Source: a phage. From it: DNA of 64,000 bases. Positions 1 to 64,000 of the stretch are shown here, piece after piece. Within the stretch, counting starts at the first letter, position 1; each line of letters opens with the position of its first letter. Both the position numbers and the translations under genes were made by a program. The DNA lies in the NCBI GenBank assembly GCA_024790105.1, contig GCA_024790105.1_3053.1. The stretch is one strand, 5' to 3'. Under the pieces are notes generated by a model, which did not search any database, was not told the DNA's origin, and saw nothing but the letters and a program-made list of their open reading frames with translations.

Positions 1-50
1 ACTTATTATAACCATCAAGATTAAAAGCAATGCTGTTATAATTTTGCTTT

Positions 51-302
51 TCATTCCTTCTCTCTGATGATAATTACCTGATTTGGCTGCGCAGACTTTT
101 TAGTTTCACCTGCAATTGACCAAATAAATGTAATAAACCAACCAATAATTGACCAGTTAAACAGTAAAGATGTGAAAAAGATTCCTACTGTCGATTTTGA
201 CCCACGCATCAAGGCGATAAACCATGGAAGCATGTATATAATAATAGCCAACACGCCTGAAACTAAAACCATAAAAATTGAACCTGCTACTAAAGTTTCC
301 AT
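51..302 (-). CDS. imm: Imm-like small membrane protein (superinfection immunity position)
   Basis: 83-aa ORF with two hydrophobic helices; lies downstream of gene 43 and the imm.1-like ORF as in T4. Confidence 0.55.
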   Translation of the reverse strand: METLVAGSIFMVLVSGVLAIIIYMLPWFIALMRGSKSTVGIFFTSLLFNWSIIGWFITFIWSIAGETKKSAQPNQVIIIREKE

Positions 303-309
303 GTTTTCC

Positions 310-702
310 TCACTTAGTTAAATTTTTTACGCATGAATTATAAGAATTCACTACATACTCCATCGGAGCATTTTTACCAGTACGCCATTGGTAATTATTA
401 GCCCAATTAGCCCAAAGTTCTGCACAGTAATTTTCAATTTTTTCTTCGCGTGTAATTACATCCGAATTACGATATGCTTGAGCAGATTCATCTGGACGAA
501 TAGCTTCGTCAAAATTCGCCTGCATTTGTTCTACTGTTTGCTTTGGAGCTTCTTTATAACACTTGACATTAGGATTATAAAATTTGCTTGAACAGTTTAC
601 AATTTTTCCTACATCAGACTGATTTACTACCGGTCCTTGAGCTACACAACCAGTAAGACCTAATGCAATAACCAAAATAGCGATTTTCATTTCATTCTCC
701 AA
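310..702 (-). CDS. Predicted lipoprotein (T4 imm.1 position)
   Basis: 130 aa; N-terminal signal peptide with lipobox LTGC; immediately downstream of a promoter cassette. Confidence 0.5.
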   Translation of the reverse strand: MENEMKIAILVIALGLTGCVAQGPVVNQSDVGKIVNCSSKFYNPNVKCYKEAPKQTVEQMQANFDEAIRPDESAQAYRNSDVITREEKIENYCAELWANWANNYQWRTGKNAPMEYVVNSYNSCVKNLTK

Positions 703-727
703 ATCCGTATCAGTAGTTGATAGTTGT

Positions 728-757
728 ATAGTACCATAGAAGAACAGGGATGTAAAC
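728..757 (-). promoter_or_regulatory. T4 early-type promoter (-35 GTTTAC, 18-nt spacer, -10 TACTAT) within repeated cassette
   Basis: Reverse complement reads GTTTAC ... TGGTACTAT; A/T-rich UP region upstream; same cassette repeated elsewhere in window. Confidence 0.5.
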
Positions 758-843
758 AGTTTTGTGAAAAAAAAATTTTTAGGGAATCAAAAGGGTCCAG
801 AATCATCTCTTTTTCATAAGTATAGATTTATATTACTTGTATG

Positions 844-864
844 AAAAAGGGACCTGGAGGTCCC
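844..864 (-). terminator. Rho-independent terminator downstream of gene 43
   Basis: GGGACC-tgga-GGTCCC hairpin followed by T5 on the minus-strand transcript. Confidence 0.6.
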
Positions 865-877
865 TAGATTTATTCTA

Positions 878-3574
878 TCAGCCAAACAGGAAGTCTAACG
901 AAGCTTTTTCTTCATAGTCCATGCCAGCCGATTCACACATACCCGCAAGCGGTTTAACAAACGATTTTTGGAACAAAGTTGAGTGGTCAATCCAAGATAG
1001 TACGTCAGAACGAATTTCTTTTGGAAGTTCTGTACCCGACGGCCAAGCAATGCACTTGTCACCAAATGGATTTCCTTCACGTAATGGAAGAACCATTACC
1101 TTATTTCCATCCAAAATTGGAGCTACACCTAGACCACTAACAGCTCGACGATAAGTTAGCACCCCACGAATGTGGAACGGGCATTTAAATCCTGGCCAAC
1201 CTTTATCATCATATTTCGCTATATCGTTCGCAGTTTTTACTTCAGCAATAACTTTATAGTCGAGTTGACGATATTCTTTCTCGAAGTTCTTGTAGTATTC
1301 TTGGACAGACTCTTCGCCTTCCTGAAGAATACGACGAATACTTTCTTCGAGAGCTTCTTGTACTGCTTTTGGTGTTGAACTCTGCTGAGTTTCCATACCC
1401 ATGATTTTTAGATGCGGTTCAGCAAATCGCTTATCTTCCATATCATAAACGTTCAGAGCATAACGCTTTTTCGCTTTCCAAAATCCACCAACGCCCTTTG
1501 AACCAAGCGGAGGGCAAGAAATAGCTTCACGGTCCATATGCATCAGATGCTCGCGGTTATTCATATAATCACATAACTCACGATATGCAACATCAATCAT
1601 AGGTTCCATCTTTTTCTTACCGAACTGATTCATGAATTCAACTAAATCGTTCTGCTCTTTGAATCGGTCAAGACCAACTTTTTCAATAACTTTATCTACG
1701 CAAACATATACCGAATCAGTATCACCTGCTGCGATGAAATCTTCATCATTAGTTCCGCATACTTTATTCAGATATTCATTAATTTTACGAGCAATCCACT
1801 GAATACCAACTTGGCCGAAAATTGTGATAGCAGTAGCATTTCGCAAATCATAGTAACGGAAATGAATATTACCAAGAGCACCATAAAGACTGTTAATAAG
1901 AATTTTACGGTTCAGCTGATTTGTATTAGCAAGTGTAGCTGCTTTTTCACATTCTTCAATCAGACTATTAAGAACAGATTCAGTATAATTCGATAGTTCA
2001 TTTAAGAAATCATCATTGAACTTAACATATCGTTCAACTTCTGGTTTAGTTGAACAAGACCCTGCGCCTTTCATAATAATCTTTTTAATAGCTTCGGCAT
2101 TCATTTCTTCAGCGAACATTTTCTTTTTCCAGTCTTTACGCTGGAAAAATACTTTAGCAATTTCCTTTGGAATGATACCTTCTTGATGCTTATCATACAT
2201 CCATCCATTCGGAGAACAAGAATATTCATCACTCGGTTTAGGAGCTGTTCCTGCGATATATTCATGAATTGGATGAACTTTAAACTGACCACGAATAGTC
2301 TCAGGACTAATGTTAACCTGACGAATAATGCTCGGATACAGAGACGTCAAGTCAAAACTCATAATATATCGACGAGCAATTGGTTTAGGTTCAAACACAA
2401 ATGCACCCGGAAAACTTTGTTTAACGTGCGAACCTTGTTGAGGAATAACCTTATGTTCACCTTTCAATGAGTTAAAAATAATAGCATCCCAAGTTTTAAT
2501 AGGACTCATTACACCGGAAAAAGGCATTTTAGCGTAATAAGACATACTTAAAACTAGATCGATAAACCCGCGAATTTTATCAATTGCTTGAACTGATTCT
2601 ACGTCAATGATGTTATAACTAATGTATCGTTGATGATTAGTCTCACGAAGTTTATTAATAGGACCGTCGTATGGTAATTTACCTTTTTTGGTTTCATGCT
2701 GAGCAACTGATTCCAAAGAGAATGACGGCAAATTAGTAAAAGCGAATTTCTTGTACAAATCTAAATAATCAAGAATAGATACGCCATCAATAGAATAAAT
2801 TTCTTTGCTACCGTACACATTTTGAATTAGTTTAGATTTTACTCGACCGATTGGAGAGAAGCGTTTCATACTACGTTCACCGAGAACCATTTTAACACGA
2901 TTCATGATATATGGAACGTCAAATCCCTCAATATTCCAACCGGTAAAAATAGCAGGTCGTTTCTGTTCCCAAAGATTAATATATTCCATGAGCATATCAC
3001 GCTCATTATCAAATGGCATATAAATTACTCGGTCAAGAATTTCTTGAGGAACTTCATCACCACCTTCACAGTCAAGCTTAGCAGCTAACTTTGCATCCCA
3101 TTTTGATACTGAACCGTACATTGAATTCAAAAGGTCGAAAACATAAAAACGATCATCAATTGAATCGTAATGAGTGATAGCATCAATTTCATATTCAGCT
3201 TTCATTGGGTCAGGAAATTTATCACCAGTAACCTCAATGTCGCAGTTAGCTACACGAACAAATTTTCGGTCATAAACAATTTCTGAACCATATGTATCAC
3301 TGATGTAAGCGAGTTTAAAATCGTTCATACCGAGAGCTTCGAGACCGATGTCTTCCATTCGCTTCATCCAGTCTCGAGCATCTTTCATTGATGGAAATTT
3401 TTGAGGAGCGCAGTTTTTACCATAGATGTCTTTGTACTTTGACTCTTCCTTACAATGTCTAAACATAGTCGGAAGATATTCTACTTCGCGAGTACGTTCC
3501 TTTCCGTTTTCATCAATATAACGTTCAACAATGTTATTTCCGACTGTTTCAATAGAGATATAAAATTCTTTCAT
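878..3574 (-). CDS. 43: DNA polymerase gp43 (family B)
   Basis: 898 aa, same length as T4 gp43; DTDS polymerase and exonuclease motifs; synteny. Confidence 0.95.
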   Translation of the reverse strand: MKEFYISIETVGNNIVERYIDENGKERTREVEYLPTMFRHCKEESKYKDIYGKNCAPQKFPSMKDARDWMKRMEDIGLEALGMNDFKLAYISDTYGSEIVYDRKFVRVANCDIEVTGDKFPDPMKAEYEIDAITHYDSIDDRFYVFDLLNSMYGSVSKWDAKLAAKLDCEGGDEVPQEILDRVIYMPFDNERDMLMEYINLWEQKRPAIFTGWNIEGFDVPYIMNRVKMVLGERSMKRFSPIGRVKSKLIQNVYGSKEIYSIDGVSILDYLDLYKKFAFTNLPSFSLESVAQHETKKGKLPYDGPINKLRETNHQRYISYNIIDVESVQAIDKIRGFIDLVLSMSYYAKMPFSGVMSPIKTWDAIIFNSLKGEHKVIPQQGSHVKQSFPGAFVFEPKPIARRYIMSFDLTSLYPSIIRQVNISPETIRGQFKVHPIHEYIAGTAPKPSDEYSCSPNGWMYDKHQEGIIPKEIAKVFFQRKDWKKKMFAEEMNAEAIKKIIMKGAGSCSTKPEVERYVKFNDDFLNELSNYTESVLNSLIEECEKAATLANTNQLNRKILINSLYGALGNIHFRYYDLRNATAITIFGQVGIQWIARKINEYLNKVCGTNDEDFIAAGDTDSVYVCVDKVIEKVGLDRFKEQNDLVEFMNQFGKKKMEPMIDVAYRELCDYMNNREHLMHMDREAISCPPLGSKGVGGFWKAKKRYALNVYDMEDKRFAEPHLKIMGMETQQSSTPKAVQEALEESIRRILQEGEESVQEYYKNFEKEYRQLDYKVIAEVKTANDIAKYDDKGWPGFKCPFHIRGVLTYRRAVSGLGVAPILDGNKVMVLPLREGNPFGDKCIAWPSGTELPKEIRSDVLSWIDHSTLFQKSFVKPLAGMCESAGMDYEEKASLDFLFG

Positions 3575-3634
3575 AGATATTCCTTAGTTTATAGCCCGAG
3601 TTATTAGGCTCTTGATATATTATACTCCAAATAA

Positions 3635-3646
3635 GGGCCGAAGCCC
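3635..3646 (-). promoter_or_regulatory. Intercistronic C(UUCG)G tetraloop hairpin on transcript
   Basis: Plus strand GGGCCGAAGCCC = GGGC-UUCG-GCCC on the minus transcript, between regA and 43. Confidence 0.45.
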
Positions 3647-3652
3647 CATTGC

Positions 3653-4021
3653 TTAATTACCAATCGTATATTTAGGAACGAGTTTCCATTCATGTTTTTG
3701 TTTAAAAGAAATAACTCGGAAGTTATTAGTTAAATCTTTCATAAAAGTTCTTTGACCAGGAACGATTTCAATCAGTCCCCAATCTTCTAATAGCCATGCA
3801 ATCGAATCACGACGAACTTCATCTTCTTCTGTCATTTCAACTTGACGACCATCCATACGAAGCATTTCTTTAAAATGAACGATATAGTATAGTCCTTTTT
3901 TCTGAAGAATATGACAGGATTGATACAGAACTTTATCTTTATTATTAGCAATTCCCATACGAGTCAAAGTTTCTTTTACTTTCAGAAAATCTTCAGGTTT
4001 TTTAAGAGTAATTTCAATCAT
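3653..4021 (-). CDS. regA: Translational repressor RegA
   Basis: 122 aa; sequence matches T4 RegA as recalled; position between 62 and 43. Confidence 0.9.
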   Translation of the reverse strand: MIEITLKKPEDFLKVKETLTRMGIANNKDKVLYQSCHILQKKGLYYIVHFKEMLRMDGRQVEMTEEDEVRRDSIAWLLEDWGLIEIVPGQRTFMKDLTNNFRVISFKQKHEWKLVPKYTIGN

Positions 4022-4022
4022 T

Positions 4023-4586
4023 TTACCATTCCAATGCTAGTTTTTTGAGTTGTTTCTGTTCTTTTACGTTCTTAGTCACTTCTTTCAAAAAATCATCCGT
4101 GACTAATCCTTTAAGTTCTTTTAATACTAAAGGAAGTTTTCCATTTTTAGTAAGAATTGATTTATAGTTAATTGCATCATTTGTATTAACTTGATACCGC
4201 TTAGCAAGTAACTTAATAATCAATACTTCGGTGGAATCTTCAACTAGTTTTGCCCATTTACCATATCTTTTACCACGAGGAACTGCAGCCATTAGATAAT
4301 TAAAATGAGCTTCATCACTTAAGCCTGATCCAATTAAATTCATAGCATATACAGCTGGCATGCACTCTGGAAATTGTGATAATGCATTTTCAACCATGAA
4401 TTTTGAATAATCTTTTTGAGCAATAGAGCATTTAGTTTTATTATTAATAGCTCCAATTATTTCAAAAAACTCATTTTCAGCTTTTTCTTTAAAAGAATCA
4501 GCAGCGGATTGGACAGCTGTCCAATCTTTTGAATACCAAGCAACTTGATGCTCGTTTAATTGAATATCATCTTCAAATAAGCTCAT
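4023..4586 (-). CDS. 62: Clamp loader small subunit gp62
   Basis: 187 aa from Met MSLFEDDIQ; T4 gp62 synteny and length; ORF track start lies 21 nt upstream. Confidence 0.85.
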
Positions 4587-4587
4587 A

Positions 4588-5547
4588 TCACTTCCACTGC
4601 ATTTCACATGCTAACTGAATGAAAAGATAAGCTAGATGCAATTCAGTATTAGCTGCAATACCATGATACTGGTTATTTTCACCAACAATTTCATACATAC
4701 GAATAATACTTTGCGGAGTTACGCGTGTATAAATTTCTTCGGCAAGTTTACCAACGAACCACGAATAATCAGCCGCATATTTTGGTGCTAAAGCTCTGAG
4801 TTGTTTAACATCTTTATTTTTGAGAGACTCAAGAACATCATCAATAGCACCACGATCGTTAGTAACCAGTGATAAAATACCAGCATCCAAAACACCTTTA
4901 GATGAATAACTATCGAGCTCGCCAATAGTTTTACGAAAATCAGGAAAATTCTTTTTAACCAAAGCTGCTACAACTTTCATATCAGCTATAGCAATTCCTT
5001 CATGCTTACAGATTTCAGTCAACCGACGAATCATCTGCTTCATCATTTCAATTTTATCTTCATCGGTCGGTTGACCGAATGTAATAACTCGGCAGCGTGA
5101 CTGAAGCGGTTTAATAATACCATCAATATTGTTAGCAGTAATAATAATACTACAGTTTGAACTATAAGCTTCCATAAAGGAACGAAGATGTCGCTGAGAC
5201 TCTGCTAATCCTGAGCGGTCAAATTCATCAATAACGATTACTTTTTGACGACCATCAAATGAAGCGGCGCTGGCAAAATTAGTCAAAGGACCGCGAACGA
5301 AATCAATTTTACAATCTGATCCATTCACAAACATCATATCAGCATTTACATCATGACACAATGCTTTTGCTACAGTTGTTTTACCTGTTCCTGGAGAAGG
5401 AGAATGAAGAATAATATGTGGAATCTTACCTTTACTTGTAATAGATTTAAAGGTTTCTTTATCAAAGGCGGGAAGAATACATTCATCGATAGTAGATGGA
5501 CGATATTTCTGTTCAAGAATGTGTTCTTTTTCATTTACGGTAATCAT
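4588..5547 (-). CDS. 44: Clamp loader ATPase gp44
   Basis: Walker A GTGKT, SRC motif; start chosen at [11 protein letters not shown] (319 aa) by recall of T4 gp44; ORF track start at 5562. Confidence 0.9.
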
Positions 5548-5582
5548 AATTTCCTCATTCAAGTTTTAGTGTAAATTATAAA

Positions 5583-5594
5583 GGGCCGAAGCCC
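5583..5594 (-). promoter_or_regulatory. Intercistronic C(UUCG)G tetraloop hairpin on transcript
   Basis: GGGCCGAAGCCC between gene 45 stop and gene 44 start. Confidence 0.45.
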
Positions 5595-5598
5595 TCTA

Positions 5599-6285
5599 TT
5601 AAAAATCGTGGGTAGAATCAGCTTCAAGAGCTACTACATAATTCGCGTGTTCACCTTCAAATTTAGCAGCGCCTTGTTTACCTTTTGCCCAAAGCAGAAG
5701 TTTATAATTTCCTGGTTGCATTTTCATATTTGCCATATTGATAATGAAATTAAATGTATTTTCACCATCATAATCACCAAGAGTCAAAGAATATTTAACA
5801 CGGGTAAGAGCAGAATCTTCTACTTTATTAAAACCGTTAATTACGATTTTACCTTCTTTTACCGTGATAGCAATTGTATCAATTTGCAGACCACGAGATA
5901 CACGCAATAGTTGTTGAAGGTCTTCAGCTTTAATTTCAGTAACAACAGATGCTACCGGGAATGGAATTGGTTTATTAGGAGCAACTACTGTACTCGGATC
6001 GGCTGCTGGCCAAAAAATTGTTGAACGAGCATCAGCAATTTTAATATTTCCATCTTCTGACTGGGAAATTTCTGCATCGTCATTAACTAGAGACAGAATA
6101 CCGAGAAAACCGTTCAAATCGTAAATTGCTACATCAAAATCAATAACGTCAGAAATATTTGCTTCCGCATAAGTTGTACCATTAACTGCGCGAGTCATAA
6201 TAAATTGACCAGATTTAAGCATAATGCCAGAGTTAATAGTAGCGAAATTTTTCAAAATATTCAGTGTGTCTTTAGATAATTTCAT
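5599..6285 (-). CDS. 45: Sliding clamp gp45
   Basis: 228 aa, same length as T4 gp45 and sequence matches as recalled. Confidence 0.95.
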   Translation of the reverse strand: MKLSKDTLNILKNFATINSGIMLKSGQFIMTRAVNGTTYAEANISDVIDFDVAIYDLNGFLGILSLVNDDAEISQSEDGNIKIADARSTIFWPAADPSTVVAPNKPIPFPVASVVTEIKAEDLQQLLRVSRGLQIDTIAITVKEGKIVINGFNKVEDSALTRVKYSLTLGDYDGENTFNFIINMANMKMQPGNYKLLLWAKGKQGAAKFEGEHANYVVALEADSTHDF

Positions 6286-7169
6286 TTCAATTTCCTATTT
6301 ACATAATAGTTAGACCAGGACCGTACAGCACCCTGATAAGATTCGTCGTTAAACCCATTAGCTACTGCAATTTTACGAAATTTATTATAACTCGGTTTTC
6401 CGTAAGCATGCCATAAAGATTTTAATTCATCTTCATGTTCAATCCAAGTTCCTCTAGCTTTAGATTTTCTAAATTTTGATTTGAATTCCGGTAAATTATT
6501 TCTAACAGTTGCTTGAATTGAAGCTCTCTGTCTTCTTTCAGCATTATTCCATAATTCTTTTTGAGATTTAGAAATTTTTGATCTTACACTTTCTGAATTC
6601 ATTATATCACTAAACTTTTTAGCATAACTACAATCAAGATATTTCAATTTCATCTTATTTGAGAGTTTAAGCTTTTTCTCATCGGTCCAGTGATTCTTCA
6701 TTGAATTAGATATTTTGTATTTTACCTCAGAACTATGTTTGTAACCTTTACGAATACCGACATACTCAGGCGTAATTTCAGATTGCGAAAGCTTTACAAT
6801 TTTTCCAGTTAAAACATTTTTATATGTTCCATATCCTTTAGCACCAATTAAAGTATTTTCATCCGCGTATGCTTTATTAAAATATTTTATATTACTTTTT
6901 GCTTTAACTTTTAATTGAAAAAATCTTTCCAATTTTCTTGGATCTAATATAGTTTCAGCTAAAATTTTGACGGTATATTTAGTGGTTTTAATAAGCTCAA
7001 AATATTCATCACTATAACTAGATGACACGCTTCCAGTATAAATCTTTCCAGCTGAATCAATTATATTTGTTCCATCGAAAATTGCGTTAATTTTTGAACC
7101 TATATAATAACACGGAAAAATATTTTTAGCTTCCCGCTCTGGAAAGCTAATAAGATATACTAAATTCAT
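6282..7169 (-). CDS. Seg-like homing endonuclease (degenerate GIY-YIG N-terminus, NUMOD3-like repeats)
   Basis: N-terminal VYLI...YYIGS pattern; C-terminal K/R-rich repeats of the S-x-x-K-I-S type; inserted between rpbA and 45 with 4-nt overlaps. Confidence 0.5.
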
Positions 7170-7555
7170 TTATTAAAATCAGCTGCGATTGTTTCGGCAA
7201 CAATTTGTGCAGCAACAATTAGACGTTCATCTGCATTACCGCAATATTCATCTTCTAAACGTTCACCGCATGAAGTCATAATAAATTTAGCAGCGGCGTT
7301 TAGGGATTCTGCAGTATGTTTGCGCATTAGTTCAATCCATTTATTACTTACTTCACGATCGATAGCTTCATAATACGCATGACGAGCAGGTGCAGATTTA
7401 ATTTTGTTCTGAATAACTTCCATTGCGTTATCAGAAAGAGACGAAACCCATGCGCGACGAATTTTATTTTGGTTTTGCGGATTTGAGTCAGAACGCACGT
7501 GTTTTGGCTGAATATCTTTTACATCAACAGTATAATTCACAGTAATTTTAGTCAT
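7166..7555 (-). CDS. rpbA: RNA polymerase binding protein RpbA
   Basis: 129 aa, T4 RpbA length and position upstream of gene 45. Confidence 0.7.
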
Positions 7556-7564
7556 AATACACCT

Positions 7565-7756
7565 TTAGTCATAATAATCAGTAACAGTCCAAGCTTCATT
7601 TCTATTGGACATTATTTTTGTATATTCTGCTTTAAATGCATTCCTAAGCATAGATTCAGTAACTATATGCTCTTCATTAGAAAAATTATTTCTCAGAATA
7701 TATCGTTTTATTTCAGGAAAAGTTAATAGATGCTGTCCAGTTGAATATTCTGCCAC
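7565..7756 (-). CDS. Small hypothetical protein (T4 45.2-like position)
   Basis: 63-aa ORF in operon orientation. Confidence 0.4.
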   Translation of the reverse strand: MAEYSTGQHLLTFPEIKRYILRNNFSNEEHIVTESMLRNAFKAEYTKIMSNRNEAWTVTDYYD

Positions 7757-7766
7757 AGTTCCTCCG

Positions 7767-7774
7767 TATAAATA
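7767..7774 (+). promoter_or_regulatory. T4 late promoter TATAAATA upstream of plus-strand HNH gene
   Basis: Exact TATAAATA about 33 nt upstream of ATG at 7808. Confidence 0.5.
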
Positions 7775-7807
7775 TGCTTATCACTCGCTGTATCAAAAGG
7801 ATATGTT

Positions 7808-8524
7808 ATGAATTATAAACTAATTTATGAAAAGTTAATATCTAATGCTAAATCTCGAAAACTTGATTGCTATACTGAATCTCATCACATTATACCGCGC
7901 TGTTTAAATGGAAGTGATGATGCTTCAAACTTAGTAGATTTAACACCAGAAGAGCACTATGTAGCTCATCAACTTTTAGTAAAAATTTATCCTTCTGAAC
8001 CAAAATTAGTCTATGCTGCTAACATGATGACAGTTTCTACGAAATACGCTAAACGCAACAATAAAACTTTCGGTTGGATTCGTCGTAAACTCTGGGAAAT
8101 AGAAAAGAACAAAGAATTCTCCCAGGAGACACGAAAGAAAATGTCTGATGCAGTAGCTAATAAAGCAAGACTAACTTGTCCTCATTGCGGTAAGTCTGGA
8201 TTAAGCGGGAATATGAATCGTTGGCATTTTGATAACTGCCCAAATCACCCTAATCCTAAAGTTAGACCACCAATGTCTAAAGAACACAGAAATAATATCT
8301 CAAACGGGCTTAAAGCAATCGTTCTTGAAGAAACATCCTGCGAATTCTGCGGAATGATAGGCAAGAAATGCGTTATCGCAGCGCATAGAAATTTCTGCAA
8401 GAAAAATCCAAATGGACGCAAGAAAACTGAAAAGACTGGTACTTGCGTCCATTGCGGTAAAGTTACCACTTTCGGAAATTTATCAAGGTGGCATAATGAT
8501 AACTGTAAATATAAACCTAGCTAA
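7808..8524 (+). CDS. HNH homing endonuclease with three C-terminal Cys-rich repeats
   Basis: HNH core ESHHIIPRCLNGSDDASNLVDLTPEEHYVAH; three repeats of C-x2-C-G-K...RWH-x-DNC; opposite strand to the surrounding early operon. Confidence 0.75.
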   Translation: MNYKLIYEKLISNAKSRKLDCYTESHHIIPRCLNGSDDASNLVDLTPEEHYVAHQLLVKIYPSEPKLVYAANMMTVSTKYAKRNNKTFGWIRRKLWEIEKNKEFSQETRKKMSDAVANKARLTCPHCGKSGLSGNMNRWHFDNCPNHPNPKVRPPMSKEHRNNISNGLKAIVLEETSCEFCGMIGKKCVIAAHRNFCKKNPNGRKKTEKTGTCVHCGKVTTFGNLSRWHNDNCKYKPS

Positions 8525-10205
8525 TCTTAGCTAAACTAAATCTACCAACTTTTTCCATCTGAATATGCTGACCATATTCTTGTGGGTCATGGTCTTTATG
8601 CGAAATTATGAAGAAGTTGGTATCCTTCAAACCATCTAAAATTTTAGCTACATTTTTAATGCCTTCAGCATCAAATGCACCATCATACACTTCATCAAGA
8701 AATAAACAACTTATTTTAACACCTGAAACTTTTTCAGCAATATCACGCCAAGTAAATAAAAGAGCAATATCAATTCGTGCTTTTTCGCCTTGACTAAATG
8801 AAGCATAACTAAAATCTTCACGACCACGGGATTTAATTGTCTCATTAAATTCTTCATCTAATGTAAACACATAATCCGCTTCCATTATTTTAAGATAATG
8901 GTTAATCTGCTTATTAAATAATGGAATGTACTTTTTAATAATAGCACCTTTAATACCAGAATCTTTGAGCATATCAGTCAAAATTCCTCGGTGGTATTTT
9001 TCCATTACTAAATTAGTTTTTGTCTTAACAATTTTATCAAGTTCTTCTTGAAGCAGTGCTATTTCATCAGCATGGTCAATAAACTCAGAAGATGCTTTTT
9101 CTATAGCTGCTTTAACTTTTTTAGCTTTATCTACCGTCGTGATTAGAGATTGCTTTTTATTGCGAATATCATTTGCCAACGACTGCTGGGTTTTAATATT
9201 ATCTCGGTATTCATCAACAAGAACTTTTAAATTATCACGATGTGTTGAAAGCTGTTCAAACGAATGCGTACATTCAGAAACTTTATCTTTAATTTTAGAA
9301 ACAACTTTATCACCGGAACTTAATTGTGACAGACAGGTTGGACATAATCCGCCTTCGTGATACATATTAATGACTTTATTATACGAGTCAATTTTTGATT
9401 TAATTAAAACTGCTTCTTGACCGATTTTATTAAATGCATCAGTCGGGTCTTCATCCAAAACAATATTAACTAATCTTTCATTAGCTTCTTCTATTTCCGA
9501 TTTTAGCGTTCTAGCTTCTTTTGCCAAATCATCATACATATTTTGTAGACGAGTAAGGTTGTCACCCGTTAATTTTTTCTGGCGTTCAACGTTATCATTA
9601 TATATTTTAATTTGTTGGATAATACTATCTTTTTTAACATCAAGCACTTGGTTTTGTGAATTTAATTCACGTATTAGTGCTTTATTAAGCTTATCCATTT
9701 CAGCTAATGTTCCTACCTCAAGCAGGTCTTCCACAAGCTTTCTTCGCGCAGGGGTCGACAAACCCATGAAAGGGGTATACCCTGCTGTACCAAGGACAAC
9801 AATCTGCTTGAAACTGGCATATGACATTCCGATAAGCTGTTCAAATTCTGCTTGGAAATCTTTACTGCTGGCAGATTCATTAAGACGTGTACCGTTAACG
9901 GTGATTTCGAAAACGTTTGGTTTTTGTCCTCTTTTGATATAGTACTTTTTCTCATCATATTCCATCCACAGTTCAACTAAAAGTTCTTTCTTATTTGTGC
10001 TGTTTATTAATTGACCTTTCTTTACATCACGAAATGGCTTGCCAAAAAGCCCAAATGTGATGGCTTCTAACATAGTAGACTTACCACCGCCATTTCGTCC
10101 AGTAATAAGAGTTTTTTGAACCTTATCTAATTGAATGTCAATCCCATTTTGACCAACTGACATTATATTTTTATATTTTACTCTGTTAAGTTTAAAATTC
10201 TTCAC
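8517..10205 (-). CDS. 46: Recombination exonuclease subunit gp46 (Rad50/SbcC-like)
   Basis: 562 aa; Walker A GRNGGGKST, coiled-coil middle, C-terminal signature and D-loop; synteny. Confidence 0.9.
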   Translation of the reverse strand: MKNFKLNRVKYKNIMSVGQNGIDIQLDKVQKTLITGRNGGGKSTMLEAITFGLFGKPFRDVKKGQLINSTNKKELLVELWMEYDEKKYYIKRGQKPNVFEITVNGTRLNESASSKDFQAEFEQLIGMSYASFKQIVVLGTAGYTPFMGLSTPARRKLVEDLLEVGTLAEMDKLNKALIRELNSQNQVLDVKKDSIIQQIKIYNDNVERQKKLTGDNLTRLQNMYDDLAKEARTLKSEIEEANERLVNIVLDEDPTDAFNKIGQEAVLIKSKIDSYNKVINMYHEGGLCPTCLSQLSSGDKVVSKIKDKVSECTHSFEQLSTHRDNLKVLVDEYRDNIKTQQSLANDIRNKKQSLITTVDKAKKVKAAIEKASSEFIDHADEIALLQEELDKIVKTKTNLVMEKYHRGILTDMLKDSGIKGAIIKKYIPLFNKQINHYLKIMEADYVFTLDEEFNETIKSRGREDFSYASFSQGEKARIDIALLFTWRDIAEKVSGVKISCLFLDEVYDGAFDAEGIKNVAKILDGLKDTNFFIISHKDHDPQEYGQHIQMEKVGRFSLAKIS

Positions 10206-10465
10206 AAAAGATTCCTTTTAATGTATCTTTTAGACCATTCTATCATATCATCATAATCTAAAAAGTATTCATCAAATTCAGCCATGCAAACAACACCTTG
10301 TGCTGTTTTTGATGTGATATAAATTATTCCAACATATCTAGAATCTTCTTCGGTATAATCAATATTTGCTATGAATTCATCGTTAATGTCAAATGTCGAA
10401 AACTTCACAGTATGCATCCTTAATACAAGATACAGCCATATCTCGTAATGATTTGGGTGTGTCAT
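10202..10465 (-). CDS. Hypothetical protein (46.1-like position)
   Basis: 87-aa ORF between 47 and 46; overlaps neighbour in another frame, so the start is uncertain. Confidence 0.4.
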   Translation of the reverse strand: MTHPNHYEIWLYLVLRMHTVKFSTFDINDEFIANIDYTEEDSRYVGIIYITSKTAQGVVCMAEFDEYFLDYDDMIEWSKRYIKRNLL

Positions 10466-10652
10466 TATCTAAAATGTTGAAGTTAAAAGATACAGCCCAG
10501 TCAGTGCAGACCGTAACCTTTTTAATACAATTATCTTCAACCTCTAGCGGTTCAAACCAATATTCAATAATTTCTTTATGCCCAATATCATCTTTTACTT
10601 CGCATTCAAAATGCTGACTCATCATAACATTTTTAAATTCATCAAAAGTCAT
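10389..10652 (-). CDS. Hypothetical protein (46.2-like position)
   Basis: 87-aa ORF between 47 and 46. Confidence 0.4.
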   Translation of the reverse strand: MTFDEFKNVMMSQHFECEVKDDIGHKEIIEYWFEPLEVEDNCIKKVTVCTDWAVSFNFNILDNDTPKSLRDMAVSCIKDAYCEVFDI

Positions 10653-11668
10653 TGTGTTGCCTCTACATATAACTGATTTGCATATTGAATAAGTGCTTCA
10701 CGGTCAGAATCAGTGATGTCTGGAATTGCATTAATGTATTCTTCCATCAACGTCTGAAGAGATTGAACTTCAACTTCTTCACTATCATCTGACTCGACAG
10801 AGTTATCAATCTTTGACACAACTCGTAATGAATGCACAACTTTTTCTAGTTCAGATTCGAACTTCGTTAGATTTTTGTCTACCTCAGTTACTATAACACG
10901 TACTGATAGATTTGTAAAATCTTTATAGTCAATTTTTCCCTTAAATGGATATTGAATTCGACGATGCCAGGTGGTGTTGTTTGGAATAAATTCCATTCGT
11001 TCTGTTTCTGTATCAAACATCCAGAACCCACGAGGGTCATTCTCGTCACCTGCAGTTAGTGTCCATGGTGTCCCAATATATCTGACGTTAGCAGCCTCAG
11101 AGATAGTATGGAAGTGACCAGACCACACCTCTTTATAAGTCTTAAGGAAATCAGGTTCAAGACCGTGAGATTTCATTCCTTTATAAAAATAAAATCCATT
11201 CAATTCCCAGTGACCAACACAAAAAGAAGCAGATGAAGTTTTGATGTGTTCAAGAATTTCACCAGTGTTTTCTTCACACATCCAAGGAATCAAATCAATC
11301 AAACATCCGTCAAAATCTACTGTAGTAGGCTTATCATATACTTTAACATTAGGATATTTAGCCAAAAGCTCAGTAGAGGCATTTGGATGCATTACATTTT
11401 TGTAGTGAAGATCGTGATTTCCTACAATAGTATGTAATGTGATTCCAGCACCATCAAGCATTTGAACTATTTCACGGGCAAACTCCATAGTTTTATGCGT
11501 GATTGCTTTTCGCACATCAAAAATATCACCGTATTGAATCCAGGTAGTAATTCCATTTTTCTTAGAATATTCTATTGCTTGTTTAATTCCATCAATTTGA
11601 ATACCGCGAATCCACTCATCATCAGCTTTAACGCCTAAATGCCAATCACCTAAATTTAAAATTTTCAT
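10649..11668 (-). CDS. 47: Recombination nuclease subunit gp47 (Mre11/SbcD-like)
   Basis: 339 aa; calcineurin-like phosphoesterase motifs (GDWH, GNHD); T4 length. Confidence 0.9.
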   Translation of the reverse strand: MKILNLGDWHLGVKADDEWIRGIQIDGIKQAIEYSKKNGITTWIQYGDIFDVRKAITHKTMEFAREIVQMLDGAGITLHTIVGNHDLHYKNVMHPNASTELLAKYPNVKVYDKPTTVDFDGCLIDLIPWMCEENTGEILEHIKTSSASFCVGHWELNGFYFYKGMKSHGLEPDFLKTYKEVWSGHFHTISEAANVRYIGTPWTLTAGDENDPRGFWMFDTETERMEFIPNNTTWHRRIQYPFKGKIDYKDFTNLSVRVIVTEVDKNLTKFESELEKVVHSLRVVSKIDNSVESDDSEEVEVQSLQTLMEEYINAIPDITDSDREALIQYANQLYVEATQ

Positions 11669-11831
11669 ATATCAAGAACCGTCATTGAAATGCAAAATAA
11701 AATTATTGAAATAAATCCATCTGGAGTGCTAAAGAACCCAATCCAACATGCTCTAGTGAATAGATAAAATGCAAGAAAAAGTATCACATATCCAAGAAAT
11801 ATCATTATATCAAACTCTGTATAAAGCTAAA

Positions 11832-11843
11832 GGGCCGAAGCCC
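11832..11843 (-). promoter_or_regulatory. C(UUCG)G tetraloop hairpin at 3' end of agt
   Basis: GGGCCGAAGCCC immediately after the agt stop codon. Confidence 0.45.
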
Positions 11844-11844
11844 T

Positions 11845-13047
11845 TTATTTTGTAATAATGTCAAACTGTTCTTTAAAGCAGAAGCTTGAATCTTGGTGCT
11901 GATACAAAAATTCATATGCTTTTTCTCGCTCGCGGTCATAAAGAGCTCGGTCAGATGACAGTTCTTTAATACGTTCAAATGTTGATTCCATGTCATTTTC
12001 ATCAAACCAAATGATACCGCTATCATGCGAGGTCAAAGGAGTATTATCAACACGGAATTTTAAATTTTCGCCAGTAGATTTCCAAAATACCGGAATTGTT
12101 CCACATGCACCAAGCTCGAGATGAGTATATTCTAAAGAACGTTGCAGATATTTTTTATCCAACTTACTCAACTGATAACCAAAACCGGATTTACTCATGC
12201 GTTCAAGCATTTCGCTATTTACATAACGGTCAAGAATTTGCGTTGGCAAATTAGGAGCAATTTTAATTTGGTCTACTTGATGAAGACGATAATACTCGTA
12301 TGGAATTCCCTTTTCTTTAATAGGAATGAACGCTGGAGAACGTTCCAGACCTTCCATAATAGTACTTAGTCCTGCAGGTTTAAGATGTTTTTCGTGAAAA
12401 TCAAACATCTGATAAAAGCCTTTCCATGTAGTAGTACGACCAATCCAACGGTTGATATTCATGTTAATTTCAGAAACATCTTTCCAATAGGTTGATCGAA
12501 CCTTCGCAATATCCATAGGAGGCTGGAAGTTATATACGGTCGGTGCTTCTTCAATATCATCAAACAGAGAAACTGTTTCTGGATACCATTCTTTCATTAA
12601 AACTTTATTAAAATCACCATTATCAGAATGACTAAAAATAACATCAGCTCGACGAACAGTTTCTTCTAATCCCAAATTTCGGCGCAAAGAAAGAGAAGAA
12701 TGGTCATGCTGATAAACTACAACACGAACCGAAGGTTTAATGTTATCAATAATTTTTTTATAGTTATTGATGGTGTCTTCTTCAACCGAAGTAGCAGGAA
12801 CTGAATTGATAATTAGAATATCACAATCATTTACCAGCTTAAGTGTTTTATCATATTCTTTTGCCAATAAAACCGGAATTGAAAATGATTTATAATCATG
12901 CGCGCAATTACGAGTAAATGATTTATCTTTAGCATAAACCAAAGTTACTTCATGACCATTTTTAATAAACCAATCACGTTGCTCGAGTGAGAATTTTGTT
13001 ACACCACAACCTTCAAGACCTCGAGCCAGAAAAATGCATACTTTCAT
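11845..13047 (-). CDS. agt: DNA alpha-glucosyltransferase
   Basis: 400 aa; N-terminus (M)KVCIFLARGLEGCGVTKFSLEQRDWF matches T4 AGT as recalled. Confidence 0.9.
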   Translation of the reverse strand: MKVCIFLARGLEGCGVTKFSLEQRDWFIKNGHEVTLVYAKDKSFTRNCAHDYKSFSIPVLLAKEYDKTLKLVNDCDILIINSVPATSVEEDTINNYKKIIDNIKPSVRVVVYQHDHSSLSLRRNLGLEETVRRADVIFSHSDNGDFNKVLMKEWYPETVSLFDDIEEAPTVYNFQPPMDIAKVRSTYWKDVSEINMNINRWIGRTTTWKGFYQMFDFHEKHLKPAGLSTIMEGLERSPAFIPIKEKGIPYEYYRLHQVDQIKIAPNLPTQILDRYVNSEMLERMSKSGFGYQLSKLDKKYLQRSLEYTHLELGACGTIPVFWKSTGENLKFRVDNTPLTSHDSGIIWFDENDMESTFERIKELSSDRALYDREREKAYEFLYQHQDSSFCFKEQFDIITK

Positions 13048-13099
13048 TTAATATCCTCATTGTTTTGGTTTATTTTACCAAAAAAATTATAAAGCAATA

Positions 13100-13117
13100 T
13101 AGGAGCCGAAGCTCCTA
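13100..13117 (-). promoter_or_regulatory. UUCG-type stem-loop upstream of agt
   Basis: TAGGAGC-cgaa-GCTCCTA palindrome in the intergenic region. Confidence 0.4.
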
Positions 13118-13291
13118 TCCACATAATACGCCATACAGAGGCTCGTTAGAACTTTTAAATTTTATGCGCTTATATGTTATAGTTCCTTCTGCTTTAGCTT
13201 TATCATGAGACTCTTTAAAGCGTCTCATCATTTCTACTTTAGAGGAACGAATTTTATTATAATCTATTTCAGAAGTCTGGGTGTTCATCTT

Positions 13292-13498
13292 TCACAGTTG
13301 CCACCATTTTTTGACTTGATAAGAATCAACCCACACTTTCATATTAGGGTCTGCTCTTACAATAGGAGGATTAACTTCTTTAATTGAACTATCATGGTAT
13401 TCTTTTTCAGAAATTTTCACACAAAGATGACCATTCAAAGATTCAGTAAATCCTGCATTAATTTTAAGACGCTTGAATTTTACGTGTGTAAGCATCAA
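13292..13498 (-). CDS. Small hypothetical protein
   Basis: 68-aa ORF in operon orientation. Confidence 0.3.
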   Translation of the reverse strand: MMLTHVKFKRLKINAGFTESLNGHLCVKISEKEYHDSSIKEVNPPIVRADPNMKVWVDSYQVKKWWQL

Positions 13499-13781
13499 TC
13501 ATATCCTCAATTTGCGATCTAGTAGTCTTCCAAAGAATACTGATGAGTTCATCGTTATATGGCTGTTTTAGAATATCCCGACTTTTCTTGATAGCATATT
13601 CGTATTGAGCAAAATTATTGTTTTCAGCTGCAATCTGAGCGTGCTTATAAAGACGATTCAGTTCGCGTTTGTTTTTAGACAATAACTTATTTGCTTTTCT
13701 TTCTGCTTCAAGACGGTTCTTTTCTTCAATAGAAGAAATAAGCTTTTCCACTTCATCATTAATTTCGGGTTTATCAGTCAT
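13464..13781 (-). CDS. Hypothetical protein
   Basis: 105-aa ORF, charged/helical. Confidence 0.4.
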   Translation of the reverse strand: MTDKPEINDEVEKLISSIEEKNRLEAERKANKLLSKNKRELNRLYKHAQIAAENNNFAQYEYAIKKSRDILKQPYNDELISILWKTTRSQIEDMIDAYTRKIQAS

Positions 13782-13782
13782 A

Positions 13783-14001
13783 TTATTTCTCTAATATAAA
13801 ATAAAAATCATCATCTGTTAAATGATACCGATAGTTTAATTCTACACCATTAGATTTAAAAGCGGTATCATACGGATTTTCTGGATCAATATCAATGTCA
13901 AGAGCTAAAACTTCCCTGAGATACATTTTAAGTAAATAGGGAATAGCTTCAACTTCAGGTATTTCTTCCAAGAATCCGGAGAGGTTAATCGTTAGCCTCA
14001 T
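13783..14001 (-). CDS. Hypothetical protein
   Basis: 72-aa ORF immediately downstream of gene 55. Confidence 0.4.
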
Positions 14002-14542
14002 ATAAAAAATCCAAACTAGGAGAATCGTCTACAACACTTTTCTTTTCAGCCCCCGGTGTTCTATAGGTTGATTCTTCGTAATGCGTCATTTTATCGTAGA
14101 TGTCTTGAATAAAAGTTTCATCTACTAACGCAACCATATCGTCGTCACGACTGTCATAGACATTGTGAACGAAGTAACTATATTTCTTTGCAACTTCCTT
14201 ACGTTCTTTTTTAATACGCTGGACGAATGCATTAAAACAAGCTTGAGTTATATATGCATGCGGGTTTTTATATTTCGTTTCATCAAAATTGTGAAGCCCC
14301 TTAATAGAAGCTTCTATACCATCTGCAATCATTTCTTGTTTCCAAGACTGGGTGTATCCTGAAAAGTTGAAACGTTTAGATAAGCCTTCTGCAATAAGCA
14401 TAATGGCTAATCCGATAGTATCATTCTGACGAACTACTTTATTTGGGTCTTTATTATTTGCTAATTCTGTTTTCCAATCAATAATAGCTTGTAAAAGCTC
14501 TTTATTGTTTACGTAATTATATTTAGGCTTAGTTTCTGACAT
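13985..14542 (-). CDS. 55: Late-transcription sigma factor gp55
   Basis: 185 aa from [21 protein letters not shown]; matches T4 gp55 as recalled. Confidence 0.9.
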
Positions 14543-14620
14543 TTTCACCTCTTAGCTCAATTCATAGATCTATTATATCATAATATTTGAAGATCTATCT
14601 TAAAGCATAGAGGATATCAG

Positions 14621-14890
14621 TTATCTAAGTAAACAGTATGCTTGGAACACTTTCTCCATCATCTTTTTAAATTCATGAATATCTATATAATGACTAGTTA
14701 AATCAGCATGATATAAAAAGTCTAAAAACTTTTCATGTGTACTAACATATTCACTTTCATTTAATTCAGAAACATGGCTTTCCCAATATCCAACACCAGT
14801 CTTATTTGGGAAAAATGAAATTTTCATGTATTGGTCAACATAGAAAATGCCATAATTTTCAATAGTAATAGAAATATTAATAAATTTCAT
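14621..14890 (-). CDS. Hypothetical early protein (55.x region)
   Basis: 89-aa ORF. Confidence 0.4.
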   Translation of the reverse strand: MKFINISITIENYGIFYVDQYMKISFFPNKTGVGYWESHVSELNESEYVSTHEKFLDFLYHADLTSHYIDIHEFKKMMEKVFQAYCLLR

Positions 14891-15102
14891 ACATTCATCA
14901 ACTTAGCCGCTTCAAGAGCTGCATCTAGTGAATCAAATTGGTCAACATATTCAATCAATTCGCCGTAATTGGCATATAACCACCATTGGCTAAATTCATA
15001 CTCAAGGATGAATCCGTTTCCTTCAATTTGAGTTAAACCAATGCCATTTGTATTTACTTCATATCCAGCAAGACGCAAATCGTTAATAAGAGCTTCGTTC
15101 AT
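14887..15102 (-). CDS. Hypothetical early protein
   Basis: 71-aa acidic ORF. Confidence 0.4.
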   Translation of the reverse strand: MNEALINDLRLAGYEVNTNGIGLTQIEGNGFILEYEFSQWWLYANYGELIEYVDQFDSLDAALEAAKLMNV

Positions 15103-15104
15103 AA

Positions 15105-15431
15105 TTATACCTTAGTAATTTTCAGGTCTGCAAATTTTTTCTTACGTTGATTTTTCATGCGACGAATAGTTTTATCGGAAATTTCATGCTTTTGATAAGC
15201 TTTAGATTCTACACCAAAAGCTTTAACATCAAATTCTGACAAGATATATTGAACCAACAATTCACGGACAGTATTGCGTCCAATCTTCTGATCATTCTGT
15301 TTCATCGTCTGATGAAGCTCTTTTTCCCATTTATCCAAAATTTGAGGAGTTACAATATCGCCTTTTTCTAGCAAAGAAACTACTTTATCATATGCGTAAG
15401 AATTGATGGCGTTTTTAATTTGAATAGTCAT
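15105..15431 (-). CDS. Hypothetical early protein
   Basis: 108-aa ORF. Confidence 0.4.
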   Translation of the reverse strand: MTIQIKNAINSYAYDKVVSLLEKGDIVTPQILDKWEKELHQTMKQNDQKIGRNTVRELLVQYILSEFDVKAFGVESKAYQKHEISDKTIRRMKNQRKKKFADLKITKV

Positions 15432-15471
15432 ACATTATCCTCAATTACGTTAAAATTTTATTATCCAAAAA

Positions 15472-15483
15472 GGGCCGAAGCCC
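15472..15483 (-). promoter_or_regulatory. C(UUCG)G tetraloop hairpin
   Basis: GGGCCGAAGCCC in a gene junction. Confidence 0.4.
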
Positions 15484-15684
15484 TTAGCTAAACTTTTTGG
15501 CACCCTTCCAGCCTTCGTACATCATTGCGACTGACAATGACAATGCTCCTTCACATGCTGCATACTTATTATTCCAGAACCAATTTAGAAAAACTTCATC
15601 CTCAATACCATTGTGTTTCATGTTCTGGAAAAATTTGGCGCGTTCTTCAGCAATTCGCTGCGATAATTTAGATTCAGGATTCAT
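15484..15684 (-). CDS. Hypothetical early protein
   Basis: 66-aa ORF. Confidence 0.35.
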   Translation of the reverse strand: MNPESKLSQRIAEERAKFFQNMKHNGIEDEVFLNWFWNNKYAACEGALSLSVAMMYEGWKGAKKFS

Positions 15685-15900
15685 TTAAATTTCCCAATTA
15701 CCATTTTCATCAATAAATTTAATCCAGTCATTTACTGACCACTTAGTTGTATCGCCTTTTGGAGTAGCATTTAAAGTATATAGCCCTTGCTTAAAAAGCA
15801 TTCGTTTGGTATTCATATTTTCCTCAGCTGTAACGATAGCACTCGTTTGATTTACGTTTAGCAACTCGTTGAGAAATATTATAATCAAAATCATCGTCAA
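15685..15900 (-). CDS. Hypothetical small membrane protein
   Basis: 71 aa with N-terminal hydrophobic helix. Confidence 0.35.
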   Translation of the reverse strand: MTMILIIIFLNELLNVNQTSAIVTAEENMNTKRMLFKQGLYTLNATPKGDTTKWSVNDWIKFIDENGNWEI

Positions 15901-16117
15901 TGTAAACTGATTTTTTCAACTTTCTTACTTCACCACGTAATTGACGATTCAATTCATTCTTAACCTCTGAATCAACACCTCGCATACGTCGCCATTTATC
16001 TGAGCGAAAAATGTTTTCAACCATATCTTTATGACTTACACCATCAGGAGCTTTACGCTTTCCGAAATAGTCATAATCACGAACTTTCAAGTCTTTACGA
16101 CGATACGTTTTACCCAT
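15824..16117 (-). CDS. Hypothetical basic protein
   Basis: Start placed at internal Met (MGKTYRR) to avoid a long overlap with the upstream ORF. Confidence 0.35.
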   Translation of the reverse strand: MGKTYRRKDLKVRDYDYFGKRKAPDGVSHKDMVENIFRSDKWRRMRGVDSEVKNELNRQLRGEVRKLKKSVYIDDDFDYNISQRVAKRKSNECYRYS

Positions 16118-16292
16118 GGAGTTTAATTTCCTTAGCAACTGAACTAAATGCAGCACGATCGCAAATCATGCGTTTATGTAACTTGAGTATAATATAGCAA
16201 ACTTCAAAACTATTTACATGAGTAACACGAACAGCATTACCATTAATGAGATAATACTGTCCATTTTTAATTTCTTTATCAACCATAACCAT
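16110..16292 (-). CDS. Hypothetical small protein
   Basis: 60-aa ORF directly downstream of promoter cassette at 16323-16352. Confidence 0.35.
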   Translation of the reverse strand: MVMVDKEIKNGQYYLINGNAVRVTHVNSFEVCYIILKLHKRMICDRAAFSSVAKEIKLHG

Positions 16293-16322
16293 ATCAATTC
16301 CTCAAAGGCAATTCATATGTTA

Positions 16323-16352
16323 ATAATACCACAGTTTGAGCTTGTTGTAAAC
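16323..16352 (-). promoter_or_regulatory. T4 early-type promoter cassette
   Basis: Reverse complement GTTTAC - 18 nt - TGGTATTAT; A/T-rich UP region. Confidence 0.5.
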
Positions 16353-16424
16353 AACTTTGTGAAAATTATTTTAGGGAATGATAAGAAGGGAACGATAGCT
16401 TAGAATGGTAATATACAGAATGTG

Positions 16425-16447
16425 AGAAAGAAAGGCCCAGAGGGCCC
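16425..16447 (-). terminator. Stem-loop terminator after nrdH
   Basis: GGGCCCTCTGGGCC hairpin followed by a T-rich tract on the minus transcript. Confidence 0.45.
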
Positions 16448-16450
16448 GTC

Positions 16451-16774
16451 TTAGTCTTCTATGATATCTCTATCATATCCAAGTGAAATGAGAGTTTCTT
16501 TGAAGTGTTTAATGTTCTTTTGTCTAGAATCATTAATGAAAATGACTGGATAACGAATGTTAAGAGATGTGAATCCAGCGCGTTTAGCAAGAGATACAAT
16601 CAGCGGACGATCATACTCAATCTTACCGTTATTTGTAAGAACTTTATAGAAAGTAAAAGGAGCATTGAGCTCCTTTAGAAGTTTTGTAACTGATTGACAT
16701 CCAGGACAACGACCTACTTCTTCGGGGATGCCATAGATTTCAATCTTATTCTTTAAGTTCGAGTTTTGTTCCAC
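16451..16774 (-). CDS. nrdH: NrdH-like glutaredoxin
   Basis: Glutaredoxin fold with CPGC active site; start assigned to in-frame GTG with AAGGA Shine-Dalgarno; ORF track shows a longer 150-aa frame. Confidence 0.5.
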   Translation of the reverse strand: MEQNSNLKNKIEIYGIPEEVGRCPGCQSVTKLLKELNAPFTFYKVLTNNGKIEYDRPLIVSLAKRAGFTSLNIRYPVIFINDSRQKNIKHFKETLISLGYDRDIIED

Positions 16775-17057
16775 GAGAAATAATTCCTTGATAAGCCCAG
16801 TATGGCGGGTTAACAGAATCCTCACCAGAGTTTTCTTCAGGAAAATAAACCTGGATAACAAATCCAGATGCATCAAAGGTAAAATAAACCGTAGGCAGTT
16901 CACCTAACAACTCGGCACGAGCGTTGATTTCTTCGAGGTCTTGTTCACGTCCAGCCCAGAAGCTTGGGTTCAGACTACATTCATAGAAATAATAGTCATT
17001 ACCGAACATATCAAAACCCTTCCAACTCTCTACTACATACCGCTCAAAACTAATCAT
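16746..17057 (-). CDS. Hypothetical protein
   Basis: 103-aa ORF between nrdG and nrdH. Confidence 0.4.
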   Translation of the reverse strand: MISFERYVVESWKGFDMFGNDYYFYECSLNPSFWAGREQDLEEINARAELLGELPTVYFTFDASGFVIQVYFPEENSGEDSVNPPYWAYQGIISRGTKLELKE

Positions 17058-17059
17058 AA

Positions 17060-17275
17060 TTAAGCCTTTTTATCAAGAACAGCATTCAGCTTGTTAATAA
17101 TTTTATCCAGACGCTCATTAAACTCACTAGAAGATAAGCCCTTTTCTGGAGAAATTAAACTAATCACGAAAAATATAGCAATAAAAGGAATAAGGAAAAT
17201 AGCTCCAACTGCCATAAACAGAAAGAATGTTACAGTTGTAAGAAAATCAGCTAAACCTTTACGAAATTTATACAT
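17060..17275 (-). CDS. Small membrane protein
   Basis: 71 aa; central hydrophobic helix. Confidence 0.4.
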   Translation of the reverse strand: MYKFRKGLADFLTTVTFFLFMAVGAIFLIPFIAIFFVISLISPEKGLSSSEFNERLDKIINKLNAVLDKKA

Positions 17276-17391
17276 ATTTTACCCTTAATTGATTAACCAA
17301 GCATTGATAAGCACTAAACTATATTGGGAATAAAATTCTGGACCAAAAATGAAAAATCATATCATTTATAGTATCCATAATGTAATTCAAT

Positions 17392-17862
17392 TTAATCATG
17401 TTTCCACACCCCATCGGTATTTGACCAAAGTCGCTGATTATCTGATCCTCGCCACAGCTTTTTAGTCGGAAGATTTTTCTCATACTTCCCATCAATAATA
17501 ACATCAACATATTTAAGCATTTCTAGTTGTTTAATATCCTCAAACTTATATCCTGTCCACAACCAAATGCTTTTATTTGGATAAAGATTTTTTACTGTTT
17601 GAACAATGCAATGAATAACATCTCGGTTATCAGGATAGAGAGGGTCTCCTCCAGTTATAGTCAATCCTTCTATATAATCATTATTCAAACATTCAATTAA
17701 TTGTTCCAGTGTTTCACCAGTGAATGGAACGCCATTTCTAGCATTCCATGTTGATTTATTATAACACCCTTCGCATTTATGCAAACAACCAGTAACGAAA
17801 AGAACTGTCCTGCATCCAGGACCATTAACAAAGCAGCACGGGTATATTCTGTCATAATTCAT
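17392..17862 (-). CDS. nrdG: Anaerobic ribonucleotide reductase activating enzyme NrdG (radical SAM)
   Basis: 156 aa; Cys motif C-x3-C-x2-C near N-terminus; T4 length. Confidence 0.9.
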   Translation of the reverse strand: MNYDRIYPCCFVNGPGCRTVLFVTGCLHKCEGCYNKSTWNARNGVPFTGETLEQLIECLNNDYIEGLTITGGDPLYPDNRDVIHCIVQTVKNLYPNKSIWLWTGYKFEDIKQLEMLKYVDVIIDGKYEKNLPTKKLWRGSDNQRLWSNTDGVWKHD

Positions 17863-18691
17863 TTATATATTTCCAATTATAGCCTTCAACACTTTTACGT
17901 TCGCCATTTAAACATTTTAAAATATTTCCTTTGCTAGAAATATTAAAATATTTTGCTGCGTCTGGTATATAATTAAATGTTTTTAAAAGAACACCATCTT
18001 TATATGCGCCAAATAAATTAAGAGTATATTTTTCTCGAAGACGCTGATGTTTCCTTTTCATAACCTCAGGATTTGCATACGCCAACTTCAATGAATTTCT
18101 GTGTTTTTCTTTTACTTCAGGTTTTTGCATTGCTAACTTAGTTAGCCTGGAAATTTTATTTCTAACTTCGTCAGTTTTCATTGCATTTGACAAATTTAAT
18201 AAAGTTTTATTTCTAACTTCAGGTTTTTGCATTGCTAACTTAGTTAGTTCTCTATGTCTTTTTCTAAAATCGTCATCCTTCCATATATTTTTCGATAATT
18301 TTGACATAGAGCGGTGAAATAATTCCTTTTCACTGGAATACAATTTAAAAATTTCATCCAATTCATCCGCATTAAATCTATCGGTATTCGAGTTTATCAT
18401 TCTATGAAAGGCATAACACATTTTACTATTGCTTGTTTTAGCTAAATAGTAATGAGCTAACGCATGGTCATAATATGACAAATTAACAATATTCCATTTA
18501 TCTGTTTTATATTCAGGAAATATAGATTTGGGAAGCACGTGATGTGCTTCCGTTTTTCCTTTTATTTTAGGATTATTATAATTTTTTGTTATCAAATCAA
18601 CATATGACAATAGTAAATCATTATTTTCTTCAAATATTAAAGATAATTTATCATTCACAAAATCGCAAGGATAAAATCTATCATAATTCAT
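17852..18691 (-). CDS. HNH homing endonuclease (MobD-like)
   Basis: HNH-type His motif AHHVLPKS...YYDHALAH; C-terminal NUMOD-like repeats; located between nrdD and nrdG. Confidence 0.7.
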   Translation of the reverse strand: MNYDRFYPCDFVNDKLSLIFEENNDLLLSYVDLITKNYNNPKIKGKTEAHHVLPKSIFPEYKTDKWNIVNLSYYDHALAHYYLAKTSNSKMCYAFHRMINSNTDRFNADELDEIFKLYSSEKELFHRSMSKLSKNIWKDDDFRKRHRELTKLAMQKPEVRNKTLLNLSNAMKTDEVRNKISRLTKLAMQKPEVKEKHRNSLKLAYANPEVMKRKHQRLREKYTLNLFGAYKDGVLLKTFNYIPDAAKYFNISSKGNILKCLNGERKSVEGYNWKYINEL

Positions 18692-18703
18692 TGGTGTTTA
18701 ACC

Positions 18704-20004
18704 CTATGCATGTTTTACTCGTTTTACCATTTCTTTCATTTTACCTAAATTCCATGGGACAACGCTAGGAGTTCCAAGATATCCGCATGTTCTTCTTATT
18801 GTGTTCATCTTTTTAGGATCAGTTTCTCCACAAATAGAACAAACAAATCCGTTTTCAGTAGGAGTCATTTCATGGGTACTTCCACATGTAAAACATTTAT
18901 CTACTGGCATGTTAACACCAAAATAATCTAAATGTTGTACAGCATAATCCCATACAGCCTCAAGACCTTTTAGGTTATTTTTCATATCAGGAAGTTCAAC
19001 ATAAGAAATGTGACCACCTGTCGCAATGAAATGATATGGCGCTTCACGAGAAATCTTTTCAAACGGAGTAATATTTTCTTCTACTGAAACATGGAAACTG
19101 TTAGTGTACCAGCCTTTATCGGTAACATCCTTTACACTTCCATATTTTTCTGTATCAAGTTTACAGAAGCGATAACAAAGGTTTTCAGCAGGAGTCGAAT
19201 ATAAACTAAAAGCAAATCCAGTTCTTTCAGTCCACTGTTTAAGATGAGCATTCATTTTAGTTAAAATTTCCTGTCCAATATCACGACCGACAAGAATATT
19301 CAATTCATGAATACCAATGTATCCTAGGGACACTGAACTTCTACCATTTTTAAATAACTCAATTATATCGTCATCAGGTTTAAGACGAACCCCGAATGCA
19401 CCTTCTTGGTAAAGAATAGGAGCAACAGTCGCTTTAACTCCTTTTAAGGAACTAATTCTACACATCAAAGCTTCAAAACACAGATCCATTCGTTCATTGA
19501 ATAATTCAGTAAATTTCTGTTCATTGAACTGTGTTCCAATATAAGAATCTAACGCAATACGAGGAAGATTCAGTGTTACAACACCAAGATTATTACGTCC
19601 ATCAAGAATTTCATTACCAGTCGAATCTTTCCATACGCTCAAGAAACTACGGCAACCCATTGGAGAAACAGGAACAGATGAACCAGTGATAGCTTTATTG
19701 TTCTTAGCTGAAATAATATCAGGATACATCCTTTTGCTTGCACACTCTAGAGCAAGCTGTTTAATATCATAGTTCGGATCGTCTTTGTAAAGATTAACGC
19801 CTTCTTCGACGAACATAACAAGCTTAGGGAAAATAGGAGTTATCCCATCACGACCGAGACCTTTAATACGATTTTTCAGAATTGCTTTCTGAATCATTCG
19901 TTCAGTCCAGTCAGTTCCTGTACCAAATGTAATTGTTACAAAAGGTGTTTGTCCGTTTGAACTGAAAAGTGTATTTACTTCATCATTATATTCAGCATGA
20001 GTCG
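18704..20004 (-). CDS. nrdD: Anaerobic ribonucleotide reductase NrdD, exon 2 (approximate 5' boundary)
   Basis: C-terminal Cys-rich zinc site and glycyl radical region; 443-aa frame; exon boundary not determined. Confidence 0.8.
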
Positions 20005-21049
20005 CAAATTCATGCCCGTTTATATGAAACGACAAAATTTGGATAGTCCATAGATATGCAACGTTCTTTTATAGTGCTAGGATGAAAATTTAGCGCTTTA
20101 GCTGCTTCTATATAAGACGTATACTTAATACCGTCAACAACCACATATTCAGGAACTTTATGAATAGTAGTCTTAATACTCAAAACAAGAGGATGAGTTT
20201 CGACTTCACTTTCAGTGCAATTTAAATATTCCGCTGCTTTTTTAAAACTTCTAAAAGTTTTATTTTTAAGCTTTATCGATACTTGTTTTTTACTTTTTCG
20301 ACTATTGATATTATTTTGCACATGTTCCTTAGATCTTCTGTTTTTAGCATAATATTCAGCCACAGAAGATTTTATATTGTTTTTATGAGATTCGGATAAC
20401 ACTTTACCCTTATGAGCATCTCTTAATTTTTGAATATGTTCTTCAGTATCCGGATGCTTATAAAACTTTTTACCGCCTATGGATTTATTTAAACATTTTT
20501 TGCTATAAAAATATTTACGTATGACCTCTTCTTCATGTTTTAATGCATCTTTATAACTATCAAATGTTTTTAAAATTATCCATTTAGTAGGTGTATCAGT
20601 TTTTAAGCGTTCATTTATATACTTAGATGACGTTGTGTAAGTTTTCCAGTTTGTGGGCTTGTTTTTAACTGTTCTAAATTTTTTATAACCGATATAAATG
20701 TCGCCATTAGAAAACTTAACTAAGTATGTAAATGCGTCTTTATCTTTTATTTTAGTACAACGTCTTTTTATCCATTTCATTGTTTCACCTCGTATTCATA
20801 AGATAATCTTATTTATACAAGATGACTGCTGCATGTCGCCATGCAGATTAGACTATATCTTCATCTTTCGATGCCGGCCGTTTCGAATAGCATTAGCTTC
20901 TATTCTACACCGCTACATTCATCACGGTTAGTCGTTAGGCATTTAGTTCAAAAGAACATTTAGCACGGGATTGTCTACTAGAGAGGTTCCCCGTTTAGAC
21001 CGGTTTTACATGAGCCTGAATTAAATTAACTCATACGCCTGGAATGCAT
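20005..21049 (-). mobile_element. Group I self-splicing intron in nrdD (approximate boundaries) carrying a homing endonuclease ORF
   Basis: NrdD reading frame is split into 181-aa and 443-aa pieces separated by about 1 kb containing a GIY-YIG ORF and a GC-rich structured segment at 20780-21020; matches T4 nrdD intron arrangement. Confidence 0.75.
20010..20780 (-). CDS. Intron-encoded GIY-YIG homing endonuclease (I-TevII-like)
   Basis: 256 aa; N-terminal GDIYIGY motif; inside nrdD intron; TATAAATA late promoter on minus strand at 20810-20817. Confidence 0.8.
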   Translation of the reverse strand: MKWIKRRCTKIKDKDAFTYLVKFSNGDIYIGYKKFRTVKNKPTNWKTYTTSSKYINERLKTDTPTKWIILKTFDSYKDALKHEEEVIRKYFYSKKCLNKSIGGKKFYKHPDTEEHIQKLRDAHKGKVLSESHKNNIKSSVAEYYAKNRRSKEHVQNNINSRKSKKQVSIKLKNKTFRSFKKAAEYLNCTESEVETHPLVLSIKTTIHKVPEYVVVDGIKYTSYIEAAKALNFHPSTIKERCISMDYPNFVVSYKRA

Positions 21050-21566
21050 CGTATACGTCTTTTTCTGTTTTAGATTGAGCATAATTCAACGCATCAGCGA
21101 TTTGCCATTTTTCTGCATCTTCAATATGTTTTGCATAGGTGCGTTTAACATAAGGAGAAAGTACTTTATCTACATTAGCAAAAGTCGTTCCGCCGTATTG
21201 GTGAGAAGCAACCTGTGCAGTAATTTGCGCCATAATTGCAGTAGCAACGCCAATTGATTTAGGAGTTTCAATCTGCGCATTACCAAGCTTAAATCCGTTC
21301 TCAAGCATTCCTTTTAAATCTACTAAACAGCAATTAGTAAAAGGAAGAGCAGGGGAATAATCAATATCGTGCACGTGAATAATTCCGCTTTCATGCGCTT
21401 TCATAATAAAAGACGGGACCATATTTTTGGCAATGTGTTTAGACACAATACCAGCCATAAGGTCCCGTTGAGTTGGAAAAACACGAGAATCTTTATTAGC
21501 ATTCTCGTTTAAAAGGTCTTTATTAGTTTTATGAATCAATCCTTCAATTTCTTTTTCAATTGTCAT
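21050..21566 (-). CDS. nrdD: Anaerobic ribonucleotide reductase NrdD, exon 1 (approximate 3' boundary)
   Basis: N-terminal NrdD segment; ORF runs into the intron until stop at 21021. Confidence 0.8.
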
Positions 21567-22036
21567 TTTAAACTCTTTCTAAGCTGCTTCTTGAATGAAG
21601 CTATTAATTGTGTTTTGGTGTCAGATTCATTATATTCAAATCCTCTTTGAAGCATCTCGGCCATCATTTCCTCTTTTCCTAAACGAGAAAATTCCTTTGA
21701 TTTATCTCCAACAAAGTTAGGGTGAATATTATTTTGGGTGTAATCGGATTTTAAATAAGTAAGTAAATTTTCTAACCATTCAAGATAATCAACACCTTGT
21801 CCCTTTAAGCCAGAACGATTAAATTTATGCTTCATTTGACCTTCTGCGGCATTGCATAGATTACAAAGCAATCCACGTACCTTTCCTGCTTTTGGTCCAT
21901 TTAATTCATGGTCATGATCAAGATGATTAGCTTGAACATCAGGATTTAGTTCTCGTTGGCAAATTAAGCATTTACCATTTTGTGCATCATAAAATTTCTG
22001 TTTTTCTTCTTTATATAATTTGCCAGTCAATAACAT
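21563..22036 (-). CDS. 49: Endonuclease VII (Holliday junction resolvase) gp49
   Basis: 157 aa, T4 length; zinc-binding C-x2-C ... C-x2-C and HNH-like core. Confidence 0.9.
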   Translation of the reverse strand: MLLTGKLYKEEKQKFYDAQNGKCLICQRELNPDVQANHLDHDHELNGPKAGKVRGLLCNLCNAAEGQMKHKFNRSGLKGQGVDYLEWLENLLTYLKSDYTQNNIHPNFVGDKSKEFSRLGKEEMMAEMLQRGFEYNESDTKTQLIASFKKQLRKSLK

Positions 22037-22077
22037 AATAAACCCTTACCTTAAATAGATAAGGGTATTTATTATTT

Positions 22078-22581
22078 TCAAGTATTGTAAAACATTTGAT
22101 TCAATCGCTTATATTGCCGAATCTTTTGGTCAGAAAAAGAAATTTGAGTTTCAAGCCATTCAATATATTCTGCCGCAGCTTGCATCAGGTTACCTTCATA
22201 GCCATCGTTATTTTCTTGTGCAGCTAATTTAGCTAATGCGTATGAAATACGTTCACCTTGAAAAGCGGCTTTAGGTATTTGAACATCTTGACTAGTTCTC
22301 TCTACAACTTCTTCAATTTCGCCATTTTCGACTGATTCAGTATTCCACAAGCACCAATACGTAATTGGCTTATCGTAGATGTTAATAATCTTTCCGTCGG
22401 AAAGTTCAATTTCAATAATTCCAGTATCAGGTTCTATATCATCTTCACATTCTTTTGCAAGTTCACGAACTTTAAAGACAGTACCTGCGCTAAGTTCCGG
22501 CCAGTAATTACATAGCCCTGTATCAGCACGATTAATTCTAAACCACTTATCTACTGTAATCATGTCCCATCTCCATATCAA
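22078..22581 (-). CDS. Hypothetical protein (49.x / pin region)
   Basis: 167-aa acidic ORF; identity not resolvable without search. Confidence 0.4.
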   Translation of the reverse strand: MIWRWDMITVDKWFRINRADTGLCNYWPELSAGTVFKVRELAKECEDDIEPDTGIIEIELSDGKIINIYDKPITYWCLWNTESVENGEIEEVVERTSQDVQIPKAAFQGERISYALAKLAAQENNDGYEGNLMQAAAEYIEWLETQISFSDQKIRQYKRLNQMFYNT

Positions 22582-22685
22582 TTAAGTCATTTATTGTAGG
22601 TTCATTATATACTGTTTCTTCATCAGTGTAAACCGGTTCTTCCGGCTCTGGCTCTACAGTTTCCCATCTAACCGCCCACCAGGGT

Positions 22686-22895
22686 TTAACCCCGAAGCTT
22701 ATTAAGTTCTTCATAATCAATCCAGGATTCTAATCCTGATGGCAAATCAGATTCAATTTCCCAAAGAAGTTCTTCAATTTTCTGAAGACGATCTAATTCT
22801 TCGGCTGGAATAGTAACCATTGACGGAGTTCTTGATACATTAATATCGTAAATCATATTTACCCCAGTTTGACCATGCAATCGCCGTATTTCCAT
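22686..22895 (-). CDS. Hypothetical small protein
   Basis: 69-aa ORF. Confidence 0.35.
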   Translation of the reverse strand: MEIRRLHGQTGVNMIYDINVSRTPSMVTIPAEELDRLQKIEELLWEIESDLPSGLESWIDYEELNKLRG

Positions 22896-23074
22896 TTAGA
22901 AATAGACTTTTCGCCATTAGAATAATAAACTTCGAGTTTAGCACGATTATTTTTAATTTGAATAACCTTGGCTGTCATCAAAGTTCCATACCCATAGTAA
23001 ACTGCAACTTCATCACCTACATATACCGCGCTTCCACGGTAATCATGGATATAGTCAGTTCCTTCGAGCATCAT
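22859..23074 (-). CDS. Hypothetical small protein
   Basis: 71-aa ORF. Confidence 0.35.
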   Translation of the reverse strand: MMLEGTDYIHDYRGSAVYVGDEVAVYYGYGTLMTAKVIQIKNNRAKLEVYYSNGEKSISKWKYGDCMVKLG

Positions 23075-23334
23075 TTAAAGTATTCCCGCAATTGGTCAAA
23101 TCCACCAATATGACTTCCATCAGGAGCAAATACCTGAGGCATTGTCAAGCCGATTTGAGTATCACGACCTAGTTTAGTCAGAAGCTCAGCAATTTTCTCA
23201 TCATCAAAAACACCTTTTTCCGGCATAATGTTGATAAATTCAAATGGCTGTTTCTTCACGGTCAAAAGACGTTTTGCATTATCGCAATACACACATTTAT
23301 GGATGTTGCTATCATAACCATATACTTTAAACAT
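23071..23334 (-). CDS. nrdC: Thioredoxin/glutaredoxin NrdC
   Basis: 87 aa with CVYC active site; matches T4 thioredoxin as recalled. Confidence 0.9.
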   Translation of the reverse strand: MFKVYGYDSNIHKCVYCDNAKRLLTVKKQPFEFINIMPEKGVFDDEKIAELLTKLGRDTQIGLTMPQVFAPDGSHIGGFDQLREYFK

Positions 23335-23335
23335 A

Positions 23336-23578
23336 TTATTCCTTAATTCCTAGTACTTGTTTAAAAGTCTCGTCGTAATCAAGACTTTGGCCCGTTTGTT
23401 CTTTATGTTTGTATATAATATCACTTACTTCTGATAGCATATTTTTATATGAACGAGTTAAAGCAGATTTAAGCACGCTGTATCTATCAGGAAATTTACC
23501 ATGTTCATTATAATACGCTATTGCTAATTCACGGACTGCCTTTTCAGCAGCCTCCATATATTCTTTACGCTTGGTCAT
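23336..23578 (-). CDS. Hypothetical protein
   Basis: 80-aa ORF. Confidence 0.4.
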
Positions 23579-23735
23579 TTTTAATCCAAAATATTATTAG
23601 GCATTGGTTGAACACTCACAAGTTCTTTAAAGAACTCAGTAGAGTCAGGCAATTTAACCATTTCCGGAGCATGCTTACTGAATTTATGTTTACATTGACG
23701 GCATTTATATTCAAGCTCTGGTTTACGCCAGTTAA

Positions 23736-24584
23736 TCAATTGAACTTGTTCAGCACCGCATTCAGGGCAATTAGGAACGTTTTTAGAAGCTCTTCAATTT
23801 GCTTATTAAAATAATCAATTTGTTCAGAATGTTTTTCATTACTACGAACTGGTACAGGTTTTGTAGGCAATTTAATTGAACTGGATTCATCCGGGCGATA
23901 AATTAAAATACAACTTGAACCAATAGGGCATTTTGCACTAGATGAATATTCTAATGTTCCGGCTTCTTTTAAAATTTCAAAAGCTAAACAGAGATGATGA
24001 CCCATATTGGCATAATCTGTAGAGTGAGCTCTAACGTAATAATCATCTCCACGAGTGCTAAATTTAAAGCATTTAAGGTCTTCTGTATTATTAGTTTTAA
24101 AAATCATTTGTTTATCTAGACCTTTAGCCAATCGAGCACCTAATGCTAATAATCGTCGTTGATTTTCCCACAAATCCGCAATCATTTGATCGAATGACAA
24201 TTTCGGCATTAGTCGACCATAAAGGTCGTATCCTTTATTATAATTGCGAAGGATTTCACTCGCGTTAATACGAGACAATGCTCCAATTTTATTAAGGGCT
24301 TTCATAATGCGATTAGATAAACTCATTCCAGATCCGTTTGTTCGCTGTAAATGTTTTTCTAATCCAAATCCAATATCAACTTTAAACTTATCTAAAATTT
24401 CGGCATGAACATCTTTATCAATAACATTCAAATCCAAAGTTGGGTTAAATCTATGAAAAAATTTATCTGGCTCTCCACGACGAAGTACAGTCCATTCATT
24501 CATCATTTTCTTATTAACTAAAGATTTAATTACTGCATTGACATTATTAATTACTACTGACATATTTTCCTCACTCAATTTCAA
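23736..24584 (-). CDS. Hypothetical protein
   Basis: 282-aa ORF, no motif recognised. Confidence 0.45.
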   Translation of the reverse strand: MKLSEENMSVVINNVNAVIKSLVNKKMMNEWTVLRRGEPDKFFHRFNPTLDLNVIDKDVHAEILDKFKVDIGFGLEKHLQRTNGSGMSLSNRIMKALNKIGALSRINASEILRNYNKGYDLYGRLMPKLSFDQMIADLWENQRRLLALGARLAKGLDKQMIFKTNNTEDLKCFKFSTRGDDYYVRAHSTDYANMGHHLCLAFEILKEAGTLEYSSSAKCPIGSSCILIYRPDESSSIKLPTKPVPVRSNEKHSEQIDYFNKQIEELLKTFLIALNAVLNKFN

Positions 24585-24978
24585 TTTTACTAAATATACA
24601 GAATAAGATGGAACAGACTATATAAGCACCACACACAGATTGAACTAATACCATTCCAAAGAACCAAACAATATTATCAAACAATGTCTGTTTTACGTCG
24701 AAAGGACGTAAACTTACAGTAATATTATCACCTTTTTCTATTGATGAATACATCTCTGGCGAAATATATTCGCTAAATCTATAACCGTCTTTGAGTTCAT
24801 ATACGGCAATAAACGATAAACTAGATCCCTTTCCTTGTGTTCCTGTAATGGTATTAACTACAGTAACATCATAATCTTTATAATGCATATAATCATTAAT
24901 TGCGTAATAACCATATGCAATTACTATACATAAACAACATATCAATAAATTCAATCTTTTAATTATCAACTGTTTCAT
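24571..24978 (-). CDS. Membrane protein
   Basis: 135 aa; hydrophobic helices at both ends. Confidence 0.45.
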   Translation of the reverse strand: MKQLIIKRLNLLICCLCIVIAYGYYAINDYMHYKDYDVTVVNTITGTQGKGSSLSFIAVYELKDGYRFSEYISPEMYSSIEKGDNITVSLRPFDVKQTLFDNIVWFFGMVLVQSVCGAYIVCSILFCIFSKIEIE

Positions 24979-25033
24979 AATAATCTCAATTAAAAGGGCT
25001 TAGAACCATTATACCATCCTTGGTATAAAGCGG

Positions 25034-25561
25034 TTATGCGAGTACCGTCTTTAACCGTTCTTCAAATTTCCGAAGAGTATTCTGGCGTTCAGCTCTTTGC
25101 TTTTTGTAAGTTTCAATACGCTCTGAAATGAGAGTGTATCGTTCATTTACTGATTCTTTCATAAAATCAGGAATTTCACGAGAAGCTTTAATCTCATCAA
25201 ATTTATCAATAACAGCTTGCTCTTCAGCAATTAAGTTATCATACATCAAAATATCTTTCTTGATGAACTCAATATCTTCTTGAGTTACACGAGATAATTT
25301 AGATGCTTTATCCTTTTTGTACTGCTCATTGGTGTCACGAGACCAGTGTAATGTACGATTTTTATTCGTATTCTTGTAAATTTCTACAATACCAATCTCA
25401 TCGATAATAACGATCCAATTCCAACGAGATTTGTAAATTTGTCCTCCATCAACAGTGATTTCACCTCCGATTGAGATGTCATTAAAGAACTTGCTTTGAG
25501 CTTCAGATTTAAATTTACCATCGTTATAATTTACCAGGTTGAAAATATCTTTAGCGTTCAT
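25034..25561 (-). CDS. Hypothetical protein
   Basis: 175-aa ORF immediately downstream of promoter cassette. Confidence 0.45.
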   Translation of the reverse strand: MNAKDIFNLVNYNDGKFKSEAQSKFFNDISIGGEITVDGGQIYKSRWNWIVIIDEIGIVEIYKNTNKNRTLHWSRDTNEQYKKDKASKLSRVTQEDIEFIKKDILMYDNLIAEEQAVIDKFDEIKASREIPDFMKESVNERYTLISERIETYKKQRAERQNTLRKFEERLKTVLA

Positions 25562-25588
25562 TTTTGTTCCTCCGTAGTTGATAGTTGT

Positions 25589-25618
25589 ATAGTACCACAG
25601 AGGAACGGTCTTGTAAAC
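25589..25618 (-). promoter_or_regulatory. T4 early-type promoter cassette
   Basis: GTTTAC - 18 nt - TGGTACTAT on minus strand. Confidence 0.5.
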
Positions 25619-25620
25619 AA

Positions 25621-25935
25621 CTAAAAGAAACTTCTTTCACAATTTTTTCCACTGAACCAAGCGCTCACTGCTTTCTTAGTCTCAGGAGCCGTGTTATCCA
25701 TAAACCACTCAAAGGCAGCCTTTTTATGATTCTGGAGAGCTTCTCGGGCTTTAATCTGCTCACGGTCTATTAACACTAACATATGAGCCTTTCTTGTCAC
25801 CAGGGGCTTCTTATGATTCTTGGAGTATTCCCAGTCATTTGTCCATCGCATTGTTGTTGCGAATTGAAGCACAGCTTCTTTAATCTTAGTTTCGTAAATT
25901 TCACGAGCCTTTGAGTATAACATCATTACCTCCAT
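25621..25935 (-). CDS. Hypothetical protein
   Basis: 104-aa ORF. Confidence 0.4.
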   Translation of the reverse strand: MEVMMLYSKAREIYETKIKEAVLQFATTMRWTNDWEYSKNHKKPLVTRKAHMLVLIDREQIKAREALQNHKKAAFEWFMDNTAPETKKAVSAWFSGKNCERSFF

Positions 25936-26025
25936 TCACCAGTTTAATTCTAGTCATCTTTTTAATGGCAGTCCATATAATCTATTTCTGAACTGCCTTT
26001 TTGTCTTAGAAGGCCTCTTATGAAT

Positions 26026-27006
26026 TTATTTCAGAAGAGTAACCTCAGCGATTTCTTGCCAACCGTTTTTGTCGGTCATAATAAAGTCAGCAAGATAAAG
26101 TGCAGTACGCAGTGAAACATTGCGTAAACGATTAACATTGACTTTCATCCATGATAATGCTTTATAAGTTTCTTCATCAGAAAGACCGCGCTTTTGCATC
26201 ATGTCAGTTGAAAGAATAACATCTTCAACCCTGACCATAATTTCTTCATTAGTGTGAACACCCAAATCCAAATAAACTGAGCGGGACACTAATGCTTGTA
26301 AATGTGGAGCAAGTTTAGTACCACGGTCTAATTCGCGGTCAATGTCAACGTTTGTGATAAAAACAATCGTTCCTTTAAATTCAAACTCACGCTCAATGCC
26401 TTTTTCTTCTAAGTAAGAAGATGCGGTGCTCCAGCAGACTTTACGGGTCTCTCCAGTGTCCAGAGCAGCTTTTAGAAGATTAAGAATGTCCATATCAGAG
26501 AAAACATCCACATCGTCAATCAAAAGGACAGAATTCTCTTCACGATTATTCCAGAGTTGTTCATAAAGACCGATACCGGAGATTTTACCGTTAATGCTTT
26601 TATATTCAATGTATCCAATATCATTTGCTTTATTTAAAGCTTTATCTAAAGAATACGTTTTACCAATACCCGCCGCACCAGAGATAATTAATGAACGAAT
26701 GTTTCCGTTAATAATACCATTCGTCATCATTCCCATAACATTAAATCTTTTATTAATGCGGGTTTTCATATCTTCATATGATTCTTTAACTTCTTCAACT
26801 TTTACACCATCATATGAAATGTCTGATTTGTAAACCCAAACACCGCGACGCTTACCGTCAATTTCAACAAAAACTTTACCATCTCCTTGTGCATCTACCG
26901 GAGCATTATCTGGGAACCATTCACCTAAGAGCTCAAAAGTTCCAGAGATTTCTTTACCGAAGTAGATACCCTTATTGATAGTTACAGTTTTCATTTTATT
27001 CTCCAA
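26026..27006 (-). CDS. P-loop ATPase of unknown function
   Basis: Walker A GAAGIGKT and Walker B LLIDDVD; N-terminus MENKM fused to the cassette leader. Confidence 0.6.
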   Translation of the reverse strand: MENKMKTVTINKGIYFGKEISGTFELLGEWFPDNAPVDAQGDGKVFVEIDGKRRGVWVYKSDISYDGVKVEEVKESYEDMKTRINKRFNVMGMMTNGIINGNIRSLIISGAAGIGKTYSLDKALNKANDIGYIEYKSINGKISGIGLYEQLWNNREENSVLLIDDVDVFSDMDILNLLKAALDTGETRKVCWSTASSYLEEKGIEREFEFKGTIVFITNVDIDRELDRGTKLAPHLQALVSRSVYLDLGVHTNEEIMVRVEDVILSTDMMQKRGLSDEETYKALSWMKVNVNRLRNVSLRTALYLADFIMTDKNGWQEIAEVTLLK

Positions 27007-27031
27007 ATCTGTATCAGTAGTTGATAGTTGT

Positions 27032-27061
27032 ATAGTACCATAAAGCTTTATGCTTGTAAAC
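27032..27061 (-). promoter_or_regulatory. T4 early-type promoter cassette
   Basis: GTTTAC - 18 nt - TGGTACTAT. Confidence 0.5.
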
Positions 27062-27084
27062 AGTTTTGTGAAAAAATTTTTGAA

Positions 27085-27112
27085 ATAAAAAGGGGGACCT
27101 CTAGGGCCCCCT
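27085..27112 (-). terminator. Stem-loop terminator upstream of promoter cassette
   Basis: AGGGGGCC...GGTCCCCCT hairpin followed by T-tract on minus transcript. Confidence 0.55.
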
Positions 27113-27120
27113 TTATGCTT

Positions 27121-27621
27121 TTATTCCATTTCTATTATATGCATGTTCTTTTTGCTATCAAAATATATGTTTTTAACTGTTAACTCCGAATTAATTGGCA
27201 ATAAAAACTCTCTTTCATAATCTACCATACAAAGGTTATCATAAAGCTTGTTAAGCTTATCATCATCAGTTTGGCCAGATTCTTCAATTGCGATTAAATT
27301 TTCTAAAATGTCAATCATAGCAGTTGAATAGTCAAAAACGTTTGCATTTTTTAACACTACTAAAACATTAGTCATATAGCGTTCTGCAGCAAACGTTTCA
27401 GCTATATGAGACTCACTGCTAAAGGAAGTTATTCTTTTAAATTTGATTCTCCTATTAACTTCAAACTTATGAGATAGTACTTCCTCTATTGTAAGTCCTC
27501 TAAAAAGCACGTCTTTAATCTCAAGTTTGTCTTTAATGTAATCATTAACACGCTTATGATTAAAATCATTAATTTTGTTGCCAAGGCATTTCATTAAAAT
27601 ATGCATTGTGTTTCTCTTCAA
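27121..27621 (-). CDS. Hypothetical protein
   Basis: 166-aa ORF bounded by cassettes on both sides. Confidence 0.45.
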   Translation of the reverse strand: MKRNTMHILMKCLGNKINDFNHKRVNDYIKDKLEIKDVLFRGLTIEEVLSHKFEVNRRIKFKRITSFSSESHIAETFAAERYMTNVLVVLKNANVFDYSTAMIDILENLIAIEESGQTDDDKLNKLYDNLCMVDYEREFLLPINSELTVKNIYFDSKKNMHIIEME

Positions 27622-27653
27622 TTTTTAAAGAACAATTAATTAACTACAAATAT

Positions 27654-27683
27654 ATTATAATATGCTTTATGATAGAAGTAAAC
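27654..27683 (-). promoter_or_regulatory. T4 early-type promoter cassette
   Basis: GTTTAC - 18 nt - TATAAT. Confidence 0.5.
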
Positions 27684-27707
27684 AACTTTGTGAAAAATTT
27701 TTGAAAT

Positions 27708-27731
27708 AAAAAAGGGAGCCCGAAGGCTCCC
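27708..27731 (-). terminator. UUCG-loop stem-loop terminator
   Basis: GGGAGCC-cgaa-GGCTCCC followed by T6 on minus transcript. Confidence 0.55.
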
Positions 27732-27733
27732 TA

Positions 27734-28612
27734 TCATTTATAATAACTTCGGTGGTTTTCAAGATAGACCTTCTCAAGGAAGTCATCCCAGAAACTCATG
27801 TCTACTTTTTGCTGCATACCGTTCTTAGAAGCTTCAGTAGATGCTGCTTCTACTTGATCGACCACATCTTCCAAAAACTCTTGAACTGTTTTAAATGGAT
27901 GTTTACCCAACTTCACGTCGAGAATAAATGGAGCGTCTTGAAGTGGATAAACCAAGTCACCAGTTTTGTAAATTTCCAATAGTTGAAGTCCACCACGACA
28001 AGCATGGCTCAGAGCTTTCCAGTCGATGCCTTCATTGGCTTCGGCCTTACGAGCGCGTTCACCATATTCAGCATTTAATTTGTTCAGTGACTGCTTAAGC
28101 TCAATAAGAGAAAGCGTTGTCTGATATTTACGACCCAACACAGTGTAGAACGTTTGTGGGCCTGTTTTCTCATGATTATGGAACACCCATTCACAGAATT
28201 CGTTTTCTGGAAGACGATGCTTAATATCTTCAACTTTAGTGCGACGCTGCTTAATGGAACCGTCTTCTTGGTAATCAACCCATTGCTCGGGGATTTGATT
28301 AACTACTTTCAATACATCACGTAATGCAGCCAAACGAGAACCCTTGACACCGTATTTAGAAGCTTGCTTGCGGACATATCCTAAATATGATTTCATGTTA
28401 GTCGTATAAAAACGAGAACGGTTGTCTTGAATAAACTTCCACACATCAGGCAAATCAGATTTAACCACTAGTTCAGGTGGAGTGTGAAGCATATCCAATG
28501 CTGCAGTTTCACCATCTGCTGCTAATTTAAAGAAATACTTAAGACTATACAATTCGTGGTCAATATCATCTTTAGTGTTTTTAGATGATGTGTTGTTAGT
28601 GTTTTTACTCAT
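27734..28612 (-). CDS. Hypothetical protein
   Basis: 292-aa ORF, no motif recognised. Confidence 0.45.
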   Translation of the reverse strand: MSKNTNNTSSKNTKDDIDHELYSLKYFFKLAADGETAALDMLHTPPELVVKSDLPDVWKFIQDNRSRFYTTNMKSYLGYVRKQASKYGVKGSRLAALRDVLKVVNQIPEQWVDYQEDGSIKQRRTKVEDIKHRLPENEFCEWVFHNHEKTGPQTFYTVLGRKYQTTLSLIELKQSLNKLNAEYGERARKAEANEGIDWKALSHACRGGLQLLEIYKTGDLVYPLQDAPFILDVKLGKHPFKTVQEFLEDVVDQVEAASTEASKNGMQQKVDMSFWDDFLEKVYLENHRSYYK

Positions 28613-28727
28613 GTGCTCTTTGACGTTTCCGATAAGAATATCGCGAGCAGGAGGAACAAAAATTTCTTTAAAATCTACATCAGATTCTGGGGTAGAAGTT
28701 CCATAAAGATGACTACCAAAATAAGAC

Positions 28728-28916
28728 TTAACTACTCCACCTAATCATTTCAAGATATTGAACTAACTTAGCTTTAGATTTATCCAAATCCTTTTTAGCT
28801 GCTTCTATACCGTCGTATGAATATCCTTCACAATGCTCAACTGCTAATTGATATGAATCTATTTCAATATCACGTGCTAATTTAATGATTTTTTCAAACT
28901 GTTCGCATGTTAGCAT
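28728..28916 (-). CDS. Hypothetical small protein
   Basis: 62-aa ORF. Confidence 0.35.
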   Translation of the reverse strand: MLTCEQFEKIIKLARDIEIDSYQLAVEHCEGYSYDGIEAAKKDLDKSKAKLVQYLEMIRWSS

Positions 28917-28918
28917 AC

Positions 28919-29137
28919 TTAAACTCTCGTATTATGATCGATAATTTCATCAAGAAACATATCTAACGCTTCTAAAGCATTATCAACTTTAGCTTCAAAT
29001 TCTTCAATACCTGATAAGGCAAAGTTAATGCGCTCCTCATCTGCTTTACGAATTAAAGCTACCAATTCCTTAATTTTATCAGCTTGTTCGATACTAATCA
29101 TTATTCCACCACATATGAAAGAGAGAATATTGCACAC
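28919..29137 (-). CDS. Hypothetical small protein
   Basis: 72-aa ORF. Confidence 0.35.
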
Positions 29138-29334
29138 GCCATGTGAGTTGCAACTTCATCACACATATTATAACGTTTCTTAAGAAGTTCTACAAGTTCT
29201 TCACTAGTAACTTCATCCATGTCGACGAAAAAATCACCATTAATGATGACGTAGATATTTCCTTCTTGATTGAGTGCTTCAATTTTCATGATGTTCTCCT
29301 CTTTATCCGATAGTTGTATAGTACCACAGCTCAA
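29101..29334 (-). CDS. Hypothetical small protein
   Basis: 77-aa ORF directly downstream of promoter cassette. Confidence 0.35.
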
Positions 29335-29347
29335 ACGGAAAGTAAAC
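29318..29347 (-). promoter_or_regulatory. T4 early-type promoter cassette
   Basis: GTTTAC - 18 nt - TGGTACTAT. Confidence 0.5.
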
Positions 29348-29358
29348 CGGTAAAATGA

Positions 29359-29379
29359 AAAAAGTCTCCCGAAGGAGAC
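29359..29379 (-). terminator. UUCG-loop stem-loop terminator
   Basis: GTCTCC-cgaa-GGAGAC followed by T5 on minus transcript. Confidence 0.55.
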
Positions 29380-29384
29380 TAATG

Positions 29385-29771
29385 TTATTCGAGGGAAAGA
29401 AGATACTTACTCTGGTAAAACATTCCAGTAATATCATCTATCGTGCTTTGAATGGCTGGAGGCATTTCTTTATAAATGCTGTTAGATTGGTCTAGTATGT
29501 GATCAATCATTTTAATTGTGTCGGTAGGAAGTTTACTGGCATCTGGAATTGAAGGTGTGTATTTTCTACCAGAATACCCCAAATATTGCTCACCAAATTT
29601 ATCAATCAAATCTGGCAACTCGGAGAAAATAAAATCGTATGCTTTGTGTCTAGCATAACTTTTAGTTTCAAAATGTGCAGAATGAAAATAAGCTTGTGCA
29701 GCCATTAATAAACCTAAGTATTCATCTGCCTTTGAAGGTTTTCCACTTTGTGAAAAGTCGCTGAATTTCAT
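29385..29771 (-). CDS. Hypothetical protein (rI.-1 position)
   Basis: 128-aa ORF upstream of rI. Confidence 0.4.
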
Positions 29772-30061
29772 TCAGTCTCCAATTTAATGTTCATAATTCT
29801 AGCGTATGATTGTGCCATCTCCGCGCCTCGTTCTATACATTCAAAATCAGAAGAGCACGGGTCATTTTTATAGGTCGTTCTCATAAAACTATAGAATTGT
29901 TCAGACGATTCTACGCTTTTATTTTCAAAAAGCATATAAACGTGCCTAATACCAGATTCCATAAATTTATCAAAATGAGGATCGACATTCGCTTCAATTG
30001 ATGGAGATAAAACAAATGACAATCCTAGCATGGCAAATAGTGCCGTTGCTTTTAAGGCCAT
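29768..30061 (-). CDS. rI: Lysis inhibition regulator rI-like secreted protein
   Basis: 97 aa with N-terminal signal-anchor; T4 rI length and position upstream of tk. Confidence 0.65.
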   Translation of the reverse strand: MALKATALFAMLGLSFVLSPSIEANVDPHFDKFMESGIRHVYMLFENKSVESSEQFYSFMRTTYKNDPCSSDFECIERGAEMAQSYARIMNIKLETE

Positions 30062-30073
30062 AAAGGCCTCCTA

Positions 30074-30286
30074 TCATTTTTGTCCTGTATTTACTTTATG
30101 CCGATGCACGGCCTTAACTTTATCAAGGTATTTTTCAAAATTTCGCAATCTAGTATAGTCTGCCGGAGATTGGTTGAGTGATACTTCTCGACGCAAAGCT
30201 GAAATGATATTTCCAACTTCCCTACGAATTTCATCTAATTGAAGCACAGTAAGATTGCGAAGTTGCTTTTCAGTTAATTGTAGCAT
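30074..30286 (-). CDS. Hypothetical protein
   Basis: 70-aa ORF. Confidence 0.4.
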
Positions 30287-30328
30287 ATATACCCCTTTAG
30301 TTAGATAAACCTATTTATAACTTTTGCA

Positions 30329-30910
30329 CTAACCGAGCTTTTTAGTTAATTCATTCCAATGTTTTCTGCACAAAGAAACATAAATTTCATCACCAATACA
30401 GATTTGATTACCTTCTTTAACTGGTGTTCCATCTTCCATTAATCGAGCTGTCATAATCGCTTTTTTGCCGCAATGACAGACTGCTTTCAGTTCAATAAGT
30501 TTATCTGCAATCGCTAAAAGTTCTTTAGAACCTTCAAACAATTTTCCAGCGAAATCAGTCCTTAATCCATAAGCCATAACAGGAACATTATATGTATCAA
30601 CAATTCGGCTCAATTGATGTACTTGTTCAGTTTTTAAAAACTGAGCTTCATCTACAAATACGCAATGAATATCTTTTTGTGCTTCAGCCCATTTATAGAA
30701 TTCGAAAATGTCCATATCATCTGTAATAATATTCGCTTCCTGCTTAATTCCAATGCGAGAAACGACTTCACAGACAGAATCGCGAGTATCAATAGCAGGC
30801 TTAAGAACTAATACACTCATTCCACGTTCTTTATAATTATGTGCAGCAGTCAAAAGAGAAGCAGATTTTCCAGCATTCATTGCTGCATAAGTAAAAATTA
30901 AACTCGCCAT
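30329..30910 (-). CDS. tk: Thymidine kinase
   Basis: 193 aa; P-loop AAMNAGKS; zinc ribbon Cys pairs; T4 length. Confidence 0.9.
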   Translation of the reverse strand: MASLIFTYAAMNAGKSASLLTAAHNYKERGMSVLVLKPAIDTRDSVCEVVSRIGIKQEANIITDDMDIFEFYKWAEAQKDIHCVFVDEAQFLKTEQVHQLSRIVDTYNVPVMAYGLRTDFAGKLFEGSKELLAIADKLIELKAVCHCGKKAIMTARLMEDGTPVKEGNQICIGDEIYVSLCRKHWNELTKKLG

Positions 30911-30919
30911 ATCACCTTC

Positions 30920-31105
30920 TTAAAGCGTATTCACATAAGCTATTAATTCGTTTTCTTTCTTATCAAACCGATCAGCAAATTCTTCCTGCTGTTCGGGAGA
31001 TAGCGGGCCATATTCATCATAAAAGGTGTTTGCTTCTGTATGCTCATCTAGAAGTTCATGGATAAGCTCAAACAATTTATCTTTTTGTTCTTTACTTAGA
31101 CTCAT
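30920..31105 (-). CDS. Hypothetical acidic protein
   Basis: 61-aa ORF. Confidence 0.4.
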   Translation of the reverse strand: MSLSKEQKDKLFELIHELLDEHTEANTFYDEYGPLSPEQQEEFADRFDKKENELIAYVNTL

Positions 31106-31271
31106 ATATTAATTTCCAGGAGTTTTAAAATAATTCGCTTTTGCTTAAATATTTCCATAGTTAAATGACCAGTATCTTTTTGACCGATTCCAATGGCAAA
31201 ACCTTTATTAACAGCGAGTTCAATTAAATTATCAAGCTCACGTAACACTTCGTATTGTAACTCAAAACTAT

Positions 31272-31499
31272 TCATTTTGGTTTACCTTCTTTAACGAAAT
31301 CAGGATAAGGATAAAATCCTGAATAAAATCCTTCACCTTTATGATTGATGCATCCTTTATTAGAACAATAGCACCAATAATCGAAATCACAAGCCATTTC
31401 ATCGTTGCATAAAGCAAAAACAACAGGCCACTTACACTTTTCACAGTGGGCATTTTTAAGAATACTAGTTTGGCTCATAACCATGTAACCTTTAAGCAA
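31272..31499 (-). CDS. Cys-rich small protein
   Basis: 75-aa ORF with nine Cys; start uncertain. Confidence 0.35.
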   Translation of the reverse strand: MLKGYMVMSQTSILKNAHCEKCKWPVVFALCNDEMACDFDYWCYCSNKGCINHKGEGFYSGFYPYPDFVKEGKPK

Positions 31500-31687
31500 T
31501 ATTCTTCTACATGTTGTTTACGACCTTTCTTATCAATAAAGGTATATTCAACGAATGTTCCAATGTAGTCTTTATCTACATCATGTGGACTATTAATTGG
31601 ACATTTAGTACGGCAAATGCGTTCCCATTGACGAATAATTTCCACTTTGTTTTTAGGATCAAACGGATGTGGGTAATGTACTTTCAT
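31475..31687 (-). CDS. Hypothetical protein
   Basis: 70-aa ORF. Confidence 0.4.
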   Translation of the reverse strand: MKVHYPHPFDPKNKVEIIRQWERICRTKCPINSPHDVDKDYIGTFVEYTFIDKKGRKQHVEEYCLKVTWL

Positions 31688-32138
31688 AATCCACCACTAT
31701 TAAATCAATATCAGGAGTAAACATGTCGATTAATTTAGAAACCTTATCCCAATCACCGCCAGCAATACCACAACCTATGCGTGGAATATAAATTACTGGT
31801 TTAAACAAAAGGGTTTCTGCCTGTAGATTTAATTCTATCATGCAGTTTACTAAAGCACCATAATCAAGATTAGGACCTGGTTCGTATTGCGTATACAAGT
31901 TATAACATATGCCAAAACCATTAGGTTTATGTTTAAAAACAATAGACATATCACCGAGTTTTTCACGCGAACCATATTCAGTTGTGGTCTTATCTATTTC
32001 TAAAATTTTGGGATAGGCTCTTGCTAATTGACCCGCTACACCTGAACCCATAGTATGAAAACAATTGCACCCGTGCGCAATAATATTACCTTGAAGAAAT
32101 AGGGCGACAATATCGCCCTTGATATATTTTACAATCAT
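31659..32138 (-). CDS. Macro-domain protein (candidate ADP-ribose hydrolase)
   Basis: GDI...NIIAHGCNC...GSGVAGQL...IYIPRIGCGIAGGD aligns by eye with macro-domain motifs GDIT / VNAAN / GGGVDGAI / AFPAISTGVYGYP. Confidence 0.6.
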   Translation of the reverse strand: MIVKYIKGDIVALFLQGNIIAHGCNCFHTMGSGVAGQLARAYPKILEIDKTTTEYGSREKLGDMSIVFKHKPNGFGICYNLYTQYEPGPNLDYGALVNCMIELNLQAETLLFKPVIYIPRIGCGIAGGDWDKVSKLIDMFTPDIDLIVVDYESTLPTSV

Positions 32139-32482
32139 CTAGTACTCAATCCTCGATTATAAGAATCTACCAAACGGTCAACCATTGAATGACAAGCGGC
32201 TTTATCTTTCTCCTCCGCAACTGAACATTCTAAGGTATTCCACTTTTTAGCATATCGTTTTAATAATGTATCGTTTTTGTATCTGCTTGATTTATCTCTT
32301 TCTCCAACTTTATATGCATATATTAATTTCTGCGCAAATTCAGCTTGGCATGCTTTATTTTTCCCACAATAATCTGCCGCAGTGCGGTTTACATATTCTC
32401 TAATTTCAGTATATGATGTATCTGCTGACGCAGAAGCAGAAAATGAAATTAATCCTATACATAAAACCAAAATTTTAGTCAT
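32135..32482 (-). CDS. Secreted protein (T4 vs position)
   Basis: 115 aa with signal peptide; positional only. Confidence 0.4.
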   Translation of the reverse strand: MTKILVLCIGLISFSASASADTSYTEIREYVNRTAADYCGKNKACQAEFAQKLIYAYKVGERDKSSRYKNDTLLKRYAKKWNTLECSVAEEKDKAACHSMVDRLVDSYNRGLSTR

Positions 32483-33020
32483 TTACTATTTCCAAAAGTT
32501 TATTATTTTTAAGGTAATTAGCCTTTTCTAGGACTTCAAAAGCATATTTAGAACCAGCTTTAACATTCCATCCCGAATTATAAGAGGATATTGCTTTTCT
32601 TATATCGCCCTTATGTATATTTAACCAATAAGAAAGTTCAATGTACGCCCAGGAAGCTGAATTGGATCGTTTATTCAACATTCTTTTTATTTCAGCATCG
32701 GTCATATTATAACCAAGTTCCTTAACTCTTGCTCGCATAGTAGGCAAATAATTTTGGAACATTCCGTAGGCGTGATGCTTTGGTTTAGATTTTAAATTAA
32801 CTCCGCCAGAGCTTTCTTGCCATAAAATAGCAGCCATTATATGACCTAATCCGCTCTTGTGGATATTTTTGTGTGTTTTATATTTTCCATCCTTAGAAAA
32901 CTGTTCCCCGAATTGATACGCGTAACGCATGTTATCGAGTTGGACATTACTGAAAGTATGCTCGGAGCTATGTGCCATCATAGAAATAGCCAATAGACCA
33001 GCGAGTAGTGCTTTTCTCAT
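32475..33020 (-). CDS. Lytic transglycosylase-like secreted protein
   Basis: Signal peptide; SLT-like E-S...GMFQ catalytic motif (WQESSGG ... YGMFQ). Confidence 0.6.
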   Translation of the reverse strand: MRKALLAGLLAISMMAHSSEHTFSNVQLDNMRYAYQFGEQFSKDGKYKTHKNIHKSGLGHIMAAILWQESSGGVNLKSKPKHHAYGMFQNYLPTMRARVKELGYNMTDAEIKRMLNKRSNSASWAYIELSYWLNIHKGDIRKAISSYNSGWNVKAGSKYAFEVLEKANYLKNNKLLEIVND

Positions 33021-33027
33021 GCTTACC

Positions 33028-33489
33028 TCATTGAGTTTTAATTACTGCTTTAGAAGCCTTTCCTGGTAAACGACGACTGTTAATAATTGCCATCCTGCAT
33101 TGAAGTAACGGGTTTTTGAACTTCTCATTAGGCTTACAAACCGTAAATCCAAGCCAAAGATTTCCATCTGTGATTTCTAAACGTCCAGGACGATATTCAA
33201 CCCCATCAATAAAATCCTCGTCAATGTCAGGACGCGGAGGCATACTCAGGAATTCATTAACTTCTAAAACATGGTCTTTTATTTTATGGAATAATTCAAA
33301 AACATATGTCTCATCAATCTCCCGTTGAATTGCACGATCAAGAAGATGTTGAGAATATTTTAGATGAAACGATGAGACCCCTGCTGCTTTTGATGCCTCA
33401 CGAATCTCATTGTTAATTTGACGAAACTCCGACTCAAAATGACGACGAAGCTTATTTCGACGGATAAAAACTTCTGTATTGATAGTCAT
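33028..33489 (-). CDS. regB: Endoribonuclease RegB
   Basis: 153 aa, T4 RegB length and sequence as recalled. Confidence 0.85.
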   Translation of the reverse strand: MTINTEVFIRRNKLRRHFESEFRQINNEIREASKAAGVSSFHLKYSQHLLDRAIQREIDETYVFELFHKIKDHVLEVNEFLSMPPRPDIDEDFIDGVEYRPGRLEITDGNLWLGFTVCKPNEKFKNPLLQCRMAIINSRRLPGKASKAVIKTQ

Positions 33490-33516
33490 GTTATTCTCCT
33501 CTTAACTGATAGAAAA

Positions 33517-33546
33517 ATTATACCACAGTCAAGAGGAAAAGTAAAC
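33517..33546 (-). promoter_or_regulatory. T4 early-type promoter
   Basis: GTTTAC - 18 nt - TGGTATAAT (extended -10) upstream of regB. Confidence 0.55.
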
Positions 33547-33548
33547 AG

Positions 33549-33869
33549 TTATTCTTTAAATCTGATCAATTTATTCATAGACTTTGAGACTTCTGCACGA
33601 ACCTCATGTAGATTTTTGAGCTGTTCAAGACGCTGCGCATAGTAAGCAATTTCATCTTCTTCTAGACAGTCCTGTGAATCTTCTTTAAGATAACGCGCAT
33701 AGTCCTGGAAAGCATTACGAATTACTTCTTGGAAGTCATCAAGACTTTGAATTTTCTTAGGAGCAACAGATACACGACGAGGGGCAGTATAATACTCATA
33801 ACCAAACCCTGCGCTTAATTGAGCCATTAGTATTTTTCCTCTGGTTGGAACACAGCACGGCAAGCCCAC
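33549..33869 (-). CDS. Hypothetical protein
   Basis: 106-aa ORF, start uncertain. Confidence 0.4.
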
Positions 33870-34129
33870 ATACTGGCTTCTTTGAGTTTCGTTTTAGCAA
33901 TAGTTAACTGATCTAGGCTTTCAGCATAATTCTTTGCGAATTCGTAGTCTTCACAATTATCTAGTGCTTCCCAGAATTCATCATATAAAGCGTCAAAGAT
34001 AAGTCCTAAACGAACTTCAGCGTCTTTGATAGCATTCACTTTACCGATTTTCTCTTCAGTATGTGGTTTATAACCCTTAATATCTTCAATCATATTTGAC
34101 TTCCTCGCCCGTTCCCAAATCATATTCAA
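33827..34129 (-). CDS. Hypothetical small protein (T4 vs.4 position)
   Basis: About 88-100 aa depending on start; positional candidate only. Confidence 0.4.
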
Positions 34130-34307
34130 CTAAACGAATAGGTTCATGAATGCCATATCCCTGAACAGAAATTTCTGTCGTAGGATAAATTCCATTAATA
34201 TCACCCATGTTCCATGCTTCGTTAAATTGATGTTCGCCTGAATTACTAAACCATTTGGCGAAAGCATTTAGCACATCTTCAGAACCTTCAATAATTATCT
34301 TTGCCAT
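34086..34307 (-). CDS. Hypothetical protein
   Basis: 73-aa ORF. Confidence 0.4.
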   Translation of the reverse strand: MAKIIIEGSEDVLNAFAKWFSNSGEHQFNEAWNMGDINGIYPTTEISVQGYGIHEPIRLVEYDLGTGEEVKYD

Positions 34308-34669
34308 TACAAACTCTCGGTAAAGGTACGAGCGATAACGTCGCGCTGCTGTTCCGGAGTCAGAGAGTTAAAGCGAACTGCATAACCGGATACACGGATA
34401 GTCAGCTGCGGATATTTTTCCGGATGCTTAACTGCATCTTCCAGAGTTTCACGACGCAGAACGTTAACGTTCAGGTGTTGACCACCTTCAATTTTAACTG
34501 TAGGCTGTTGCTCAATTTCAATTTCACGGGCATGCAAACCGTAGAAAATTTCTGGGTCTACAAAAGAGTCCTCTTTAAAGGTTTTAGAGACAATAATTCG
34601 TGCTTGAATACCATCTTCAAAATAAATAGTACCTTTATGTGTGCCTTCAAGAATTTGATATGCTTTCAT
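34307..34669 (-). CDS. Autonomous glycyl radical cofactor GrcA/YfiD-like protein
   Basis: C-terminal half contains glycyl radical motif RVSGYAVRF and matches E. coli GrcA C-terminus as recalled. Confidence 0.8.
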
Positions 34670-34676
34670 ATAAACC

Positions 34677-35606
34677 TCAATTAGAAAATAAATTTATCCA
34701 AGATTGTTCTTTAATTAAAAATGGCTCAGAATCATATGCCATTAAACTCTGTGTGATTAGTCCTTTAAAAGGCCCATCAATAAATTCCATGGTAAAATAT
34801 GGAATTTTATTCATTAGCCGTGCATTAGGAGCAGTACACAAAACTCTGCATCCTTTGAATACGCCTTTTTGTAATTTGTATTGCTTGGGATAAAATTCGC
34901 TTAAAATGTTGTTATTTGCCAAAATTTCAAAATGATTCACCAATTTATTTTTAATAGTTTTTGGCGAAAAATAAAGATATTCGAAAAGCTGAGTGTCTGT
35001 CATCATTGCATTCCGATTACGAAAAAACTGTGGACGAGTAATACCACCAATACAACATTTAATATTACAGCAGCAGTGTACAGTGTCAATATGGACACTA
35101 TAAATCTTATCCATATCAGGAGATTTGACAGGCTCATCAATTATATACAAAATTCGCGAAAGCGATAAACCTCTGAACTTGCTTCCTTTATTACCAATAA
35201 AACTGCGCACAGAATCAGTAAATAAACGAAAACGTATATCATCATTAGAATAACGCGAAAATTCCTTTTTAATGTTATTTGCAGAAATTTTAGCGTAAGC
35301 TGAAGTATTAGAAAGAACAATAACTGTTCCACCGTCATACAACCAATTAGCGGCAAAATTAGTTACTGCAATTGATTTACCGGATTGACGTCCACCATCT
35401 ATACGAAGTGTGCAGTACTGTTTAAGTAATTCTTCAAATGGTGGGATATAATCGTTTTTACAAATTTCTTCTACTCTAGCGTCAGAATGGTGTGTAAAAG
35501 CATTCATCAGGGATAGATAAGGACCAGTTAAAAATGTTCTCATTTTATTCTCTCTAAATTTGGGCCATTCCATGGCGCATGAATTGTCCATTTCTGTATT
35601 TACCAC
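34677..35606 (-). CDS. P-loop NTPase of unknown function
   Basis: Walker A GGRQSGKS and Walker B-like LYIIDE; Cys cluster HCCCNIKCC; occupies region where T4 has vs.7/denV. Confidence 0.5.
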
Positions 35607-35623
35607 TCCAAGTAATTATGAAT

Positions 35624-35653
35624 ATACTATCACAATTCTAGGAGAAAGTAAAC
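35624..35653 (-). promoter_or_regulatory. T4 early-type promoter cassette (downstream flank of ipII)
   Basis: GTTTAC with A/T -10 region; near-identical to copy at 36020-36049. Confidence 0.45.
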
Positions 35654-35655
35654 TG

Positions 35656-35958
35656 TTATTTATCTTTAATTACTTTAGCTGCTTCGATAGCCGCTTGCTG
35701 AAGGTCATCCATAGACATACCGAATTTAGAAGCAAAGTTATCAATTTTCTTTTCGACAGCATTCAAAGGCTTGGCCTGTTTACCTTCATTAGCGCCAGGA
35801 AGAGCGAGAATACGCTCTTTGTCAATATAAAGGCTTACAAGTTTCTTACGGTCTTTATCGGACAAATCATGAAATGAATGGGCCTTTTTATTTATAGCGG
35901 CTTCTAATTTACCTGCACTCACTCGCGCTTCAGTAATAAATTCTTGATATGTTTTCAT
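35656..35958 (-). CDS. ipII: Internal protein II-like (capsid-targeted)
   Basis: 100 aa; N-terminal MKTYQEFITEA capsid targeting sequence typical of T4 internal proteins. Confidence 0.7.
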   Translation of the reverse strand: MKTYQEFITEARVSAGKLEAAINKKAHSFHDLSDKDRKKLVSLYIDKERILALPGANEGKQAKPLNAVEKKIDNFASKFGMSMDDLQQAAIEAAKVIKDK

Positions 35959-36019
35959 ATGTTTCCTTTAAATGTAAATATTTTAATTGGTAATTGACTG
36001 TTCAAATAACTGTGAATAT

Positions 36020-36049
36020 ATATTATCACAATTCTAGGAGAAAGTAAAC
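36020..36049 (-). promoter_or_regulatory. T4 early-type promoter cassette (upstream flank of ipII)
   Basis: GTTTAC - 18 nt - TAATAT. Confidence 0.45.
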
Positions 36050-36053
36050 AACT

Positions 36054-37022
<969 letters not shown>

Positions 37023-37041
<19 letters not shown>

Positions 37042-37511
37042 TCAGTGATAAAGTTATTTAAATTTTGAGTATATTTCTTTTCATCAAAAATCTTTTGCTG
37101 TCTGCGTAACCGCCATGGCATTTCAATGAACATACGCCATATTCCTGATAATACTGCTGCTGTAAAAATATTAACAAGTATAGTTAAAAGAACCCAATCT
37201 CCTATTCTGTCCATTGGATTTTTTATAAAAAAGTAAAATACGAACGATGATATAGGAAGACTAATGATATACCACAGAAGAACCTTCTTATCTGTGAACC
37301 AATCAGCATTCGTTAACTTAGCGCGACCGTTTTGAATACATACGAACTTATCATCTGTTACAGTAAATGGCTTAGCTGCTTGATATCCCATTCTAAACTC
37401 CCTAATCAACAAATTTTTCATATCTTCGGAACAACCATTCCAGTCAACTCTATCAACTGAAATGCCATCATCCCCATCATCTAAATCATACCAGCGAGTT
37501 TTTAAAATCAT
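37023..37511 (-). CDS. Membrane protein
   Basis: 162 aa with two central TM helices. Confidence 0.45.
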
Positions 37512-37870
37512 TTAATTTTCCTACAATCACTCACAAACTCTTCCATTGATTCTTTTTCAATATAAGACATGTAGCTATTATATTCTTTTAATTGTATTTT
37601 GTAATCTTTTTTTCTTTGCCAATTTATTTTAAAATTATCATAATGAAAATATAACATGGTACCAAAGAATGAAAATAATGAAATAATTTTAGTATAGTGA
37701 AGTTCACTCCAAACTTCTATTATATTTACTGTGCCGTCAATGTTTAAAATAAGACAGTCAATTAACAATCCAAAAAGACTACCCGCAAGAGCTGCAGCCA
37801 ACGCCACAGCAAAAATTAAAAATGACTCAGGAAGCGAATATTTGACTTTATTTAGTTTTGGCTTTTGCAT
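37508..37870 (-). CDS. Membrane protein
   Basis: 120 aa with two TM helices. Confidence 0.45.
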   Translation of the reverse strand: MQKPKLNKVKYSLPESFLIFAVALAAALAGSLFGLLIDCLILNIDGTVNIIEVWSELHYTKIISLFSFFGTMLYFHYDNFKINWQRKKDYKIQLKEYNSYMSYIEKESMEEFVSDCRKIK

Positions 37871-38265
37871 CGTGATTCCTTAACAAATTTCATAATTTCA
37901 TCAAATTCATACGCAGCAAGTTTAAGCTGATGTTCCTTTTTAATCTTTTTACACTGAGCTTTCCATTCGCGTACGCGTTTACGATAATGTCTTCCTTGAT
38001 ACCAGTATCCTACCCAATTTACAGGTACTAATAAAAATGGAACTATTAATGGAAGAATTAGCATTAATACAAGTATTTCGCCAGAATCAATATCAGTCAT
38101 AACATCTAAAACACCTCCAATAATCAATAGAATTACAAATGATATGAGTATAACAGGACCTATTAACACATCAGTAGAAATTATCTGACGCTTTAATTCA
38201 TATTTCAGCGGTTTACTTGGAAGGTATAGTGATGGTTTTGACATATTCTCTACACTCCTTAACAA
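37852..38265 (-). CDS. Membrane protein
   Basis: 137 aa with two TM helices. Confidence 0.45.
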   Translation of the reverse strand: MLRSVENMSKPSLYLPSKPLKYELKRQIISTDVLIGPVILISFVILLIIGGVLDVMTDIDSGEILVLMLILPLIVPFLLVPVNWVGYWYQGRHYRKRVREWKAQCKKIKKEHQLKLAAYEFDEIMKFVKESRCKSQN

Positions 38266-38821
38266 ATTTTTCTAGTAATAAATCACTTTCAAAATTAGGA
38301 TTTTCCACTAATTTATCAAAAAGATCATCAACAATAGTTAAGATATTCTTTTTACTAAGAATACGTTTATTTTCATGCTTCGTTTCAGAATCAACTATAA
38401 GAGTAAAGAAATATTTCTTGCCCTGAAATTTTACAGTAGTATCAATATAAAATAAATTTGACTTTTGTAAATTACGTCTAAACCCCGCGTCACTTAAACT
38501 ATAAATGCCAAGATAGTCATAATCGTCGTTTAAATAACAAACTGTCCATTCAGGAGAAATGAAATCAGTAAATTCAACATCAAAATCACATGTCAATGAA
38601 TTAATTGATTCAATACTGTTAATAAGTATTCCAGGACGTATTAAAGACTTTTTACCTCTATAAAATCTTCCAGAAAGACTTTCGTCAGTTTCATATGAAG
38701 ACCCCCAATAGTAATTACGTCCTTCTGCCATACGTTTAAGAACATTTAGTAATTGGTCTGGAACATCAACATGTCTTTGGAACTCTTCAAACATTGAATT
38801 GAAATCATTTTGCATTCTCAT
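38213..38821 (-). CDS. Hypothetical protein
   Basis: 202-aa ORF. Confidence 0.45.
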   Translation of the reverse strand: MRMQNDFNSMFEEFQRHVDVPDQLLNVLKRMAEGRNYYWGSSYETDESLSGRFYRGKKSLIRPGILINSIESINSLTCDFDVEFTDFISPEWTVCYLNDDYDYLGIYSLSDAGFRRNLQKSNLFYIDTTVKFQGKKYFFTLIVDSETKHENKRILSKKNILTIVDDLFDKLVENPNFESDLLLEKFVKECREYVKTITIPSK

Positions 38822-38841
38822 TCCTATTTACTCCAGTAATA

Positions 38842-38855
38842 GGGGCCGAAGCCCC
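38842..38855 (-). promoter_or_regulatory. C(UUCG)G tetraloop hairpin
   Basis: GGGGCCGAAGCCCC between two ORFs. Confidence 0.4.
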
Positions 38856-38861
38856 TTATCA

Positions 38862-39455
38862 TTATTTCAGAGAATTAATGTATTCCTGAACATCGGCAGA
38901 AGTGGTTTCAACCCCAGAAATATTACCGTTAAAGGTTTCAACTCGAGCAAGAGTATCTTCAATATCAACCTTAGTTAGCGCTGCGATTTCAACTACATCA
39001 TCGGCAGTACTAATTCCAAGGGCATTTGCCGCACGAGTTTCACGGATATATTCCAATTTAACTGCAAGTTCTTGGCGAGCATCATCTAACTCAACTACTT
39101 TCTTGGCGATTTCAATTCGCATTTCAGCATAACCATCAGCCTTAGTAGTCAACTGTTCAGCTGTTCGACGATATAGCAAACCGAGTTTAGCATGCATTGT
39201 TACATCTTGACCCTCGGAAAGAAGCTTGCGAATTTCACGCTCTTTTGATTCGGCTTGTCGATTCTTTTCGATAACAAGTTCACGAATACGTTTTTCTTCA
39301 TTAATAGATTTAACAGAAGCAGTTTTTAGATCTTTAATTTTATCAAGCAGTTTTGCTGCTGCAGCAGTATACTGTTCTTCAACAGATAGATTTTTAGCCA
39401 TAGCAGAACCAAGTTTAGTGCGAATAAACTCAACAATTTTCTTCAGTGTGTTCAT
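38862..39455 (-). CDS. Coiled-coil protein (PspA-like?)
   Basis: 197 aa predicted largely helical/coiled-coil; weak resemblance to PspA/IM30 by eye. Confidence 0.45.
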
Positions 39456-39556
39456 AGTATTTCCTTAGGTTAATTGAGATTTAAAATCCGTAGGAGTATA
39501 ATACTCTATCGTCAAATTATAGGCTCATAATATCTCAATCATGAGCCTGTGTAAAC

Positions 39557-39832
39557 TTATTTCATATTATTGAAATATTCTTCTGCAATTTCGTCGTTAT
39601 CATGATAAACTTTAGAAGACAGTTTAACATAACCTTCAGCAGTGAACATGTTAATCACAACCTTTACAGTATACCACTGACCGTCTTCATTACCCATTAC
39701 TGCGTAAGTTTCAAACATCGGATGGTCAGGACCGATAACTTTAATATCATTCACTGTACGACCAAAATCTTCTGAAACACATTTCATAAAGAAGTTGAAC
39801 AGTTCGCCGTAATTATCCATTTCATTCTCCAA
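39557..39832 (-). CDS. Hypothetical protein with MENEM N-terminus
   Basis: 91-aa ORF fused to the conserved cassette leader. Confidence 0.45.
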   Translation of the reverse strand: MENEMDNYGELFNFFMKCVSEDFGRTVNDIKVIGPDHPMFETYAVMGNEDGQWYTVKVVINMFTAEGYVKLSSKVYHDNDEIAEEYFNNMK

Positions 39833-39863
39833 GTTGTTTTCTGTATCAGTAGTTGATAGTTGT

Positions 39864-39893
39864 ATAGTACCATGGAAGAACAGGGATGTAAAC
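39864..39893 (-). promoter_or_regulatory. T4 early-type promoter cassette
   Basis: GTTTAC - 18 nt - TGGTACTAT. Confidence 0.5.
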
Positions 39894-40022
39894 AGTTTTG
39901 TGAAAAATTTTTTAAAAAGTTTTGGGGAATTCTAGGGCAAGGAGGGGAAATCAAAGGATAGGATAATATATTATAAAGGGTAGAAACTAAATGATGCCTA
40001 GAGAGGCCTGGAAAGGCCTAGA

Positions 40023-40058
40023 TACCAAAAAGCCCCAACCTTTTGGTCGGGGCTAAGA
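40023..40058 (-). terminator. Rho-independent terminator (copy 1 of 36-bp direct repeat)
   Basis: AGCCCCGACC-aaaa-GGTTGGGGCT hairpin followed by T5 on minus transcript. Confidence 0.6.
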
Positions 40059-40061
40059 ATG

Positions 40062-40535
40062 TTATTTGATTTGTTTAGCAGACCAAATGCGGTCTTTAAT
40101 AATTTTTTGGATGTCTTCAACATACTCTAGGTCATGAGCATGTGGGTTATCTTTAAAGCTATGAGCACGAGCTAGCTTTTGGCCTTCAGTTTTGATTACT
40201 AAAAGCTCTTTAAGGATAGCTTCATATTTGGAGATAATTCCTTTAACGATATTTTTTTCTTGTGTGACTTTAGGATCTGCTTTAGGAGCAGGTTTACCCG
40301 AAGCCTTTGCAAAAGCAGCGCCAGTAGCAACTAAACTTTTCCAGGCCATACTAACTGCATTTCCCGTAAATCCTTCCGCTTTCATGTCGCGTGCGAACTG
40401 AAATCGCGATTCATTAGAAGCATCTTTGTAAGAATATTTACCCGCTGCAATGGCTGCTTTTGCAACAGCTTGAATTTCGGTGCTAGATGCTTCATTTAAC
40501 ACCGCTTCATTTAAAAATTGAGTATATGATTTCAT
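40062..40535 (-). CDS. Internal-protein-like protein with capsid targeting sequence
   Basis: 157 aa; N-terminus MKSYTQFLNEAVLNE resembles T4 IP capsid targeting sequence plus protease site; Ala/Lys-rich. Confidence 0.5.
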   Translation of the reverse strand: MKSYTQFLNEAVLNEASSTEIQAVAKAAIAAGKYSYKDASNESRFQFARDMKAEGFTGNAVSMAWKSLVATGAAFAKASGKPAPKADPKVTQEKNIVKGIISKYEAILKELLVIKTEGQKLARAHSFKDNPHAHDLEYVEDIQKIIKDRIWSAKQIK

Positions 40536-40580
40536 CTTATTTCCTGTTTTAATTCGTGGTTTTAATATACTACTATATTT

Positions 40581-40616
40581 ATACCAAAAAGCCCCAACCT
40601 TTTGGTCGGGGCTAAG
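40581..40616 (-). terminator. Rho-independent terminator (copy 2 of 36-bp direct repeat)
   Basis: Identical hairpin and T5 as at 40023-40058. Confidence 0.6.
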
Positions 40617-40663
40617 CCTTGCGGCAACCTTGTCGGGGTTCCACCTGCTAAGGCAAGTGTTTG

Positions 40664-40757
40664 TACGAAACGCCGGGATTCGAACCCGGTTATTAAGTAG
40701 TTGACGCTACTCAATATTTTTAAAAGGCCATATCTCGACCATATCCGAACGTTCCGT
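40664..40757 (-). ncRNA. tRNA-like small stable RNA candidate (T4 species 1/2 RNA region)
   Basis: Perfect T-arm (CCGGG-TTCGAAT-CCCGG) and pairing acceptor-like ends but no canonical anticodon arm; 94 nt. Confidence 0.35.
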
Positions 40758-40929
40758 CAAAAACGCTACTCGGCTTACGGCAAAGATATTTCCTCGAATC
40801 GATAATTCGGTGCGCCGTTTCTGCTGTGATATAAGGGGACATTAACAAAACATAAAGATTTGTTAATGCCAGTCCTTAAACAGGGAACATCAGTCCGACG
40901 ACTTACCGGTAGCGACCCGGCTTCTTGTT
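40758..40929 (-). ncRNA. Structured small RNA candidate
   Basis: ORF-free segment downstream of tRNA-Arg with 10-bp hairpin (CATTAACAAA/TTTGTTAATG). Confidence 0.3.
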
Positions 40930-41006
<77 letters not shown>

Positions 41007-41009
41007 TAG

Positions 41010-41675
41010 TTAAAATTTCATTTTTCGACCTTTAAACCATCCTTCTGGAATTGGGTCAGTTTTCTTAATACGTTTAGAAACTTTTTCATCTAATGAATGA
41101 ATCCACATCATGCCAAATTGGGAATTCTTTTCACCTTGTTGGTGTTTATTTCTGGCGTGAGATTCTTTCATTTTATTAATAGTTTCAGGAGTATGGGTCT
41201 TACCCAAGAAAGATTTAGTATTTAAAAATTTCTCTCTATACTTAGGATTATCCCAAAGCTGTTTAAACCTTTCTGAACCCATTTTACGATATTTTTCTTT
41301 AAGGTCTGGGTCGTTCTCAAATCTGGTTTTAAAAGCAGCAGCCCCTTTTAAGGAAGCTTCTTTCTTTTTATCCAAATATTCTTTAGTGTTTAAATGGTCC
41401 CAACCACCTTCACCACCTAATTTCAAATTATAAACATCAGGGCGCTTTAAAAACTCTTCAGTCACAATATTCTTTTCTGACTCAAACATAGAGGTTTTAT
41501 CGTCAAAGAACTCTAATATTTCTTTAGAGAAATTTTCTATACCATACTTGTCTTGGGCTCTTTTTAATAATTTACCAGAACCCATATATCCATCATCTAA
41601 ATTTTCGGTAGAATGAGCGCCTATATAGATTTTATTATTAATTTTATTTGTTATTTTATAAGTGTAATGGAACAT
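41010..41675 (-). CDS. segB: GIY-YIG homing endonuclease SegB-like
   Basis: 221 aa; N-terminal YTYKITNKINNKIYIGAHS GIY-YIG motif; located in the tRNA cluster as T4 segB. Confidence 0.8.
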   Translation of the reverse strand: MFHYTYKITNKINNKIYIGAHSTENLDDGYMGSGKLLKRAQDKYGIENFSKEILEFFDDKTSMFESEKNIVTEEFLKRPDVYNLKLGGEGGWDHLNTKEYLDKKKEASLKGAAAFKTRFENDPDLKEKYRKMGSERFKQLWDNPKYREKFLNTKSFLGKTHTPETINKMKESHARNKHQQGEKNSQFGMMWIHSLDEKVSKRIKKTDPIPEGWFKGRKMKF

Positions 41676-41716
41676 AAATATCTCCTATTTCTAAGAGTAT
41701 TTATGTTCCCAAAATA

Positions 41717-41788
41717 TGGCCCTGGGTGGAATTGAACCACCATCTGGCGATTATGAGTCGCTTGCTTGAACCTTCCAGCTACAGGGCC
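41717..41788 (-). tRNA. tRNA with CAU anticodon (Ile if C34 is lysidinylated, otherwise Met)
   Basis: Manual cloverleaf: acceptor GGCCCTG/CAGGGCC, anticodon loop CTCATAA, T-arm GTGGTTCAATTCCAC. Confidence 0.7.
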
Positions 41789-41794
41789 TTGATA

Positions 41795-41850
41795 TGCTGA
41801 TTGACGGAATCGAACCGCCGACATCCTCATTACAAGTGAGGTGCTCTACC
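41795..41850 (-). pseudogene. tRNA-Thr (UGU) 3' portion; 5' acceptor and D-stem replaced by HNH gene end
   Basis: Anticodon arm CCTCA-CTTGTAA-TGAGG, T-arm and 3' acceptor AATCAGC present; no complementary 5' acceptor strand; stop codon of HNH ORF overlaps D-arm. Confidence 0.5.
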
Positions 41851-42307
41851 ACGCTTCCGTTATTTTGTTTTTATATGCTCTATTCCTTGATTTATACGTA
41901 TCAAGTTGAGAGTCACAATTGGAACAAACAAATCTCAGATTTTCTAATCTATGGTCATTGTTTATTCCATTAATATGATCGAGAATTAAAGGCATTGGTT
42001 TGCCATTCCATACTGCTTCTATTCCACAGATAGAGCACTCATATGGTAATATTTTGTCTTCTATAAGTCTTTTTCTAAGATGGCTTCTGCCGTAAGAAGA
42101 ATTTTCAACCATTACATCACTAAGATTATATCTGTTGGTTTTTGGACCAGTCTTAAGTCCTTTATTCCAGATTTTGCAACCTTTTTGAGCTCCGGCTCCC
42201 TTCCCTCTCACATATTCAGCTTTATTTGGATTAAGTTTGCAATATTTTTCATGCACACTTTTTCCGCCAGCTTGTTTAAATTCTTTATTACAAAATTGAC
42301 AATTCAT
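41846..42307 (-). CDS. HNH homing endonuclease (inserted in tRNA cluster)
   Basis: 153 aa from ATG (MNCQFC); C-terminal HNH motif LDHINGINNDHRLENLRFVCSNCD; ORF track TTG extension rejected. Confidence 0.7.
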   Translation of the reverse strand: MNCQFCNKEFKQAGGKSVHEKYCKLNPNKAEYVRGKGAGAQKGCKIWNKGLKTGPKTNRYNLSDVMVENSSYGRSHLRKRLIEDKILPYECSICGIEAVWNGKPMPLILDHINGINNDHRLENLRFVCSNCDSQLDTYKSRNRAYKNKITEAW

Positions 42308-42323
42308 TATCTTCTCATTTAAT

Positions 42324-42400
42324 TGGGGTGACCGATGGGATTTGAACCTACGACATTCTGCTCCCAAAGCAGACGCTCTACCAAACTGAGCTACACGGAG
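42324..42400 (-). tRNA. tRNA-Pro (UGG)-like; 3' acceptor strand does not pair (possibly defective)
   Basis: Acceptor 5' CTCCGTG, D-arm GCTC/GAGC, anticodon arm TCTGC-TTTGGGA-GCAGA; T-stem has mismatch; 3' strand CGGTCAC not complementary to the 5' acceptor. Confidence 0.5.
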
Positions 42401-42412
42401 TAAATTAAATTT

Positions 42413-42484
<72 letters not shown>

Positions 42485-42490
42485 AAACTT

Positions 42491-42577
42491 TGGTACGAGA
42501 AGTGGGACTCGAACCCACAAGGAAATCATTCCGCAGCATTTTAAGTGCTGTGCCTTTACCAATTTGACCATTCTCGC
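42491..42577 (-). tRNA. tRNA-Leu (anticodon UAA), long variable arm, CCA encoded
   Basis: Acceptor GCGAGAA/TTCTCGT, anticodon arm CAGCA-CTTAAAA-TGCTG, T-arm GTGGG-TTCGAGT-CCCAC. Confidence 0.75.
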
Positions 42578-42583
42578 GTTATA

Positions 42584-43192
42584 TTATTTATTACGTGAAA
42601 AAGACTGTTCTATCAATTCTGGACACTTTCGTTCTATCCATTTTCTAGCTTTTTGTGGGCTTATACCTATTATTTTAGCAGCTTTACTAACCCATCCAAA
42701 TTTAGAATAATCGATTTTAACTAATTCTTCGTAAATTTCATCAGTTAAAATCTTTTCATTAATATTTACCAGTAAATGATATAATTTGTTATCATTAGCA
42801 ATTTTAATGAATCTTTTATAGTTTCCGCCTTTACTTAAACCTAATGAAGTAATTGCAGATGATATAGTAGCCGAATTTAATAATGCGTTTAAAATTTCTT
42901 CATCACTAACATTATAACGCTTTTTATTATTTTTAATATTTTTACCAGCAAAAGTATCAGTTTGCGAGTGACAGTTTGGACATAATAATCTTAAATTTGA
43001 TTTAAGATGATTTTTGTTATTTCCATCAATATGGTCTAATTGCAGAACAATATGCTTATTTTGCCATTTTGAAATTTTACAAATTGCACACTCATATGGA
43101 AAAATATTTTCTTTTATTATTTTGTCTTTCAGCTTTCCTGTGCTAAAATTTGGGTGTTTTCCTTCAAAAATTTCAGCTAATTTAGTATCCAT
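42584..43192 (-). CDS. HNH homing endonuclease with C-terminal helix-turn-helix-like domain
   Basis: HNH motif LDHIDGNNKNHLKSNLRLLCPNCH; paralogous core to ORF 41846-42307; start set at ATG (ORF track begins at upstream TTG). Confidence 0.7.
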   Translation of the reverse strand: MDTKLAEIFEGKHPNFSTGKLKDKIIKENIFPYECAICKISKWQNKHIVLQLDHIDGNNKNHLKSNLRLLCPNCHSQTDTFAGKNIKNNKKRYNVSDEEILNALLNSATISSAITSLGLSKGGNYKRFIKIANDNKLYHLLVNINEKILTDEIYEELVKIDYSKFGWVSKAAKIIGISPQKARKWIERKCPELIEQSFSRNK

Positions 43193-43302
43193 AATATGAT
43201 TCCCAATTATTAACAAAGGCTCTCAAGCAAGAACCCTTGATGATAGAGGGTATTAATCAGTGCGATATGAGTTAATAATAACAAATAATTCTTAAAGCAT
43301 AT

Positions 43303-43590
43303 TTACCATTTATGATAATACATATTTACGATGCATTCAAGACCCAAAGGATTCTTGAAAATATCATATTCAAGAGGACCTTTTTCTGTTTCAATAAAGA
43401 AATCAAAATTTACTGTATTAAATTTACGGTCTTCCTTCACTAATTTAACTTGAGAAGATGAACGGTCAATGTAAACCTTTTCAACTTCAAAACATGTTAA
43501 AACGCCATAATCATCAATCAAGGCTTTAGCCGCGTCTTGATCATATTTATATCCATTTTCAATGGATGATACTTTCGCATAAAGAATCAT
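43303..43590 (-). CDS. Hypothetical protein
   Basis: 95-aa ORF. Confidence 0.4.
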   Translation of the reverse strand: MILYAKVSSIENGYKYDQDAAKALIDDYGVLTCFEVEKVYIDRSSSQVKLVKEDRKFNTVNFDFFIETEKGPLEYDIFKNPLGLECIVNMYYHKW

Positions 43591-43592
43591 TA

Positions 43593-43997
43593 TTAACCTT
43601 TATCAACAATAGTATGTGTATGGGCATTTACGATTTGCCACCAGTCAAAACTATCGCCAAATCGTTTTGATTTATTGTCTTCAATAATTTGGCGTAATTC
43701 ATCTTCTGTTTCAGCATACGCAATCAAATCATCATATCCACCGCAAGGATAGTAATTATCGCCTGCGAACAAAAGAAAATTTACTTTAGATGGGTCTATA
43801 TAATAATGCTCTTTAGGATATTTAGTTCCTTTCCAATCAGTTACTTCAACATAATGGTAAGAAAATCCATTTTTACTTTCAACCCAACTCCACGCTTCAA
43901 AAGGAGTATTAAAAACTCTATCAGGTATTAAATTACCTTCAAAATGAGAAGGATTTGCATAATCCCCAGCATAAACATAATATTCGTTAATATTCAT
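43593..43997 (-). CDS. Hypothetical protein
   Basis: 134-aa ORF rich in aromatic residues. Confidence 0.45.
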   Translation of the reverse strand: MNINEYYVYAGDYANPSHFEGNLIPDRVFNTPFEAWSWVESKNGFSYHYVEVTDWKGTKYPKEHYYIDPSKVNFLLFAGDNYYPCGGYDDLIAYAETEDELRQIIEDNKSKRFGDSFDWWQIVNAHTHTIVDKG

Positions 43998-44183
43998 TTA
44001 TTCACCTTTAGAAATTTTATCCATAACGATAGCAATTAAACCAATTAAAAATGCTACTACAAGTGAAAACACATTTTCTGCTGTAGTTAATAATCCACAT
44101 ATAAATCCAACAAACATTGAAAAACTAAAAGCGGAAGCAGAAATTGCAATAGCAACATTTCGAATTAATTCACAACGTTTCAT
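43998..44183 (-). CDS. Small membrane protein
   Basis: 61 aa, two hydrophobic helices; directly downstream of promoter cassette. Confidence 0.4.
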   Translation of the reverse strand: MKRCELIRNVAIAISASAFSFSMFVGFICGLLTTAENVFSLVVAFLIGLIAIVMDKISKGE

Positions 44184-44211
44184 TTTATTCTCCTCGGTAG
44201 TTGATAGGGTA

Positions 44212-44241
44212 ATAGTATCACAACTAAAACCCTATGTAAAC
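44212..44241 (-). promoter_or_regulatory. T4 early-type promoter cassette (downstream flank of ipI-like gene)
   Basis: GTTTAC - 18 nt - TACTAT, with -10 embedded in an inverted repeat. Confidence 0.5.
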
Positions 44242-44253
44242 AACTTTGTGAAA

Positions 44254-44511
44254 TTATTTTAAATCTTCTAATCGTTTCTTCATCTTAGAACCATTTTTAG
44301 CAATTTCTCCTGCATCGGAGCATAATGCTAAAAGTGCTTTAACTTTAGTTTGGTCTCCTTTAAAAGATGAAGGATCGACTGCAGCAGCAAGTTCTTTAAT
44401 ACGAGAGAAAAGACGCTCAGCTTCAGCTAAAGCCATTCCAAGCTTTACTTCCATGCCATGAGAAGATTCAGTAATAGTAGTTTTTGTAGCAAACTCTTTG
44501 AAAGTTTTCAT
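44254..44511 (-). CDS. ipI: Internal protein I-like (capsid-targeted small protein)
   Basis: 85 aa; N-terminus MKTFKEFATKTTITE resembles IP capsid targeting sequence; adjacent to 57B as T4 ipI. Confidence 0.55.
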   Translation of the reverse strand: MKTFKEFATKTTITESSHGMEVKLGMALAEAERLFSRIKELAAAVDPSSFKGDQTKVKALLALCSDAGEIAKNGSKMKKRLEDLK

Positions 44512-44541
44512 TTTATTTTCCTAATTAATTTTGATGAGGTA

Positions 44542-44571
44542 ATAGTATCACTACCTCATCAGTATGTAAAC
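44542..44571 (-). promoter_or_regulatory. T4 early-type promoter cassette (upstream flank of ipI-like gene)
   Basis: GTTTAC - 18 nt - TACTAT inside inverted repeat GATGAGGTA...TACCTCATC. Confidence 0.5.
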
Positions 44572-44583
44572 AACTTTGTGAAA

Positions 44584-45280
<697 letters not shown>

Positions 45281-45281
<1 letters not shown>

Positions 45282-45994
45282 TATAGTACCTTTAGTGTAT
45301 TTTTAATTTTAGAAAAAAGTTCTTCAAGAGAACCATCGTTTGTAATTACTAAATCGCCATCACGAATTGGCAATCCAGCTTCTGTAATATGTGTATCATT
45401 GGATTTTTGACCAGGACGAACTACATGAATTACTGTAGCACCCATCGCCCTAGCCGCATCCATTTCATGATCTTGACGAGTATCAGGAACGATATAATAA
45501 TCATAACCTGAGTTAAATTTATCAAGATAATCTAAAGCAAATAATTTTACCCAATACATGCGGTCGAAGTTATTAACAATCAAATCCGTACCTAGGGCTT
45601 GCATCAGACGACGGACTGACCATTGATCTTCAATATTATTTATAACGTCAGCAATCTTGTTAAATGCTACGAAATTAACTGCGTCATCAAAAACAAACAC
45701 ACCTTTAATTGGGCTTTTACTATTAAGATAGCAAAATGCTTGTTCCATAATCGTAATTACTTCTAATTTAGTCAGATTTAAATTAGTTTCACGATCATAG
45801 TCAATTCCTTCAAACTCTTTACGAGTTAAACAAGGATAGTCAGTGTTTTCTGCAAATACACCCCATGCATAAGCCAATGCATCTTTAATAGGACCAGCAA
45901 GTTGATATTTAACTGCAGAATAATTATTCATGATAAAATCTGCAGTAGTATCTTTTCCACTGCGCTTTACACCACTTAAAAAGATTAGTTTCAT
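45281..45994 (-). CDS. 1: Deoxynucleoside monophosphate kinase gp1
   Basis: P-loop GVKRSGKDT; start set at MKLIFLSGV by recall of T4 gp1. Confidence 0.9.
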
Positions 45995-46043
45995 GTGTTT
46001 CTCCTCAAATTTAATTAAGATTATAACACACAAAACTGAAGCA

Positions 46044-46574
46044 TTAAACTTCTGCTATAATTTTTCCATCTTTTTCTACTTGAAAATAGGTGTAAGGAAT
46101 CGTTGCAGTACATACTAAAGCCGGGTCTGAATCTTCCGTGTAGCTAAATTCTACTTCAGACAGATCAGAAACCCAAGGCTTATAAAAATTTATTGACATC
46201 ACGATTTCAGTTTTACTATTATCTAAAATGTAAAGCGTAATGTATTCAGGACCTGTTTTTTGGGCAGTATTTTCGCCTGTAAGATAGTTGCTAGTTCCTA
46301 GCATCCATTCATACATTCCTATCCATGACTTAAGTTCTTCATCAACTATAAATCTCACGATGAGTGGGTCGTACTCAAATGTAACACCTGGACGTTGTGC
46401 TCGGCCTAGTCCAAACGGCCCAGTCACGGTATCAGTAACAGGTATCCTAATTCCCGGAATAGGAACTGACTGAGCATTTAAAGTAAAAGCAGATGTAGTA
46501 TTACTATGTGGTATTGATACTACAAAGTTAGTTGTATTTGCTTGGTTAAAAATTTGTTGCAGAGCTTGCGACAT
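46044..46574 (-). CDS. 3: Tail completion / sheath stabiliser gp3
   Basis: Start set at internal Met giving 176 aa (T4 gp3 length); synteny 1-3-2-4. Confidence 0.75.
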   Translation of the reverse strand: MSQALQQIFNQANTTNFVVSIPHSNTTSAFTLNAQSVPIPGIRIPVTDTVTGPFGLGRAQRPGVTFEYDPLIVRFIVDEELKSWIGMYEWMLGTSNYLTGENTAQKTGPEYITLYILDNSKTEIVMSINFYKPWVSDLSEVEFSYTEDSDPALVCTATIPYTYFQVEKDGKIIAEV

Positions 46575-46680
46575 ATATTCCTCATAATGCTTTATAACTG
46601 TTAGTGGTATAATGGGTCTAAGTCCCTTCCATTCAATTCCATTTAGAACAAACAACAGAAAAGAATGGAAGATAATAGAA

Positions 46681-47505
46681 TTAGATATTTGACCAGACTT
46701 TGTTTGCAGAGAAACGTTTTCCTTTGGAGTAGAAGCTTTGGAGTGGCATCAACACAACGTTCGCCCAGTCTTTCGGGGCGATTTCAACAAGGCTACCCAT
46801 AATATTACCGGGTATATATGCCTTAATCATTTGGTCTGCACCCCTAAATCCTTTCACTTGACTCCAATCAATTTTTAATTTCGTTTTATTAGTAATAGTA
46901 GGTGTATTTGAATATTGCTTTAAAAGCTCTTCTAGAAATTGCTGACGAGCTTTAGGTGGAATATAGTGCAAGTTTAATCCGTACATTAAATTATGCTTAC
47001 CTAAACCAAGGTAAATTATCAAAGGAAATTTATCCCAGTAAGGAAGAGTTTCCTTGTGTTTAGCATCATAAGCAAAAGCATATATTCGTCCCGGCTGCGG
47101 GCGAACAACTTTATGTCCTTTTACTTGCTTAATAGTTTCAGCAAACCATTTTCTGGTTTTATTATTAATTGCTGCGCCTTCATTACGAATTTTATCACGC
47201 AATGTTTGTCTGAATGAATTTATCATAAGCAGTTGTCTTTCTTGCTTATTGAGCTTATTCATTGGTTTTGATTCAAGCTTTTGAATCTTTTCAGCTGTTT
47301 TAATTCCTGAAGCATATTTTGACATTGCTGAAGTAAACGTAGAGTATTTGATTCCTCTTTCTTCAGCAAATTGCTTTCCTGTCATTCCTTTTGCTTTGGC
47401 CTTTTTGTATTCAAGACCTATCTGAATCCATTTCTTTTCGTTTAATGATTGCTTAACCTTTGGAACTTGGGGAGTGCTTTCATTAATTATTTGAAAAATA
47501 GCCAT
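46681..47505 (-). CDS. 2: DNA end protector gp2
   Basis: 274 aa, T4 gp2 length; synteny. Confidence 0.8.
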
Positions 47506-47957
47506 TATGCCCCCTTAAAGCCAAGAGCTCGTAATCCATCTTCTGTTAAAATTCTAAATTTTATTCCGCGCTTTTCAGCTAAAGCTTGAGCTGCTTTCCA
47601 TTTATCAGTATTAACGGAATATGTATAAATTTCATTCATAAATCTTTTCTTCGCTGCAGTTGTTAGATGTGCTGGTTTAACTGGTGGTTGTGTTTCTTTT
47701 TTAGGTTTTATTTCAATAAAAAATTCTTGTCCAGAAGAATCTTTCATCCAAATATCCATGAAGTATCTACGTTTTTTCCCTTCTGCATTACAAAAATAAG
47801 GAATTACTGCTGTTTCACTACCCCATGCAATAATTTCTGGATTTTTATCTAACCATTCAAAAAAGAATTTTTCCCAATTTGATCTATACGTAATTTTTTT
47901 AGGGTCACCTCTATATTTTGATATATTTTTAGGAACCCATTTTCCAGAATATGCCAT
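47505..47957 (-). CDS. 4: Head completion protein gp4
   Basis: 150 aa, T4 gp4 length; synteny. Confidence 0.8.
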
Positions 47958-47968
47958 TGGATTCTCCT

Positions 47969-47976
47969 TATAAATA
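47969..47976 (+). promoter_or_regulatory. T4 late promoter TATAAATA for gene 53
   Basis: Exact TATAAATA 28 nt upstream of gene 53 start. Confidence 0.6.
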
Positions 47977-47983
47977 GATAATA

Positions 47984-47991
47984 TATTTATA
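47984..47991 (-). promoter_or_regulatory. T4 late promoter TATAAATA for gene 4 (divergent)
   Basis: Plus strand TATTTATA, 27 nt upstream of gene 4 start on minus strand. Confidence 0.6.
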
Positions 47992-48004
47992 AACAGGAGG
48001 GCCC

Positions 48005-48595
48005 ATGCTCTTTACATTTTTTGATCCGATTGAATATGCGGCCAAAACGGTGAATAAAAACGCGCCGACTATTCCTATGACAGATATTTTTAGAAACTAT
48101 AAAGACTATTTCAAACGCGCTCTTGCTGGATACCGCTTACGTACTTATTATATTAAAGGTTCACCACGCCCGGAAGAATTAGCAAATACTATATATGGAA
48201 ATCCACAGTTGTATTGGGTTTTATTGATGTGTAATGATAATTATGACCCGTATTATGGATGGATTACTTCGCAAGAAGCTGCTTATCAGGCATCTATACA
48301 AAAATACAAAAACGTAGGTGGAGACCAAATAGTATATCATGTAAATGAGAACGGTGAAAAATTTTATAATTTAGTATCATACGATGATAATCCATATGTT
48401 TGGTATGACAAAGGTGATAAAGCTAGAAAATATCCTCAATATGAAGGAGCACTTGCTGCTGTTAATACGTATGAAGCTGCTGTTCTTGAAAATGAAAAAC
48501 TTCGTCAAATAAAAATAATAGCAAAATCAGACATTAATTCATTTATGAACGACCTTATACGTATAATGGAGAAATCTTATGGAAATGATAAGTAA
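48005..48595 (+). CDS. 53: Baseplate wedge protein gp53
   Basis: 196 aa, T4 length; precedes gene 5. Confidence 0.85.
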   Translation: MLFTFFDPIEYAAKTVNKNAPTIPMTDIFRNYKDYFKRALAGYRLRTYYIKGSPRPEELANTIYGNPQLYWVLLMCNDNYDPYYGWITSQEAAYQASIQKYKNVGGDQIVYHVNENGEKFYNLVSYDDNPYVWYDKGDKARKYPQYEGALAAVNTYEAAVLENEKLRQIKIIAKSDINSFMNDLIRIMEKSYGNDK

Positions 48596-50309
48596 TAACC
48601 TTAATTGGTTTGTTGGTGTTGTTGAAGATAGAATGGACCCATTAAAATTAGGTCGTGTTCGTGTTCGTGTGGTTGGTCTGCATCCACCACAAAGAGCACA
48701 AGGTGATGTAATGGGTATTCCAACTGAAAAATTGCCATGGATGTCAGTTATTCAGCCTATAACTTCGGCAGCTATGTCTGGAATTGGAGGTTCCGTTACT
48801 GGACCGGTAGAAGGAACTAGAGTTTATGGTCATTTTTTGGACAAATGGAAAACTAACGGAATTGTCCTTGGCACGTATGGTGGAATAGTTCGCGAAAAAC
48901 CGAATAGACTTGAAGGATTTTCTGACCCAACTGGGCAGTATCCTAGACGTTTAGGAAATGATACTAACGTACTAAACCAAGGCGGAGAAGTAGGATATGA
49001 TTCATCTTCTAACATTATCCAAGATAGTAACTTAGACACTGCAATAAATCCTGATGATAGACCACTATCAGAGATTCCAACTGATGATAATCCAAATATG
49101 TCAATGGCTGAAATGCTTCGCCGTGATGAAGGATTAAGACTAAAAGTTTATTGGGATACCGAAGGATATCCGACAATTGGTATTGGTCATCTTATCATGA
49201 AGCAGCCAGTTCGTGATATGGCTCAAATTAATAAAGTTTTATCGAAACAAGTTGGTCGTGAAATTACTGGAAACCCAGGTTCTATTACAATGGAAGAAGC
49301 GGTAACTTTATTTGAACGCGATTTGGCTGATATGCAACGTGACATTAAATCACATTCTAAAGTAGGACCAGTCTGGCAAGCTGTCAACCGTTCTCGTCAA
49401 ATGGCATTAGAAAATATGGCATTTCAGATGGGTGTTGGCGGTGTAGCTAAATTTAACACAATGTTAACTGCTATGTTAGCAGGAGATTGGGAAAAAGCAT
49501 ATAAAGCTGGTCGTGATTCATTGTGGTATCAACAAACAAAAGGCCGTGCATCCCGTGTTACCATGATTATTCTTACGGGGAATTTGGAATCATATGGTGT
49601 TGAAGTGAAAACTCCAGCTAGGTCTTTGTCGGCAATGGCTGCTACTGTGGCGAAGTCTTCTGATCCAGCTGACCCTCCTATTCCAAATGACTCAAGAATT
49701 TTATTCAAAGAACCAGTTTCTTCATATAAAGGCGAATATCCTTATGTGCATACAATGGAAACTGAAAGTGGACATATTCAGGAATTTGATGATACCCCTG
49801 GGCAAGAACGATATAGATTAGTTCATCCAACTGGAACTTATGAAGAAGTATCACCGTCAGGGAGAAGAACAAGAAAAACTGTTGATAATTTGTATGATAT
49901 AACCAACGCTGATGGTAATTTTTTGGTAGCCGGTGATAAAAAGACTAACGTCGGTGGTTCAGAAATTTATTATAACATGGATAATCGTCTTCACCAAATA
50001 GATGGAAGCAATACAATATTTGTACGTGGCGATGAAACTAAGACGGTTGAAGGTAATGGAACTATCCTAGTTAAAGGTAATGTTACTATTGTAGTTGAAG
50101 GTAATGCTGACATTACAGTTAAAGGAGATGCTACTACTTTAGTTGAAGGAAATCAGACTAATACAGTAAATGGAAATCTTTCTTGGAAAGTTGCTGGGAC
50201 AGTTGATTGGGACGTTGGTGGTGATTGGACAGAAAAAATGGCATCTATGAGTTCTATTTCATCTGGTCAATACACAATTGATGGTAGCCGTATAGACGTA
50301 GGTTTATAA
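48579..50309 (+). CDS. 5: Baseplate hub / tail-associated lysozyme gp5
   Basis: MEMISNNLNWFVGVVED N-terminus, internal lysozyme domain (DEGLRLKVYWDTEGYPTIGIGHL), C-terminal VxGxxxxx beta-helix repeats; matches T4 gp5 as recalled. Confidence 0.95.
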   Translation: MEMISNNLNWFVGVVEDRMDPLKLGRVRVRVVGLHPPQRAQGDVMGIPTEKLPWMSVIQPITSAAMSGIGGSVTGPVEGTRVYGHFLDKWKTNGIVLGTYGGIVREKPNRLEGFSDPTGQYPRRLGNDTNVLNQGGEVGYDSSSNIIQDSNLDTAINPDDRPLSEIPTDDNPNMSMAEMLRRDEGLRLKVYWDTEGYPTIGIGHLIMKQPVRDMAQINKVLSKQVGREITGNPGSITMEEAVTLFERDLADMQRDIKSHSKVGPVWQAVNRSRQMALENMAFQMGVGGVAKFNTMLTAMLAGDWEKAYKAGRDSLWYQQTKGRASRVTMIILTGNLESYGVEVKTPARSLSAMAATVAKSSDPADPPIPNDSRILFKEPVSSYKGEYPYVHTMETESGHIQEFDDTPGQERYRLVHPTGTYEEVSPSGRRTRKTVDNLYDITNADGNFLVAGDKKTNVGGSEIYYNMDNRLHQIDGSNTIFVRGDETKTVEGNGTILVKGNVTIVVEGNADITVKGDATTLVEGNQTNTVNGNLSWKVAGTVDWDVGGDWTEKMASMSSISSGQYTIDGSRIDVGL

Positions 50310-50328
50310 ATAATTCCAGAGGTGAATT

Positions 50329-51195
50329 ATGAAAAAATCTAACACAGTTCAATTTAGATACATATATAAAACAACCGTTACTAATCCGAAAGGATTAGTA
50401 CGTGTTTATATTGGTAAACATGAATCTAGATATTTTGATTTAGAAAATGATAAGTATAGAGGTTCCGGTGATTATATTAAAAAGATACGTAATAAACCTG
50501 GTTATAAAATAGATTTTGAAATAATTGAATTTGTTTCTACTTATGAAATTCTCAATTCAAGAGAAAGATATTGGATTTCGAAATATAAATCATCTGATAT
50601 TCTATGTACCAATATAAAATCCGGCGGTGATGGTTTTTCATCCGAAGATTTGAAGAGAATGTGGTCTAATCCTGAATATAGGAAAGCTCAATTGAAGGCA
50701 TTAGCTAAATCAACGTCAACTAAAGAATTTTCAGAGAAAATATCTAAAATAAACAAAGAAAGATGCGCATCGCCAGAATATCGAAAGAAAATGAGTAATG
50801 CGATGAAAACTGCTTTTGAAAATGATCCAACATTAAAAATTCGTATTTCTAATACCGTTAAATCTTTATGGAAATCCGATGAATATAGAAACAAATTAAT
50901 TAATCATCCAGGAAAAATAGAAGGAACGAAACAATCATGGAATGATCCTTTGATAAGAAAATCGAGATTAGATGCTAGAAATAAAAAACTAAGATCAGTT
51001 GAACCTTGGATTAGTATAGAAAAAGTCAAAAAACTTTGGGAGGATTTGGGAAAACCACATCCACAGAAATACAAATGGTTTAGAGAAAAAGCAATTGAAC
51101 ACGACCTCCCGGATGTAAGTTATAACGCAATTTTAAAAGCGTTGAAAAAATGTGATTATAAATTTACATCATTAGAGAATTCAACAATTGGCTAA
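50329..51195 (+). CDS. Seg-like GIY-YIG homing endonuclease
   Basis: N-terminal RYIYKTT...VRVYIGK motif; C-terminal NUMOD-like repeats (KISKINKER, KIRISNTVK). Confidence 0.65.
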   Translation: MKKSNTVQFRYIYKTTVTNPKGLVRVYIGKHESRYFDLENDKYRGSGDYIKKIRNKPGYKIDFEIIEFVSTYEILNSRERYWISKYKSSDILCTNIKSGGDGFSSEDLKRMWSNPEYRKAQLKALAKSTSTKEFSEKISKINKERCASPEYRKKMSNAMKTAFENDPTLKIRISNTVKSLWKSDEYRNKLINHPGKIEGTKQSWNDPLIRKSRLDARNKKLRSVEPWISIEKVKKLWEDLGKPHPQKYKWFREKAIEHDLPDVSYNAILKALKKCDYKFTSLENSTIG

Positions 51196-51724
51196 CATAC
51201 TTCCAATGAGCGCTGATTTAGGAGAATCCATGGAAGGTTCTTCTATCGACGTCACCTTTACCGCTCAATTAGAAACAGGTGAAACGTTAGTATCTATAAA
51301 TATAACTAGTTACGAAGAAACTCCTGGGGTTTTAGTAGAAGAAAATCGTTTATATGGAACGTATGAATCTGTATTTGGATTTGGAAATGACGCGTTGAAA
51401 TATCGTTTAGGCGATGAATTTAAAACTGCTGCTTCATGGGAAGAACTTCCTACTGATTCTGACACTCAGTTGTATTTGTGGAAAGCTCCTCAAAATCTCC
51501 AGAAGACATTCACTTACGAAGTAACATTAATATATGACTACCAAGAACAAAGTGAATCTGGAGGTTCTGGCAGTAATTCTAGGTCATCTTCTGATACTAC
51601 TGAACCGACAGATCCTCCTACTCCAGTAAGAAAAACTCTCGTTAAAAATTATACTAAAACTATAGTTGGAAATTGGAGTCGTTGGGCTAATAAATTAAGA
51701 AGCTATGTGTATGAGAGGTCATAG
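51188..51724 (+). CDS. Hypothetical baseplate-region protein (T4 5.1-like position)
   Basis: 178-aa ORF between seg-like gene and 5.4. Confidence 0.45.
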   Translation: MANILPMSADLGESMEGSSIDVTFTAQLETGETLVSINITSYEETPGVLVEENRLYGTYESVFGFGNDALKYRLGDEFKTAASWEELPTDSDTQLYLWKAPQNLQKTFTYEVTLIYDYQEQSESGGSGSNSRSSSDTTEPTDPPTPVRKTLVKNYTKTIVGNWSRWANKLRSYVYERS

Positions 51725-52018
51725 ATGTCAGGATTAAGTTATGATAAGTGTGTTACTGCTGGCCATGAAGCGTGGCCTCCAACAGTTGTGAATGCTACAC
51801 AAAGTAAAGTATTCACTGGAGGAATTGCTGTTCTAATAGCAGGCGATCCAATTACAGAACATACAGAAATCAAAAAGCCATATGAAACACATGGCGGAGT
51901 GACACAACCCAGAACTTCTAAGGTATATGTCACTGGAAAGAAAGCTGTTCAAATGGCTGATCCAATATCATGCGGTGATACTGTGGCTCAGGCATCATCT
52001 AAAGTATTCATTAAATAG
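51725..52018 (+). CDS. 5.4: PAAR-repeat spike tip protein gp5.4
   Basis: 97 aa, conserved position before gene 6; Gly/Thr-rich PAAR-like fold. Confidence 0.75.
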
Positions 52019-52026
52019 GATTTAAA

Positions 52027-54009
52027 ATGGCAAATACCCCTGTAAATTATCAATTAACAAGAACAGCAAATGCTATTCCCGAGATATTCGTCGGGGGTAC
52101 GTTTGCTGAAATAAAACAAAACCTCATTGAATGGCTTAATGGCCAAAATGAATTTTTGGATTATGATTTTGAAGGCTCAAGATTAAACGTTCTGTGCGAC
52201 CTTTTAGCTTATAATACATTGTACATTCAGCAGTTTGGTAATGCTGCTGTATATGAAAGCTTCATGCGTACTGCTAACTTACGAAGTTCAGTTGTTCAGG
52301 CTGCACAAGATAACGGATATTTACCTACTTCAAAATCCGCTGCGCAGACCGAAATTATGTTAACATGCACCGACGCATTGAATAGGAATTACATTACTAT
52401 TCCTCGCGGAACTCGCTTTTTAGCATATGCAAAAGATACTTCTGTTAATCCATATAACTTCGTTTCTACCGAAGACGTTATTGCTATTCGTGATAAAAAT
52501 AACCAATATTTTCCACGATTAAAATTAGCTCAAGGACGTATAGTAAGAACTGAAATCATTTATGATAAATTAACACCTATTATCATTTATGACAAAAACA
52601 TAGATAGAAACCAAGTTAAACTATACGTTGATGGAGCAGAATGGATTAACTGGACAAGAAAGTCAATGGTTCATGCTGGTTCTACATCAACAATTTACTA
52701 CATGCGTGAAACTATTGATGGAAACACTGAATTCTATTTTGGCGAAGGTGAAATTTCTGTTAATGCGGCAGAAGGAGCTCTAACTGCTAACTATATTGGA
52801 GGTCTTAAACCTACCCAGAACTCTACGATTGTTATTGAGTACATCAGTACTAACGGTGCAGATGCGAATGGTGCAGTCGGATTTTCATACGCAGATACAT
52901 TAACAAATATAACTGTCATCAATATTAACGAAAATCCAAATGATGACCCAGATTTTGTTGGGGCAGATGGCGGTGGCGATCCAGAAGATATTGAGCGTAT
53001 TCGCGAATTGGGTACTATTAAACGCGAAACCCAGCAACGCTGCGTAACTGCGACCGACTATGATACATTCGTTTCAGAGAGATTTGGTTCTATTATTCAA
53101 GCTGTGCAGACTTTCACCGATTCTACTAAACCTGGGTATGCATTTATTGCTGCTAAACCTAAATCAGGACTATATTTAACTACTGTGCAACGTGAAGATA
53201 TTAAAAATTATCTCAAAGACTATAATTTAGCGCCTATTACACCGTCAATTATTTCTCCTAATTATCTTTTTATTAAGACTAATTTAAAAGTCACATATGC
53301 TTTAAATAAACTACAAGAATCCGAACAGTGGCTTGAAGGTCAAATAATTGATAAAATTGATCGCTATTATACCGAAGATGTAGAAATTTTTAACTCATCT
53401 TTTGCCAAGTCTAAGATGTTAACTTACGTAGATGATGCAGATCATTCTATCATTGGTTCATCAGCGACTATTCAAATTGTTCGTGAAGTACAAAACTTCT
53501 ATAAAACGCCTGAAGCAGGTATTAAATACAATAATCAAATAAAAGATCGTTCTATGGAATCTAATACGTTTTCATTTAATTCTGGACGAAAGGTTGTAAA
53601 TCCTGATACTGGTTTAGAAGAAGATGTATTATATGACGTTCGTATAGTATCAACAGACCGAGATTCTAAAGGAATTGGTAAAGTTATTATTGGTCCATTT
53701 GCTTCTGGCGATGTTACAGAAAATGAAAACATTCAGCCGTATACAGGCAACGATTTTAACAAATTAGCAAATTCTGATGGACGCGACAAATACTATGTTA
53801 TCGGTGAAATAAATTATCCAGCTGACATGATTTATTGGAATATCGCTAAAATTAATTTAACATCTGAAAAATTTGAAGTTCAGACTATTGAATTATATTC
53901 TGACCCAACCGATGATGTTATCTTTACTCGCGATGGTTCACTGATTGTATTTGAAAATGACTTACGTCCACAATACTTAACTATCGATTTGGAGCCTATA
54001 TCACAATGA
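52027..54009 (+). CDS. 6: Baseplate wedge protein gp6
   Basis: 660 aa, T4 gp6 length; synteny. Confidence 0.9.
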   Translation: MANTPVNYQLTRTANAIPEIFVGGTFAEIKQNLIEWLNGQNEFLDYDFEGSRLNVLCDLLAYNTLYIQQFGNAAVYESFMRTANLRSSVVQAAQDNGYLPTSKSAAQTEIMLTCTDALNRNYITIPRGTRFLAYAKDTSVNPYNFVSTEDVIAIRDKNNQYFPRLKLAQGRIVRTEIIYDKLTPIIIYDKNIDRNQVKLYVDGAEWINWTRKSMVHAGSTSTIYYMRETIDGNTEFYFGEGEISVNAAEGALTANYIGGLKPTQNSTIVIEYISTNGADANGAVGFSYADTLTNITVININENPNDDPDFVGADGGGDPEDIERIRELGTIKRETQQRCVTATDYDTFVSERFGSIIQAVQTFTDSTKPGYAFIAAKPKSGLYLTTVQREDIKNYLKDYNLAPITPSIISPNYLFIKTNLKVTYALNKLQESEQWLEGQIIDKIDRYYTEDVEIFNSSFAKSKMLTYVDDADHSIIGSSATIQIVREVQNFYKTPEAGIKYNNQIKDRSMESNTFSFNSGRKVVNPDTGLEEDVLYDVRIVSTDRDSKGIGKVIIGPFASGDVTENENIQPYTGNDFNKLANSDGRDKYYVIGEINYPADMIYWNIAKINLTSEKFEVQTIELYSDPTDDVIFTRDGSLIVFENDLRPQYLTIDLEPISQ

Positions 54010-57000
54010 CAGTAAAAGCACCTTCAGTCACTAGTCTCAGAATTTCCAAGTTATCCGCTAATCAGGTGCAAGTACGCTGGGATGACGTTGGTGCTAATTT
54101 CTACTATTTTGTAGAAATCGCTGAGACAAAATCAAACTCGGGAAAAAATCTCCCGAGTAATCAATATCGTTGGATTAATTTAGGATATACAGCAAATAAT
54201 AGTTTCTTTTTTGATGATGCTGATCCATTGACATCATATGTTATTAGAGTAGCTACAGCTGCACAAGATTTTGAGCAGTCTGATTGGATTTATACCGAAG
54301 AGTTTGAAACTTTTGCTACAAATGCTTATACATTTCAAAACATGATTGAAATGCAATTAGCCAATAAATTCATTCAGGAAAAATTTACTCTTAATAATTC
54401 TGATTATGTTAATTTCAATAATGACACAATAATGGCTGCGTTGATGAATGAATCATTTCAGTTCAGCCCATCGTATGCTGATGTCTCATCAATCAGTAAT
54501 TTTATTATTGGTGAAAATGAGTATCATGAAATACAAGGTTCTATTCAGCAAGTATGTAAGGATATTAACCGAGTTTATTTGATGGAATCAGAAGGGATTC
54601 TATATCTTTTTGAGCGTTATCAACCCGTAGTTAAAGTATCAAATGATAAAGGACAAACTTGGAAAGCTGTAAAGCTCTTCAATGACCGTGTAGGATATCC
54701 TTTATCTAAGACTGTATATTACCAATCTGCAAACACAACATACGTTCTAGGATACGACAAGATTTTCTATGGCCGTAAATCGACTGACGTTAGATGGTCA
54801 GCAGATGATGTCAGATTCAGTTCACAGGATATAACATTTGCTAAATTAGGAGACCAACTTCATTTAGGATTCGATGTTGAAATCTTCGCTACTTATGCTA
54901 CTTTACCAGCGAATGTATACCGTATAGCTGAGGCTATTACTTGCACAGATGATTATATTTACGTTGTCGCCAGAGACAAAGTTAGATACATAAAAACGAG
55001 TAATGCACCTATAGATTCTGATCCATTATCTCCAACATATTCGGAAAGACTTTTTGAACCTGATACCATGACTATAACCGGAAATCCTAAAGCAGTATGC
55101 TATAAAATGGATTCTATCGGTGATAAAGTTTTTGCTCTTATTATTGGTGAAGTTGAAACATTAAATGCTAATCCTAGAACATCAAAAATAATTGATTCCG
55201 CTGATAAAGGAATATATGTTTTAAATCATGACAAAAAAACATGGAAAAGAGTTTTTGGCAACACTGAAGAAGAAAGAAGACGTATTCAACCAGGGTACGC
55301 TAATATGTCAACTGATGGTAAATTAGTTTATCTGTCTTCGAGTAATTTTAAATTTTTAAGTGATAATGTTGTTAATGACCCTGAAACTGCAGCAAAATAT
55401 CAGTTAATTGGTGCTGTTAAATATGAATTTCCTCGCGAATGGTTAGCTGATAAACATTATCATATGATGGCGTTTATAGCGGATGAAAAATCTGACTGGG
55501 AGACTTTTACTCCTCAACCGATGAAATACTACGCAGAACCGTTCTTTAACTGGTCTAAAAAATCTAACACACGTTGTTGGATAAACAACTCCGATAGGGT
55601 TGTAGTAGTTTATGCTGATTTAAAATATACTAAAGTTATTGAAAATTTTCCGGAAACATCACCAGATAGATTAGTTCATGAATACTGGGATGACGGCGAT
55701 TGCACTATAGTAATGCCAAATGTTAAATTCACTGGATTTAAAAAATACGCATCTGGGATGCTTTTCTATAAAGCCTCCGGTGAAATAATTTCTTACTATG
55801 ATTTTAGCTATCGTGTGAGAGATACAGTAGAAATTATTTGGAAGCCAACTGAAGTATTTTTAAAAGCATTTTTACAAAACCAAGAGCATGAAACTCCTTG
55901 GTCGCCTGAAGAAGAGCGTGGATTGGCTGACCCTGATTTAAGACCATTGATTGGCACAATGATGCCTGATTCTTATTTGTTACAGGATTCGAATTTTGAG
56001 GCATTTTGCGAAGCATATATTCAATATCTTTCTGATGGATATGGAACTCAGTATAACAATTTACGAAATTTAATTCGTAACAAATATCCACGAGAAGAGC
56101 ATGCGTGGGAATATTTGTGGTCAGAGATATATAAAAGAAACATTTATTTAAATGCTGACAAACGTGATGCTGTTGCGAGATTCTTTGAATCACGTAGCTA
56201 TGATTTTTATTCTACTAAAGGAATTGAAGCATCATACAAGTTTCTTTTTAAAGTTCTTTATAATGAAGAAGTTGAAATTGAAATTGAATCTGGGGCTGGT
56301 ACTGAATATGACATAATCGTTCAATCTGATTCTTTGACTGAAGATTTAGTAGGACAAACGATTTATACAGCCACAGGAAGATGTAATGTTACTTATATAG
56401 AAAGAAGCTATTCTAATGGTAAATTGCAATGGACCGTAACTATTCATAATCTTTTGGGAAGATTAATTGCTGGTCAAGAAGTTAAAGCAGAAAGACTCCC
56501 TAGTTTTGAAGGCGAAATTATTCGTGGAGTTAAAGGAAAGGATTTGCTTCAAAACAATATAGACTATATTAATAGAAGTAGATCATACTATGTAATGAAA
56601 ATTAAATCCAATTTACCTTCTTCCCGCTGGAAATCTGACGTTATTCGTTTTGTTCATCCAGTAGGATTTGGATTTATAGCAATTACCCTTTTAACGATGT
56701 TTATTAATGTTGGTTTAACTCTTAAACATACAGAGACTATAATTAATAAATACAAAAATTATAAATGGGATTCTGGATTGCCTACTGAATATGCCGATAG
56801 AGTAGCTAAATTGACTCCAACTGGTGAAATTGAGCATGATTCAGTAACAGGCGAAGCAATTTATGAGCCTGGCCCAATGGCTGGTGTAAAATATCCTCTT
56901 CCTGATGACTATAATGCTGAAAATAATAATTCAATGTTTCAAGGTCAATTGCCGTCTGAACGACGTAAATTAATGAGTCCTCTATTTGACGCATCTGGAA

Positions 57001-57104
57001 CAACATTTGCGCAATTTAGAGATTTAGTTAATAAACGTCTAAAAGATAATATAGGAAATCCAAGAGACCCTGAAAATCCAACACAGGTTAAAATAGATGA
57101 ATGA
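54006..57104 (+). CDS. 7: Baseplate wedge protein gp7
   Basis: 1032 aa, T4 gp7 length; synteny. Confidence 0.9.
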   Translation: MTVKAPSVTSLRISKLSANQVQVRWDDVGANFYYFVEIAETKSNSGKNLPSNQYRWINLGYTANNSFFFDDADPLTSYVIRVATAAQDFEQSDWIYTEEFETFATNAYTFQNMIEMQLANKFIQEKFTLNNSDYVNFNNDTIMAALMNESFQFSPSYADVSSISNFIIGENEYHEIQGSIQQVCKDINRVYLMESEGILYLFERYQPVVKVSNDKGQTWKAVKLFNDRVGYPLSKTVYYQSANTTYVLGYDKIFYGRKSTDVRWSADDVRFSSQDITFAKLGDQLHLGFDVEIFATYATLPANVYRIAEAITCTDDYIYVVARDKVRYIKTSNAPIDSDPLSPTYSERLFEPDTMTITGNPKAVCYKMDSIGDKVFALIIGEVETLNANPRTSKIIDSADKGIYVLNHDKKTWKRVFGNTEEERRRIQPGYANMSTDGKLVYLSSSNFKFLSDNVVNDPETAAKYQLIGAVKYEFPREWLADKHYHMMAFIADEKSDWETFTPQPMKYYAEPFFNWSKKSNTRCWINNSDRVVVVYADLKYTKVIENFPETSPDRLVHEYWDDGDCTIVMPNVKFTGFKKYASGMLFYKASGEIISYYDFSYRVRDTVEIIWKPTEVFLKAFLQNQEHETPWSPEEERGLADPDLRPLIGTMMPDSYLLQDSNFEAFCEAYIQYLSDGYGTQYNNLRNLIRNKYPREEHAWEYLWSEIYKRNIYLNADKRDAVARFFESRSYDFYSTKGIEASYKFLFKVLYNEEVEIEIESGAGTEYDIIVQSDSLTEDLVGQTIYTATGRCNVTYIERSYSNGKLQWTVTIHNLLGRLIAGQEVKAERLPSFEGEIIRGVKGKDLLQNNIDYINRSRSYYVMKIKSNLPSSRWKSDVIRFVHPVGFGFIAITLLTMFINVGLTLKHTETIINKYKNYKWDSGLPTEYADRVAKLTPTGEIEHDSVTGEAIYEPGPMAGVKYPLPDDYNAENNNSMFQGQLPSERRKLMSPLFDASGTTFAQFRDLVNKRLKDNIGNPRDPENPTQVKIDE

Positions 57105-58101
57105 TTCAAGTGTTATCTATCGTGCGATAGTTACTTCAAAATTTAGAACAGAAAAAATGTTGAATTTTTATAATTCAATTGGAAGTGGTCCGGATAAAAA
57201 CACTATCTTTATCACATTTGGAAGATCAGAACCGTGGTCATCAAATGAAAATGAGGTGGGCTTTGCCCCACCTTATCCTACCGATTCTGTATTAGGTGTA
57301 ACTGACATGTGGACTCATATGATGGGAACAGTAAAAGTTCTTCCATCAATGCTTGATGCTGTTATTCCTCGCAGAGATTGGGGAGATACTAGATATCCGG
57401 ATCCATACACATTTAGAATTAACGATATTGTAGTGTGTAACTCAGCTCCTTACAACGCTACTGAATCAGGCGCAGGCTGGTTAGTATATCGTTGTTTAGA
57501 TGTTCCTGATACCGGAATGTGTTCAATCGCATCTTTAACTGATAAGGATGAATGCCTCAAATTAGGTGGAAAATGGACTCCTTCTGCTAAGTCAATGACT
57601 CCGCCTGAAGGCCGAGGAGATGCTGAAGGAACAATTGAACCTGGAGACGGATATGTTTGGGAATATCTATTTGAGATTCCGCCTGATGTATCTATAAATA
57701 GATGCACAAATGAATATATCGTGGTTCCTTGGCCTGAGGAATTAAAAGAAGACCCGACTAGATGGGGGTATGAAGATAATCTCACTTGGCAACAAGATGA
57801 TTTTGGATTAATTTACCGTGTTAAGGCAAATACTATCCGTTTTAAAGCATATTTAGATTCAGTTTACTTTCCTGATGCTGCATTACCAGGAAATAAAGGA
57901 TTTAGACAAATATCAATAATCACCAATCCTCTTGAAGCTAAAGTTCATCCAAATGACCCAAACGTTAAAGCTGAAAAGGATTATTATGATCCGGAAGATT
58001 TAATGAGGCATTCGGGCGAAATGATTTATATGGAAAATAGGCCACCTATTATCATGGCAATGGATCAAACAGAAGAAATCAATATTCTGTTTACATTTTA
58101 A
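57097..58101 (+). CDS. 8: Baseplate wedge protein gp8
   Basis: 334 aa, T4 gp8 length; synteny. Confidence 0.9.
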   Translation: MNDSSVIYRAIVTSKFRTEKMLNFYNSIGSGPDKNTIFITFGRSEPWSSNENEVGFAPPYPTDSVLGVTDMWTHMMGTVKVLPSMLDAVIPRRDWGDTRYPDPYTFRINDIVVCNSAPYNATESGAGWLVYRCLDVPDTGMCSIASLTDKDECLKLGGKWTPSAKSMTPPEGRGDAEGTIEPGDGYVWEYLFEIPPDVSINRCTNEYIVVPWPEELKEDPTRWGYEDNLTWQQDDFGLIYRVKANTIRFKAYLDSVYFPDAALPGNKGFRQISIITNPLEAKVHPNDPNVKAEKDYYDPEDLMRHSGEMIYMENRPPIIMAMDQTEEINILFTF

Positions 58102-58106
58102 CTTAA

Positions 58107-58130
58107 GGGAGCCCATGGGCTCCCTTTTTC
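58107..58130 (+). terminator. Rho-independent terminator after gene 8
   Basis: GGGAGCCCATGGGCTCCC hairpin followed by TTTTTCTTT. Confidence 0.6.
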
Positions 58131-58132
58131 TT

Positions 58133-58140
58133 TATAAATA
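58133..58140 (+). promoter_or_regulatory. T4 late promoter TATAAATA for gene 9
   Basis: Exact TATAAATA 25 nt upstream of gene 9 start. Confidence 0.6.
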
Positions 58141-58164
58141 CTATAAACTCATAAGGAAACCGCT

Positions 58165-59031
58165 ATGTTCATTCAAGAACCAAAGAAATTGATTGATACC
58201 GGCGAAATTGGTAACGCTTCTACTGGTGATATCTTATTCGACGGTGGTAATAAAATTAATAGTGATTTTAACGCAATTTATAATGCGTTTGGCGATCAAC
58301 GTAAAATGGCAGTAGCAAATGGCACTGGAGCAGATGGCCAAATTATTCATGCTACTGGATATTATCAAAAACACTCTATTGCGGAGTACGCAACTCCAGT
58401 AAAAGTTGGCACTAGGCATGATATTGATACCTCTACTGTAGGTGTTAAAGTTATCATTGAAAGAGGCGAACTTGGTGACTGCGTTGAATTTATTAACTCA
58501 AATGGATCTATATCAGTTACTAATCCTTTAACGATTCAAGCAATTGATTCAATTAAAGGTGTTTCAGGCAATTTAGTAGTAACTAGCCCATATAGTAAAG
58601 TAACTTTACGCTGTATTTCATCTGATAATTCTACATCTGTTTGGAATTATTCTATTGAAAGTATGTTTGGACAAAAGGAATCACCAGCTGAAGGTACATG
58701 GAATATTTCTACATCCGGATCAGTTGATATTCCATTATTTCATCGTACTGAATACAATATGGCTAAATTGCTAGTTACATGCCAGTCAGTAGATGGAAGA
58801 AAAATTAAAACAGCAGAAATAAATATTCTTGTGGATACTGTTAATTCAGAGGTAATTTCTTCTGAATATGCTGTCATGCGGGTTGGAAATGAAACCGAAG
58901 AAGACGAAATCGCTAATATTGCATTTAGTATTAAAGAAAATTATGTAACGGCGACTATAAGTTCTTCTACTATTGGCATGAGAGCAGCAGTTAAAGTTAT
59001 CGCTACGCAGAAAATCGGGGTGGCTCAATAA
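58165..59031 (+). CDS. 9: Baseplate protein gp9 (long tail fibre socket)
   Basis: 288 aa, T4 gp9 length; synteny. Confidence 0.9.
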   Translation: MFIQEPKKLIDTGEIGNASTGDILFDGGNKINSDFNAIYNAFGDQRKMAVANGTGADGQIIHATGYYQKHSIAEYATPVKVGTRHDIDTSTVGVKVIIERGELGDCVEFINSNGSISVTNPLTIQAIDSIKGVSGNLVVTSPYSKVTLRCISSDNSTSVWNYSIESMFGQKESPAEGTWNISTSGSVDIPLFHRTEYNMAKLLVTCQSVDGRKIKTAEINILVDTVNSEVISSEYAVMRVGNETEEDEIANIAFSIKENYVTATISSSTIGMRAAVKVIATQKIGVAQ

Positions 59032-60836
59032 TGAAACAAAATATTAATATCGGTAATGTTGTAGATGATGGTACCGGTGACTACCTGCGTAAAGGTGGTA
59101 TAAAAATAAATGAAAACTTTGATGAACTTTATTATGAGCTTGGTGATGGGAATGTTCCATATTCAGCCGGTGCCTGGAAAACTTATAATGCTTCATCAGG
59201 ACAAACACTAACAGCAGAATGGGGAAAATCATATGCCATTAACACTTCATCTGGAAGAGTAACTCTACAACTTCCTAAAGGAACCGTTAATGATTATAAT
59301 AAAGTAATTAAAGCTAGGGATGTATTTGCAACATGGAATGTTAATCCAGTTACTCTAGTAGCCGCTTCTGGTGATACTATTAAAGGATCATCGTCATCAG
59401 TTGAAATTAATGTTCAATTTAGTGATTTAGAATTAGTTTATTGTGCTCCAGGACGTTGGGAATATGTCAAAAACAAACAAATTGACAAAATTATTAGTTC
59501 AGATATTAGTAATGTAGCACGTAAAGAATTTTTAGTCGAAGTTCAAGGACAAACAGACTTTTTAGATGTTTTCCGTGGAACTAGCTATAATGTTAATAAC
59601 ATCCGAGTAAAACACCGCGGTAATGAATTATATTATGGCGATGTATTTAGTGAAAACAGTGACTTTGGCTCTCCTGGGGAAAATGAAGGAGAATTGATTC
59701 CTCTTGATGGATTTAATATTAGATTAAGACAGCCTTGTAATGTTGGTGACACTGTTCAAATTGAAACATTTATGGATGGTGTATCGCAGTGGAGAAGTTC
59801 ATATACAAGACGCCAAATAAAAGTATTAGATTCAAAATTAACATCAAAGACTTCTTTAGAAGGAAGCATTTATGTTACTGATTTATCAGCGATGAAATCA
59901 ATTCCATTCTCCGCATTTGGATTAATTCCTGGCGAACCCATTAATCCTAATTCTCTTGAGGTTCGTTTTAATGGAATTTTACAGCAGCAGGCTGGAACAG
60001 CTGGATATCCTCTGTTTTTGTGCGAAGGCGCTAATTCAGATACGCAAGAAGGATGTATATCTCTTGGCGGCGAATGGAAAGAATCAAACACCGATTATTC
60101 TATAGAATATGAAGACGGAAAACCTATCAGTCTTTTATTTGATAGAAAATTTGAATCCGGTGACATTATCGTTATAACATGGTTCAATAATGATTTAGGA
60201 ACTCTTTTAGAAAAAGATGACATCATTGAATTGACTGATGACCGTTATGTTAGTAAAGGATCATCTACTGAAGTTACTGGTGATGTGGCCTTAACAGATT
60301 TTGATAAAATCGGTTGGCCAAATGTTGAAAAAGTTGATTCTTATACTAGAACGTATAATTCAATATCATCTATTTTCGACAGCATTTATCCTGTTGGTTC
60401 AATTTATGAAAACGCTATAAACCCAAATAATCCGGTGACTTATATGGGATTTGGTTCATGGAAATTATTTGGTAAAGGACAAGTTTTAGTAGGATGGAAT
60501 GATGATGTTACGGATCCAAACTTTGCTTTAAACAATAATGATTTAGATTCTAGCGGAAATCCTTCACATACGGCAGGTGGAACGGTTGGAACAACATCAG
60601 TAACGCTTGAAAACGCAAATCTTCCTGCAACTAAAACCGACGAAAGAGTTTTAATTGAAGACGAAAATGGATCGGTTATTATTGGAGGTTGCCAATATGA
60701 CCCAGATGAAACTGGTCCTATATATACAAAATATCGTGAAGATTACGCAACAACAAACTCTTCACATACTCCTCCTGCTAATATTAGTAATATTCAACCG
60801 TCTATTACTGTATACCGTTGGATAAGGATTGCATAA
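59031..60836 (+). CDS. 10: Baseplate wedge protein gp10
   Basis: 601 aa; synteny. Confidence 0.9.
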
Positions 60837-61495
60837 TGAGTTTACTTAATAATAAAGCGGGAGTTATTTCCCGCTTAGCAGATTTTCTTGGTTTTAGAAC
60901 TAAGAAAAATGATATTTCGGTTATGAATAATCAACCGGTCGGCGCCGTAACAATATCACAAATAGCAAAAGGTTTTTATGACCCAAATGTCGAATCAGCT
61001 ATTAATGATGTTAGAAATATGGCAGAGCAACAGGTTGGAGCTGTATTAGTTAATATAAGCGGCTTATCTCCTACTGGCGTGCAACAAACAGACTATTGGT
61101 CATTTGAAGGAACTGTTACTGACACTTCAGCCAAACCAGGTGACCCAGTTATTGTTAACATGTTTGGTATTCCAGTTAAAGCTACTAATGGAATGACTTC
61201 AATCGAATTCACGAGTGCCGTTAGAACAGCTCTACAGGAAATGGTTGCAAAATTTATTGCAATTGATTCATTTGAAGACCATCCTACTATAGGAAATAAA
61301 ATACAAGTTAAGTATTTAGATAACCAAGAACATATCTTAGAACAATACTCTGATAAAGGAATTACTTTCAAACAAGAAATAATTTCTCCTTCTAAACCTG
61401 GGTATGGAACTTGGCAATTATTAGGTGCGCAAACTGTTACGCTAGATAGTCACACACAACCTACAGTATTTTATTATTTTGAGAGAATAGCATGA
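60836..61495 (+). CDS. 11: Baseplate wedge / short tail fibre attachment protein gp11
   Basis: Start set at MSLLNNKAG (219 aa) by recall of T4 gp11; ATGA overlap with gene 10 stop. Confidence 0.85.
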
Positions 61496-63042
61496 GTAAC
61501 AATACATATCAGCACGTATCAAATGAATCAAAATATGTTAAATTCGATCCAGTAGGATCGAATTTTCCTGACACTGTCACGACAGTGCAGTCTGCATTAT
61601 CAAAAATAAGTAATATTGGCGTAAATGGTATTCCTGATGCAACTATGGAAGTTAAAGGAATAGCAATGATTGCATCAGAGCAAGAGGTTTTAGATGGAAC
61701 TAATAATTCTAAAATCGTTACACCGGCTACATTAGCAACAAGATTATTGTATCCAAATGCTACTGAAACTAAATATGGTTTAACGCGCTATTCAACAAAT
61801 GAAGAAACTTTAGAAGGCTCAGATAATAATTCGTCGATAACTCCACAAAAATTGAAATACCATACTGACGATGTATTCCAAAACAGGTATTCATCTGAAT
61901 CATCAAATGGAGTTATTAAAATATCATCTACACCTGCGGCTTTGGCTGGTGTAGATGATACTACGGCAATGACTCCATTAAAAACCCAAAAACTTGCAAT
62001 AAAATTAATTTCACAAATAGCTCCTTCAGAAGACACAGCATCAGAATCTGTTAGAGGTGTAGTTCAGTTATCAACTGTCGCTCAAACTCGCCAAGGAACT
62101 CTTCGCGAAGGATATGCAATTTCTCCGTATACCTTTATGAATTCTGTTGCAACACAAGAATATAAGGGTGTTATACGTTTAGGAACACAATCGGAAATTA
62201 ACAGTAATTTAGGAGATGTTGCAGTAACAGGTGAAACACTAAATGGTCGAGGAGCTACTGGTTCTATGCGCGGTGTAGTAAAATTAACGACGCAAGCCGG
62301 TATTGCCCCCGAAGGTGATGGCTCTGGAGCATTAGCATGGAACGCAGATGTAATTAATACTCGCGGTGGACAAACTATTAACGGTTCTTTAAATTTAGAC
62401 CATCTTACAGCAAATGGAATTTGGTCACGTGGCGGTATGTGGAAAAATGGCGATCAACCTGTTGCCACTGAAAGATATGCGTCTGAAAGGGTTCCAGTTG
62501 GAACTATTATGATGTTTGCGGGTGATTCTGCACCTCCAGGTTGGATTATGTGCCATGGTGGAACCGTGTCAGGAGATCAATATCCTGATTATAGAAACAC
62601 AGTTGGAACGAGATTTGGTGGTGATTGGAATAACCCTGGCATTCCTGATATGCGAGGTCTTTTCGTCAGAGGAGCTGGCACAGGAGGTCATATTTTAAAT
62701 CAACGAGGACAAGATGGTTATGGAAAGGATAGACTTGGCGTAGGATGTGACGGAATGCATGTTGGCGGTGTTCAAGCACAACAAATGTCATACCATAAAC
62801 ATGCTGGTGGCTGGGGAGAATACCAAAGACATGAAGCTCCATTTGGCGCGTCCGTTTATCAAGGATATCTTGGAACTAGAAAATATGCCGACTGGGATAA
62901 TGCTTCATACTTCACTAATGATGGATTTGAATTAGGTGGACCGAGAGATGCCCTTGGTACACTTAATCGTGAAGGATTAATTGGTTATGAAACTAGACCA
63001 TGGAATATATCATTAAACTATATTATTAAAATTCATTACTAA
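61492..63042 (+). CDS. 12: Short tail fibre protein gp12
   Basis: 516 aa; conserved N-terminus and C-terminal receptor-binding domain with His-rich metal site; synteny. Confidence 0.9.
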
Positions 63043-63051
63043 GGATTACAA

Positions 63052-64000
63052 ATGATTGAATTAAAAGAGTTACCTTTTGTTGATAGCGTTCCTGGCGAAG
63101 GTCAGGAACGTATTTCATGGATTAAAAATGGTGAAGAAATATTAGGAGCTAGTACTAAGTATGGAAACGATGGGTCAATGAATAGACCAACTGTTTCCGT
63201 GTTTAAAAACGTCGAGGTTCTCGACGAAAATGTAGGAATTCTTAAAACTGCCATTGAAACATCTCAGGAAGATATTAAAACTATTCAAGGCATTTTAGAT
63301 GTATCAGGAGATATAGAAGCGCTATCACAGATCAGCGTTAATAAAAATGACATATCAAATTTAAAAACGCTTACGAGCGAACATACTGATATATTAAATG
63401 GTACAAATACTACTGTTGATAATATTCTTTCTGATATTGGTCCATTTAATTCGCAAGCAAATTCAGTTTATAGAACGATTAGAAATGATTTGTTATGGAT
63501 TAAAAGGGAATTAGGACAATATGCTGGACAAGATATTAATGGTCTTCCTGTTGTAGGAAATACCAGCACGGGAATGAAGCATCGTATTATTAATAATACA
63601 GATGCTATAACTTCCCAAGGAATACGTCTAAGTGATTTAGAAGAAAAATTTATTGAATCTGATGTAGGTTCGCTTACAATCGAAGTAGGAAATCTTAGAC
63701 AGGAATTAGGACAAAGACCACCTTCATTTAGTGAAAGTATATATTCACGTGTGCATAATTTAGATCAATCTCAAATTAATCTTAGTTCCGAAATTAAATC
63801 TATCAAAACTTCTATTGGATATCCAGGAAATACTTCAATAATCACAGATGTTAACACTAATACACGAGAAATTTCAGCTTTAACTGATGAGCTAAATAAA
63901 AGCGGAGGTGTTAAACAGCGATTAACTGTCATTGAAACATCGATTGGCTCAGATGATATTCCTTCTAGTATTAAAGGTCAAATTAAAGATAATACTACCT
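63052..64000 (+). CDS. wac: Fibritin (whisker) Wac, 5' partial, continues past window end
   Basis: N-terminus ...LPFVD...RISWIKNGEEILGA...SMNRPTVSV followed by coiled-coil heptads; no stop in window. Confidence 0.85.
   Translation, partial: MIELKELPFVDSVPGEGQERISWIKNGEEILGASTKYGNDGSMNRPTVSVFKNVEVLDENVGILKTAIETSQEDIKTIQGILDVSGDIEALSQISVNKNDISNLKTLTSEHTDILNGTNTTVDNILSDIGPFNSQANSVYRTIRNDLLWIKRELGQYAGQDINGLPVVGNTSTGMKHRIINNTDAITSQGIRLSDLEEKFIESDVGSLTIEVGNLRQELGQRPPSFSESIYSRVHNLDQSQINLSSEIKSIKTSIGYPGNTSIITDVNTNTREISALTDELNKSGGVKQRLTVIETSIGSDDIPSSIKGQIKDNTT

Follow-up and report, generated by a model that had tools for sequence, protein, structure and literature searches.

The 295-codon ORF between rpbA and gene 45 in the 64,000-nucleotide stretch of phage DNA analysed here (the window) is most probably a free-standing homing endonuclease gene of the Seg class, here called seg. 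Its product combines a GIY-YIG catalytic domain of the SegG type with a NUMOD3-like linker and a SegA-like C-terminus, and would support homing in mixed infections. Gene identity, fold, residue conservation, sporadic distribution and purifying selection were established.

Genomic context of seg

The ORF list of the window contains seg as the original prediction had described it, on the minus strand and with an ATG start (Table 1), and Pfam agrees with the names given there to the two neighbours. The 4-nt overlaps that had been claimed on both sides were read in the sequence: the seg ATG (7169-7167) overlaps the rpbA TGA (7168-7166), and the gene 45 ATG (6285-6283) overlaps the seg TGA (6284-6282). 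The statement that T4 has no gene at this position also proved correct, as the rpbA-45 gap of T4 (AF158101) is a 55-bp non-coding spacer. Similarity between T4 and the window stops exactly at the last rpbA codon and picks up at the ribosome binding site and ATG of gene 45. The rpbA gene ends with CGT TAA in insert-free phages, T4 included, and with AAA TGA in the insert-bearing phages, including that of the window. Inspection of the sequence around the ORF revealed no intron features, and its location is intergenic.

A nuclease coupled to the clamp gene had been regarded as unusual. This does not hold, as several T4 genes are packed alike: mobC shares 11 nt with nrdG and 4 nt with nrdD, the overlap of segF with gene 56 is 11 nt long, and segG starts 1 nt past gene 59 and lies ahead of gene 32. 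Both the tight packing and the N-terminal motif are ordinary for this class of genes.

In the same operon, RpbA of the window phage is 37-38% identical to RpbA of the phages carrying the Mosigvirus and Gaprivervirus alleles; the corresponding values are 59-79% for gp45 and 70-76% for gp44, so that RpbA has diverged far more strongly than either.

Table 1. Features of the seg locus (positions in the window)
Feature	Position	Strand	Evidence
seg-type ORF, 295 aa, ATG start	6282..7169	-	ORF list, sequence, PHROGs
N-terminal GIY-YIG catalytic domain, SegG subtype, aa 1-102	6864..7169	-	
Helical, weakly NUMOD3-like repeats, aa ~142-235, presumed DNA-contacting linker	6465..6746	-	Pfam (sub-threshold), family profile, model
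Three-helix C-terminal domain, aa 242-295, SegA-like, presumed HTH-type DNA-binding	6285..6446	-	hhalign, blastp, model
rpbA, upstream flank	7166..7555	-	Pfam Phage_RpbA 1e-40
Gene 45 (sliding clamp), downstream flank, plausible target gene	5599..6285	-	Pfam gp45-slide_C 1.6e-51, DNA_PPF 7e-33
Overlap of rpbA stop and seg start, ATGA	7166..7169	-	Read off sequence
Gene 45 initiation region in last seg codons, AGGAAATTGAA + ATGA	6282..6296	-	SD AGGA 6296-6293
Candidate MotA-dependent middle promoter for gene 45, CATGCTTAC, 12 nt, TATAAT	6384..6410	-	Pattern scan
10-bp GC-containing hairpin, then T-rich AAATATTTTT, seg codons 7-15	7126..7150	-	Terminator-like scan, RNA fold centroid

The catalytic domain

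The N-terminus of the seg protein is a GIY-YIG domain of the SegG subtype. In PHROGs, the protein matched phrog_655, annotated as 'homing endonuclease', over residues 1-294 (4e-33) and phrog_7504 over residues 1-103 (5e-18). Residues 1-102 share 40% identity with SegG residues 1-100 (tblastn 3e-9; blastp 4e-15). An HMM of the seg family recovered T4 SegG at 3e-43 and matched I-TevII and SegA weakly, with an E-value of 2e-6 for the SegA catalytic domain in a five-sequence search. An exhaustive HMMER profile search yielded 265 cluster representatives of homologues at E<=0.001.

An alignment of 155 sequences showed the conserved N-terminal positions V4, Y5, R12, P19, Y22, I23, G24, S25, K26, N28, Y44, S47, L70, E81, F97, N98 and A102. 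The window protein has the consensus residue at all 17, and SegG shares Y5, Y21-S25, Y44, S47, E81 and N98 with it. The GIY motif corresponds to V4-Y5, with Tyr in 144 of the 155 sequences, and the YIG motif to Y22-I23-G24, with Y in 151 and G in 148. E81 (152/155) and N98 (154/155) are the counterparts of the metal-binding Glu (E75 in I-TevI) and of Asn N90. The distance from Y22 to E81 is 59 residues, compared with 58 in I-TevI. The original prediction had recognized the motif LVY...YYIGS, which is indeed present, but had called it degenerate; it is the normal signature of the SegG subtype.

The GIY-to-YIG spacing in the superfamily is typically 10-11 residues. In the seg protein it is 16 residues (Y5 to Y22), outside this range, and T4 SegG has the same spacing. 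SegG is listed as an active free-standing GIY-YIG enzyme encoded between genes 32 and 59, with gene 32 as its target (PMC2988022). Because SegG is reported to be active, the long spacing is a trait of the subfamily and no ground for exclusion.

For the canonical catalytic Arg (R27 in I-TevI) no alignable counterpart was found in the seg protein by HMM and hhalign comparison with I-TevI, in which only the NUMOD3 stretch aligned. Judging from the alignment, the near-invariant K26 and the common R12 are possible stand-ins.

Direct profile searches yielded little. With the window protein there was no match to Pfam GIY-YIG at E<=10, searches of NCBIfam and of PDB sequences with this single protein returned nothing significant, and Pfam NUMOD3 stayed below threshold. 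Weak matches to PF19835 (SegE_GIY-YIG) occurred in 8 of 133 relatives. Since T4 SegG likewise has no Pfam or NCBIfam match, the missing Pfam match reflects the limited sensitivity of the model and does not count as evidence against a nuclease. For the same reason, the lack of a profile match, which the original prediction had put forward as a refutation, is not a valid criterion.

An AlphaFold2 model built with 133 sequences had a mean pLDDT of 87.5. The modelled N-terminus shows the order expected of the GIY-YIG alpha/beta fold: strand 2-8, which holds the GIY motif, strand 21-26 with the YIG motif, helix 54-62, strand 66-73 and helix 77-87, which includes E81. A short helix (10-14) lies between the two motifs. 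The segment following YIG is modelled as a beta-hairpin insertion (residues ~27-50) that carries the invariant Y44-x-G-S47; in the alignment, a 3-residue insertion after S47 is peculiar to the clade of the window protein. As a sequence pattern, Y44-x-G-S47 resembles 'DDGYMGSG', a motif found in classical Seg proteins, among them the one encoded at 41010..41675 in the window. A Foldseek search of the model against the PDB returned no match, and against viral models it retrieved SegG, gp32.1, NUMOD proteins and group-I-intron endonucleases.

C-terminal modules

The C-terminal NUMOD3-like repeats that had been proposed are weak in the window protein itself and clear in its family. Residues 142-158 matched Pfam NUMOD3 (PF07460) with E=0.11 and 12.9 bits, against a cutoff of 20.4, and 92 of 133 relatives passed E<=0.01. 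The family profile also aligned over the NUMOD3 stretch with the I-TevI DNA-binding domain 1i3j (hmmsearch E=6e-5; hhalign probability 65%). In the model there are six helices at residues 147-235, and three diverged 16-residue repeats fall inside this region. By their sequences, the NUMOD3 repeats appear to have diverged in the clade of the window protein.

Further downstream, the clade alignment over residues 242-282 matched T4 SegA 172-211 (hhalign probability 80%, E 1.4e-5), sharing the SegA-type pattern W..E.lK.lW...GK......K.A...GF...SY. Weak similarity of this region to SegA and SegF was also found by blastp, and helices are modelled at 246-255, 261-270 and 276-289. The architecture of the protein is a mosaic of known Seg modules.

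Distribution and selection

A megablast search with the 45..45.2 segment matched 642 phage records, about 510 of them at >=90% identity. The insert was present in 25 records among these ~510 close relatives, i.e. in ~5% of T4-like phages; these 25 same-locus copies, all in other Tequatrovirus records, are near-identical to the window copy (97-100%). Close relatives without the insert, among them T4, RB51, RB68, Sf24 and JLBYU31, align in two pieces, and the boundaries of the insert are clean. Even within the species Tequatrovirus gizh, GiZh carries the insert and JLBYU31 does not. Comparison of the rpbA-45 junction across T-even genomes shows a sporadic insert at a fixed site; as the original prediction had stated, it is missing from T4.

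Alleles with 54-60% identity were found at the same site in Mosigvirus (FL31, AV115) and Gaprivervirus (VR26), so that the insert occurs in three genera. Set against the flanking gene products (gp45, 59-79%; RpbA, 37-62%), the cross-genus identity of the Seg protein (55-63%) suggests that seg has long resided at this locus or was transferred in the distant past, rather than having spread recently between genera. In the AV115 copy (2501..3395 of the compared segment) an A-run with one additional A breaks the frame, which may represent either decay or a sequencing error.

Pairwise comparison of four Tequatrovirus alleles gave 7-11 synonymous versus 0-5 non-synonymous differences and dN/dS values of 0.03-0.11, based on small counts of 7-16 substitutions per pair. 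The low dN/dS shows that the seg protein is under purifying selection, which means that the protein matters and not that DNA is cut. Patchy presence, a fixed site and an occasional broken copy make up the classical picture of a homing endonuclease gene.

Flanking sequences were compared between four insert-bearing and four insert-free genomes. In these eight genomes the insert is tracked only by the final codon of rpbA and by three synonymous positions within the first 18 nt of gene 45, where CTG changes to TTA in codon 3 and GAT to GAC in codon 6. The cleavage site could not be derived from this comparison. Two candidate markers were rejected: the gp45 difference TTALL (T4) versus TLNIL (window) at codons 7-11 (6253..6267) is not linked to the insert, as insert-free JLBYU31 has TLNIL, and the denser divergence in the last ~100 nt of rpbA is not allele-specific.

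Annotation of these alleles varies. GenBank labels include 'putative homing endonuclease' (Bas45/PaulHMueller), 'homing endonuclease' (SHBML-50-1) and 'putative DNA endonuclease' (VR26), and in many other records the product is hypothetical. The GiZh record (6688..7567 of the compared segment) contains the 888-bp ORF without annotation. In VR26 the CDS is annotated in truncated form, from an internal codon; the full ORF (2501..3388 of the compared segment) begins at GTG. Literature searches retrieved neither a publication about a homing endonuclease at rpbA/45 nor an experimental characterisation of the same-locus alleles.

Expression of seg and the gene 45 signals

The sequence upstream of the seg ATG contains no Shine-Dalgarno element. 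Because of this and the overlap of the ATG with the rpbA stop codon, seg probably depends on re-initiation after rpbA and is translated at a low level. The overlap is not universal, FL31 having a 5-nt gap and VR26 a GTG start that overlaps the rpbA TGA. A sigma-70 promoter scan gave no more matches than in shuffled sequence.

The hairpin in the early seg codons (Table 1) is identical in sequence in the Tequatrovirus alleles compared (Bas45, F13076, N2) and might dampen seg expression by attenuation of transcription or of translation. In VR26 this position is taken by a different hairpin, of 12 bp. A role as a conserved regulator was dropped since the hairpin is absent in FL31 and AV115.

The 3' end of seg carries initiation signals of gene 45. 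Its final codons, AAT AGG AAA nnn AAA TGA, are invariant in alleles of three genera and provide the gene 45 Shine-Dalgarno sequence AGGAAA, as in T4; the invariant stretch reads AATAGGAAA...AAATGA, and T4 has AGGAAATTACATG at the equivalent place.

A MotA-type middle promoter for gene 45 embedded in seg is a reasonable candidate. Its core TGCTTAC, 12 nt, TATAAT lies at 6408..6384, ~100 nt upstream of gene 45; the candidate is weak on its own, since the window contains 30 matches to a relaxed MotA pattern where 15 are expected. The consensus MotA boxes at the aligned position are AATGCTTTA in VR26 and ATTGCTTTA in FL31, each followed by 12 nt and TATATT. The T4 spacer replaced by the insert contains the consensus box ATTGCTTTA, 12 nt and the -10 element TAAAAT. 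Among the middle promoters documented for T4 is Pm45 (PMC6024815), and from the sequence motif we infer that it is located in this rpbA-45 spacer. The candidate promoter stretch also encodes the conserved peptide W-x-A-L/Y-G-K/Q-P. A promoter within an endonuclease gene has been described for segG/32, segA, segE, mobB and mobC (PMC2988022).

It is conceivable, though doubtful, that seg has become locked into the replication operon by replacing the Pm45 spacer, and that the hairpin together with DNA binding by the protein modulates clamp expression; the analogy for the latter is autorepression by I-TevI, which doubles as a repressor (PMC2988022). If so, an operon-locked selfish gene would regulate the sliding clamp, and hence late transcription, in carrier phages.

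Proposed mode of action and alternative explanations

By analogy with SegG, SegF and SegB (PMC2988022), the enzyme produced by an insert-bearing phage in a mixed infection would cut insert-free T4-like DNA at or close to the rpbA-45 junction. Repair of the break by recombination with the insert-bearing template would then copy seg and nearby markers into the cut genome. The gene would be carried on the rpbA-45 transcript with low-level translation by re-initiation, and the essential clamp gene would be spared as the seg 3' end encodes the gene 45 Shine-Dalgarno sequence and, probably, a MotA-type middle promoter in place of the lost one. What we infer in this scheme are the nuclease activity, the target site, homing and the function of the promoter, and in our assessment the seg protein is probably an active homing endonuclease now, or was so recently.

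The main alternative is a remnant, catalytically dead or domesticated, that persists as a DNA-binding protein or simply because it carries the gene 45 promoter and ribosome binding site. The absence of an identifiable equivalent of the canonical Arg and of a Pfam GIY-YIG match would fit such a remnant, but SegG, which is reported to be active, has the same 'defects', and Y5, Y22, E81 and N98 are retained. Gene 45 signals in the 3' end would select against deletion whatever the activity (an argument made in PMC2988022), and the double role of I-TevI as a repressor offers a precedent. However, purifying selection acts across the whole protein, while a promoter carrier should show constraint in the last ~130 nt alone, and the gene is missing from ~95% of close relatives and is therefore dispensable to the phage. 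We consider a remnant of this kind unlikely.

Still less probable is that the nuclease is active but serves mainly for something other than homing, either to exclude competing phages while its own gene does not spread, or to act in DNA metabolism together with the adjacent replication genes. The position of seg in the replication gene cluster would agree with this, as would marker exclusion of the SegG type, which favours the whole carrier genome (PMC2988022). Yet one and the same cleavage-repair event is read out both as marker exclusion and as homing. Patchiness, a site that is fixed in three genera and a frameshifted copy typify a selfish element and not a replication factor, and no replication-related domain was found with Pfam and PHROGs. 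A chance ORF or misassembly, for which one can cite only that AT-rich composition favours long ORFs, is refuted by the 265 homologous representatives, the confident model, 25 independent genome records, the low dN/dS and a frame intact across three genera at 55-63% protein identity.

Comparison with known systems

As a homing endonuclease gene, seg most closely resembles segG (gp32.1). The catalytic domains share the pattern 'xVY...(16 residues)...YYIGSK...Y-x-G/S-S...E...FN', and each gene is wedged almost without spacer into a pair of replication genes that lie on its own strand. Each also contains expression signals of the essential gene that follows it, as documented for segG/32 (PMC2988022); for seg the Shine-Dalgarno sequence is shown and the promoter is a candidate. 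The insertion sites differ, 59/32 for segG and rpbA/45 for seg, so the targets are presumably different as well. SegG has 210 residues compared with 295 in the seg protein, the regions past residue ~102 are unrelated, and SegG lacks the NUMOD3-like helices and the SegA-like C-terminal domain of the window protein.

SegA resembles the seg protein at its C-terminus (SegA 172-211), and its NUMOD3 element aligns with a 13-residue stretch. In contrast, its catalytic domain is of the 'YYG...DDGYMGSG' type, which is distantly similar, and its gene is located at uvsX/beta-gt. I-TevI (PDB 1LN0, 1I3J) is intron-encoded whereas seg is free-standing, and the window protein has no zinc finger. Judged from the model, the helix alpha-1 of I-TevI with R27 and H31 is apparently replaced by the beta-hairpin. 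Sequence similarity between I-TevI and the window protein is not significant.

The seg gene is a member of the SegG-like branch at an insertion site that was not found in the T4 literature searched, and the label 'homing endonuclease' already exists in GenBank. If active, the enzyme would be a further site-specific GIY-YIG nuclease, directed at a new target within the T4 replication cluster. The gene would then mainly be a further case of a free-standing homing gene that spares its essential neighbour by carrying the downstream ribosome binding site and probably a middle promoter, and it could also mark local recombination between T-even phages. General understanding of such elements is unchanged, as the design is known from segG/gene 32, mobC and others.

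Other endonuclease ORFs in the window

A 238-aa ORF of the HNH homing endonuclease type is located at 7808..8524 (+), between 45.2 and gene 46 and on the strand opposite to its neighbours. It matched phrog_655 (9e-69) and, weakly, Pfam HNH, and CxxC...RWH..C motifs recur in its sequence. In T4 the 45.2-46 gap is no more than a short spacer, RB51 has a gene described as 'similar to mobB', and FL31, F13076 and N2 carry the ORF too. With endonuclease ORFs at both rpbA/45 and 45.2/46, this small region therefore holds two independent inserts.

A further cluster of endonuclease-like ORFs comprises 41010..41675 (-), 41846..42367 (-) and 42584..43216 (-). The first encodes a classical Seg-type GIY-YIG protein ('YTYKITN...IYIGAHSTENLDDGYMGSGKLL'; phrog_314, 1e-48), and the other two contain HNH-like Cys/His motifs.

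Follow-up and report, generated by a model that had tools for sequence, protein, structure and literature searches.

The question raised by this locus is why two neighbouring genes of a phage should begin alike. In the 64,000-nt stretch of phage DNA that we analysed, referred to here as the window, nrdG is preceded on the minus strand by an ORF for an HNH endonuclease, and the first-pass annotation had observed that the two open with nearly the same sequence, as though the endonuclease gene carried a copy of its neighbour's translation start left behind by insertion at the nrdG 5' end. The start sequences given there were confirmed, with nrdG starting ATGAATTATGACAGAATATACCCGTGCTGC at 17862 and the endonuclease ORF starting ATGAATTATGATAGATTTTATCCTTGCGAT at 18691. 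The near-identity of about 30 nt was real but too short an estimate; a repeat search found a direct repeat of 41 nt with 78% identity and a spacing of 829 nt (17823-17863 versus 18652-18692), which spans codons 1-13 of both ORFs (MNYDRIYPCCFVN in nrdG and MNYDRFYPCDFVN in the endonuclease ORF). Over the first 42 nt, the two ORFs match at 32 positions, whereas the starts of the other 129 ATG-initiated ORFs in the window match that of nrdG at 14.4 +/- 2.9 positions (maximum 23), and pairs of 41-mers with at least 32 matches arose in 0 of 100 shuffles of the 1.7-kb region (maximum 29). The similarity is therefore specific, rather than the generic start context that had been named as the other possible outcome. 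The features of the locus are collected in Table 1, in which the left copy is the one that opens the endonuclease ORF and the right copy the one that opens nrdG.

Table 1. Features of the nrdD-nrdG region of the window.
Feature	Position	Strand	Remarks
nrdG	17392-17862	-	Intact, 156 aa; anaerobic ribonucleotide reductase activase; Pfam Fer4_12 (E 3e-48) and Radical_SAM
HNH homing endonuclease ORF, free-standing, 279 aa	17852-18691	-	Matches PHROG 655 and PHROG 12434
Inserted cassette, 829 nt	17823-18651	-	Endonuclease codons 14-279, then replacement nrdG 5' end
Left copy: resident nrdG start codon and nt 1-40	18652-18691	-	Endonuclease codons 1-13, MNYDRFYPCDFVN
Right copy: replacement nrdG start and nt 1-40	17823-17862	-	MNYDRIYPCCFVN
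Recoded CC patch of right copy	17833-17851	-	nrdG nt 12-30
Endonuclease/nrdG overlap, 11 nt	17852-17862	-	ATGAATTATGA; endonuclease TGA stop within nrdG codons 3-4
nrdD second exon	18704-20035	-	Ends ...KRVKHA*, TAG stop; from ORF list and synteny with T4 annotation
A-type nrdD tail allele, last 82 nt	18704-18785	-	Tail alignment with HY03, T6, PST and RB32
Spacer between nrdD and endonuclease ORF, 12 nt	18692-18703	-	GGTTAAACACCA; remnant of B-type nrdD tail (junction alignment)
Palindrome GTCCTG-GATG-CAGGAC	17807-17822	-	Terminator-like scan; nrdG nt 41-56, encodes GPGCR
HNH catalytic core, residues 45-84	18440-18559	-	G-KTEAHHVLPKSIFPE...N...H...H
Array of four to five degenerate 17-aa helical modules, residues 125-216	18044-18319	-	Putative DNA-binding region

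The length of nrdG in the window equals that in phages with an empty site, and the stop codon of the endonuclease ends 11 nt downstream of the new nrdG ATG. The tail of nrdD is identical to that of HY03 at 82 of 82 positions and to that of T6 at 79 of 81, but to those of PST and RB32 at only 47 of 74. The B-type nrdD tail overlaps the next start codon as ATGA in PST, RB32 and T4; in the window this overlap is lost, the 12-nt spacer stands in its place, and no obvious Shine-Dalgarno sequence is seen. The span is 1901 nt in the window as against 1884-1885 nt in all 22 database phages with the endonuclease gene, which are without the extra 16-17 nt. A segH-specific label for the nrdD tail of the window was considered and rejected, since SHFML-11, which has a T4-type mobC, carries the same tail and spacer. 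The palindrome in Table 1 lies directly 3' of the insertion point, and its haplotypes GGT..ACx and GGC..GTC co-vary among phages. A promoter scan returned sites no more numerous than in shuffles, no TATAAATA late promoter was found near the endonuclease ORF, and the group I intron of nrdD went undetected by Rfam at the gathering threshold.

Phages with an empty site indicate which of the two copies is original. In RB32 and in the IMG/VR contigs L018-L025 and L037, nrdD is directly followed by nrdG, and this arrangement is what remains of the window when 829 nt, the spacing of the repeat, are taken out. The nrdG start reads MNYDRFYPCDF in RB32 and in seven of the eight contigs L018-L025, with L020 and L037 being of the I/D type. 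The left copy of the window is identical at 40 of 40 positions to nrdG of L018, the 21-nt leader being identical too, and it matches the RB32 nrdG start except at nt 34 and 36. Since nrdG of the empty site starts with the sequence that now opens the HNH ORF, the HNH gene reads as an 829-nt cassette inserted in nrdG. The insertion appears to lie inside nrdG, after nt 40 at codon 14, and not between nrdD and nrdG. The same alignments show that the mobile cassette brings no start of its own: it is made up of the endonuclease body and, after it, a replacement for the nrdG start with its first 13 codons. On insertion the resident ribosome-binding region, ATG and 13 codons of nrdG became fused in frame to the endonuclease, and nrdG was rebuilt from the imported 5' end (MNYDRIYPCC in place of MNYDRFYPCD). 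The N-terminal 13 residues of the endonuclease are absent from its paralogues, the N-termini of CM8, VR7 and P0004-P0008 being unrelated, and homology to the paralogues begins at residues 14-29. Related phages thus bear out the idea of a neighbour's start copied as an insertion footprint, with its polarity reversed: the comparisons with L018 and with the Klebsiella phage Roth19, described below, indicate that the copy at the endonuclease start is the original resident nrdG start, while the copy now starting nrdG travels with the element. A duplicate persisting in relatives without the endonuclease had been named as evidence against a footprint; phages without the ORF carry a single copy only, and so no refutation came from that side.

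The same endonuclease was found in Roth19, with 86% amino acid identity to that of the window. The left copy of Roth19, MNFDRIYPSDFVN, agrees at every position of nt 1-40 with nrdG of the cassette-free Klebsiella-type contigs L035 and L044, and its right copy is MNYDRIYPCCFVN, the CC type as in the window. At the distinguishing sites, Roth19 nrdG is of the window type at nt 8-29 (6 sites) and of the Klebsiella type from nt 36 on. The cassette borders mapped in Roth19 lie after nt 40 on the left and between nt 29 and 36 of nrdG on the right. Between the window and Roth19, nucleotide identity is 84.6% for the endonuclease and 68.4% for nrdG; the element is thus more alike between hosts than its flanks are, as expected of horizontal spread. 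The dN/dS of the endonuclease for this pair is 0.08 at a dS of ~0.9. The Klebsiella carrier UTI-K1 is classified as Jiaodavirus and the window belongs to Tequatrovirus. These comparisons show movement of the cassette between phage genera and purifying selection on its protein. The cassette junction occurs in 32 records, 22 from enterobacterial and 10 from Klebsiella phages, among roughly 800-900 with the locus, and nrdD abuts nrdG directly in 557 records; no copy of the window's endonuclease gene was found in IMG/VR. Patchy presence and absence at one precise site, with an intact empty site, is the distribution expected of a homing gene.

The right and left copies of the window differ at nine positions, eight of which fall within nt 12-30. 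This CC patch therefore holds 8 differences in 19 nt, whereas the rest of nrdG differs by a few percent, and it replaces the Asp found in every cassette-free nrdG read in the comparison with IMG/VR and RB32, codon 10 having changed from GAT to TGC. The CC type was present in all five carrier genomes read (window, PST, TB004, Ec_MI-02 and Roth19) and, among the 557 records with nrdD abutting nrdG, only in U5 and ESh24. It was also seen behind segH in T6 and behind the T4-type mobC in SHFML-11. The CC allele is thus not exclusive to the cassette, and it may be either an allele of the ordinary kind or the product of selection by a different endonuclease.

We then asked to which family the endonuclease belongs. 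It matches PHROG 655 (homing endonuclease) with an E value of 5.3e-37 and PHROG 12434 (HNH endonuclease) with 6.6e-15, and its His, Asn and His/His motif lies on a beta-hairpin followed by a helix, as in the HNH (beta-beta-alpha-metal) superfamily. For the 279-aa protein, the Pfam HNH models gave no match, NCBIfam nothing relevant and a PDB sequence search no relative. The module array has a 51-nt period, and LTKLAMQKPEV occurs twice in it; the internal direct repeat of 23 bp reported by the first-pass annotation exists, although it is larger, an exact 32 nt at 18114-18145 and 18216-18247 with an offset of 102, and its second coordinate had been placed one base out of register. The structure model is all-helical over the array, the 17-aa modules (residues 125-216) match no profile, and the public variant P0003 is without 37 residues (149-185) that span the first 34-aa repeat unit. 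Residues 235-272 gave scores below the cut-off for I-HmuI_NUMOD-like (21.1 bits; cut-off 27) and NUMOD1 (17.3; cut-off 22.8). The earlier description as MobD-like is loosely right, T4 MobD being a paralogue, not an orthologue, with 32% identity over residues 35-214 (tblastn E 4e-8); however, T4 MobD is without the layout described here and has its own MNYTKVY start. In PST and others the gene is annotated as homing endonuclease/mobC. Orthology to T4 MobC was rejected, as there is no full-length similarity and only a 60-aa core is shared: pairwise BLASTP matched residues 42-101 only (38% identity, E 1e-7), the lengths are 279 aa versus 210 aa, and the two proteins align poorly end to end. The database label mobC in PST is thus positional only.

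In the window, PST, Roth19, CM8 and heyday, two diverged copies of a gene end flank the endonuclease ORF, the resident type outside and the foreign type on the gene body, a layout that was checked against cassette-free relatives in each case. The CM8 endonuclease gene opens with a leader and first 18 nt identical to those of gene 46 in the window, and gene 46 restarts with a recoded copy after it. Similarly, the heyday endonuclease gene opens with the terL leader and first 15 nt, as in rabagast, and is followed by a terL that restarts with the Se-B allele; its overlap with terL is 11 nt, the same as that of endonuclease and nrdG in the window. By sequence, then, paralogous cassettes share the layout at gene 46 and at terL. 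The MNYDRIY start of T4 MobC was considered as a second captured start and rejected, as its subfamily natively starts MNYxxIY; T4 MobC aligns from residue 1 with another HNH ORF of the window, MNYKLIYEKLISNA at 7808-8524 (37% identity, E 1e-22). When 26 more distant members of the family in IMG/VR were screened automatically, no convincing further case emerged, the best being 14 of 24 nt.

In our judgement the locus probably contains a free-standing HNH homing endonuclease gene that was inserted in nrdG, captured the nrdG start and brought with it a recoded replacement 5' end. The endonuclease would be translated from the captured nrdG start, coupled to nrdD through the ATGA overlap in PST-type genomes; since the window has lost this overlap and has no obvious Shine-Dalgarno sequence, use of the captured ATG for translation can be assumed with less confidence there than in PST. 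Translation of nrdG would follow by termination-reinitiation at the 11-nt overlap, and from the reading frame and the intact 156-aa NrdG we infer that the imported copy is expressed as part of nrdG. The enzyme would cut cassette-free nrdG near nt 30-50, in the conserved stretch coding for FVNGPG, and repair from a cassette-carrying genome would then copy the cassette in. Carriers would themselves be immune, the left copy lacking the downstream half of the site and the right copy being recoded just upstream of the junction, including codon 10. The duplicated start may accordingly mark the homing site, as had been suggested at the outset. Standard double-strand-break repair does not account for the origin of the first fusion between left copy and cassette.

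Alternatively, the endonuclease might cut at a distance, in which case the 5' duplication would be an arrangement for expression and packaging only, with the start borrowed and nrdG preserved, and no mark of a homing site, and the CC patch an ordinary allele or that of another endonuclease. According to a title cited in a review of T4 phages (PMC2988022), characterised phage enzymes of the free-standing kind, SegG among them, can cleave at a long distance from where they are inserted, so that the junction need not be the cleavage site. The occurrence of the CC allele in two empty sites, behind segH and behind a T4-type mobC fits distant cutting, as does the right copy, which is unchanged from nt 31 on save for a synonymous difference at nt 36, so that any site centred on the junction would be largely regenerated. 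However, the exchange points of the inter-genus transfer both lie ~0-12 nt from the junction, which fits a break at the junction. The recoded positions of nrdG, moreover, cluster 10-28 nt upstream of it, as those of gene 46 and terL do just upstream of theirs. We therefore regard distant cutting as unlikely, while granting it some weight.

The remaining explanations concern the duplication itself. An independent local tandem duplication of the nrdG 5' end, with the endonuclease gene landing between the copies later, would produce an end state that looks alike in any single genome. It becomes very improbable once genomes are compared: in two genera the right copy is of the same CC type while the left is the local allele, two copies without an endonuclease gene were not seen in any genome, and the layout recurs at gene 46 and terL. 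That the shared start belongs natively to the enzyme family as its N-terminus, resembling NrdG by coincidence or convergence, may hold for the true T4 MobC, whose MNYDRIY start aligns with the MNYKLIYEKLISNA ORF, and T4 MobD also has an MNY start (MNYTKVY); for the window enzyme we consider it exceedingly improbable, given that its closest paralogues have unrelated N-termini and that in two genera its first 40 nt, together with the leader, match the local allele of nrdG exactly. Both ORFs are AT-rich and start with ATG, as chance similarity or a generic AT-rich start context would have it, yet the match counts and shuffles given above and the comparative data, by which this explanation is already refuted, reduce its probability to practically nil.

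Insertion with capture of the nrdG start, the reading that we prefer, can be set beside known systems. In fungal mitochondria, mORFs with a replacement gene end have been described in Allomyces macrogynus atp6 and in Glomus atp6, atp9, cox2 and nad3 (Beaudet et al. 2013, PMC3630166). As with the cassette of the window, an endonuclease ORF within a coding region travels there with a foreign, diverged end of the host gene, and the imported end becomes the expressed one, as it would in nrdG, with the native end left as a duplicate (PMC3630166). The fungal elements replace the 3' (C-terminal) end and leave a dead native remnant, whereas in the window it is the 5' end that has been exchanged, and what is left of the native one (ribosome-binding region, start codon and 13 codons) appears to serve again as the translation start of the endonuclease; moreover, the fungal enzymes are LAGLIDADG or GIY-YIG proteins of organelles, and that of the window is a phage HNH enzyme. 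In the mobE insertion in nrdA of Aeromonas phage Aeh1 (PMC3045599) and the mobA/gene 60 cassette in a topoisomerase gene (bioRxiv 10.1101/2022.08.31.505936), an HNH Mob-type gene likewise sits within the coding region of an essential gene for nucleotide metabolism or replication, and extra carried sequence preserves host function. There the host gene is in two pieces that are reassembled as proteins, whereas duplication of its first 13 codons keeps nrdG of the window in one piece.

Among the endonucleases that T-even phages carry as free-standing genes, SegF, SegG and MobE resemble that of the window in being promoter-less and located between or against conserved genes, often those for ribonucleotide reductase (PMC2988022, PMC2790892), and in overlapping neighbouring ORFs and being patchily distributed among close relatives (PMC2988022). 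In their intronless homing, sequence differences within the target gene are believed to shield the carriers, as we propose for the window, but the descriptions place these genes between others and give them either starts of their own or overlaps onto the upstream ORF (PMC2988022). At the nrdD/nrdG junction itself, T4 MobC and SegH occupy the same position as the endonuclease of the window. T4 MobC starts MNYDRIY and, like the window enzyme, stops on a TGA inside nrdG codons 3-4 (...WKYKDEL*), but it belongs to a different HNH subfamily in which its N-terminus is native; SegH is a GIY-YIG enzyme that lies wholly upstream of the nrdG ATG and, unlike that of the window, has no left copy. A cassette that both fuses in frame to the first codons of the gene downstream and carries a replacement for that gene's 5' end was not found described in the literature compared, outside of which stands Sandegren et al. 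2005, a study that reportedly deals with SegH and Hef and predates the PST-type genomes.

The start-less layout was observed at nrdG, gene 46 and terL, in two phage families. More tentatively, and at somewhat less than even chances, the PHROG 655-type subfamily as a whole may spread as start-less cassettes that enter the 5' end of an essential gene a few codons in, take over its ribosome-binding site and start codon, and deliver a recoded, cleavage-resistant 5' end. To our knowledge, the targets of most T-even Mob-type endonucleases have never been determined, and that of mobC was listed as unknown in a 2010 review of T4 phages (PMC2988022). If the duplicated start is the break point and the recoded patch the recognition sequence, targets would be predictable from sequence, including those of the relatives at gene 46 and terL. 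For annotation, the first 13 residues of this homing endonuclease are those of NrdG, and short hyper-divergent patches at the 5' ends of T4-like phage genes can be footprints of such cassettes. More generally, a selfish gene that lacks a promoter, a ribosome-binding site and a start codon can, on this evidence, be housed within an essential coding region with neither intron nor intein, a start borrowed from the host and a spare returned to it being how such a gene would be accommodated.

The genes around the HNH endonuclease ORF follow T-even order and all lie on the minus strand, according to the ORF list and the T4 annotation. Positions 17300-19200 had their best database matches in Tequatrovirus phages at 97% identity, Yersinia phage PST among them; in these records the 279-aa ORF is labeled 'mobC' or 'homing endonuclease'. 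T4 differs from the window in carrying another MobC, of 210 aa, at the same position, and sequence comparison rejected the window's ORF as an orthologue of T4 MobC. The description 'MobD-like' used in the first-pass annotation holds loosely, in the sense that T4 MobD is a 32% paralogue. The ORF matched PHROG 655 'homing endonuclease' (E 5e-37) and PHROG 12434 'HNH endonuclease' (E 7e-15) and none of the Pfam HNH profiles; its HH...N...H...H residues are invariant in the homologue alignment. Rfam reported no group I intron in nrdD at its gathering threshold across 20010-21020, and the T4 late-promoter consensus TATAAATA is found at 20810-20817, upstream of the I-TevII-like ORF.

Genes at and around the nrdD-nrdG junction (window positions)
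Feature	Position	Strand	Remarks
gp55	13985-14548	-	
nrdG	17392-17862	-	
279-aa ORF (HNH endonuclease)	17852-18691	-	
nrdD exon 2	18704-20035	-	
I-TevII-like ORF	20010-20780	-	interrupts nrdD as in T4; SegE_GIY-YIG E 6e-6, NUMOD1
nrdD exon 1	between I-TevII-like ORF and gene 49	-	
gene 49	21563-22036	-	

Both start sequences quoted in the first-pass annotation, for nrdG and for the HNH ORF, are present in the window. The near-identity it described over about 30 nt is real but was drawn too short: the direct repeat is 41 nt long (78% identity; 17823-17863 versus 18652-18692, spacing 829) and spans 13 codons of each ORF. Of the first 42 nt, 32 are identical between the two ORFs, against 14.4 +/- 2.9 matches (maximum 23) when nrdG is compared with the starts of the window's remaining 129 ATG-ORFs, and shuffling the region 100 times never gave a match of 32/41 or better. 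The likeness is well beyond chance.

Comparison with other phages bears on the origin of the repeat. In RB32 nrdD runs directly into nrdG with an ATGA overlap; T6 and HY03 have the GIY-YIG gene segH at this junction, T4 and SHFML-11 have T4-type mobC, and PST and 21 other enterobacterial-phage records have the window's ORF. At an empty site, that is, a junction without an endonuclease gene, nrdG starts ATGAATTATGATAGATTTTATCCTTGCGATTTTGTGAATG behind the leader CATGCATAGGGTTAAACACCA, and in one such contig (L018) every base of this start and leader is identical to those of the window's endonuclease ORF. Beyond nt 40 the empty site continues into nrdG (GGCCCTGG) and the window into the endonuclease (ATAAATTA). 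The occupied locus is longer by exactly 829 nt, a stretch that begins at endonuclease codon 14 and ends with a second copy of nrdG nt 1-40. Because of this identity, the divergence after nt 40 and the difference in length, the endonuclease ORF is shown, at the level of sequence, to be an insertion within nrdG, fused in frame to the resident nrdG start, and nrdG is made whole again by a replacement 5' end. The two genes overlap by 11 nt, since the TGA stop of the endonuclease lies within codons 3-4 of the rebuilt nrdG. The nearest paralogues (in CM8, between genes 47 and 46; in VR7, between 49.3 and 49.1; and P0004-P0008 from a large protein search) have unrelated N-termini, and their similarity to the window's endonuclease begins only at residues 14-29; judged by these alignments, the first 13 endonuclease residues are NrdG's and not the enzyme's own. 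Directly after the insertion point, in nrdG codons 14-19, lies a palindrome, GTCCTG-GATG-CAGGAC (17807-17822, minus strand), which could form an RNA hairpin or be part of the endonuclease site. Its two arms come in two haplotypes (GGT..ACx and GGC..GTC) that mostly vary together across phages, with U5 and ESh24 mixed.

The same endonuclease is present in Klebsiella phages, among them Roth19 (86% amino-acid identity) and UTI-K1, a carrier classified as Jiaodavirus. In Roth19 the endonuclease starts MNFDRIYPSDFVN, and its nt 1-40 are identical to nrdG of two cassette-free Klebsiella-type contigs (L035 and L044), while nrdG 3' of the cassette starts MNYDRIYPCCFVN, which is the recoded CC type (MNYDRIYPCC) of the window's nrdG. 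The left border lies after nt 40; at type-distinguishing sites Roth19 nrdG is of window type over nt 8-29 (6 sites) and of Klebsiella type from nt 36 onward, and a shared TTTGTKAATG bounds the cassette ends. Since Roth19 has the local allele on the left and the CC type on the right, this comparison shows the left copy, at the endonuclease start, to be resident DNA and the right copy, at the nrdG start, to be part of the mobile unit. The earlier reading of the copied nrdG 5' end as an insertion footprint is thus supported, with its polarity reversed. Between the two genera the endonuclease is 84.6% identical in nucleotides versus 68.4% for the host nrdG, and dN/dS for the endonuclease is 0.08 (dS about 0.9, window versus Roth19). 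The direction of transfer and purifying selection on the endonuclease are evident from such alignments.

Over their 40 nt the left and right copies show 9 differences, and 8 of these fall in nt 12-30. Two amino acids are replaced (F6I and D10C), and D10C takes three base changes. As nrdG elsewhere within Tequatrovirus varies by a few percent, the patch is a discrete hyper-divergent block. Asp10 was found in all cassette-free T4-like nrdG examined, distant ones included, and the CC type in all five carrier genomes examined (the window, PST, TB004, Ec_MI-02 and Roth19), among which synonymous differences indicate that the encoded peptide has been maintained. The patch also follows segH in T6 and T4-type mobC in SHFML-11, and it occurs in only two of 557 records with nrdD abutting nrdG, U5 (L047) and Shigella phage ESh24 (L048), at locus positions 651-700. 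We infer that the CC patch is a cleavage-resistant allele tied to site occupancy. For U5 and ESh24, precise cassette loss by recombination between the copies and naturally resistant target alleles are the candidate explanations.

The same layout recurs at other genes. The endonuclease paralogue of CM8 opens with the first 18 nt of gene 46 (VKNFKL), preceded by that gene's 40-nt leader, both exactly as they stand in the window; gene 46 then restarts as a recoded copy, ATGAAATCATTTAAACTT. In Kuttervirus heyday (Ackermannviridae) an endonuclease homologue between terS and terL begins with the terL leader and first 15 nt (MAYQK) of cassette-free rabagast; terL restarts as the allele of cassette-free Se-B, again with an 11-nt overlap. 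Recurrence of one design at three loci (nrdG, gene 46 and terL) in two phage families is shown by these alignments. The layout has exceptions: T4 MobD and T4 MobC begin with the MNYxxIY typical of their own family, and among 26 more distant homologues screened in IMG/VR there was no further convincing case. The window's gene 46 start and leader (10146-10245; start 10205, minus strand) form an intact empty site for a CM8-type HNH cassette.

Within the endonuclease, the internal direct repeat given earlier as 23 bp exists but is longer, an exact 32-mer (18114-18145 and 18216-18247) inside a 51-nt-period array coding 17-aa modules. A public variant, P0003 (242 aa), lacks residues 149-185 (37 residues), covering the first of two 34-aa (102-nt) repeat units, which suggests that recombination between the exact 32-nt repeats alters the number of putative DNA-binding modules. 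DNA-binding repeats of endonucleases have been reported to be prone to recombination (PMC10448857), and this deletion is consistent with that.

Several further features of the window were recorded. Within 18692-18785, the last 82 nt of nrdD are a hyper-divergent 'A-type' allele, 100% identical to HY03 and matching PST/RB32 at 47/74; flanking nrdD is ~97% identical to HY03, PST and RB32. At CATGCATAGG the A-type tail meets 12 nt left over from the other type of tail; nrdD consequently ends in TAG and no longer overlaps the next ORF through ATGA. This left flank accompanies T4-type mobC in SHFML-11, ELT1 and others, and in no database phage was it found together with the window's endonuclease. 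The first 17 nt (ATGAATTATGACAGAAT) of true T4 mobC (4407-5039 in the T4 locus, L006; 1400-2032 in the SHFML-11 locus, L051) equal the CC-type nrdG start; MNYxxIY is nonetheless native to T4 MobC's HNH subfamily, and the natural likeness of the NrdG N-terminus to MNYxxIY HNH N-termini may have aided recombination at the junction. A 238-aa HNH ORF (7808-8524, plus strand; MNYKLIYEKLISNAK...) with repeated Cys/His motifs lies on the strand opposite to its neighbors, overlaps the gene 46 3' end by 8 nt and, aligned from residue 1, shares 37% identity with true T4 MobC; TATAAATA occurs 34 nt upstream of it, at 7767-7774. Another Seg-type endonuclease is probably encoded by a 295-aa ORF (6282-7169, minus strand), whose N-terminus is GIY-YIG-like (YLISF...CYYIGSK) and which has repeat modules rich in lysine and serine; Pfam gave no significant match to it. 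At about 28733-28735, ~1.7 kb of T4 (mobD.2a, mobD.2, mobD.1 and mobD) is missing and the end of mobD.3 runs straight into nrdC.11; for T4 mobD and the genes beside it, the window thus has an empty site.

In the mechanism we propose, the endonuclease would be translated from the captured nrdG initiation region, coupled in PST-type genomes to nrdD via ATGA, in place of which the window has a 12-nt spacer; nrdG would be translated by reinitiation at the 11-nt overlap. The enzyme would cut cassette-free nrdG near nt 30-50, in the FVNGPG-coding stretch conserved across phage genera, and double-strand-break repair would then copy the cassette into the cut gene. Carriers would be immune through two features: absence of the right half-site from the left copy, and recoding of the left half-site in the right copy. 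The main rival explanation is that the enzyme cleaves at a distance from its gene and that the duplication is an expression device only. Such cleavage has been reported for SegG, going by a title cited in PMC2988022; however, exchange distances in the inter-genus transfer are very short, which fits a break at the junction.

The closest described kind of element is found in fungal mitochondria, where a mobile endonuclease ORF supplies atp6, atp9, cox2 or nad3 with a foreign C-terminal end, the native one staying behind as a duplicate (PMC3630166). The phage cassette mirrors this at the 5' end of its host gene and adds one feature: what remains of the native end has become the start of the endonuclease itself. 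[quoted passage not shown] The accessible literature, which excludes the key 2005 paper on this junction, makes no mention of the nrdG-start duplication. The target site predicted here, within nrdG itself, is directly testable on two natural alleles.

Follow-up and report, generated by a model that had tools for sequence, protein, structure and literature searches.

Twelve T4-type early promoters in a T2/T4-like phage belong to a known class, with gene swaps at only a subset of the copies

The window analysed here, a stretch of 64,000 nt of phage DNA, comes from a T2/T4-like Tequatrovirus and holds its early region, from gene 43 to gene 4; the minus strand carries 12 sites that, judged by their sequence, are T4-type early promoters of a long-known kind. 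These sites are very probably sigma-70-dependent immediate-early promoters that occasionally act as recombination linkers, with no dedicated mobile element. T4 early promoters have been reviewed (Hinton 2010, Virol J 7:289, PMC2988021), and promoter-early stem-loop (PeSL) cassettes have been described in RB49/phi1 (Arbiol et al. 2010, PMC2839356) as well as in PST/T4 and nt-1/KVP40, the PST/T4 type having the consensus TTTACW-N17-TAYWAT (Comeau et al. 2014, PMC4122927). Both the promoters and the cassettes are already known, and only some copies mark gene swaps.

The original prediction had named 12 minus-strand promoter cores, and all 12 contain the exact pattern GTTTAC-N15-T(A/G)N-TANNAT with invariant spacing. 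With at most one mismatch this pattern has 17 matches, compared with 1.43 ± 1.30 (maximum 5) in shuffles, and a relaxed scan returned 18 minus-strand and 2 plus-strand matches against about 2.3 expected per strand. Each of the five relatives compared has 11–14 minus-strand matches, and their plus strands have none. A matrix trained on these five relatives only, with the window sequence excluded, recovered exactly the 12 sites, with scores of 22.5–66.6 bits against a best of 5.8 in shuffled windows. No further site passes this matrix on either strand of the window; thus the list of 12 is complete for the window, and the "at least twelve" copies first proposed are twelve but not more. The late region at 48–64 kb has no passing site and the gp62–gp47 replication core includes none of the 12 promoters, 11 of which are located from 55.6 to ipI, in keeping with a preference for hyperplastic regions.

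All 12 copies point in the direction in which the early genes are transcribed and precede a start codon as predicted, with leaders that place the ATG at 27–61 nt; however, the start proposed at 35606 is a GTG that falls within the GGAG of the Shine-Dalgarno element, and translation more likely begins at the ATG at 35591. The proposed 18-nt spacer holds in the GTTTAC framing, whereas reading the -35 as TTTACW gives the canonical 17 nt. The extended -10 element TGn is present in 11 of 12 copies (seven TGG, four TGA) and c27654 has TA instead, whereas c35624 and c36020 have the -10 hexamers TAGTAT and TAATAT, so that the suggested TGG-TA(C/T)(T/A)AT describes only part of the set. The 25 nt upstream of the promoters are 60–88% A+T, and conservation extends outside the core, with TTTCACAAARYT on its 5' side in seven copies and the leader ACAACTATC(AACTAC) in five. 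"Uber" promoters of this kind consist of a UP tract rich in A/T (TTTCACAAARYT), a (G)TTTACW -35, a 17-nt spacer, TGn, and TAYWAT, followed by a short leader, a GGAG Shine-Dalgarno sequence, and ATG; going by orthology and consensus, host RNA polymerase would fire from them at once after infection, about 7 nt beyond the -10.

Lists of T4 promoters have reportedly been compiled by Wilkens and Ruger and by Miller et al. in 2003. Ten of the 12 sites have syntenic T4 counterparts, at imm.1, 55.6, nrdC.8, nrdC.10, mobD.5, regB, ipIII, e.8, trna.4, and ipI, whereas T4 offers no exact counterpart for c35624 or for c27654 with its modA-like gene. The copies share with T4 early promoters the UP/-35/TGn/-10 plan, the consensus outside the core, strand, and gene context, and apart from those two copies they differ from them in nothing essential. 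Spacer alleles do vary relative to T4, for example at the imm.1 promoter. Most copies would have descended vertically, as orthologues of T4 promoters that have been mapped, and the idea that they are recently mobile fails for the ten that are stable and syntenic.

By what stands in front of the promoter, three classes can be proposed. Copies of Class I would follow an intrinsic terminator with a U-tract that is continuous with the UP tract, making them true PeSL cassettes that insulate the unit. A GC-rich hairpin with a T-run lies just 5' of only three of the 12 promoters, all in the focal interval (25562–29385), and the canonical form was not found upstream of the other nine; the several hairpins that had been expected are three. 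The hairpin at 27093..27111 (GGGGGCC-CTAGA-GGTCCCC plus T-run, dG -15.3 kcal/mol) terminates the modA-like ORF upstream of c27032 (27032..27061, 60.9 bits), a full PeSL with nrdC.10 downstream. That at 27713..27732 (AGGGAGCC-TTCG-GGCTCCCT plus T6, dG -16.6, z -4.2) lies directly 3' of the nrdC.11 stop and its T-run merges with the UP tract of c27654 (27654..27683, 32.1 bits), which has a TATAAT -10 without TG, is absent from T4, and precedes the modA-like ORF. The third, at 29363..29380 (AGTCTCC-TTCG-GGAGACT plus T5, dG -10.8, z -3.4), is 3' of the rI.-1 stop codon and belongs to c29318 (29318..29347, 57.8 bits), with mobD.5 downstream. All three hairpins, like the 12 promoters, are on the minus strand.

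Class II copies would be those with a long unstructured C-rich spacer in front of the promoter. They comprise c728 (728..757, GTTTAC..TGGTACTAT, 57.3 bits), with the imm.1 orthologue downstream, a non-coding C-rich spacer of 120 nt, and the T4 syntenic site L003:1052; c16323 (16323..16352, 59.4 bits), with the 55.6 orthologue downstream and an unstructured, C-rich/G-poor spacer of 98 nt; and c39864 (39864..39893, 66.6 bits), with e.8 downstream, a 168-nt non-coding spacer (C=23, G=4 per 80 nt), and GCCCTAGAATTCCCC, a degraded relic of the hairpin at c27032. The regions 5' of these three fold at 0 to -2 kcal/mol, with no stable stem-loop. Class III promoters adjoin the upstream stop codon, and their transcription would be added to read-through. 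Here we place c25589 (25589..25618, 57.1 bits), upstream of nrdC.8, where the -35 follows the nrdC.9 stop codon after 2 nt and there is no terminator; c33517 (33517..33546, regB, 35.5 bits); c35624 (35624..35653, vs.8-like ORF, 29.9 bits); c36020 (36020..36049, 22.5 bits), the orthologue of the T4 ipIII promoter; c44212 (44212..44241, trna.4, 62.9 bits), with breaks at w44178-44259; and c44542 (44542..44571, ipI-slot gene, 60.0 bits).

Three cassette pairs bracket variable single-gene modules, which bears out part of the proposed gene shuffling. The modA-like ORF (27121..27606, minus strand, 161 aa), an Alt/ModA-family ADP-ribosyltransferase-like gene (phrog_832, E = 9e-24), is a single-gene module between two full cassettes, c27654 and c27032, with slot breakpoints at w27095..27678 and w27006..27717. 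T4 lacks this ORF and IME537 has other ORFs in the slot. The T4 nrdC.11/nrdC.10 junction is a chimera of the c27654 hairpin half and the c27032 promoter/leader half, with the crossover within a common tract of about 39 nt. The modA-like ORF is patchy, occurring in 44 phage records, each time at the same locus and in one place per record, versus 506 records for the neighboring nrdC.10. The suggestion that doubly flanked ORFs are recent acquisitions is overstated: the nrdC.9/nrdC.10 unit also has two flanking copies and is essentially invariant (500 of the 506 records). Nor are all ORFs between cassettes small and unrelated as proposed, since nrdC.10 has 322 aa and nrdC.11 336 aa, and the mobD.3-like and mobD.4 ORFs share one PHROG family.

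The other two variable modules are internal-protein (IP) slots, and polymorphism of the T-even IP locus is on record (Repoila et al. 1994, as related by Arbiol et al. 2010, PMC2839356). Between c36020 and c35624, an internal virion protein gene (35656..35958, minus strand, 100 aa, phrog_7857, E = 8e-55) takes the place of ipIII, ipII, and denV in T4 and of a different internal protein in T2; c35624 forms the downstream edge of this slot, with a break at w35604. Between c44542 and c44212, an internal head protein gene (44254..44511, minus strand, 85 aa, phrog_3499, E = 1e-49) occupies the ipI slot, where T4 and N2 have other genes. At both slots the exchanged genes lie between early-promoter flanks and an N-terminal targeting leader, all of them conserved, as in the T-even polymorphism. 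A third IP-like ORF (40062-40535) differs from that pattern in being bounded by a duplicated terminator hairpin, and carries the late-promoter-like TATAAATA.

The homology available for such exchanges amounts to tracts of 32–92 nt between cassette pairs. The cassettes c44542 and c44212 share 77 of 92 nt, the 15-nt spacer is the same in c35624 as in c36020, and the leaders of c728, c27032, and c39864 match at 64/65 to 78/89 positions. Because of this near-identity, the very active homologous recombination of T4 would occasionally produce a crossover within a pair, by which a promoter-plus-gene unit would be gained, lost, or swapped. Comparison of the sequences indicates that this is the case for the modA-like gene and the two IP slots. 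Among IMG/VR contigs, one and the same cassette leads, right after ACAACTATCAA, into different downstream genes (L010 vs L026), and at the imm.1 promoter the spacer alleles and the downstream-gene alleles occur in all four pairings.

Enrichment of gene-content breaks at cassettes did not reach significance in any test. Among the five relatives, 6 of 10–11 cassette junctions are broken versus 34–35 of 80–85 other gene junctions (P about 0.25; odds ratio 1.7–2.0, P = 0.24–0.30 at the junction level), about as often in both groups. Gene-boundary permutation gave 10 break ends at cassettes against 6.6 expected (P = 0.12) and 9 of 43 break events against 5.6 expected (P = 0.10), and 6 of the 12 are free of breaks across the five relatives. 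Seven homing-endonuclease genes account for many other indels, and equivalent indels occur at the duplicated terminator hairpin (40022-40056 / 40581-40615) and at a 14-nt gene-start repeat (microhomology); these three are the source of most other indels. The cassettes would then be opportunistic linkers, one among several indel routes in the region. The PeSL-like, T4-type architecture that had been proposed stands in part: the motif is identical to the published PST/T4 consensus, and the A/T-rich upstream tract, the stem-loop just 5' of the promoter (three copies), the Shine-Dalgarno sequence and start codon on the 3' side, the hyperplastic setting, the adjoining indels, and the "half" or degraded copies all agree with it, unlike the stem-loop frequency (3/12) and the lack of significant breakpoint enrichment.

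A different reading takes the copies for dedicated mobile regulatory cassettes, the targeted main vehicle of accessory-gene shuffling through integron-like excision and integration of mini-circles, so that any ORF between two copies is a recent acquisition. This is a published model (Arbiol et al. 2010; Comeau et al. 2014), inserted segments in relatives bring their own cassette copies, and mini-circle excision or integration would be expected to yield just such a unit as the modA-like one, 622 nt long and enclosed by direct repeats. We nevertheless consider it improbable given the ten stable T4-promoter orthologues, the insignificant enrichment of breaks, the single locus of the modA-like ORF across 44 records, and the invariant nrdC.9/nrdC.10 unit, whereas equivalent indels arise through the hairpin or the 14-nt repeat, homing-endonuclease genes explain many more, and the literature on T4-like phages reports no dedicated recombinase. 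Being a single gene that brings along a promoter and a terminator and is inserted between two others, the modA-like unit does recall integron cassettes, and also the morons that Hendrix et al. are said to have described in 2000. Unlike morons it is co-oriented with its neighbors and has homologous linkers on both sides, and unlike for integron cassettes, the literature knows no integrase or attC-type site for T4-like phages.

At the other extreme, the sites could be promoters only, alike by convergence under selection for RNA polymerase contacts and next to indels by coincidence, as the nonsignificant junction test, the roughly 42% of gene junctions that break among the five relatives anyway, and the strong consensus expected at polymerase-contacting positions would allow. 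We regard this as quite unlikely: the spacers of c35624/c36020 and the leaders of c728, c27032, and c39864 are alike at positions with no known polymerase contact, the T4 chimera has a precise crossover in common sequence, and the imm.1 four-gamete pattern and the identical cassettes on different genes indicate exchange. That the motif arose by chance in DNA rich in A/T, or is a low-complexity artefact, has next to no probability; a generic sigma-70 consensus scan of 20–40 kb indeed shows no excess (88 vs 84 expected), but the specific motif is very strongly over-represented and strand-exclusive. This reading was ruled out by motif excess, strand bias, and syntenic conservation in five relatives.

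Beyond promoters that double as occasional linkers, we can offer only as a speculation, and a rather doubtful one, that dispersed early promoters evolve in concert by ectopic gene conversion, as one level within a broader "linker grammar". The imm.1 promoter spacer of the window matches that of the e.8 promoter 39 kb away and not its T4 imm.1 orthologue. Such a grammar may also take in the repeats of the terminator hairpin and the microhomology ATGAAAAC at gene starts. In the same speculative vein, the unstructured C-rich/G-poor spacers of c728, c16323, and c39864 might serve as a Rho-dependent counterpart of the PeSL hairpin.

The import of these results goes little beyond annotation, in that 12 predicted early transcription starts and three terminators are placed in an unannotated T4-like genome. 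Caution is due in that a flanking cassette pair alone does not predict recent acquisition, and no fewer of the gene-content changes in the region trace to homing endonucleases and other short repeats. Three exchange slots, nrdC.10/.11, ipII/III, and ipI, are flagged as places for host-takeover or anti-defence genes.

The original prediction placed twelve early promoter cores on the minus strand, and all twelve positions (each core is designated here by its start, e.g., c728) carry the pattern GTTTAC-N15-TRNTANNAT on that strand. Allowing up to one mismatch to this pattern yielded 17 matches versus 1.43 ± 1.3 expected, and a relaxed scan (spacer of 14–16 nt, up to one mismatch) found 18 sites on the minus strand and 2 on the plus strand, with approximately 2.3 expected per strand. 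When a position matrix trained solely on the cassettes (an early promoter and its surroundings) of five relatives was run over the 64 kb, the twelve sites scored 22.5–66.6 bits, the best shuffled score was 5.8, and no further site passed; the predicted list is thus both correct and complete. Near-threshold sites with one mismatch (15878, 17758, 22604, 36129, 39527, and 46020) do not score above shuffled sequence and were left out; the site at 39527 adjoins a recurrent insertion point. Alignment of all copies, as had been proposed, revealed that conservation reaches well past the sigma-70 core and includes TTTCACAAARYT, GTTTAC, TG(G/A)TAYTAT, and ATGAAA, together with the leader ACAACTATCAACTAC in five of the twelve copies and a GGAG Shine-Dalgarno sequence in eight.

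Because the T4 RefSeq and T4T records contain no annotated promoter features, we established T4 orthology by motif and synteny. In each of the relatives T4, T2, IME537, N2, and G2133, the homologous region contains 11–14 exact copies, which are confined to the transcribed strand. Ten of the window copies have syntenic counterparts in T4, located upstream of imm.1, 55.6, nrdC.8, nrdC.10, mobD.5, regB, ipIII, e.8, trna.4, and ipI. The copies therefore correspond to T4 early promoters in sequence, strand, and position. T4 early promoters have been described as "uber" promoters, in which UP, -35, TGn, and -10 elements are supplemented by further consensus regions (Hinton 2010, PMC2988021). The PeSL (promoter-early stem-loop) consensus of PST and T4 is TTTACW-N17-TAYWAT, preceded closely by a stem-loop and ending at the 3' side with a Shine-Dalgarno sequence and a start codon (Comeau et al. 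2014, PMC4122927), and PeSLs were defined, along with the mini-circle model, in a study that had already pointed out the T-even internal-protein loci in this context (Arbiol et al. 2010, PMC2839356). Given the T4 synteny and these descriptions, the cassettes are an already known feature, of a known kind and a known lineage. A literature search for a T4 transcription start site map obtained by dRNA-seq or Cappable-seq found none. Right after infection, host sigma-70 RNA polymerase would be expected to initiate approximately 7 nt past each -10, and RegB probably cleaves at the GGAG Shine-Dalgarno sequences, as the regB note of the T4 record suggests.

The genome setting is that of a T2/T4-like Tequatrovirus. 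Approximately 700 Tequatrovirus records, among them T2, T4, and numerous phages of Escherichia, Shigella, and Salmonella, match the focal interval (25562–29385) at 95–98% identity, as also holds for a 25-kb stretch of the window. T4 map order is kept from gene 43 (878–3574) to genes 2/4, and the plus-strand late baseplate genes begin at approximately 48 kb. The focal interval encodes nrdC.8, nrdC.9, nrdC.10, a T2-type ADP-ribosyltransferase-like ORF that T4 does not have, nrdC.11, three small mobD.3/.4/.5-like ORFs, and the end of rI.-1. Elsewhere, denV is missing between vs.8 and e (region 34677–36050), as in T2; vs.7 and vs.8 appear to be a single ORF of 309 aa matching two PHROG families in tandem; and there are four tRNA genes (Arg, Met, Gly, and Leu; region 40900–42600) compared with eight in T4. 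At 23581–23788 the window lacks approximately 3.4 kb (spanning roughly nrdC.2–nrdC.6, with an early promoter ahead of nrdC.4) that T4, T2, IME537, and G2133 have, and N2 has 1.2 kb at this site.

A GC-rich hairpin had been predicted upstream of several copies; we find a canonical hairpin with a T-run at three (27093–27111 at c27032, dG -15.3 kcal/mol, z -1.5; 27713–27732 at c27654, dG -16.6 kcal/mol, z -4.2; and 29363–29380 at c29318, dG -10.8 kcal/mol, z -3.4), two of which have a C(UUCG)G tetraloop, but not at the other nine. On sequence features the twelve copies sort into three classes. Class I comprises the three copies with a hairpin, which is separated from the promoter by a gap of 37–59 nt and whose T-run runs into the UP tract; these units would be transcriptionally insulated. 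Class II (c728, c16323, and c39864) has upstream noncoding spacers of 98–168 nt (758–877, 16353–16450, and 39894–40061, respectively) that are C-rich and G-poor (e.g., 23 C and 4 G per 80 nt, with C minus G at the 97th–100th percentile) and unstructured, folding at 0 to -2 kcal/mol. These spacers may act as rut-like Rho-dependent terminators or represent eroded hairpins; c39864 keeps GCCCTAGAATTCCCC, which resembles a hairpin arm of c27032. The six class III copies have no terminator because the -35 is located only 2–12 nt past the upstream stop codon, and their output would be added to read-through.

The original prediction also likened the architecture to that of mobile cassettes that shuffle genes, with ORFs flanked by two copies as the most likely recent acquisitions. 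One clear case is a modA-like ORF (27121–27606) located between c27654 and c27032. This ORF of 161 aa is a second, short homolog of the Alt/ModA family of ADP-ribosyltransferases that matches phrog_832 in PHROGs and no Pfam model. The segment 27095–27678, consisting of the ORF and one cassette, is missing as a whole in T4, where the single nrdC.11/nrdC.10 junction is a precise chimera of the two cassettes: the nrdC.11 stop and GGGAGCC hairpin come from c27654, the spacer, -10, and leader come from c27032, and the crossover lies inside a shared tract of approximately 39 nt. In IME537 this slot is filled by 515 nt of other ORFs. The modA-like ORF is found in 44 phage records including T2, always once, and nrdC.10 in 506. 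Similarly, the internal-protein gene of the ipII/III slot, bounded by c36020 and c35624, is replaced in all five relatives, by ipIII, ipII, and denV in T4. The gene between c44542 and c44212 (ipI slot) is replaced in T4 and N2, and in IME537 extra sequence is inserted at c44212, where the overlap is 21 nt.

Approximately eight IMG/VR contigs carry the family-A signature, and because of this small number they provide qualitative evidence on junctions rather than statistics. The IMG/VR contigs L010 and L026 share one hairpin-promoter cassette followed by different genes directly after ACAACTATCAA, L033 and L020 contain "half" cassettes in which the hairpin is fused to the -10, and at the imm.1 promoter each spacer allele is found with each downstream-gene allele, giving four combinations in total. 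The spacer of the window imm.1 promoter (c728), ATCCCTGTTCTTCT, matches that of the e.8 promoter (c39864) 39 kb away and not the spacer of the T4 ortholog, AAGACTGTTCTTCC. This match and the mixing of alleles suggest ectopic conversion or crossover within cassettes. Near-identity between cassette pairs extends over 32–92 nt, within the range usable by T4 recombination (Singer et al. 1982, cited through a later paper), and homologous recombination between copies could occasionally excise, insert, or swap the intervening promoter-plus-gene unit.

Gene content also changes by other routes. The mobD.2a–mobD segment (1.7–2.3 kb) of all five relatives is missing in the window, with the junction at approximately 28733–28745, and phage F13076 carries the clean outcome of recombination between copies of the 14-nt gene-start repeat AATAATGAAAACTG, which produced this mobD-region deletion. 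ATGAAAAC(T) begins many early ORFs, providing microhomology at gene starts. The mobD.3-like and mobD.4 ORFs (28728–29101) are tandem paralogs, both matching phrog_653. In the window, a further loss of 12 nt at the mobD-deletion junction (ATAATGAAAACT) removes the nrdC.11 ATG, and therefore the 336-codon frame has no ATG, GTG, or TTG before Met45; this nucleotidyltransferase gene (RlaP-like frame) may be a pseudogene or N-terminally truncated. Seven homing-endonuclease-like genes of the HNH/NUMOD/GIY-YIG families (minus strand: 6282–7169, 17852–18691, 20010–20780, 41010–41675, and 42584–43216; plus strand: 7808–8524 and 50329–51195) are mostly missing at the corresponding T4 and T2 sites; one of the seven is located within nrdD. 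A duplicate of approximately 41 nt from the nrdG 5' end flanks the insertion at 17852–18691. Finally, a 35-nt terminator hairpin (TTAGCCCCGACCAAAAGGTTGGGGCTTTTTGGTAT, dG -23.8) is duplicated at 40022–40056 and 40581–40615 around an internal-protein-like ORF (40062–40535, phrog_2280) whose N-terminus, MKSYTQFLNEA, is like the internal-protein capsid-targeting leader. The 523-nt segment between the hairpins is missing in T4, T2, N2, and G2133, and a 601-nt query spanning the ORF with both hairpins is covered to at least 80% in approximately 395 of 555 related records. The upstream hairpin copy is followed by the late-promoter-like TATAAATA.

To compare cassettes with other sites of change, we collected 43 unique indel or replacement events from colinear BLAST chains of positions 1–48000 against the five relatives. 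Under a uniform-position null, cassettes contain an excess of breakpoint ends (10 vs. 2.6 expected, P < 5e-5); we rejected this result as trivial because whole-gene indels necessarily fall at gene boundaries. Under a gene-boundary null, neither breakpoint ends (10 vs. 6.6 expected, P = 0.12) nor events (9 vs. 5.6 expected, P = 0.10) are significantly enriched in cassettes, and the proportion of junctions with a break is 6 of 10–11 at cassettes versus 34–35 of 80–85 elsewhere (odds ratio 1.7–2.0, P = 0.24–0.30). Six cassettes show no break in the five relatives, and the nrdC.9/nrdC.10 unit, which has a cassette on both sides, occurs in 500 of the 506 records. The shuffling interpretation is partly supported: it holds at the modA-like, ipII/III, and ipI slots but not as a significant enrichment or for nrdC.9/nrdC.10. 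To this known feature our analysis adds a division into three anatomical classes, the exact chimeric junction at the modA-like ORF, and the negative enrichment result, which cautions against equating "flanked by two cassettes" with "recently acquired."

Follow-up and report, generated by a model that had tools for sequence, protein, structure and literature searches.

Do three otherwise unrelated phage proteins share an N-terminus that travelled with their promoter? In the window analyzed here (a single 64,000-nucleotide stretch of phage DNA, numbered from its first letter), the sequence-only reading had proposed that three ORFs with near-identical leaders all begin MEN(E/K)M and that recombination had fused these cassette-derived codons to different genes. 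The window comes from a T2/T4-like coliphage (Tequatrovirus), with 95-99% identity to Tequatrovirus genomes, and comparison with annotated relatives mapped the three ORFs to imm.1, nrdC.10 and e.8. Based on Pfam and a motif check, the functional labels proposed for the proteins fit loosely: Imm.1 has a signal peptide (MKIAILVIALGLTGC) with a lipobox, plus DUF5481, and NrdC.10 has the Walker A motif GAAGIGKT, but AAA/STAND matches of the latter fell below Pfam thresholds. The e.8 protein had no family match in Pfam, which also gave no function linking the three proteins.

Our analysis indicates that the shared 'MEN(E/K)M' is almost certainly an untranslated ribosome-binding site read as codons rather than protein, an artefact that arises when ORFs are called across a regulatory cassette of a known kind. 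The best explanation, to which we assign a probability of roughly 0.9, is that the genes follow three copies of one T-even early-promoter cassette of the PeSL (promoter-early stem-loop) class, with an AUG start and a predicted RegB site, which acts as a recombination substrate. This cassette type is already known, and the current view of T4 gene expression is unchanged.

A unit of ~95 nt is repeated upstream of each gene, composed in order of an A/T-rich tract, a -35 box (GTTTACA), 17 nt with TGG at the end, a -10 box (TACTAT) and a C/A-rich, unstructured leader of ~31-37 nt, followed by TTGGAGAAT(A/G)AAATG (UUGGAGAAU(A/G)AAAUG in RNA form). The 20-mer CAACTATCAACTACTGATAC was found exactly three times in the window, always on the minus strand (707-726, 27011-27030 and 39843-39862), compared with 0.02 occurrences expected from shuffles, and TTGGAGAATRAAATG is exact at 688-702, 26992-27006 and 39818-39832. 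When the three copies were aligned, identity ran from approximately -50 (TTTTTCACAAAACTGTTTACA) through the -10 box and the entire leader and ended at the ATG, past which imm.1 and nrdC.10 have four further bases in common (AAAA) and e.8 differs immediately. The alignment and the exact 20-mer therefore bear out the claim of near-identical leaders, and one cassette, including the ribosome-binding site, precedes all three genes and extends to the ATG rather than ending short of it. The 39-mer that had been quoted as the common leader, on the other hand, is a hybrid present nowhere in the window: the real leaders read ...ACGG...GAATGAAATG at imm.1 and ...ACAG...GAATAAAATG at nrdC.10, and e.8 has a 6-nt insertion (GAAAACAAC) relative to those two copies.

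The tract AAAAATTTTTT(T)CACAAAAC lies 5' of the -35 box in all three copies, and a promoter scan identified TTTACA-17-TACTAT with TG at 756-728, 27060-27032 and 39892-39864. From these motifs, all three copies are predicted to be active promoters, with transcription starts as given below. Predicted leader folds were no better than those of shuffles (z = +0.91 for nrdC.10, and -0.21 and +0.56 for the other two copies), by which a structured leader or riboswitch-like element was rejected, and both the MFE and the centroid predictions left the Shine-Dalgarno (SD) sequence unpaired in all three. The imm.1 and e.8 leaders also contain an out-of-frame mini-ORF (AUGAAAUGA), with its AUG 1 nt past GGAG, which is absent from nrdC.10.

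The imm.1 copy is made up as follows:
848-865, minus strand: hairpin terminator 3' of gene 43 (terminator scan), ~90 nt upstream of the -35 box of the imm.1 promoter
728-780, minus strand: imm.1 early promoter with A/T tract (sequence, alignment and scan), with -35 TTTACA at 751-756, TGG at 734-736 and -10 TACTAT at 728-733
691-721, minus strand: imm.1 5' leader, predicted to start near A721, with the TTG at 700-702
690-700, minus strand: GGAGAATGAAA, the SD with a 10/11 fit to the RegB/S1 consensus
310-690, minus strand: imm.1 CDS from the real ATG, 126 aa (a 381-nt CDS in T4T and fPS-2)

The fPS-2 record has both a terminator and a 'predicted early promoter' at the corresponding position. 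The nrdC.10 copy is bounded by its own hairpin:
27093-27111, minus strand: hairpin terminator (GGGGGCC-CTAGA-GGTCCCC, then a T run; terminator scan and sequence), marking the 5' limit of the nrdC.10 copy and the end of the upstream modA-like gene
27061-27090, minus strand: UP-like tract of the nrdC.10 early promoter, rich in A/T (TTTTATTTCAAAAATTTTTTCACAAAACTG; sequence)
27032-27060, minus strand: nrdC.10 early promoter core (TG-extended promoter scan), with -35 TTTACA at 27055-27060, TGG at 27038-27040 and -10 TACTAT at 27032-27037
26995-27025, minus strand: nrdC.10 5' untranslated leader (sequence), with transcription probably starting near A27025 given a 7-nt distance to the -10 box
27004-27006, minus strand: TTG giving the apparent 'MENKM', in frame and inside the leader
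26994-27004, minus strand: GGAGAATAAAA, the SD GGAG (27001-27004) with an A-rich tail
26026-26994, minus strand: nrdC.10 CDS from the real ATG, 322 aa, a Walker-A protein (a 969-nt CDS in SV76 and T4T)

The 17-nt spacer of this promoter holds a 14-nt palindrome (CATAAAGCTTTATG). For e.8, the nearest terminator-like hairpin (40031-40054) lies ~140 nt upstream of the -35 box, and the copy itself comprises:
39864-39915, minus strand: e.8 early promoter with A/T tract and TGG (sequence, alignment and scan), with -35 TTTACA at 39887-39892 and -10 TACTAT at 39864-39869
39821-39857, minus strand: e.8 5' leader, predicted to start near A39857
39830-39832, minus strand: in-frame TTG
39820-39830, minus strand: GGAGAATGAAA, the SD with a 10/11 fit to the RegB/S1 consensus
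39557-39820, minus strand: e.8 CDS from the real ATG, 87 aa (a 264-nt CDS in RB51 and T4T)

This organization closely resembles that of PeSLs, which by definition finish, at the 3' extremity, with the SD and the start codon of the gene that follows, and which mediate indels (Arbiol et al. 2010, PMC2839356; Comeau et al. 2014, PMC4122927). Promoter and terminator activity and the formation of mini-circles were addressed by reporter assays and inverse PCR in Arbiol et al. 2010. Both are repeated composites in which a sigma-70-type early promoter follows an A/T-rich tract and has a stem-loop terminator associated with it; all three window copies fit the T4/PST PeSL promoter consensus, TTTACW-N17-TAYWAT (PMC2839356/PMC4122927); GGAG, 6 nt and ATG close the shared sequence in each copy; and insertions, deletions and replacements are found between close relatives. 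The window copies differ in being alike over the entire transcribed leader (~95 nt), beyond the promoter alone. The stem-loop is cleanly present only at nrdC.10, where the hairpin at 27093-27111 and its T run adjoin the A/T tract, because the nearest hairpins of imm.1 and e.8 are ~90 and ~140 nt away from the -35 box. The copies also resemble the 'uber' early promoters of T4, which combine UP, -35, TGn and -10 elements with conserved positions near the start site (Hinton 2010, PMC2988021). The window copies have all of these features, with an UP-like tract and GTTTAC as the -35 sequence, and the nrdC.10 copy is the orthologue of a T4 promoter annotated with -35/-10 as 'early promoter 54.4' in U76612.1, where the site orthologous to the 27093-27111 hairpin is likewise annotated 'terminator'. 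We found no substantive difference from this class, only small leader variants (window CAACTACTGATACAG vs T4 CAACTGATACGG).

The end of the cassette has a second reading, as a target of RegB, a phage endoribonuclease that acts with ribosomal protein S1 and cuts GGAG. In published work (Durand et al. 2006, PMC1702504; Uzan & Miller 2010, PMC3014915), the RegB/S1 consensus is given as GGAGRAYARAA, with A at positions 6, 8, 10 and 11, a pyrimidine at 7 and no C at 5, 6 or 9, and the T4 optimum as GGAGAAUAAAA. All intergenic T4 GGAG sites were tested, with 24 found to be well cut, by Durand et al. 2006 (PMC1702504), whose accessible text does not name imm.1, nrdC.10 or e.8. All three leaders have GGAG (GGA plus G at position 4). 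The nrdC.10 sequence GGAGAATAAAA, its last A being the A of the ATG, fits the consensus at 11/11 positions and is the same as the T4 optimum, while imm.1 and e.8 fit at 10/11. Like the T4 sites, these are 11-nt stretches of GGAG and A-rich sequence that are predicted to be single-stranded, directly 3' of an early promoter and within the translation-initiation region, and the window also encodes regB:
33028-33489, minus strand: regB, a 153-aa ORF whose first 200 nt are 98% identical to T4T regB, with GGAGAATAACATG as its own ribosome-binding site

They differ from the T4 sites in that imm.1 and e.8 replace one of the three most strongly conserved A residues, that at position 8, by G, and in that the three window sites are predicted targets, at which RegB would be expected to cleave given the consensus. 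Across the window, GGAGRAYARAA with <=1 mismatch occurred 17 times versus 11 expected, a weak enrichment reached by 4/100 shuffles. RegB and GGAG are not mentioned in the PeSL papers (PMC2839356, PMC4122927), and the correspondence between the final 11 nt of the cassette and the RegB/S1 consensus is a small addition that joins two literatures without cross-citation here.

Next, we consider how the cassette is distributed. Matches to it were found in 515 phage records, at 1893 places. When IMG/VR was scanned for exact copies of the 20-mer, only 8 loci were obtained, which was too few for statistics, and protein-anchored loci were used. Comparison of junctions upheld the proposal that the cassette is linked to different genes in related phages. 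Within the window, a further copy lies close to that of nrdC.10:
27654-27732, minus strand: second cassette copy, upstream of the modA-like gene (repeat and scans), with a hairpin at 27713-27732, an A/T tract, -35 TTTACT and -10 TATAAT

The UP-like tract at 27061-27090 is common to this promoter (27654-27682) and to the imm.1 and e.8 copies, and the second copy is a direct repeat of the nrdC.10 cassette over the upstream half of the latter (27056-27099 / 27678-27721; 44 nt, 80% identical, 622 nt apart). The modA-like gene is thus found between two direct cassette copies, compared with T4, where there is one hybrid copy and the gene is absent. In other phages, of the G8 type, a 246-nt ORF bounded by ATGAAAAT repeats is located between the cassette and imm.1. 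Identical nrdC.10 genes were found behind three different promoters (loci L014, L015 and L017), and GGAGAATAAAATATG connects the same cassette to a 59-aa ORF at two loci (L021 and L045). Finally, the nrdC.10 leader and imm.1 spacer of the window carry e.8-type variants that are missing from the orthologous T4 copies. These results from a new T2/T4-like genome confirm that early-promoter cassettes end exactly at the start codon, at points of gene insertion and deletion.

Because the ~95-nt copies are near-identical, they are probably substrates for homologous recombination, which inserts, deletes and swaps genes behind the copies and patches the copies against each other. In the mechanism we propose, host sigma-70 RNA polymerase would fire the cassette promoters right after infection and ribosomes would initiate at AUG, with GGAG as the SD 6 nt before it. 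The sequence GGAGAAU(A/G)AAA would double as the 11-nt recognition sequence of RegB and S1, and some minutes later cleavage by RegB at GG^AG would inactivate the messages. At about even odds, a gene placed behind the cassette would inherit this complete on-then-off programme, in which transcription is immediate-early, initiation is strong and RegB times the inactivation, and patchy gene conversion would keep the copies alike over 13-39 kb.

How much of the cassette moves as a unit can be read in two ways. It is possible, although rather unlikely, that the last ~13 nt (GGAGAAU(A/G)AAAUG) are alike due to independent selection for an optimal SD and RegB/S1 site, in which case the recombining unit would be the promoter and the first ~25 nt of the leader. 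For example, GGAGAATAAAATG persists at nrdC.10 in L015 and L017, where another promoter and leader have taken over, and is present in 75-79%-identical nrdC.10 homologues with unrelated leaders and at trna.4 under a different promoter; e.8 homologues under another promoter retain GGAGAGTAAAATG, and motA of phage G8 shares the promoter and ~30 nt of leader with its own SD block. Two sets of junctions argue for transfer of the entire cassette: at the imm.1 indel, where the junction falls at ATGAAAAT, cassette and block move together, the inserted ORF gaining GGAGAATAAAATG and imm.1 being left with TTGAGGAAATTATTATG, and at L021 and L045 the nrdC.10-type cassette including TTGGAGAATAAAAT is found on a different gene. 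Independent selection and cassette transfer are compatible with each other.

The cassette reading leaves the apparent peptide to be explained. ORF 26026-27006 does open at TTG and read MENKM, but the first 'M' is TTG in all three ORFs, and the MEN(E/K)M beginning holds only under the convention that an ORF starts at the first ATG, GTG or TTG after a stop. The TTG is in frame 12 bases upstream of the ATG and overlaps the SD GGAG, which is spaced 6 nt from the ATG. It is solely the SD-to-AUG distance, adding up to 12 nt, that puts the UUG in frame, and MEN(E/K)M appears because UUG-GAG-AAU-RAA-AUG is read as codons. Predicted pairing with the anti-SD was -6.4 kcal/mol before the ATG versus +0.2 to +0.6 kcal/mol before the TTG. 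All three genes begin at the ATG in curated T4, T2-type and RB51 records, including U76612.1 (T4) for the nrdC.10 CDS, and SV76 annotates a ribosome-binding site 6 nt upstream of the nrdC.10 ATG. In public databases, ATG forms were found on 18, 521 and 618 contigs, compared with 0, 1 and 2 for TTG forms. Literature searches returned only unrelated matches for papers naming nrdC.10, imm.1 or e.8, and nothing usable on their start sites from N-terminal, ribosome profiling or toeprint work.

Homologues gave the same answer. Across 34 nrdC.10 loci, the ATG and the motif M-x-T-[IV]-T-I-x-K-G are conserved, while the codon at -12 is of a non-start type in 24 (AAG, GAG, TCG, ACG and others), 19 are without an in-frame ATG, GTG or TTG back to the nearest upstream stop, and 6 distant homologues have an in-frame TAA at -9. 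The -12 codon of e.8 is AAG, a non-start, in 5/10 homologues, and those from Karamvirus start six residues further in. An identical Imm.1 (MKIAILVIAL) is found behind another ORF or different upstream sequence in four phages (L052-L055), where it has its own SD (GAGG), the upstream frame is closed by a stop at -30 and no other start codon is available. On the cargo of L021 and L045, where the cassette is in another register, the TTG frame reads LENKI-stop and ends after five codons. SD pairing, curated annotations, homologues and alternative junctions thus contradict a cassette-derived N-terminus, and the real start codons lie further downstream, at the ATG, which gives the N-termini MKIAIL..., MKTVTI... 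and MDNYGE... for Imm.1, NrdC.10 and e.8.

Dual initiation, with AUG as the main start and a minor share of UUG initiation producing low-abundance isoforms four residues longer, is improbable. Bacteria legitimately use UUG as a start codon, and here it lies within the predicted transcript, in an unstructured leader and a frame that is open in all three copies. However, an SD-bound ribosome sits on the AUG and not on a codon that overlaps the SD, the UUG is without a separate SD, and neither the UUG nor its frame is conserved in homologues, and therefore any longer isoform would have no conserved role. Translation from the TTG, whereby Imm.1, NrdC.10 and e.8 would carry a cassette-encoded MEN(E/K)M fused by recombination, has a negligible chance of being correct: the codon is in frame, within the predicted transcript, kept in all three copies and many close relatives and called by a few automated annotations (Imm.1 of 130 aa in phage 132; e.8 of 91 aa in Phaginator), but the pairing, homologue, junction and annotation evidence above is against it, and, judging from the sequence and from what is generally known of signal peptides, adding the acidic M-E-N-E would invert the charge of the n-region in the Imm.1 signal peptide. 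These findings suggest that caution is needed when ORFs are called from the first ATG, GTG or TTG, which can make a false shared peptide out of a conserved phage ribosome-binding site; the same over-extension is present in a few public records.

A real counterpart to the proposed fusion exists in the internal proteins (IP) of T-even phages, which are unrelated but share a translated N-terminal capsid-targeting sequence. Repoila and colleagues reportedly described, in 1994, conserved 5' flanks around variable genes at T-even IP loci. Both systems have variable cargo behind a conserved promoter and 5' end. They differ in that the shared codons of IP genes are downstream of the ATG and conserved as protein, whereas the block shared by imm.1, nrdC.10 and e.8 is upstream of the ATG and, among the homologues, is not conserved as a translated N-terminus. 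The window itself contains two IP-type genes, ipII (MKTYQEFITE...) and an 85-aa ORF (MKTFKEFATK...).

Compared with hundreds of Tequatrovirus genomes (T2, T4, the RB-series and T4-like phages of Shigella, Yersinia and Salmonella), the window showed 95-99% identity, and position and annotation in T4T, SV76 (T2 species), RB51 and fPS-2 identified the three ORFs as imm.1, nrdC.10 and e.8:

310-690 (from ATG) or 310-702 (from TTG), minus strand: imm.1
26026-26994 (from ATG) or 26026-27006 (from TTG), minus strand: nrdC.10
39557-39820 (from ATG) or 39557-39832 (from TTG), minus strand: e.8

T4 e.7 is missing from the window (39455-39560); the e.8 stop abuts the -35 of the e.6 promoter (GTTTACA at 39556), and the e.6 ATG lies at 39455.

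The sequence-only reading held that the three genes have near-identical leaders and, with them, a cassette-derived MEN(E/K)M N-terminus. The repeat is exact and non-random (CAACTATCAACTACTGATAC occurs exactly three times in the window versus 0.02 expected, and the exact occurrences of TTGGAGAATRAAATG are the starts of the three genes), but the 39-mer quoted for it is a hybrid nowhere present as such. When the leaders and ORF starts were aligned, identity ran from about -50 (TTTTTCACAAAACTGTTTACA) through the -10 and the entire leader up to the ATG, where it stopped; the MEN(E/K)M bases precede this ATG. Four extra bases (AAAA) past it are common to imm.1 and nrdC.10, while e.8 differs directly after the ATG and has a 6-nt insertion in its leader relative to the other copies. 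The codon of the initial 'M' is TTG rather than ATG in all three ORFs, and 26026-27006 was listed because the caller accepts the first ATG, GTG or TTG after a stop codon.

Five lines of evidence favored the ATG: anti-Shine-Dalgarno pairing, annotations, homologues, alternative junctions and a TTG frame that runs into a stop. A Shine-Dalgarno (SD) GGAG lies 6 nt before each ATG and is overlapped by the TTG, with a best 16S anti-SD pairing of -6.4 kcal/mol ahead of the ATG versus +0.2 to +0.6 ahead of the TTG. Curated CDSs begin at the ATG (381 nt for imm.1, 969 nt for nrdC.10 and 264 nt for e.8), and SV76 has the ribosome-binding site marked 6 nt upstream. Among 37 nrdC.10 homologue loci from IMG/VR, 34 could be aligned from residue 1. 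Each of these retains the ATG and has an N-terminus of the form M-x-T-[IV]-T-I-x-K-G; the -12 codon is not start-type in 24 (AAG, GAG, TCG, ACG and others), and 19 have zero in-frame ATG, GTG or TTG back to the nearest upstream stop. Six distant nrdC.10 homologues carry TAA at -9. The -12 codon is AAG in five of ten e.8 homologues, and those of Karamvirus start six residues further in. Four phages encode the same Imm.1 (98-100% identical, MKIAILVIAL...) behind another ORF, where it is preceded by a separate SD (TTGAGGAAATTATTATG) and by an in-frame stop at -30, with no other start available. Finally, in the flanks of two nrdC.10 homologues (L021 and L045), an nrdC.10-type cassette is fused via GGAGAATAAAATATG to a 59-aa ORF (MITAEQIKEM...), and the TTG frame reads LENKI-stop because the ATG sits 2 nt farther from GGAG. 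The cassette before this ORF ends in TTGGAGAATAAAATATG (L021, ~1100-1412); the L045 copy lacks its -35 half and is degraded.

The pairing, annotation, homologue and junction evidence thus places the true starts downstream of the TTG, and the common 'N-terminus' is an ORF-calling artefact. Public protein collections agree: ATG forms of the three proteins occur on 18, 521 and 618 contigs versus 0, 1 and 2 for TTG-extended forms. Trace initiation at UUG besides AUG is very improbable. A literature search found no direct N-terminal or ribosome-profiling data for imm.1, nrdC.10 or e.8. Databases also hold over-extended forms reaching into the promoter or leader (361, 377 and 378 aa for NrdC.10; 91, 96, 100, 101 and 104 aa for e.8; 130 aa for Imm.1), and wrong names have been propagated in them: NrdC.10 and e.8 are called 'thioredoxin', Imm.1 'iduronate sulfatase'. 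In the imm.1 and e.8 leaders, a mini-ORF AUG-AAA-UGA (691-696 and 39821-39826) begins out of frame 1 nt past GGAG and overlaps the true AUG; it is probably unused and is missing from the nrdC.10 leader (GAATAAAATG).

The repeat is instead an untranslated regulatory cassette of known kind, as described for T4 early promoters, promoter-early stem-loops (PeSLs) and RegB sites. From 5' to 3', each copy comprises an A/T-rich tract, -35 GTTTACA, a 17-nt spacer with terminal TGG, -10 TACTAT, ACAACTATCAACTACTGATAC(A/G)G... and TTGGAGAAT(A/G)AAATG. A consensus scan placed the promoters (TTTACA-17-TACTAT with TG extension), listed here with the hairpin closest to a cassette:

756-728, minus strand: imm.1 promoter
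27060-27032, minus strand: nrdC.10 promoter
39892-39864, minus strand: e.8 promoter
27093-27111, minus strand: hairpin and T run directly upstream of the nrdC.10 cassette

The nearest upstream hairpins lie ~90 nt from the imm.1 copy and ~140 nt from the e.8 copy. At the orthologous T4 nrdC.10 site, the original T4 entry (U76612.1) annotates a terminator, -35 (GTTTAC) and -10 (TACTATA) as 'early promoter 54.4', with the CDS from the ATG; ahead of imm.1, the fPS-2 annotation shows a terminator followed by the label 'predicted early promoter'. About 15 more early-promoter-like sites lie on the window's minus strand. Those of nrdC.8 and mobD.5 have TGGTACTATACAACTATC(AACTAC) in common, each followed by its own ribosome-binding site, and are consistent with T4 early promoters, which are UP/-35/TGn/-10 promoters with additional conserved positions (PMC2988021). 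In divergent T4-like phages (L014-L050, the IMG/VR nrdC.10 set), a (C/T)(C/T)ATCAAA(C/T)AAA-like element lies 5-6 nt past the -10 of nrdC.10 promoters, around the predicted transcription start, and GGAGAATAAAATG is kept at the ribosome-binding site despite unrelated promoter spacers.

GGAG is both the commonest T4 SD and the cleavage site of RegB, an endoribonuclease that inactivates early mRNAs a few minutes post infection; with ribosomal protein S1 it targets an 11-nt single-stranded site (consensus GGAGRAYARAA; stated T4 optimum GGAGAAUAAAA), and regB's own SD is a known cleavage site (PMC1702504, PMC3014915). The nrdC.10 site GGAGAATAAAA matches this consensus at 11/11 positions, its final A being the A of the ATG, and the imm.1 and e.8 sites GGAGAATGAAA match at 10/11. 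Leaders folded no better than shuffles (z = +0.91 for nrdC.10, -0.21 and +0.56), with the SD predicted unpaired. The nrdC.10-type block is also found upstream of trna.4, which has a different promoter, and regB itself is preceded by a near-match:

33028-33489, minus strand: regB

Window-wide, the motif is only weakly enriched (17 found versus 11 expected). From the consensus, RegB is predicted to cut all three leaders. The only mildly new part is the match between the cassette's 3' end and a predicted optimal RegB/S1 site, by which a gene behind it would plausibly inherit both switch-on and timed switch-off.

Recombination of the cassette with varied cargo genes held at the DNA level, where it is already published for PeSLs, but not for the MEN(E/K)M codons, which are untranslated. 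PeSLs are repeated elements (A/T tract, early promoter and stem-loop; T4/PST consensus TTTACW-N17-TAYWAT) that carry at their 3' end the SD and start codon of the next gene and mediate insertion, deletion and exchange of genes between copies (PMC2839356, PMC4122927). Such behaviour was observed directly in the window and its relatives. A 161-aa modA-like gene (27121-27606, minus strand) lies between direct copies of the cassette's terminator/UP/-35 part (27056-27099 and 27678-27721), which are 80% identical and 622 nt apart (27056-27732); SV76 carries this gene, T4T lacks it and has a single hybrid copy, and the arrangement resembles a textbook indel bounded by PeSLs. In G8-type phages (L009:6215-6899; also L010 and L053-L055), a 78-aa ORF (MKIVMGCLAVCLVA..., MKIVMGC...; 246 nt) separates an imm.1-type cassette from imm.1, which there has a different SD (GAGG). 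The edges of this 246-nt indel are the 8-nt repeat ATGAAAAT (versus window 688-702), and the cassette-cargo junction therefore lies at the start codon. Three different promoters precede identical nrdC.10 genes (L014, L015 and L017), phage G8 motA has the promoter and ~30 nt of leader in common with the cassette, and a cassette search returned 1893 places in 515 phage records.

Comparison with three other loci (L013, L001 and L016) revealed mosaic variants: the window's nrdC.10 leader (27011-27030) is of e.8/motA type (CAACTACTGATACAG) versus CAACTGATACGG in T4T, SV76 and G8, and the imm.1 spacer (737-750) reads TCCCTG, the e.8 type, in both the window and fPS-2 versus AGACTG in T4T. These variants suggest that copies 13-39 kb apart are mixed by patchy gene conversion. 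Because GGAGAATAAAATG stays with nrdC.10 despite promoter swaps, selection (SD and RegB site) may partly keep the last 13 nt in place, beyond travel with the cassette.

Two promoters in the window with a common GTTTACTTTCTCCTAGAATTGTGATA(A/G)TAT (35560-36080; -35 boxes at 36049 and 35653) lie either side of ipII (35656-35958); relative to T4T, denV and ipIII are missing, and a 304-aa ORF (34677-35591) covers the T4 vs.7-vs.8 region. Adjacent promoters at 43998-44601 (-35 boxes at 44571 and 44241) have one UP/-35 block in common. The first drives an 85-aa ORF (44254-44511) whose N-terminus, MKTFKEFATK..., resembles that of internal proteins such as ipII (MKTYQEFITE); in the 50-kb T4T stretch compared (26000-75900), this ORF had no match. 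The second drives trna.4 (43998-44183), with the perfect RegB consensus GGAGAATAAAATG.
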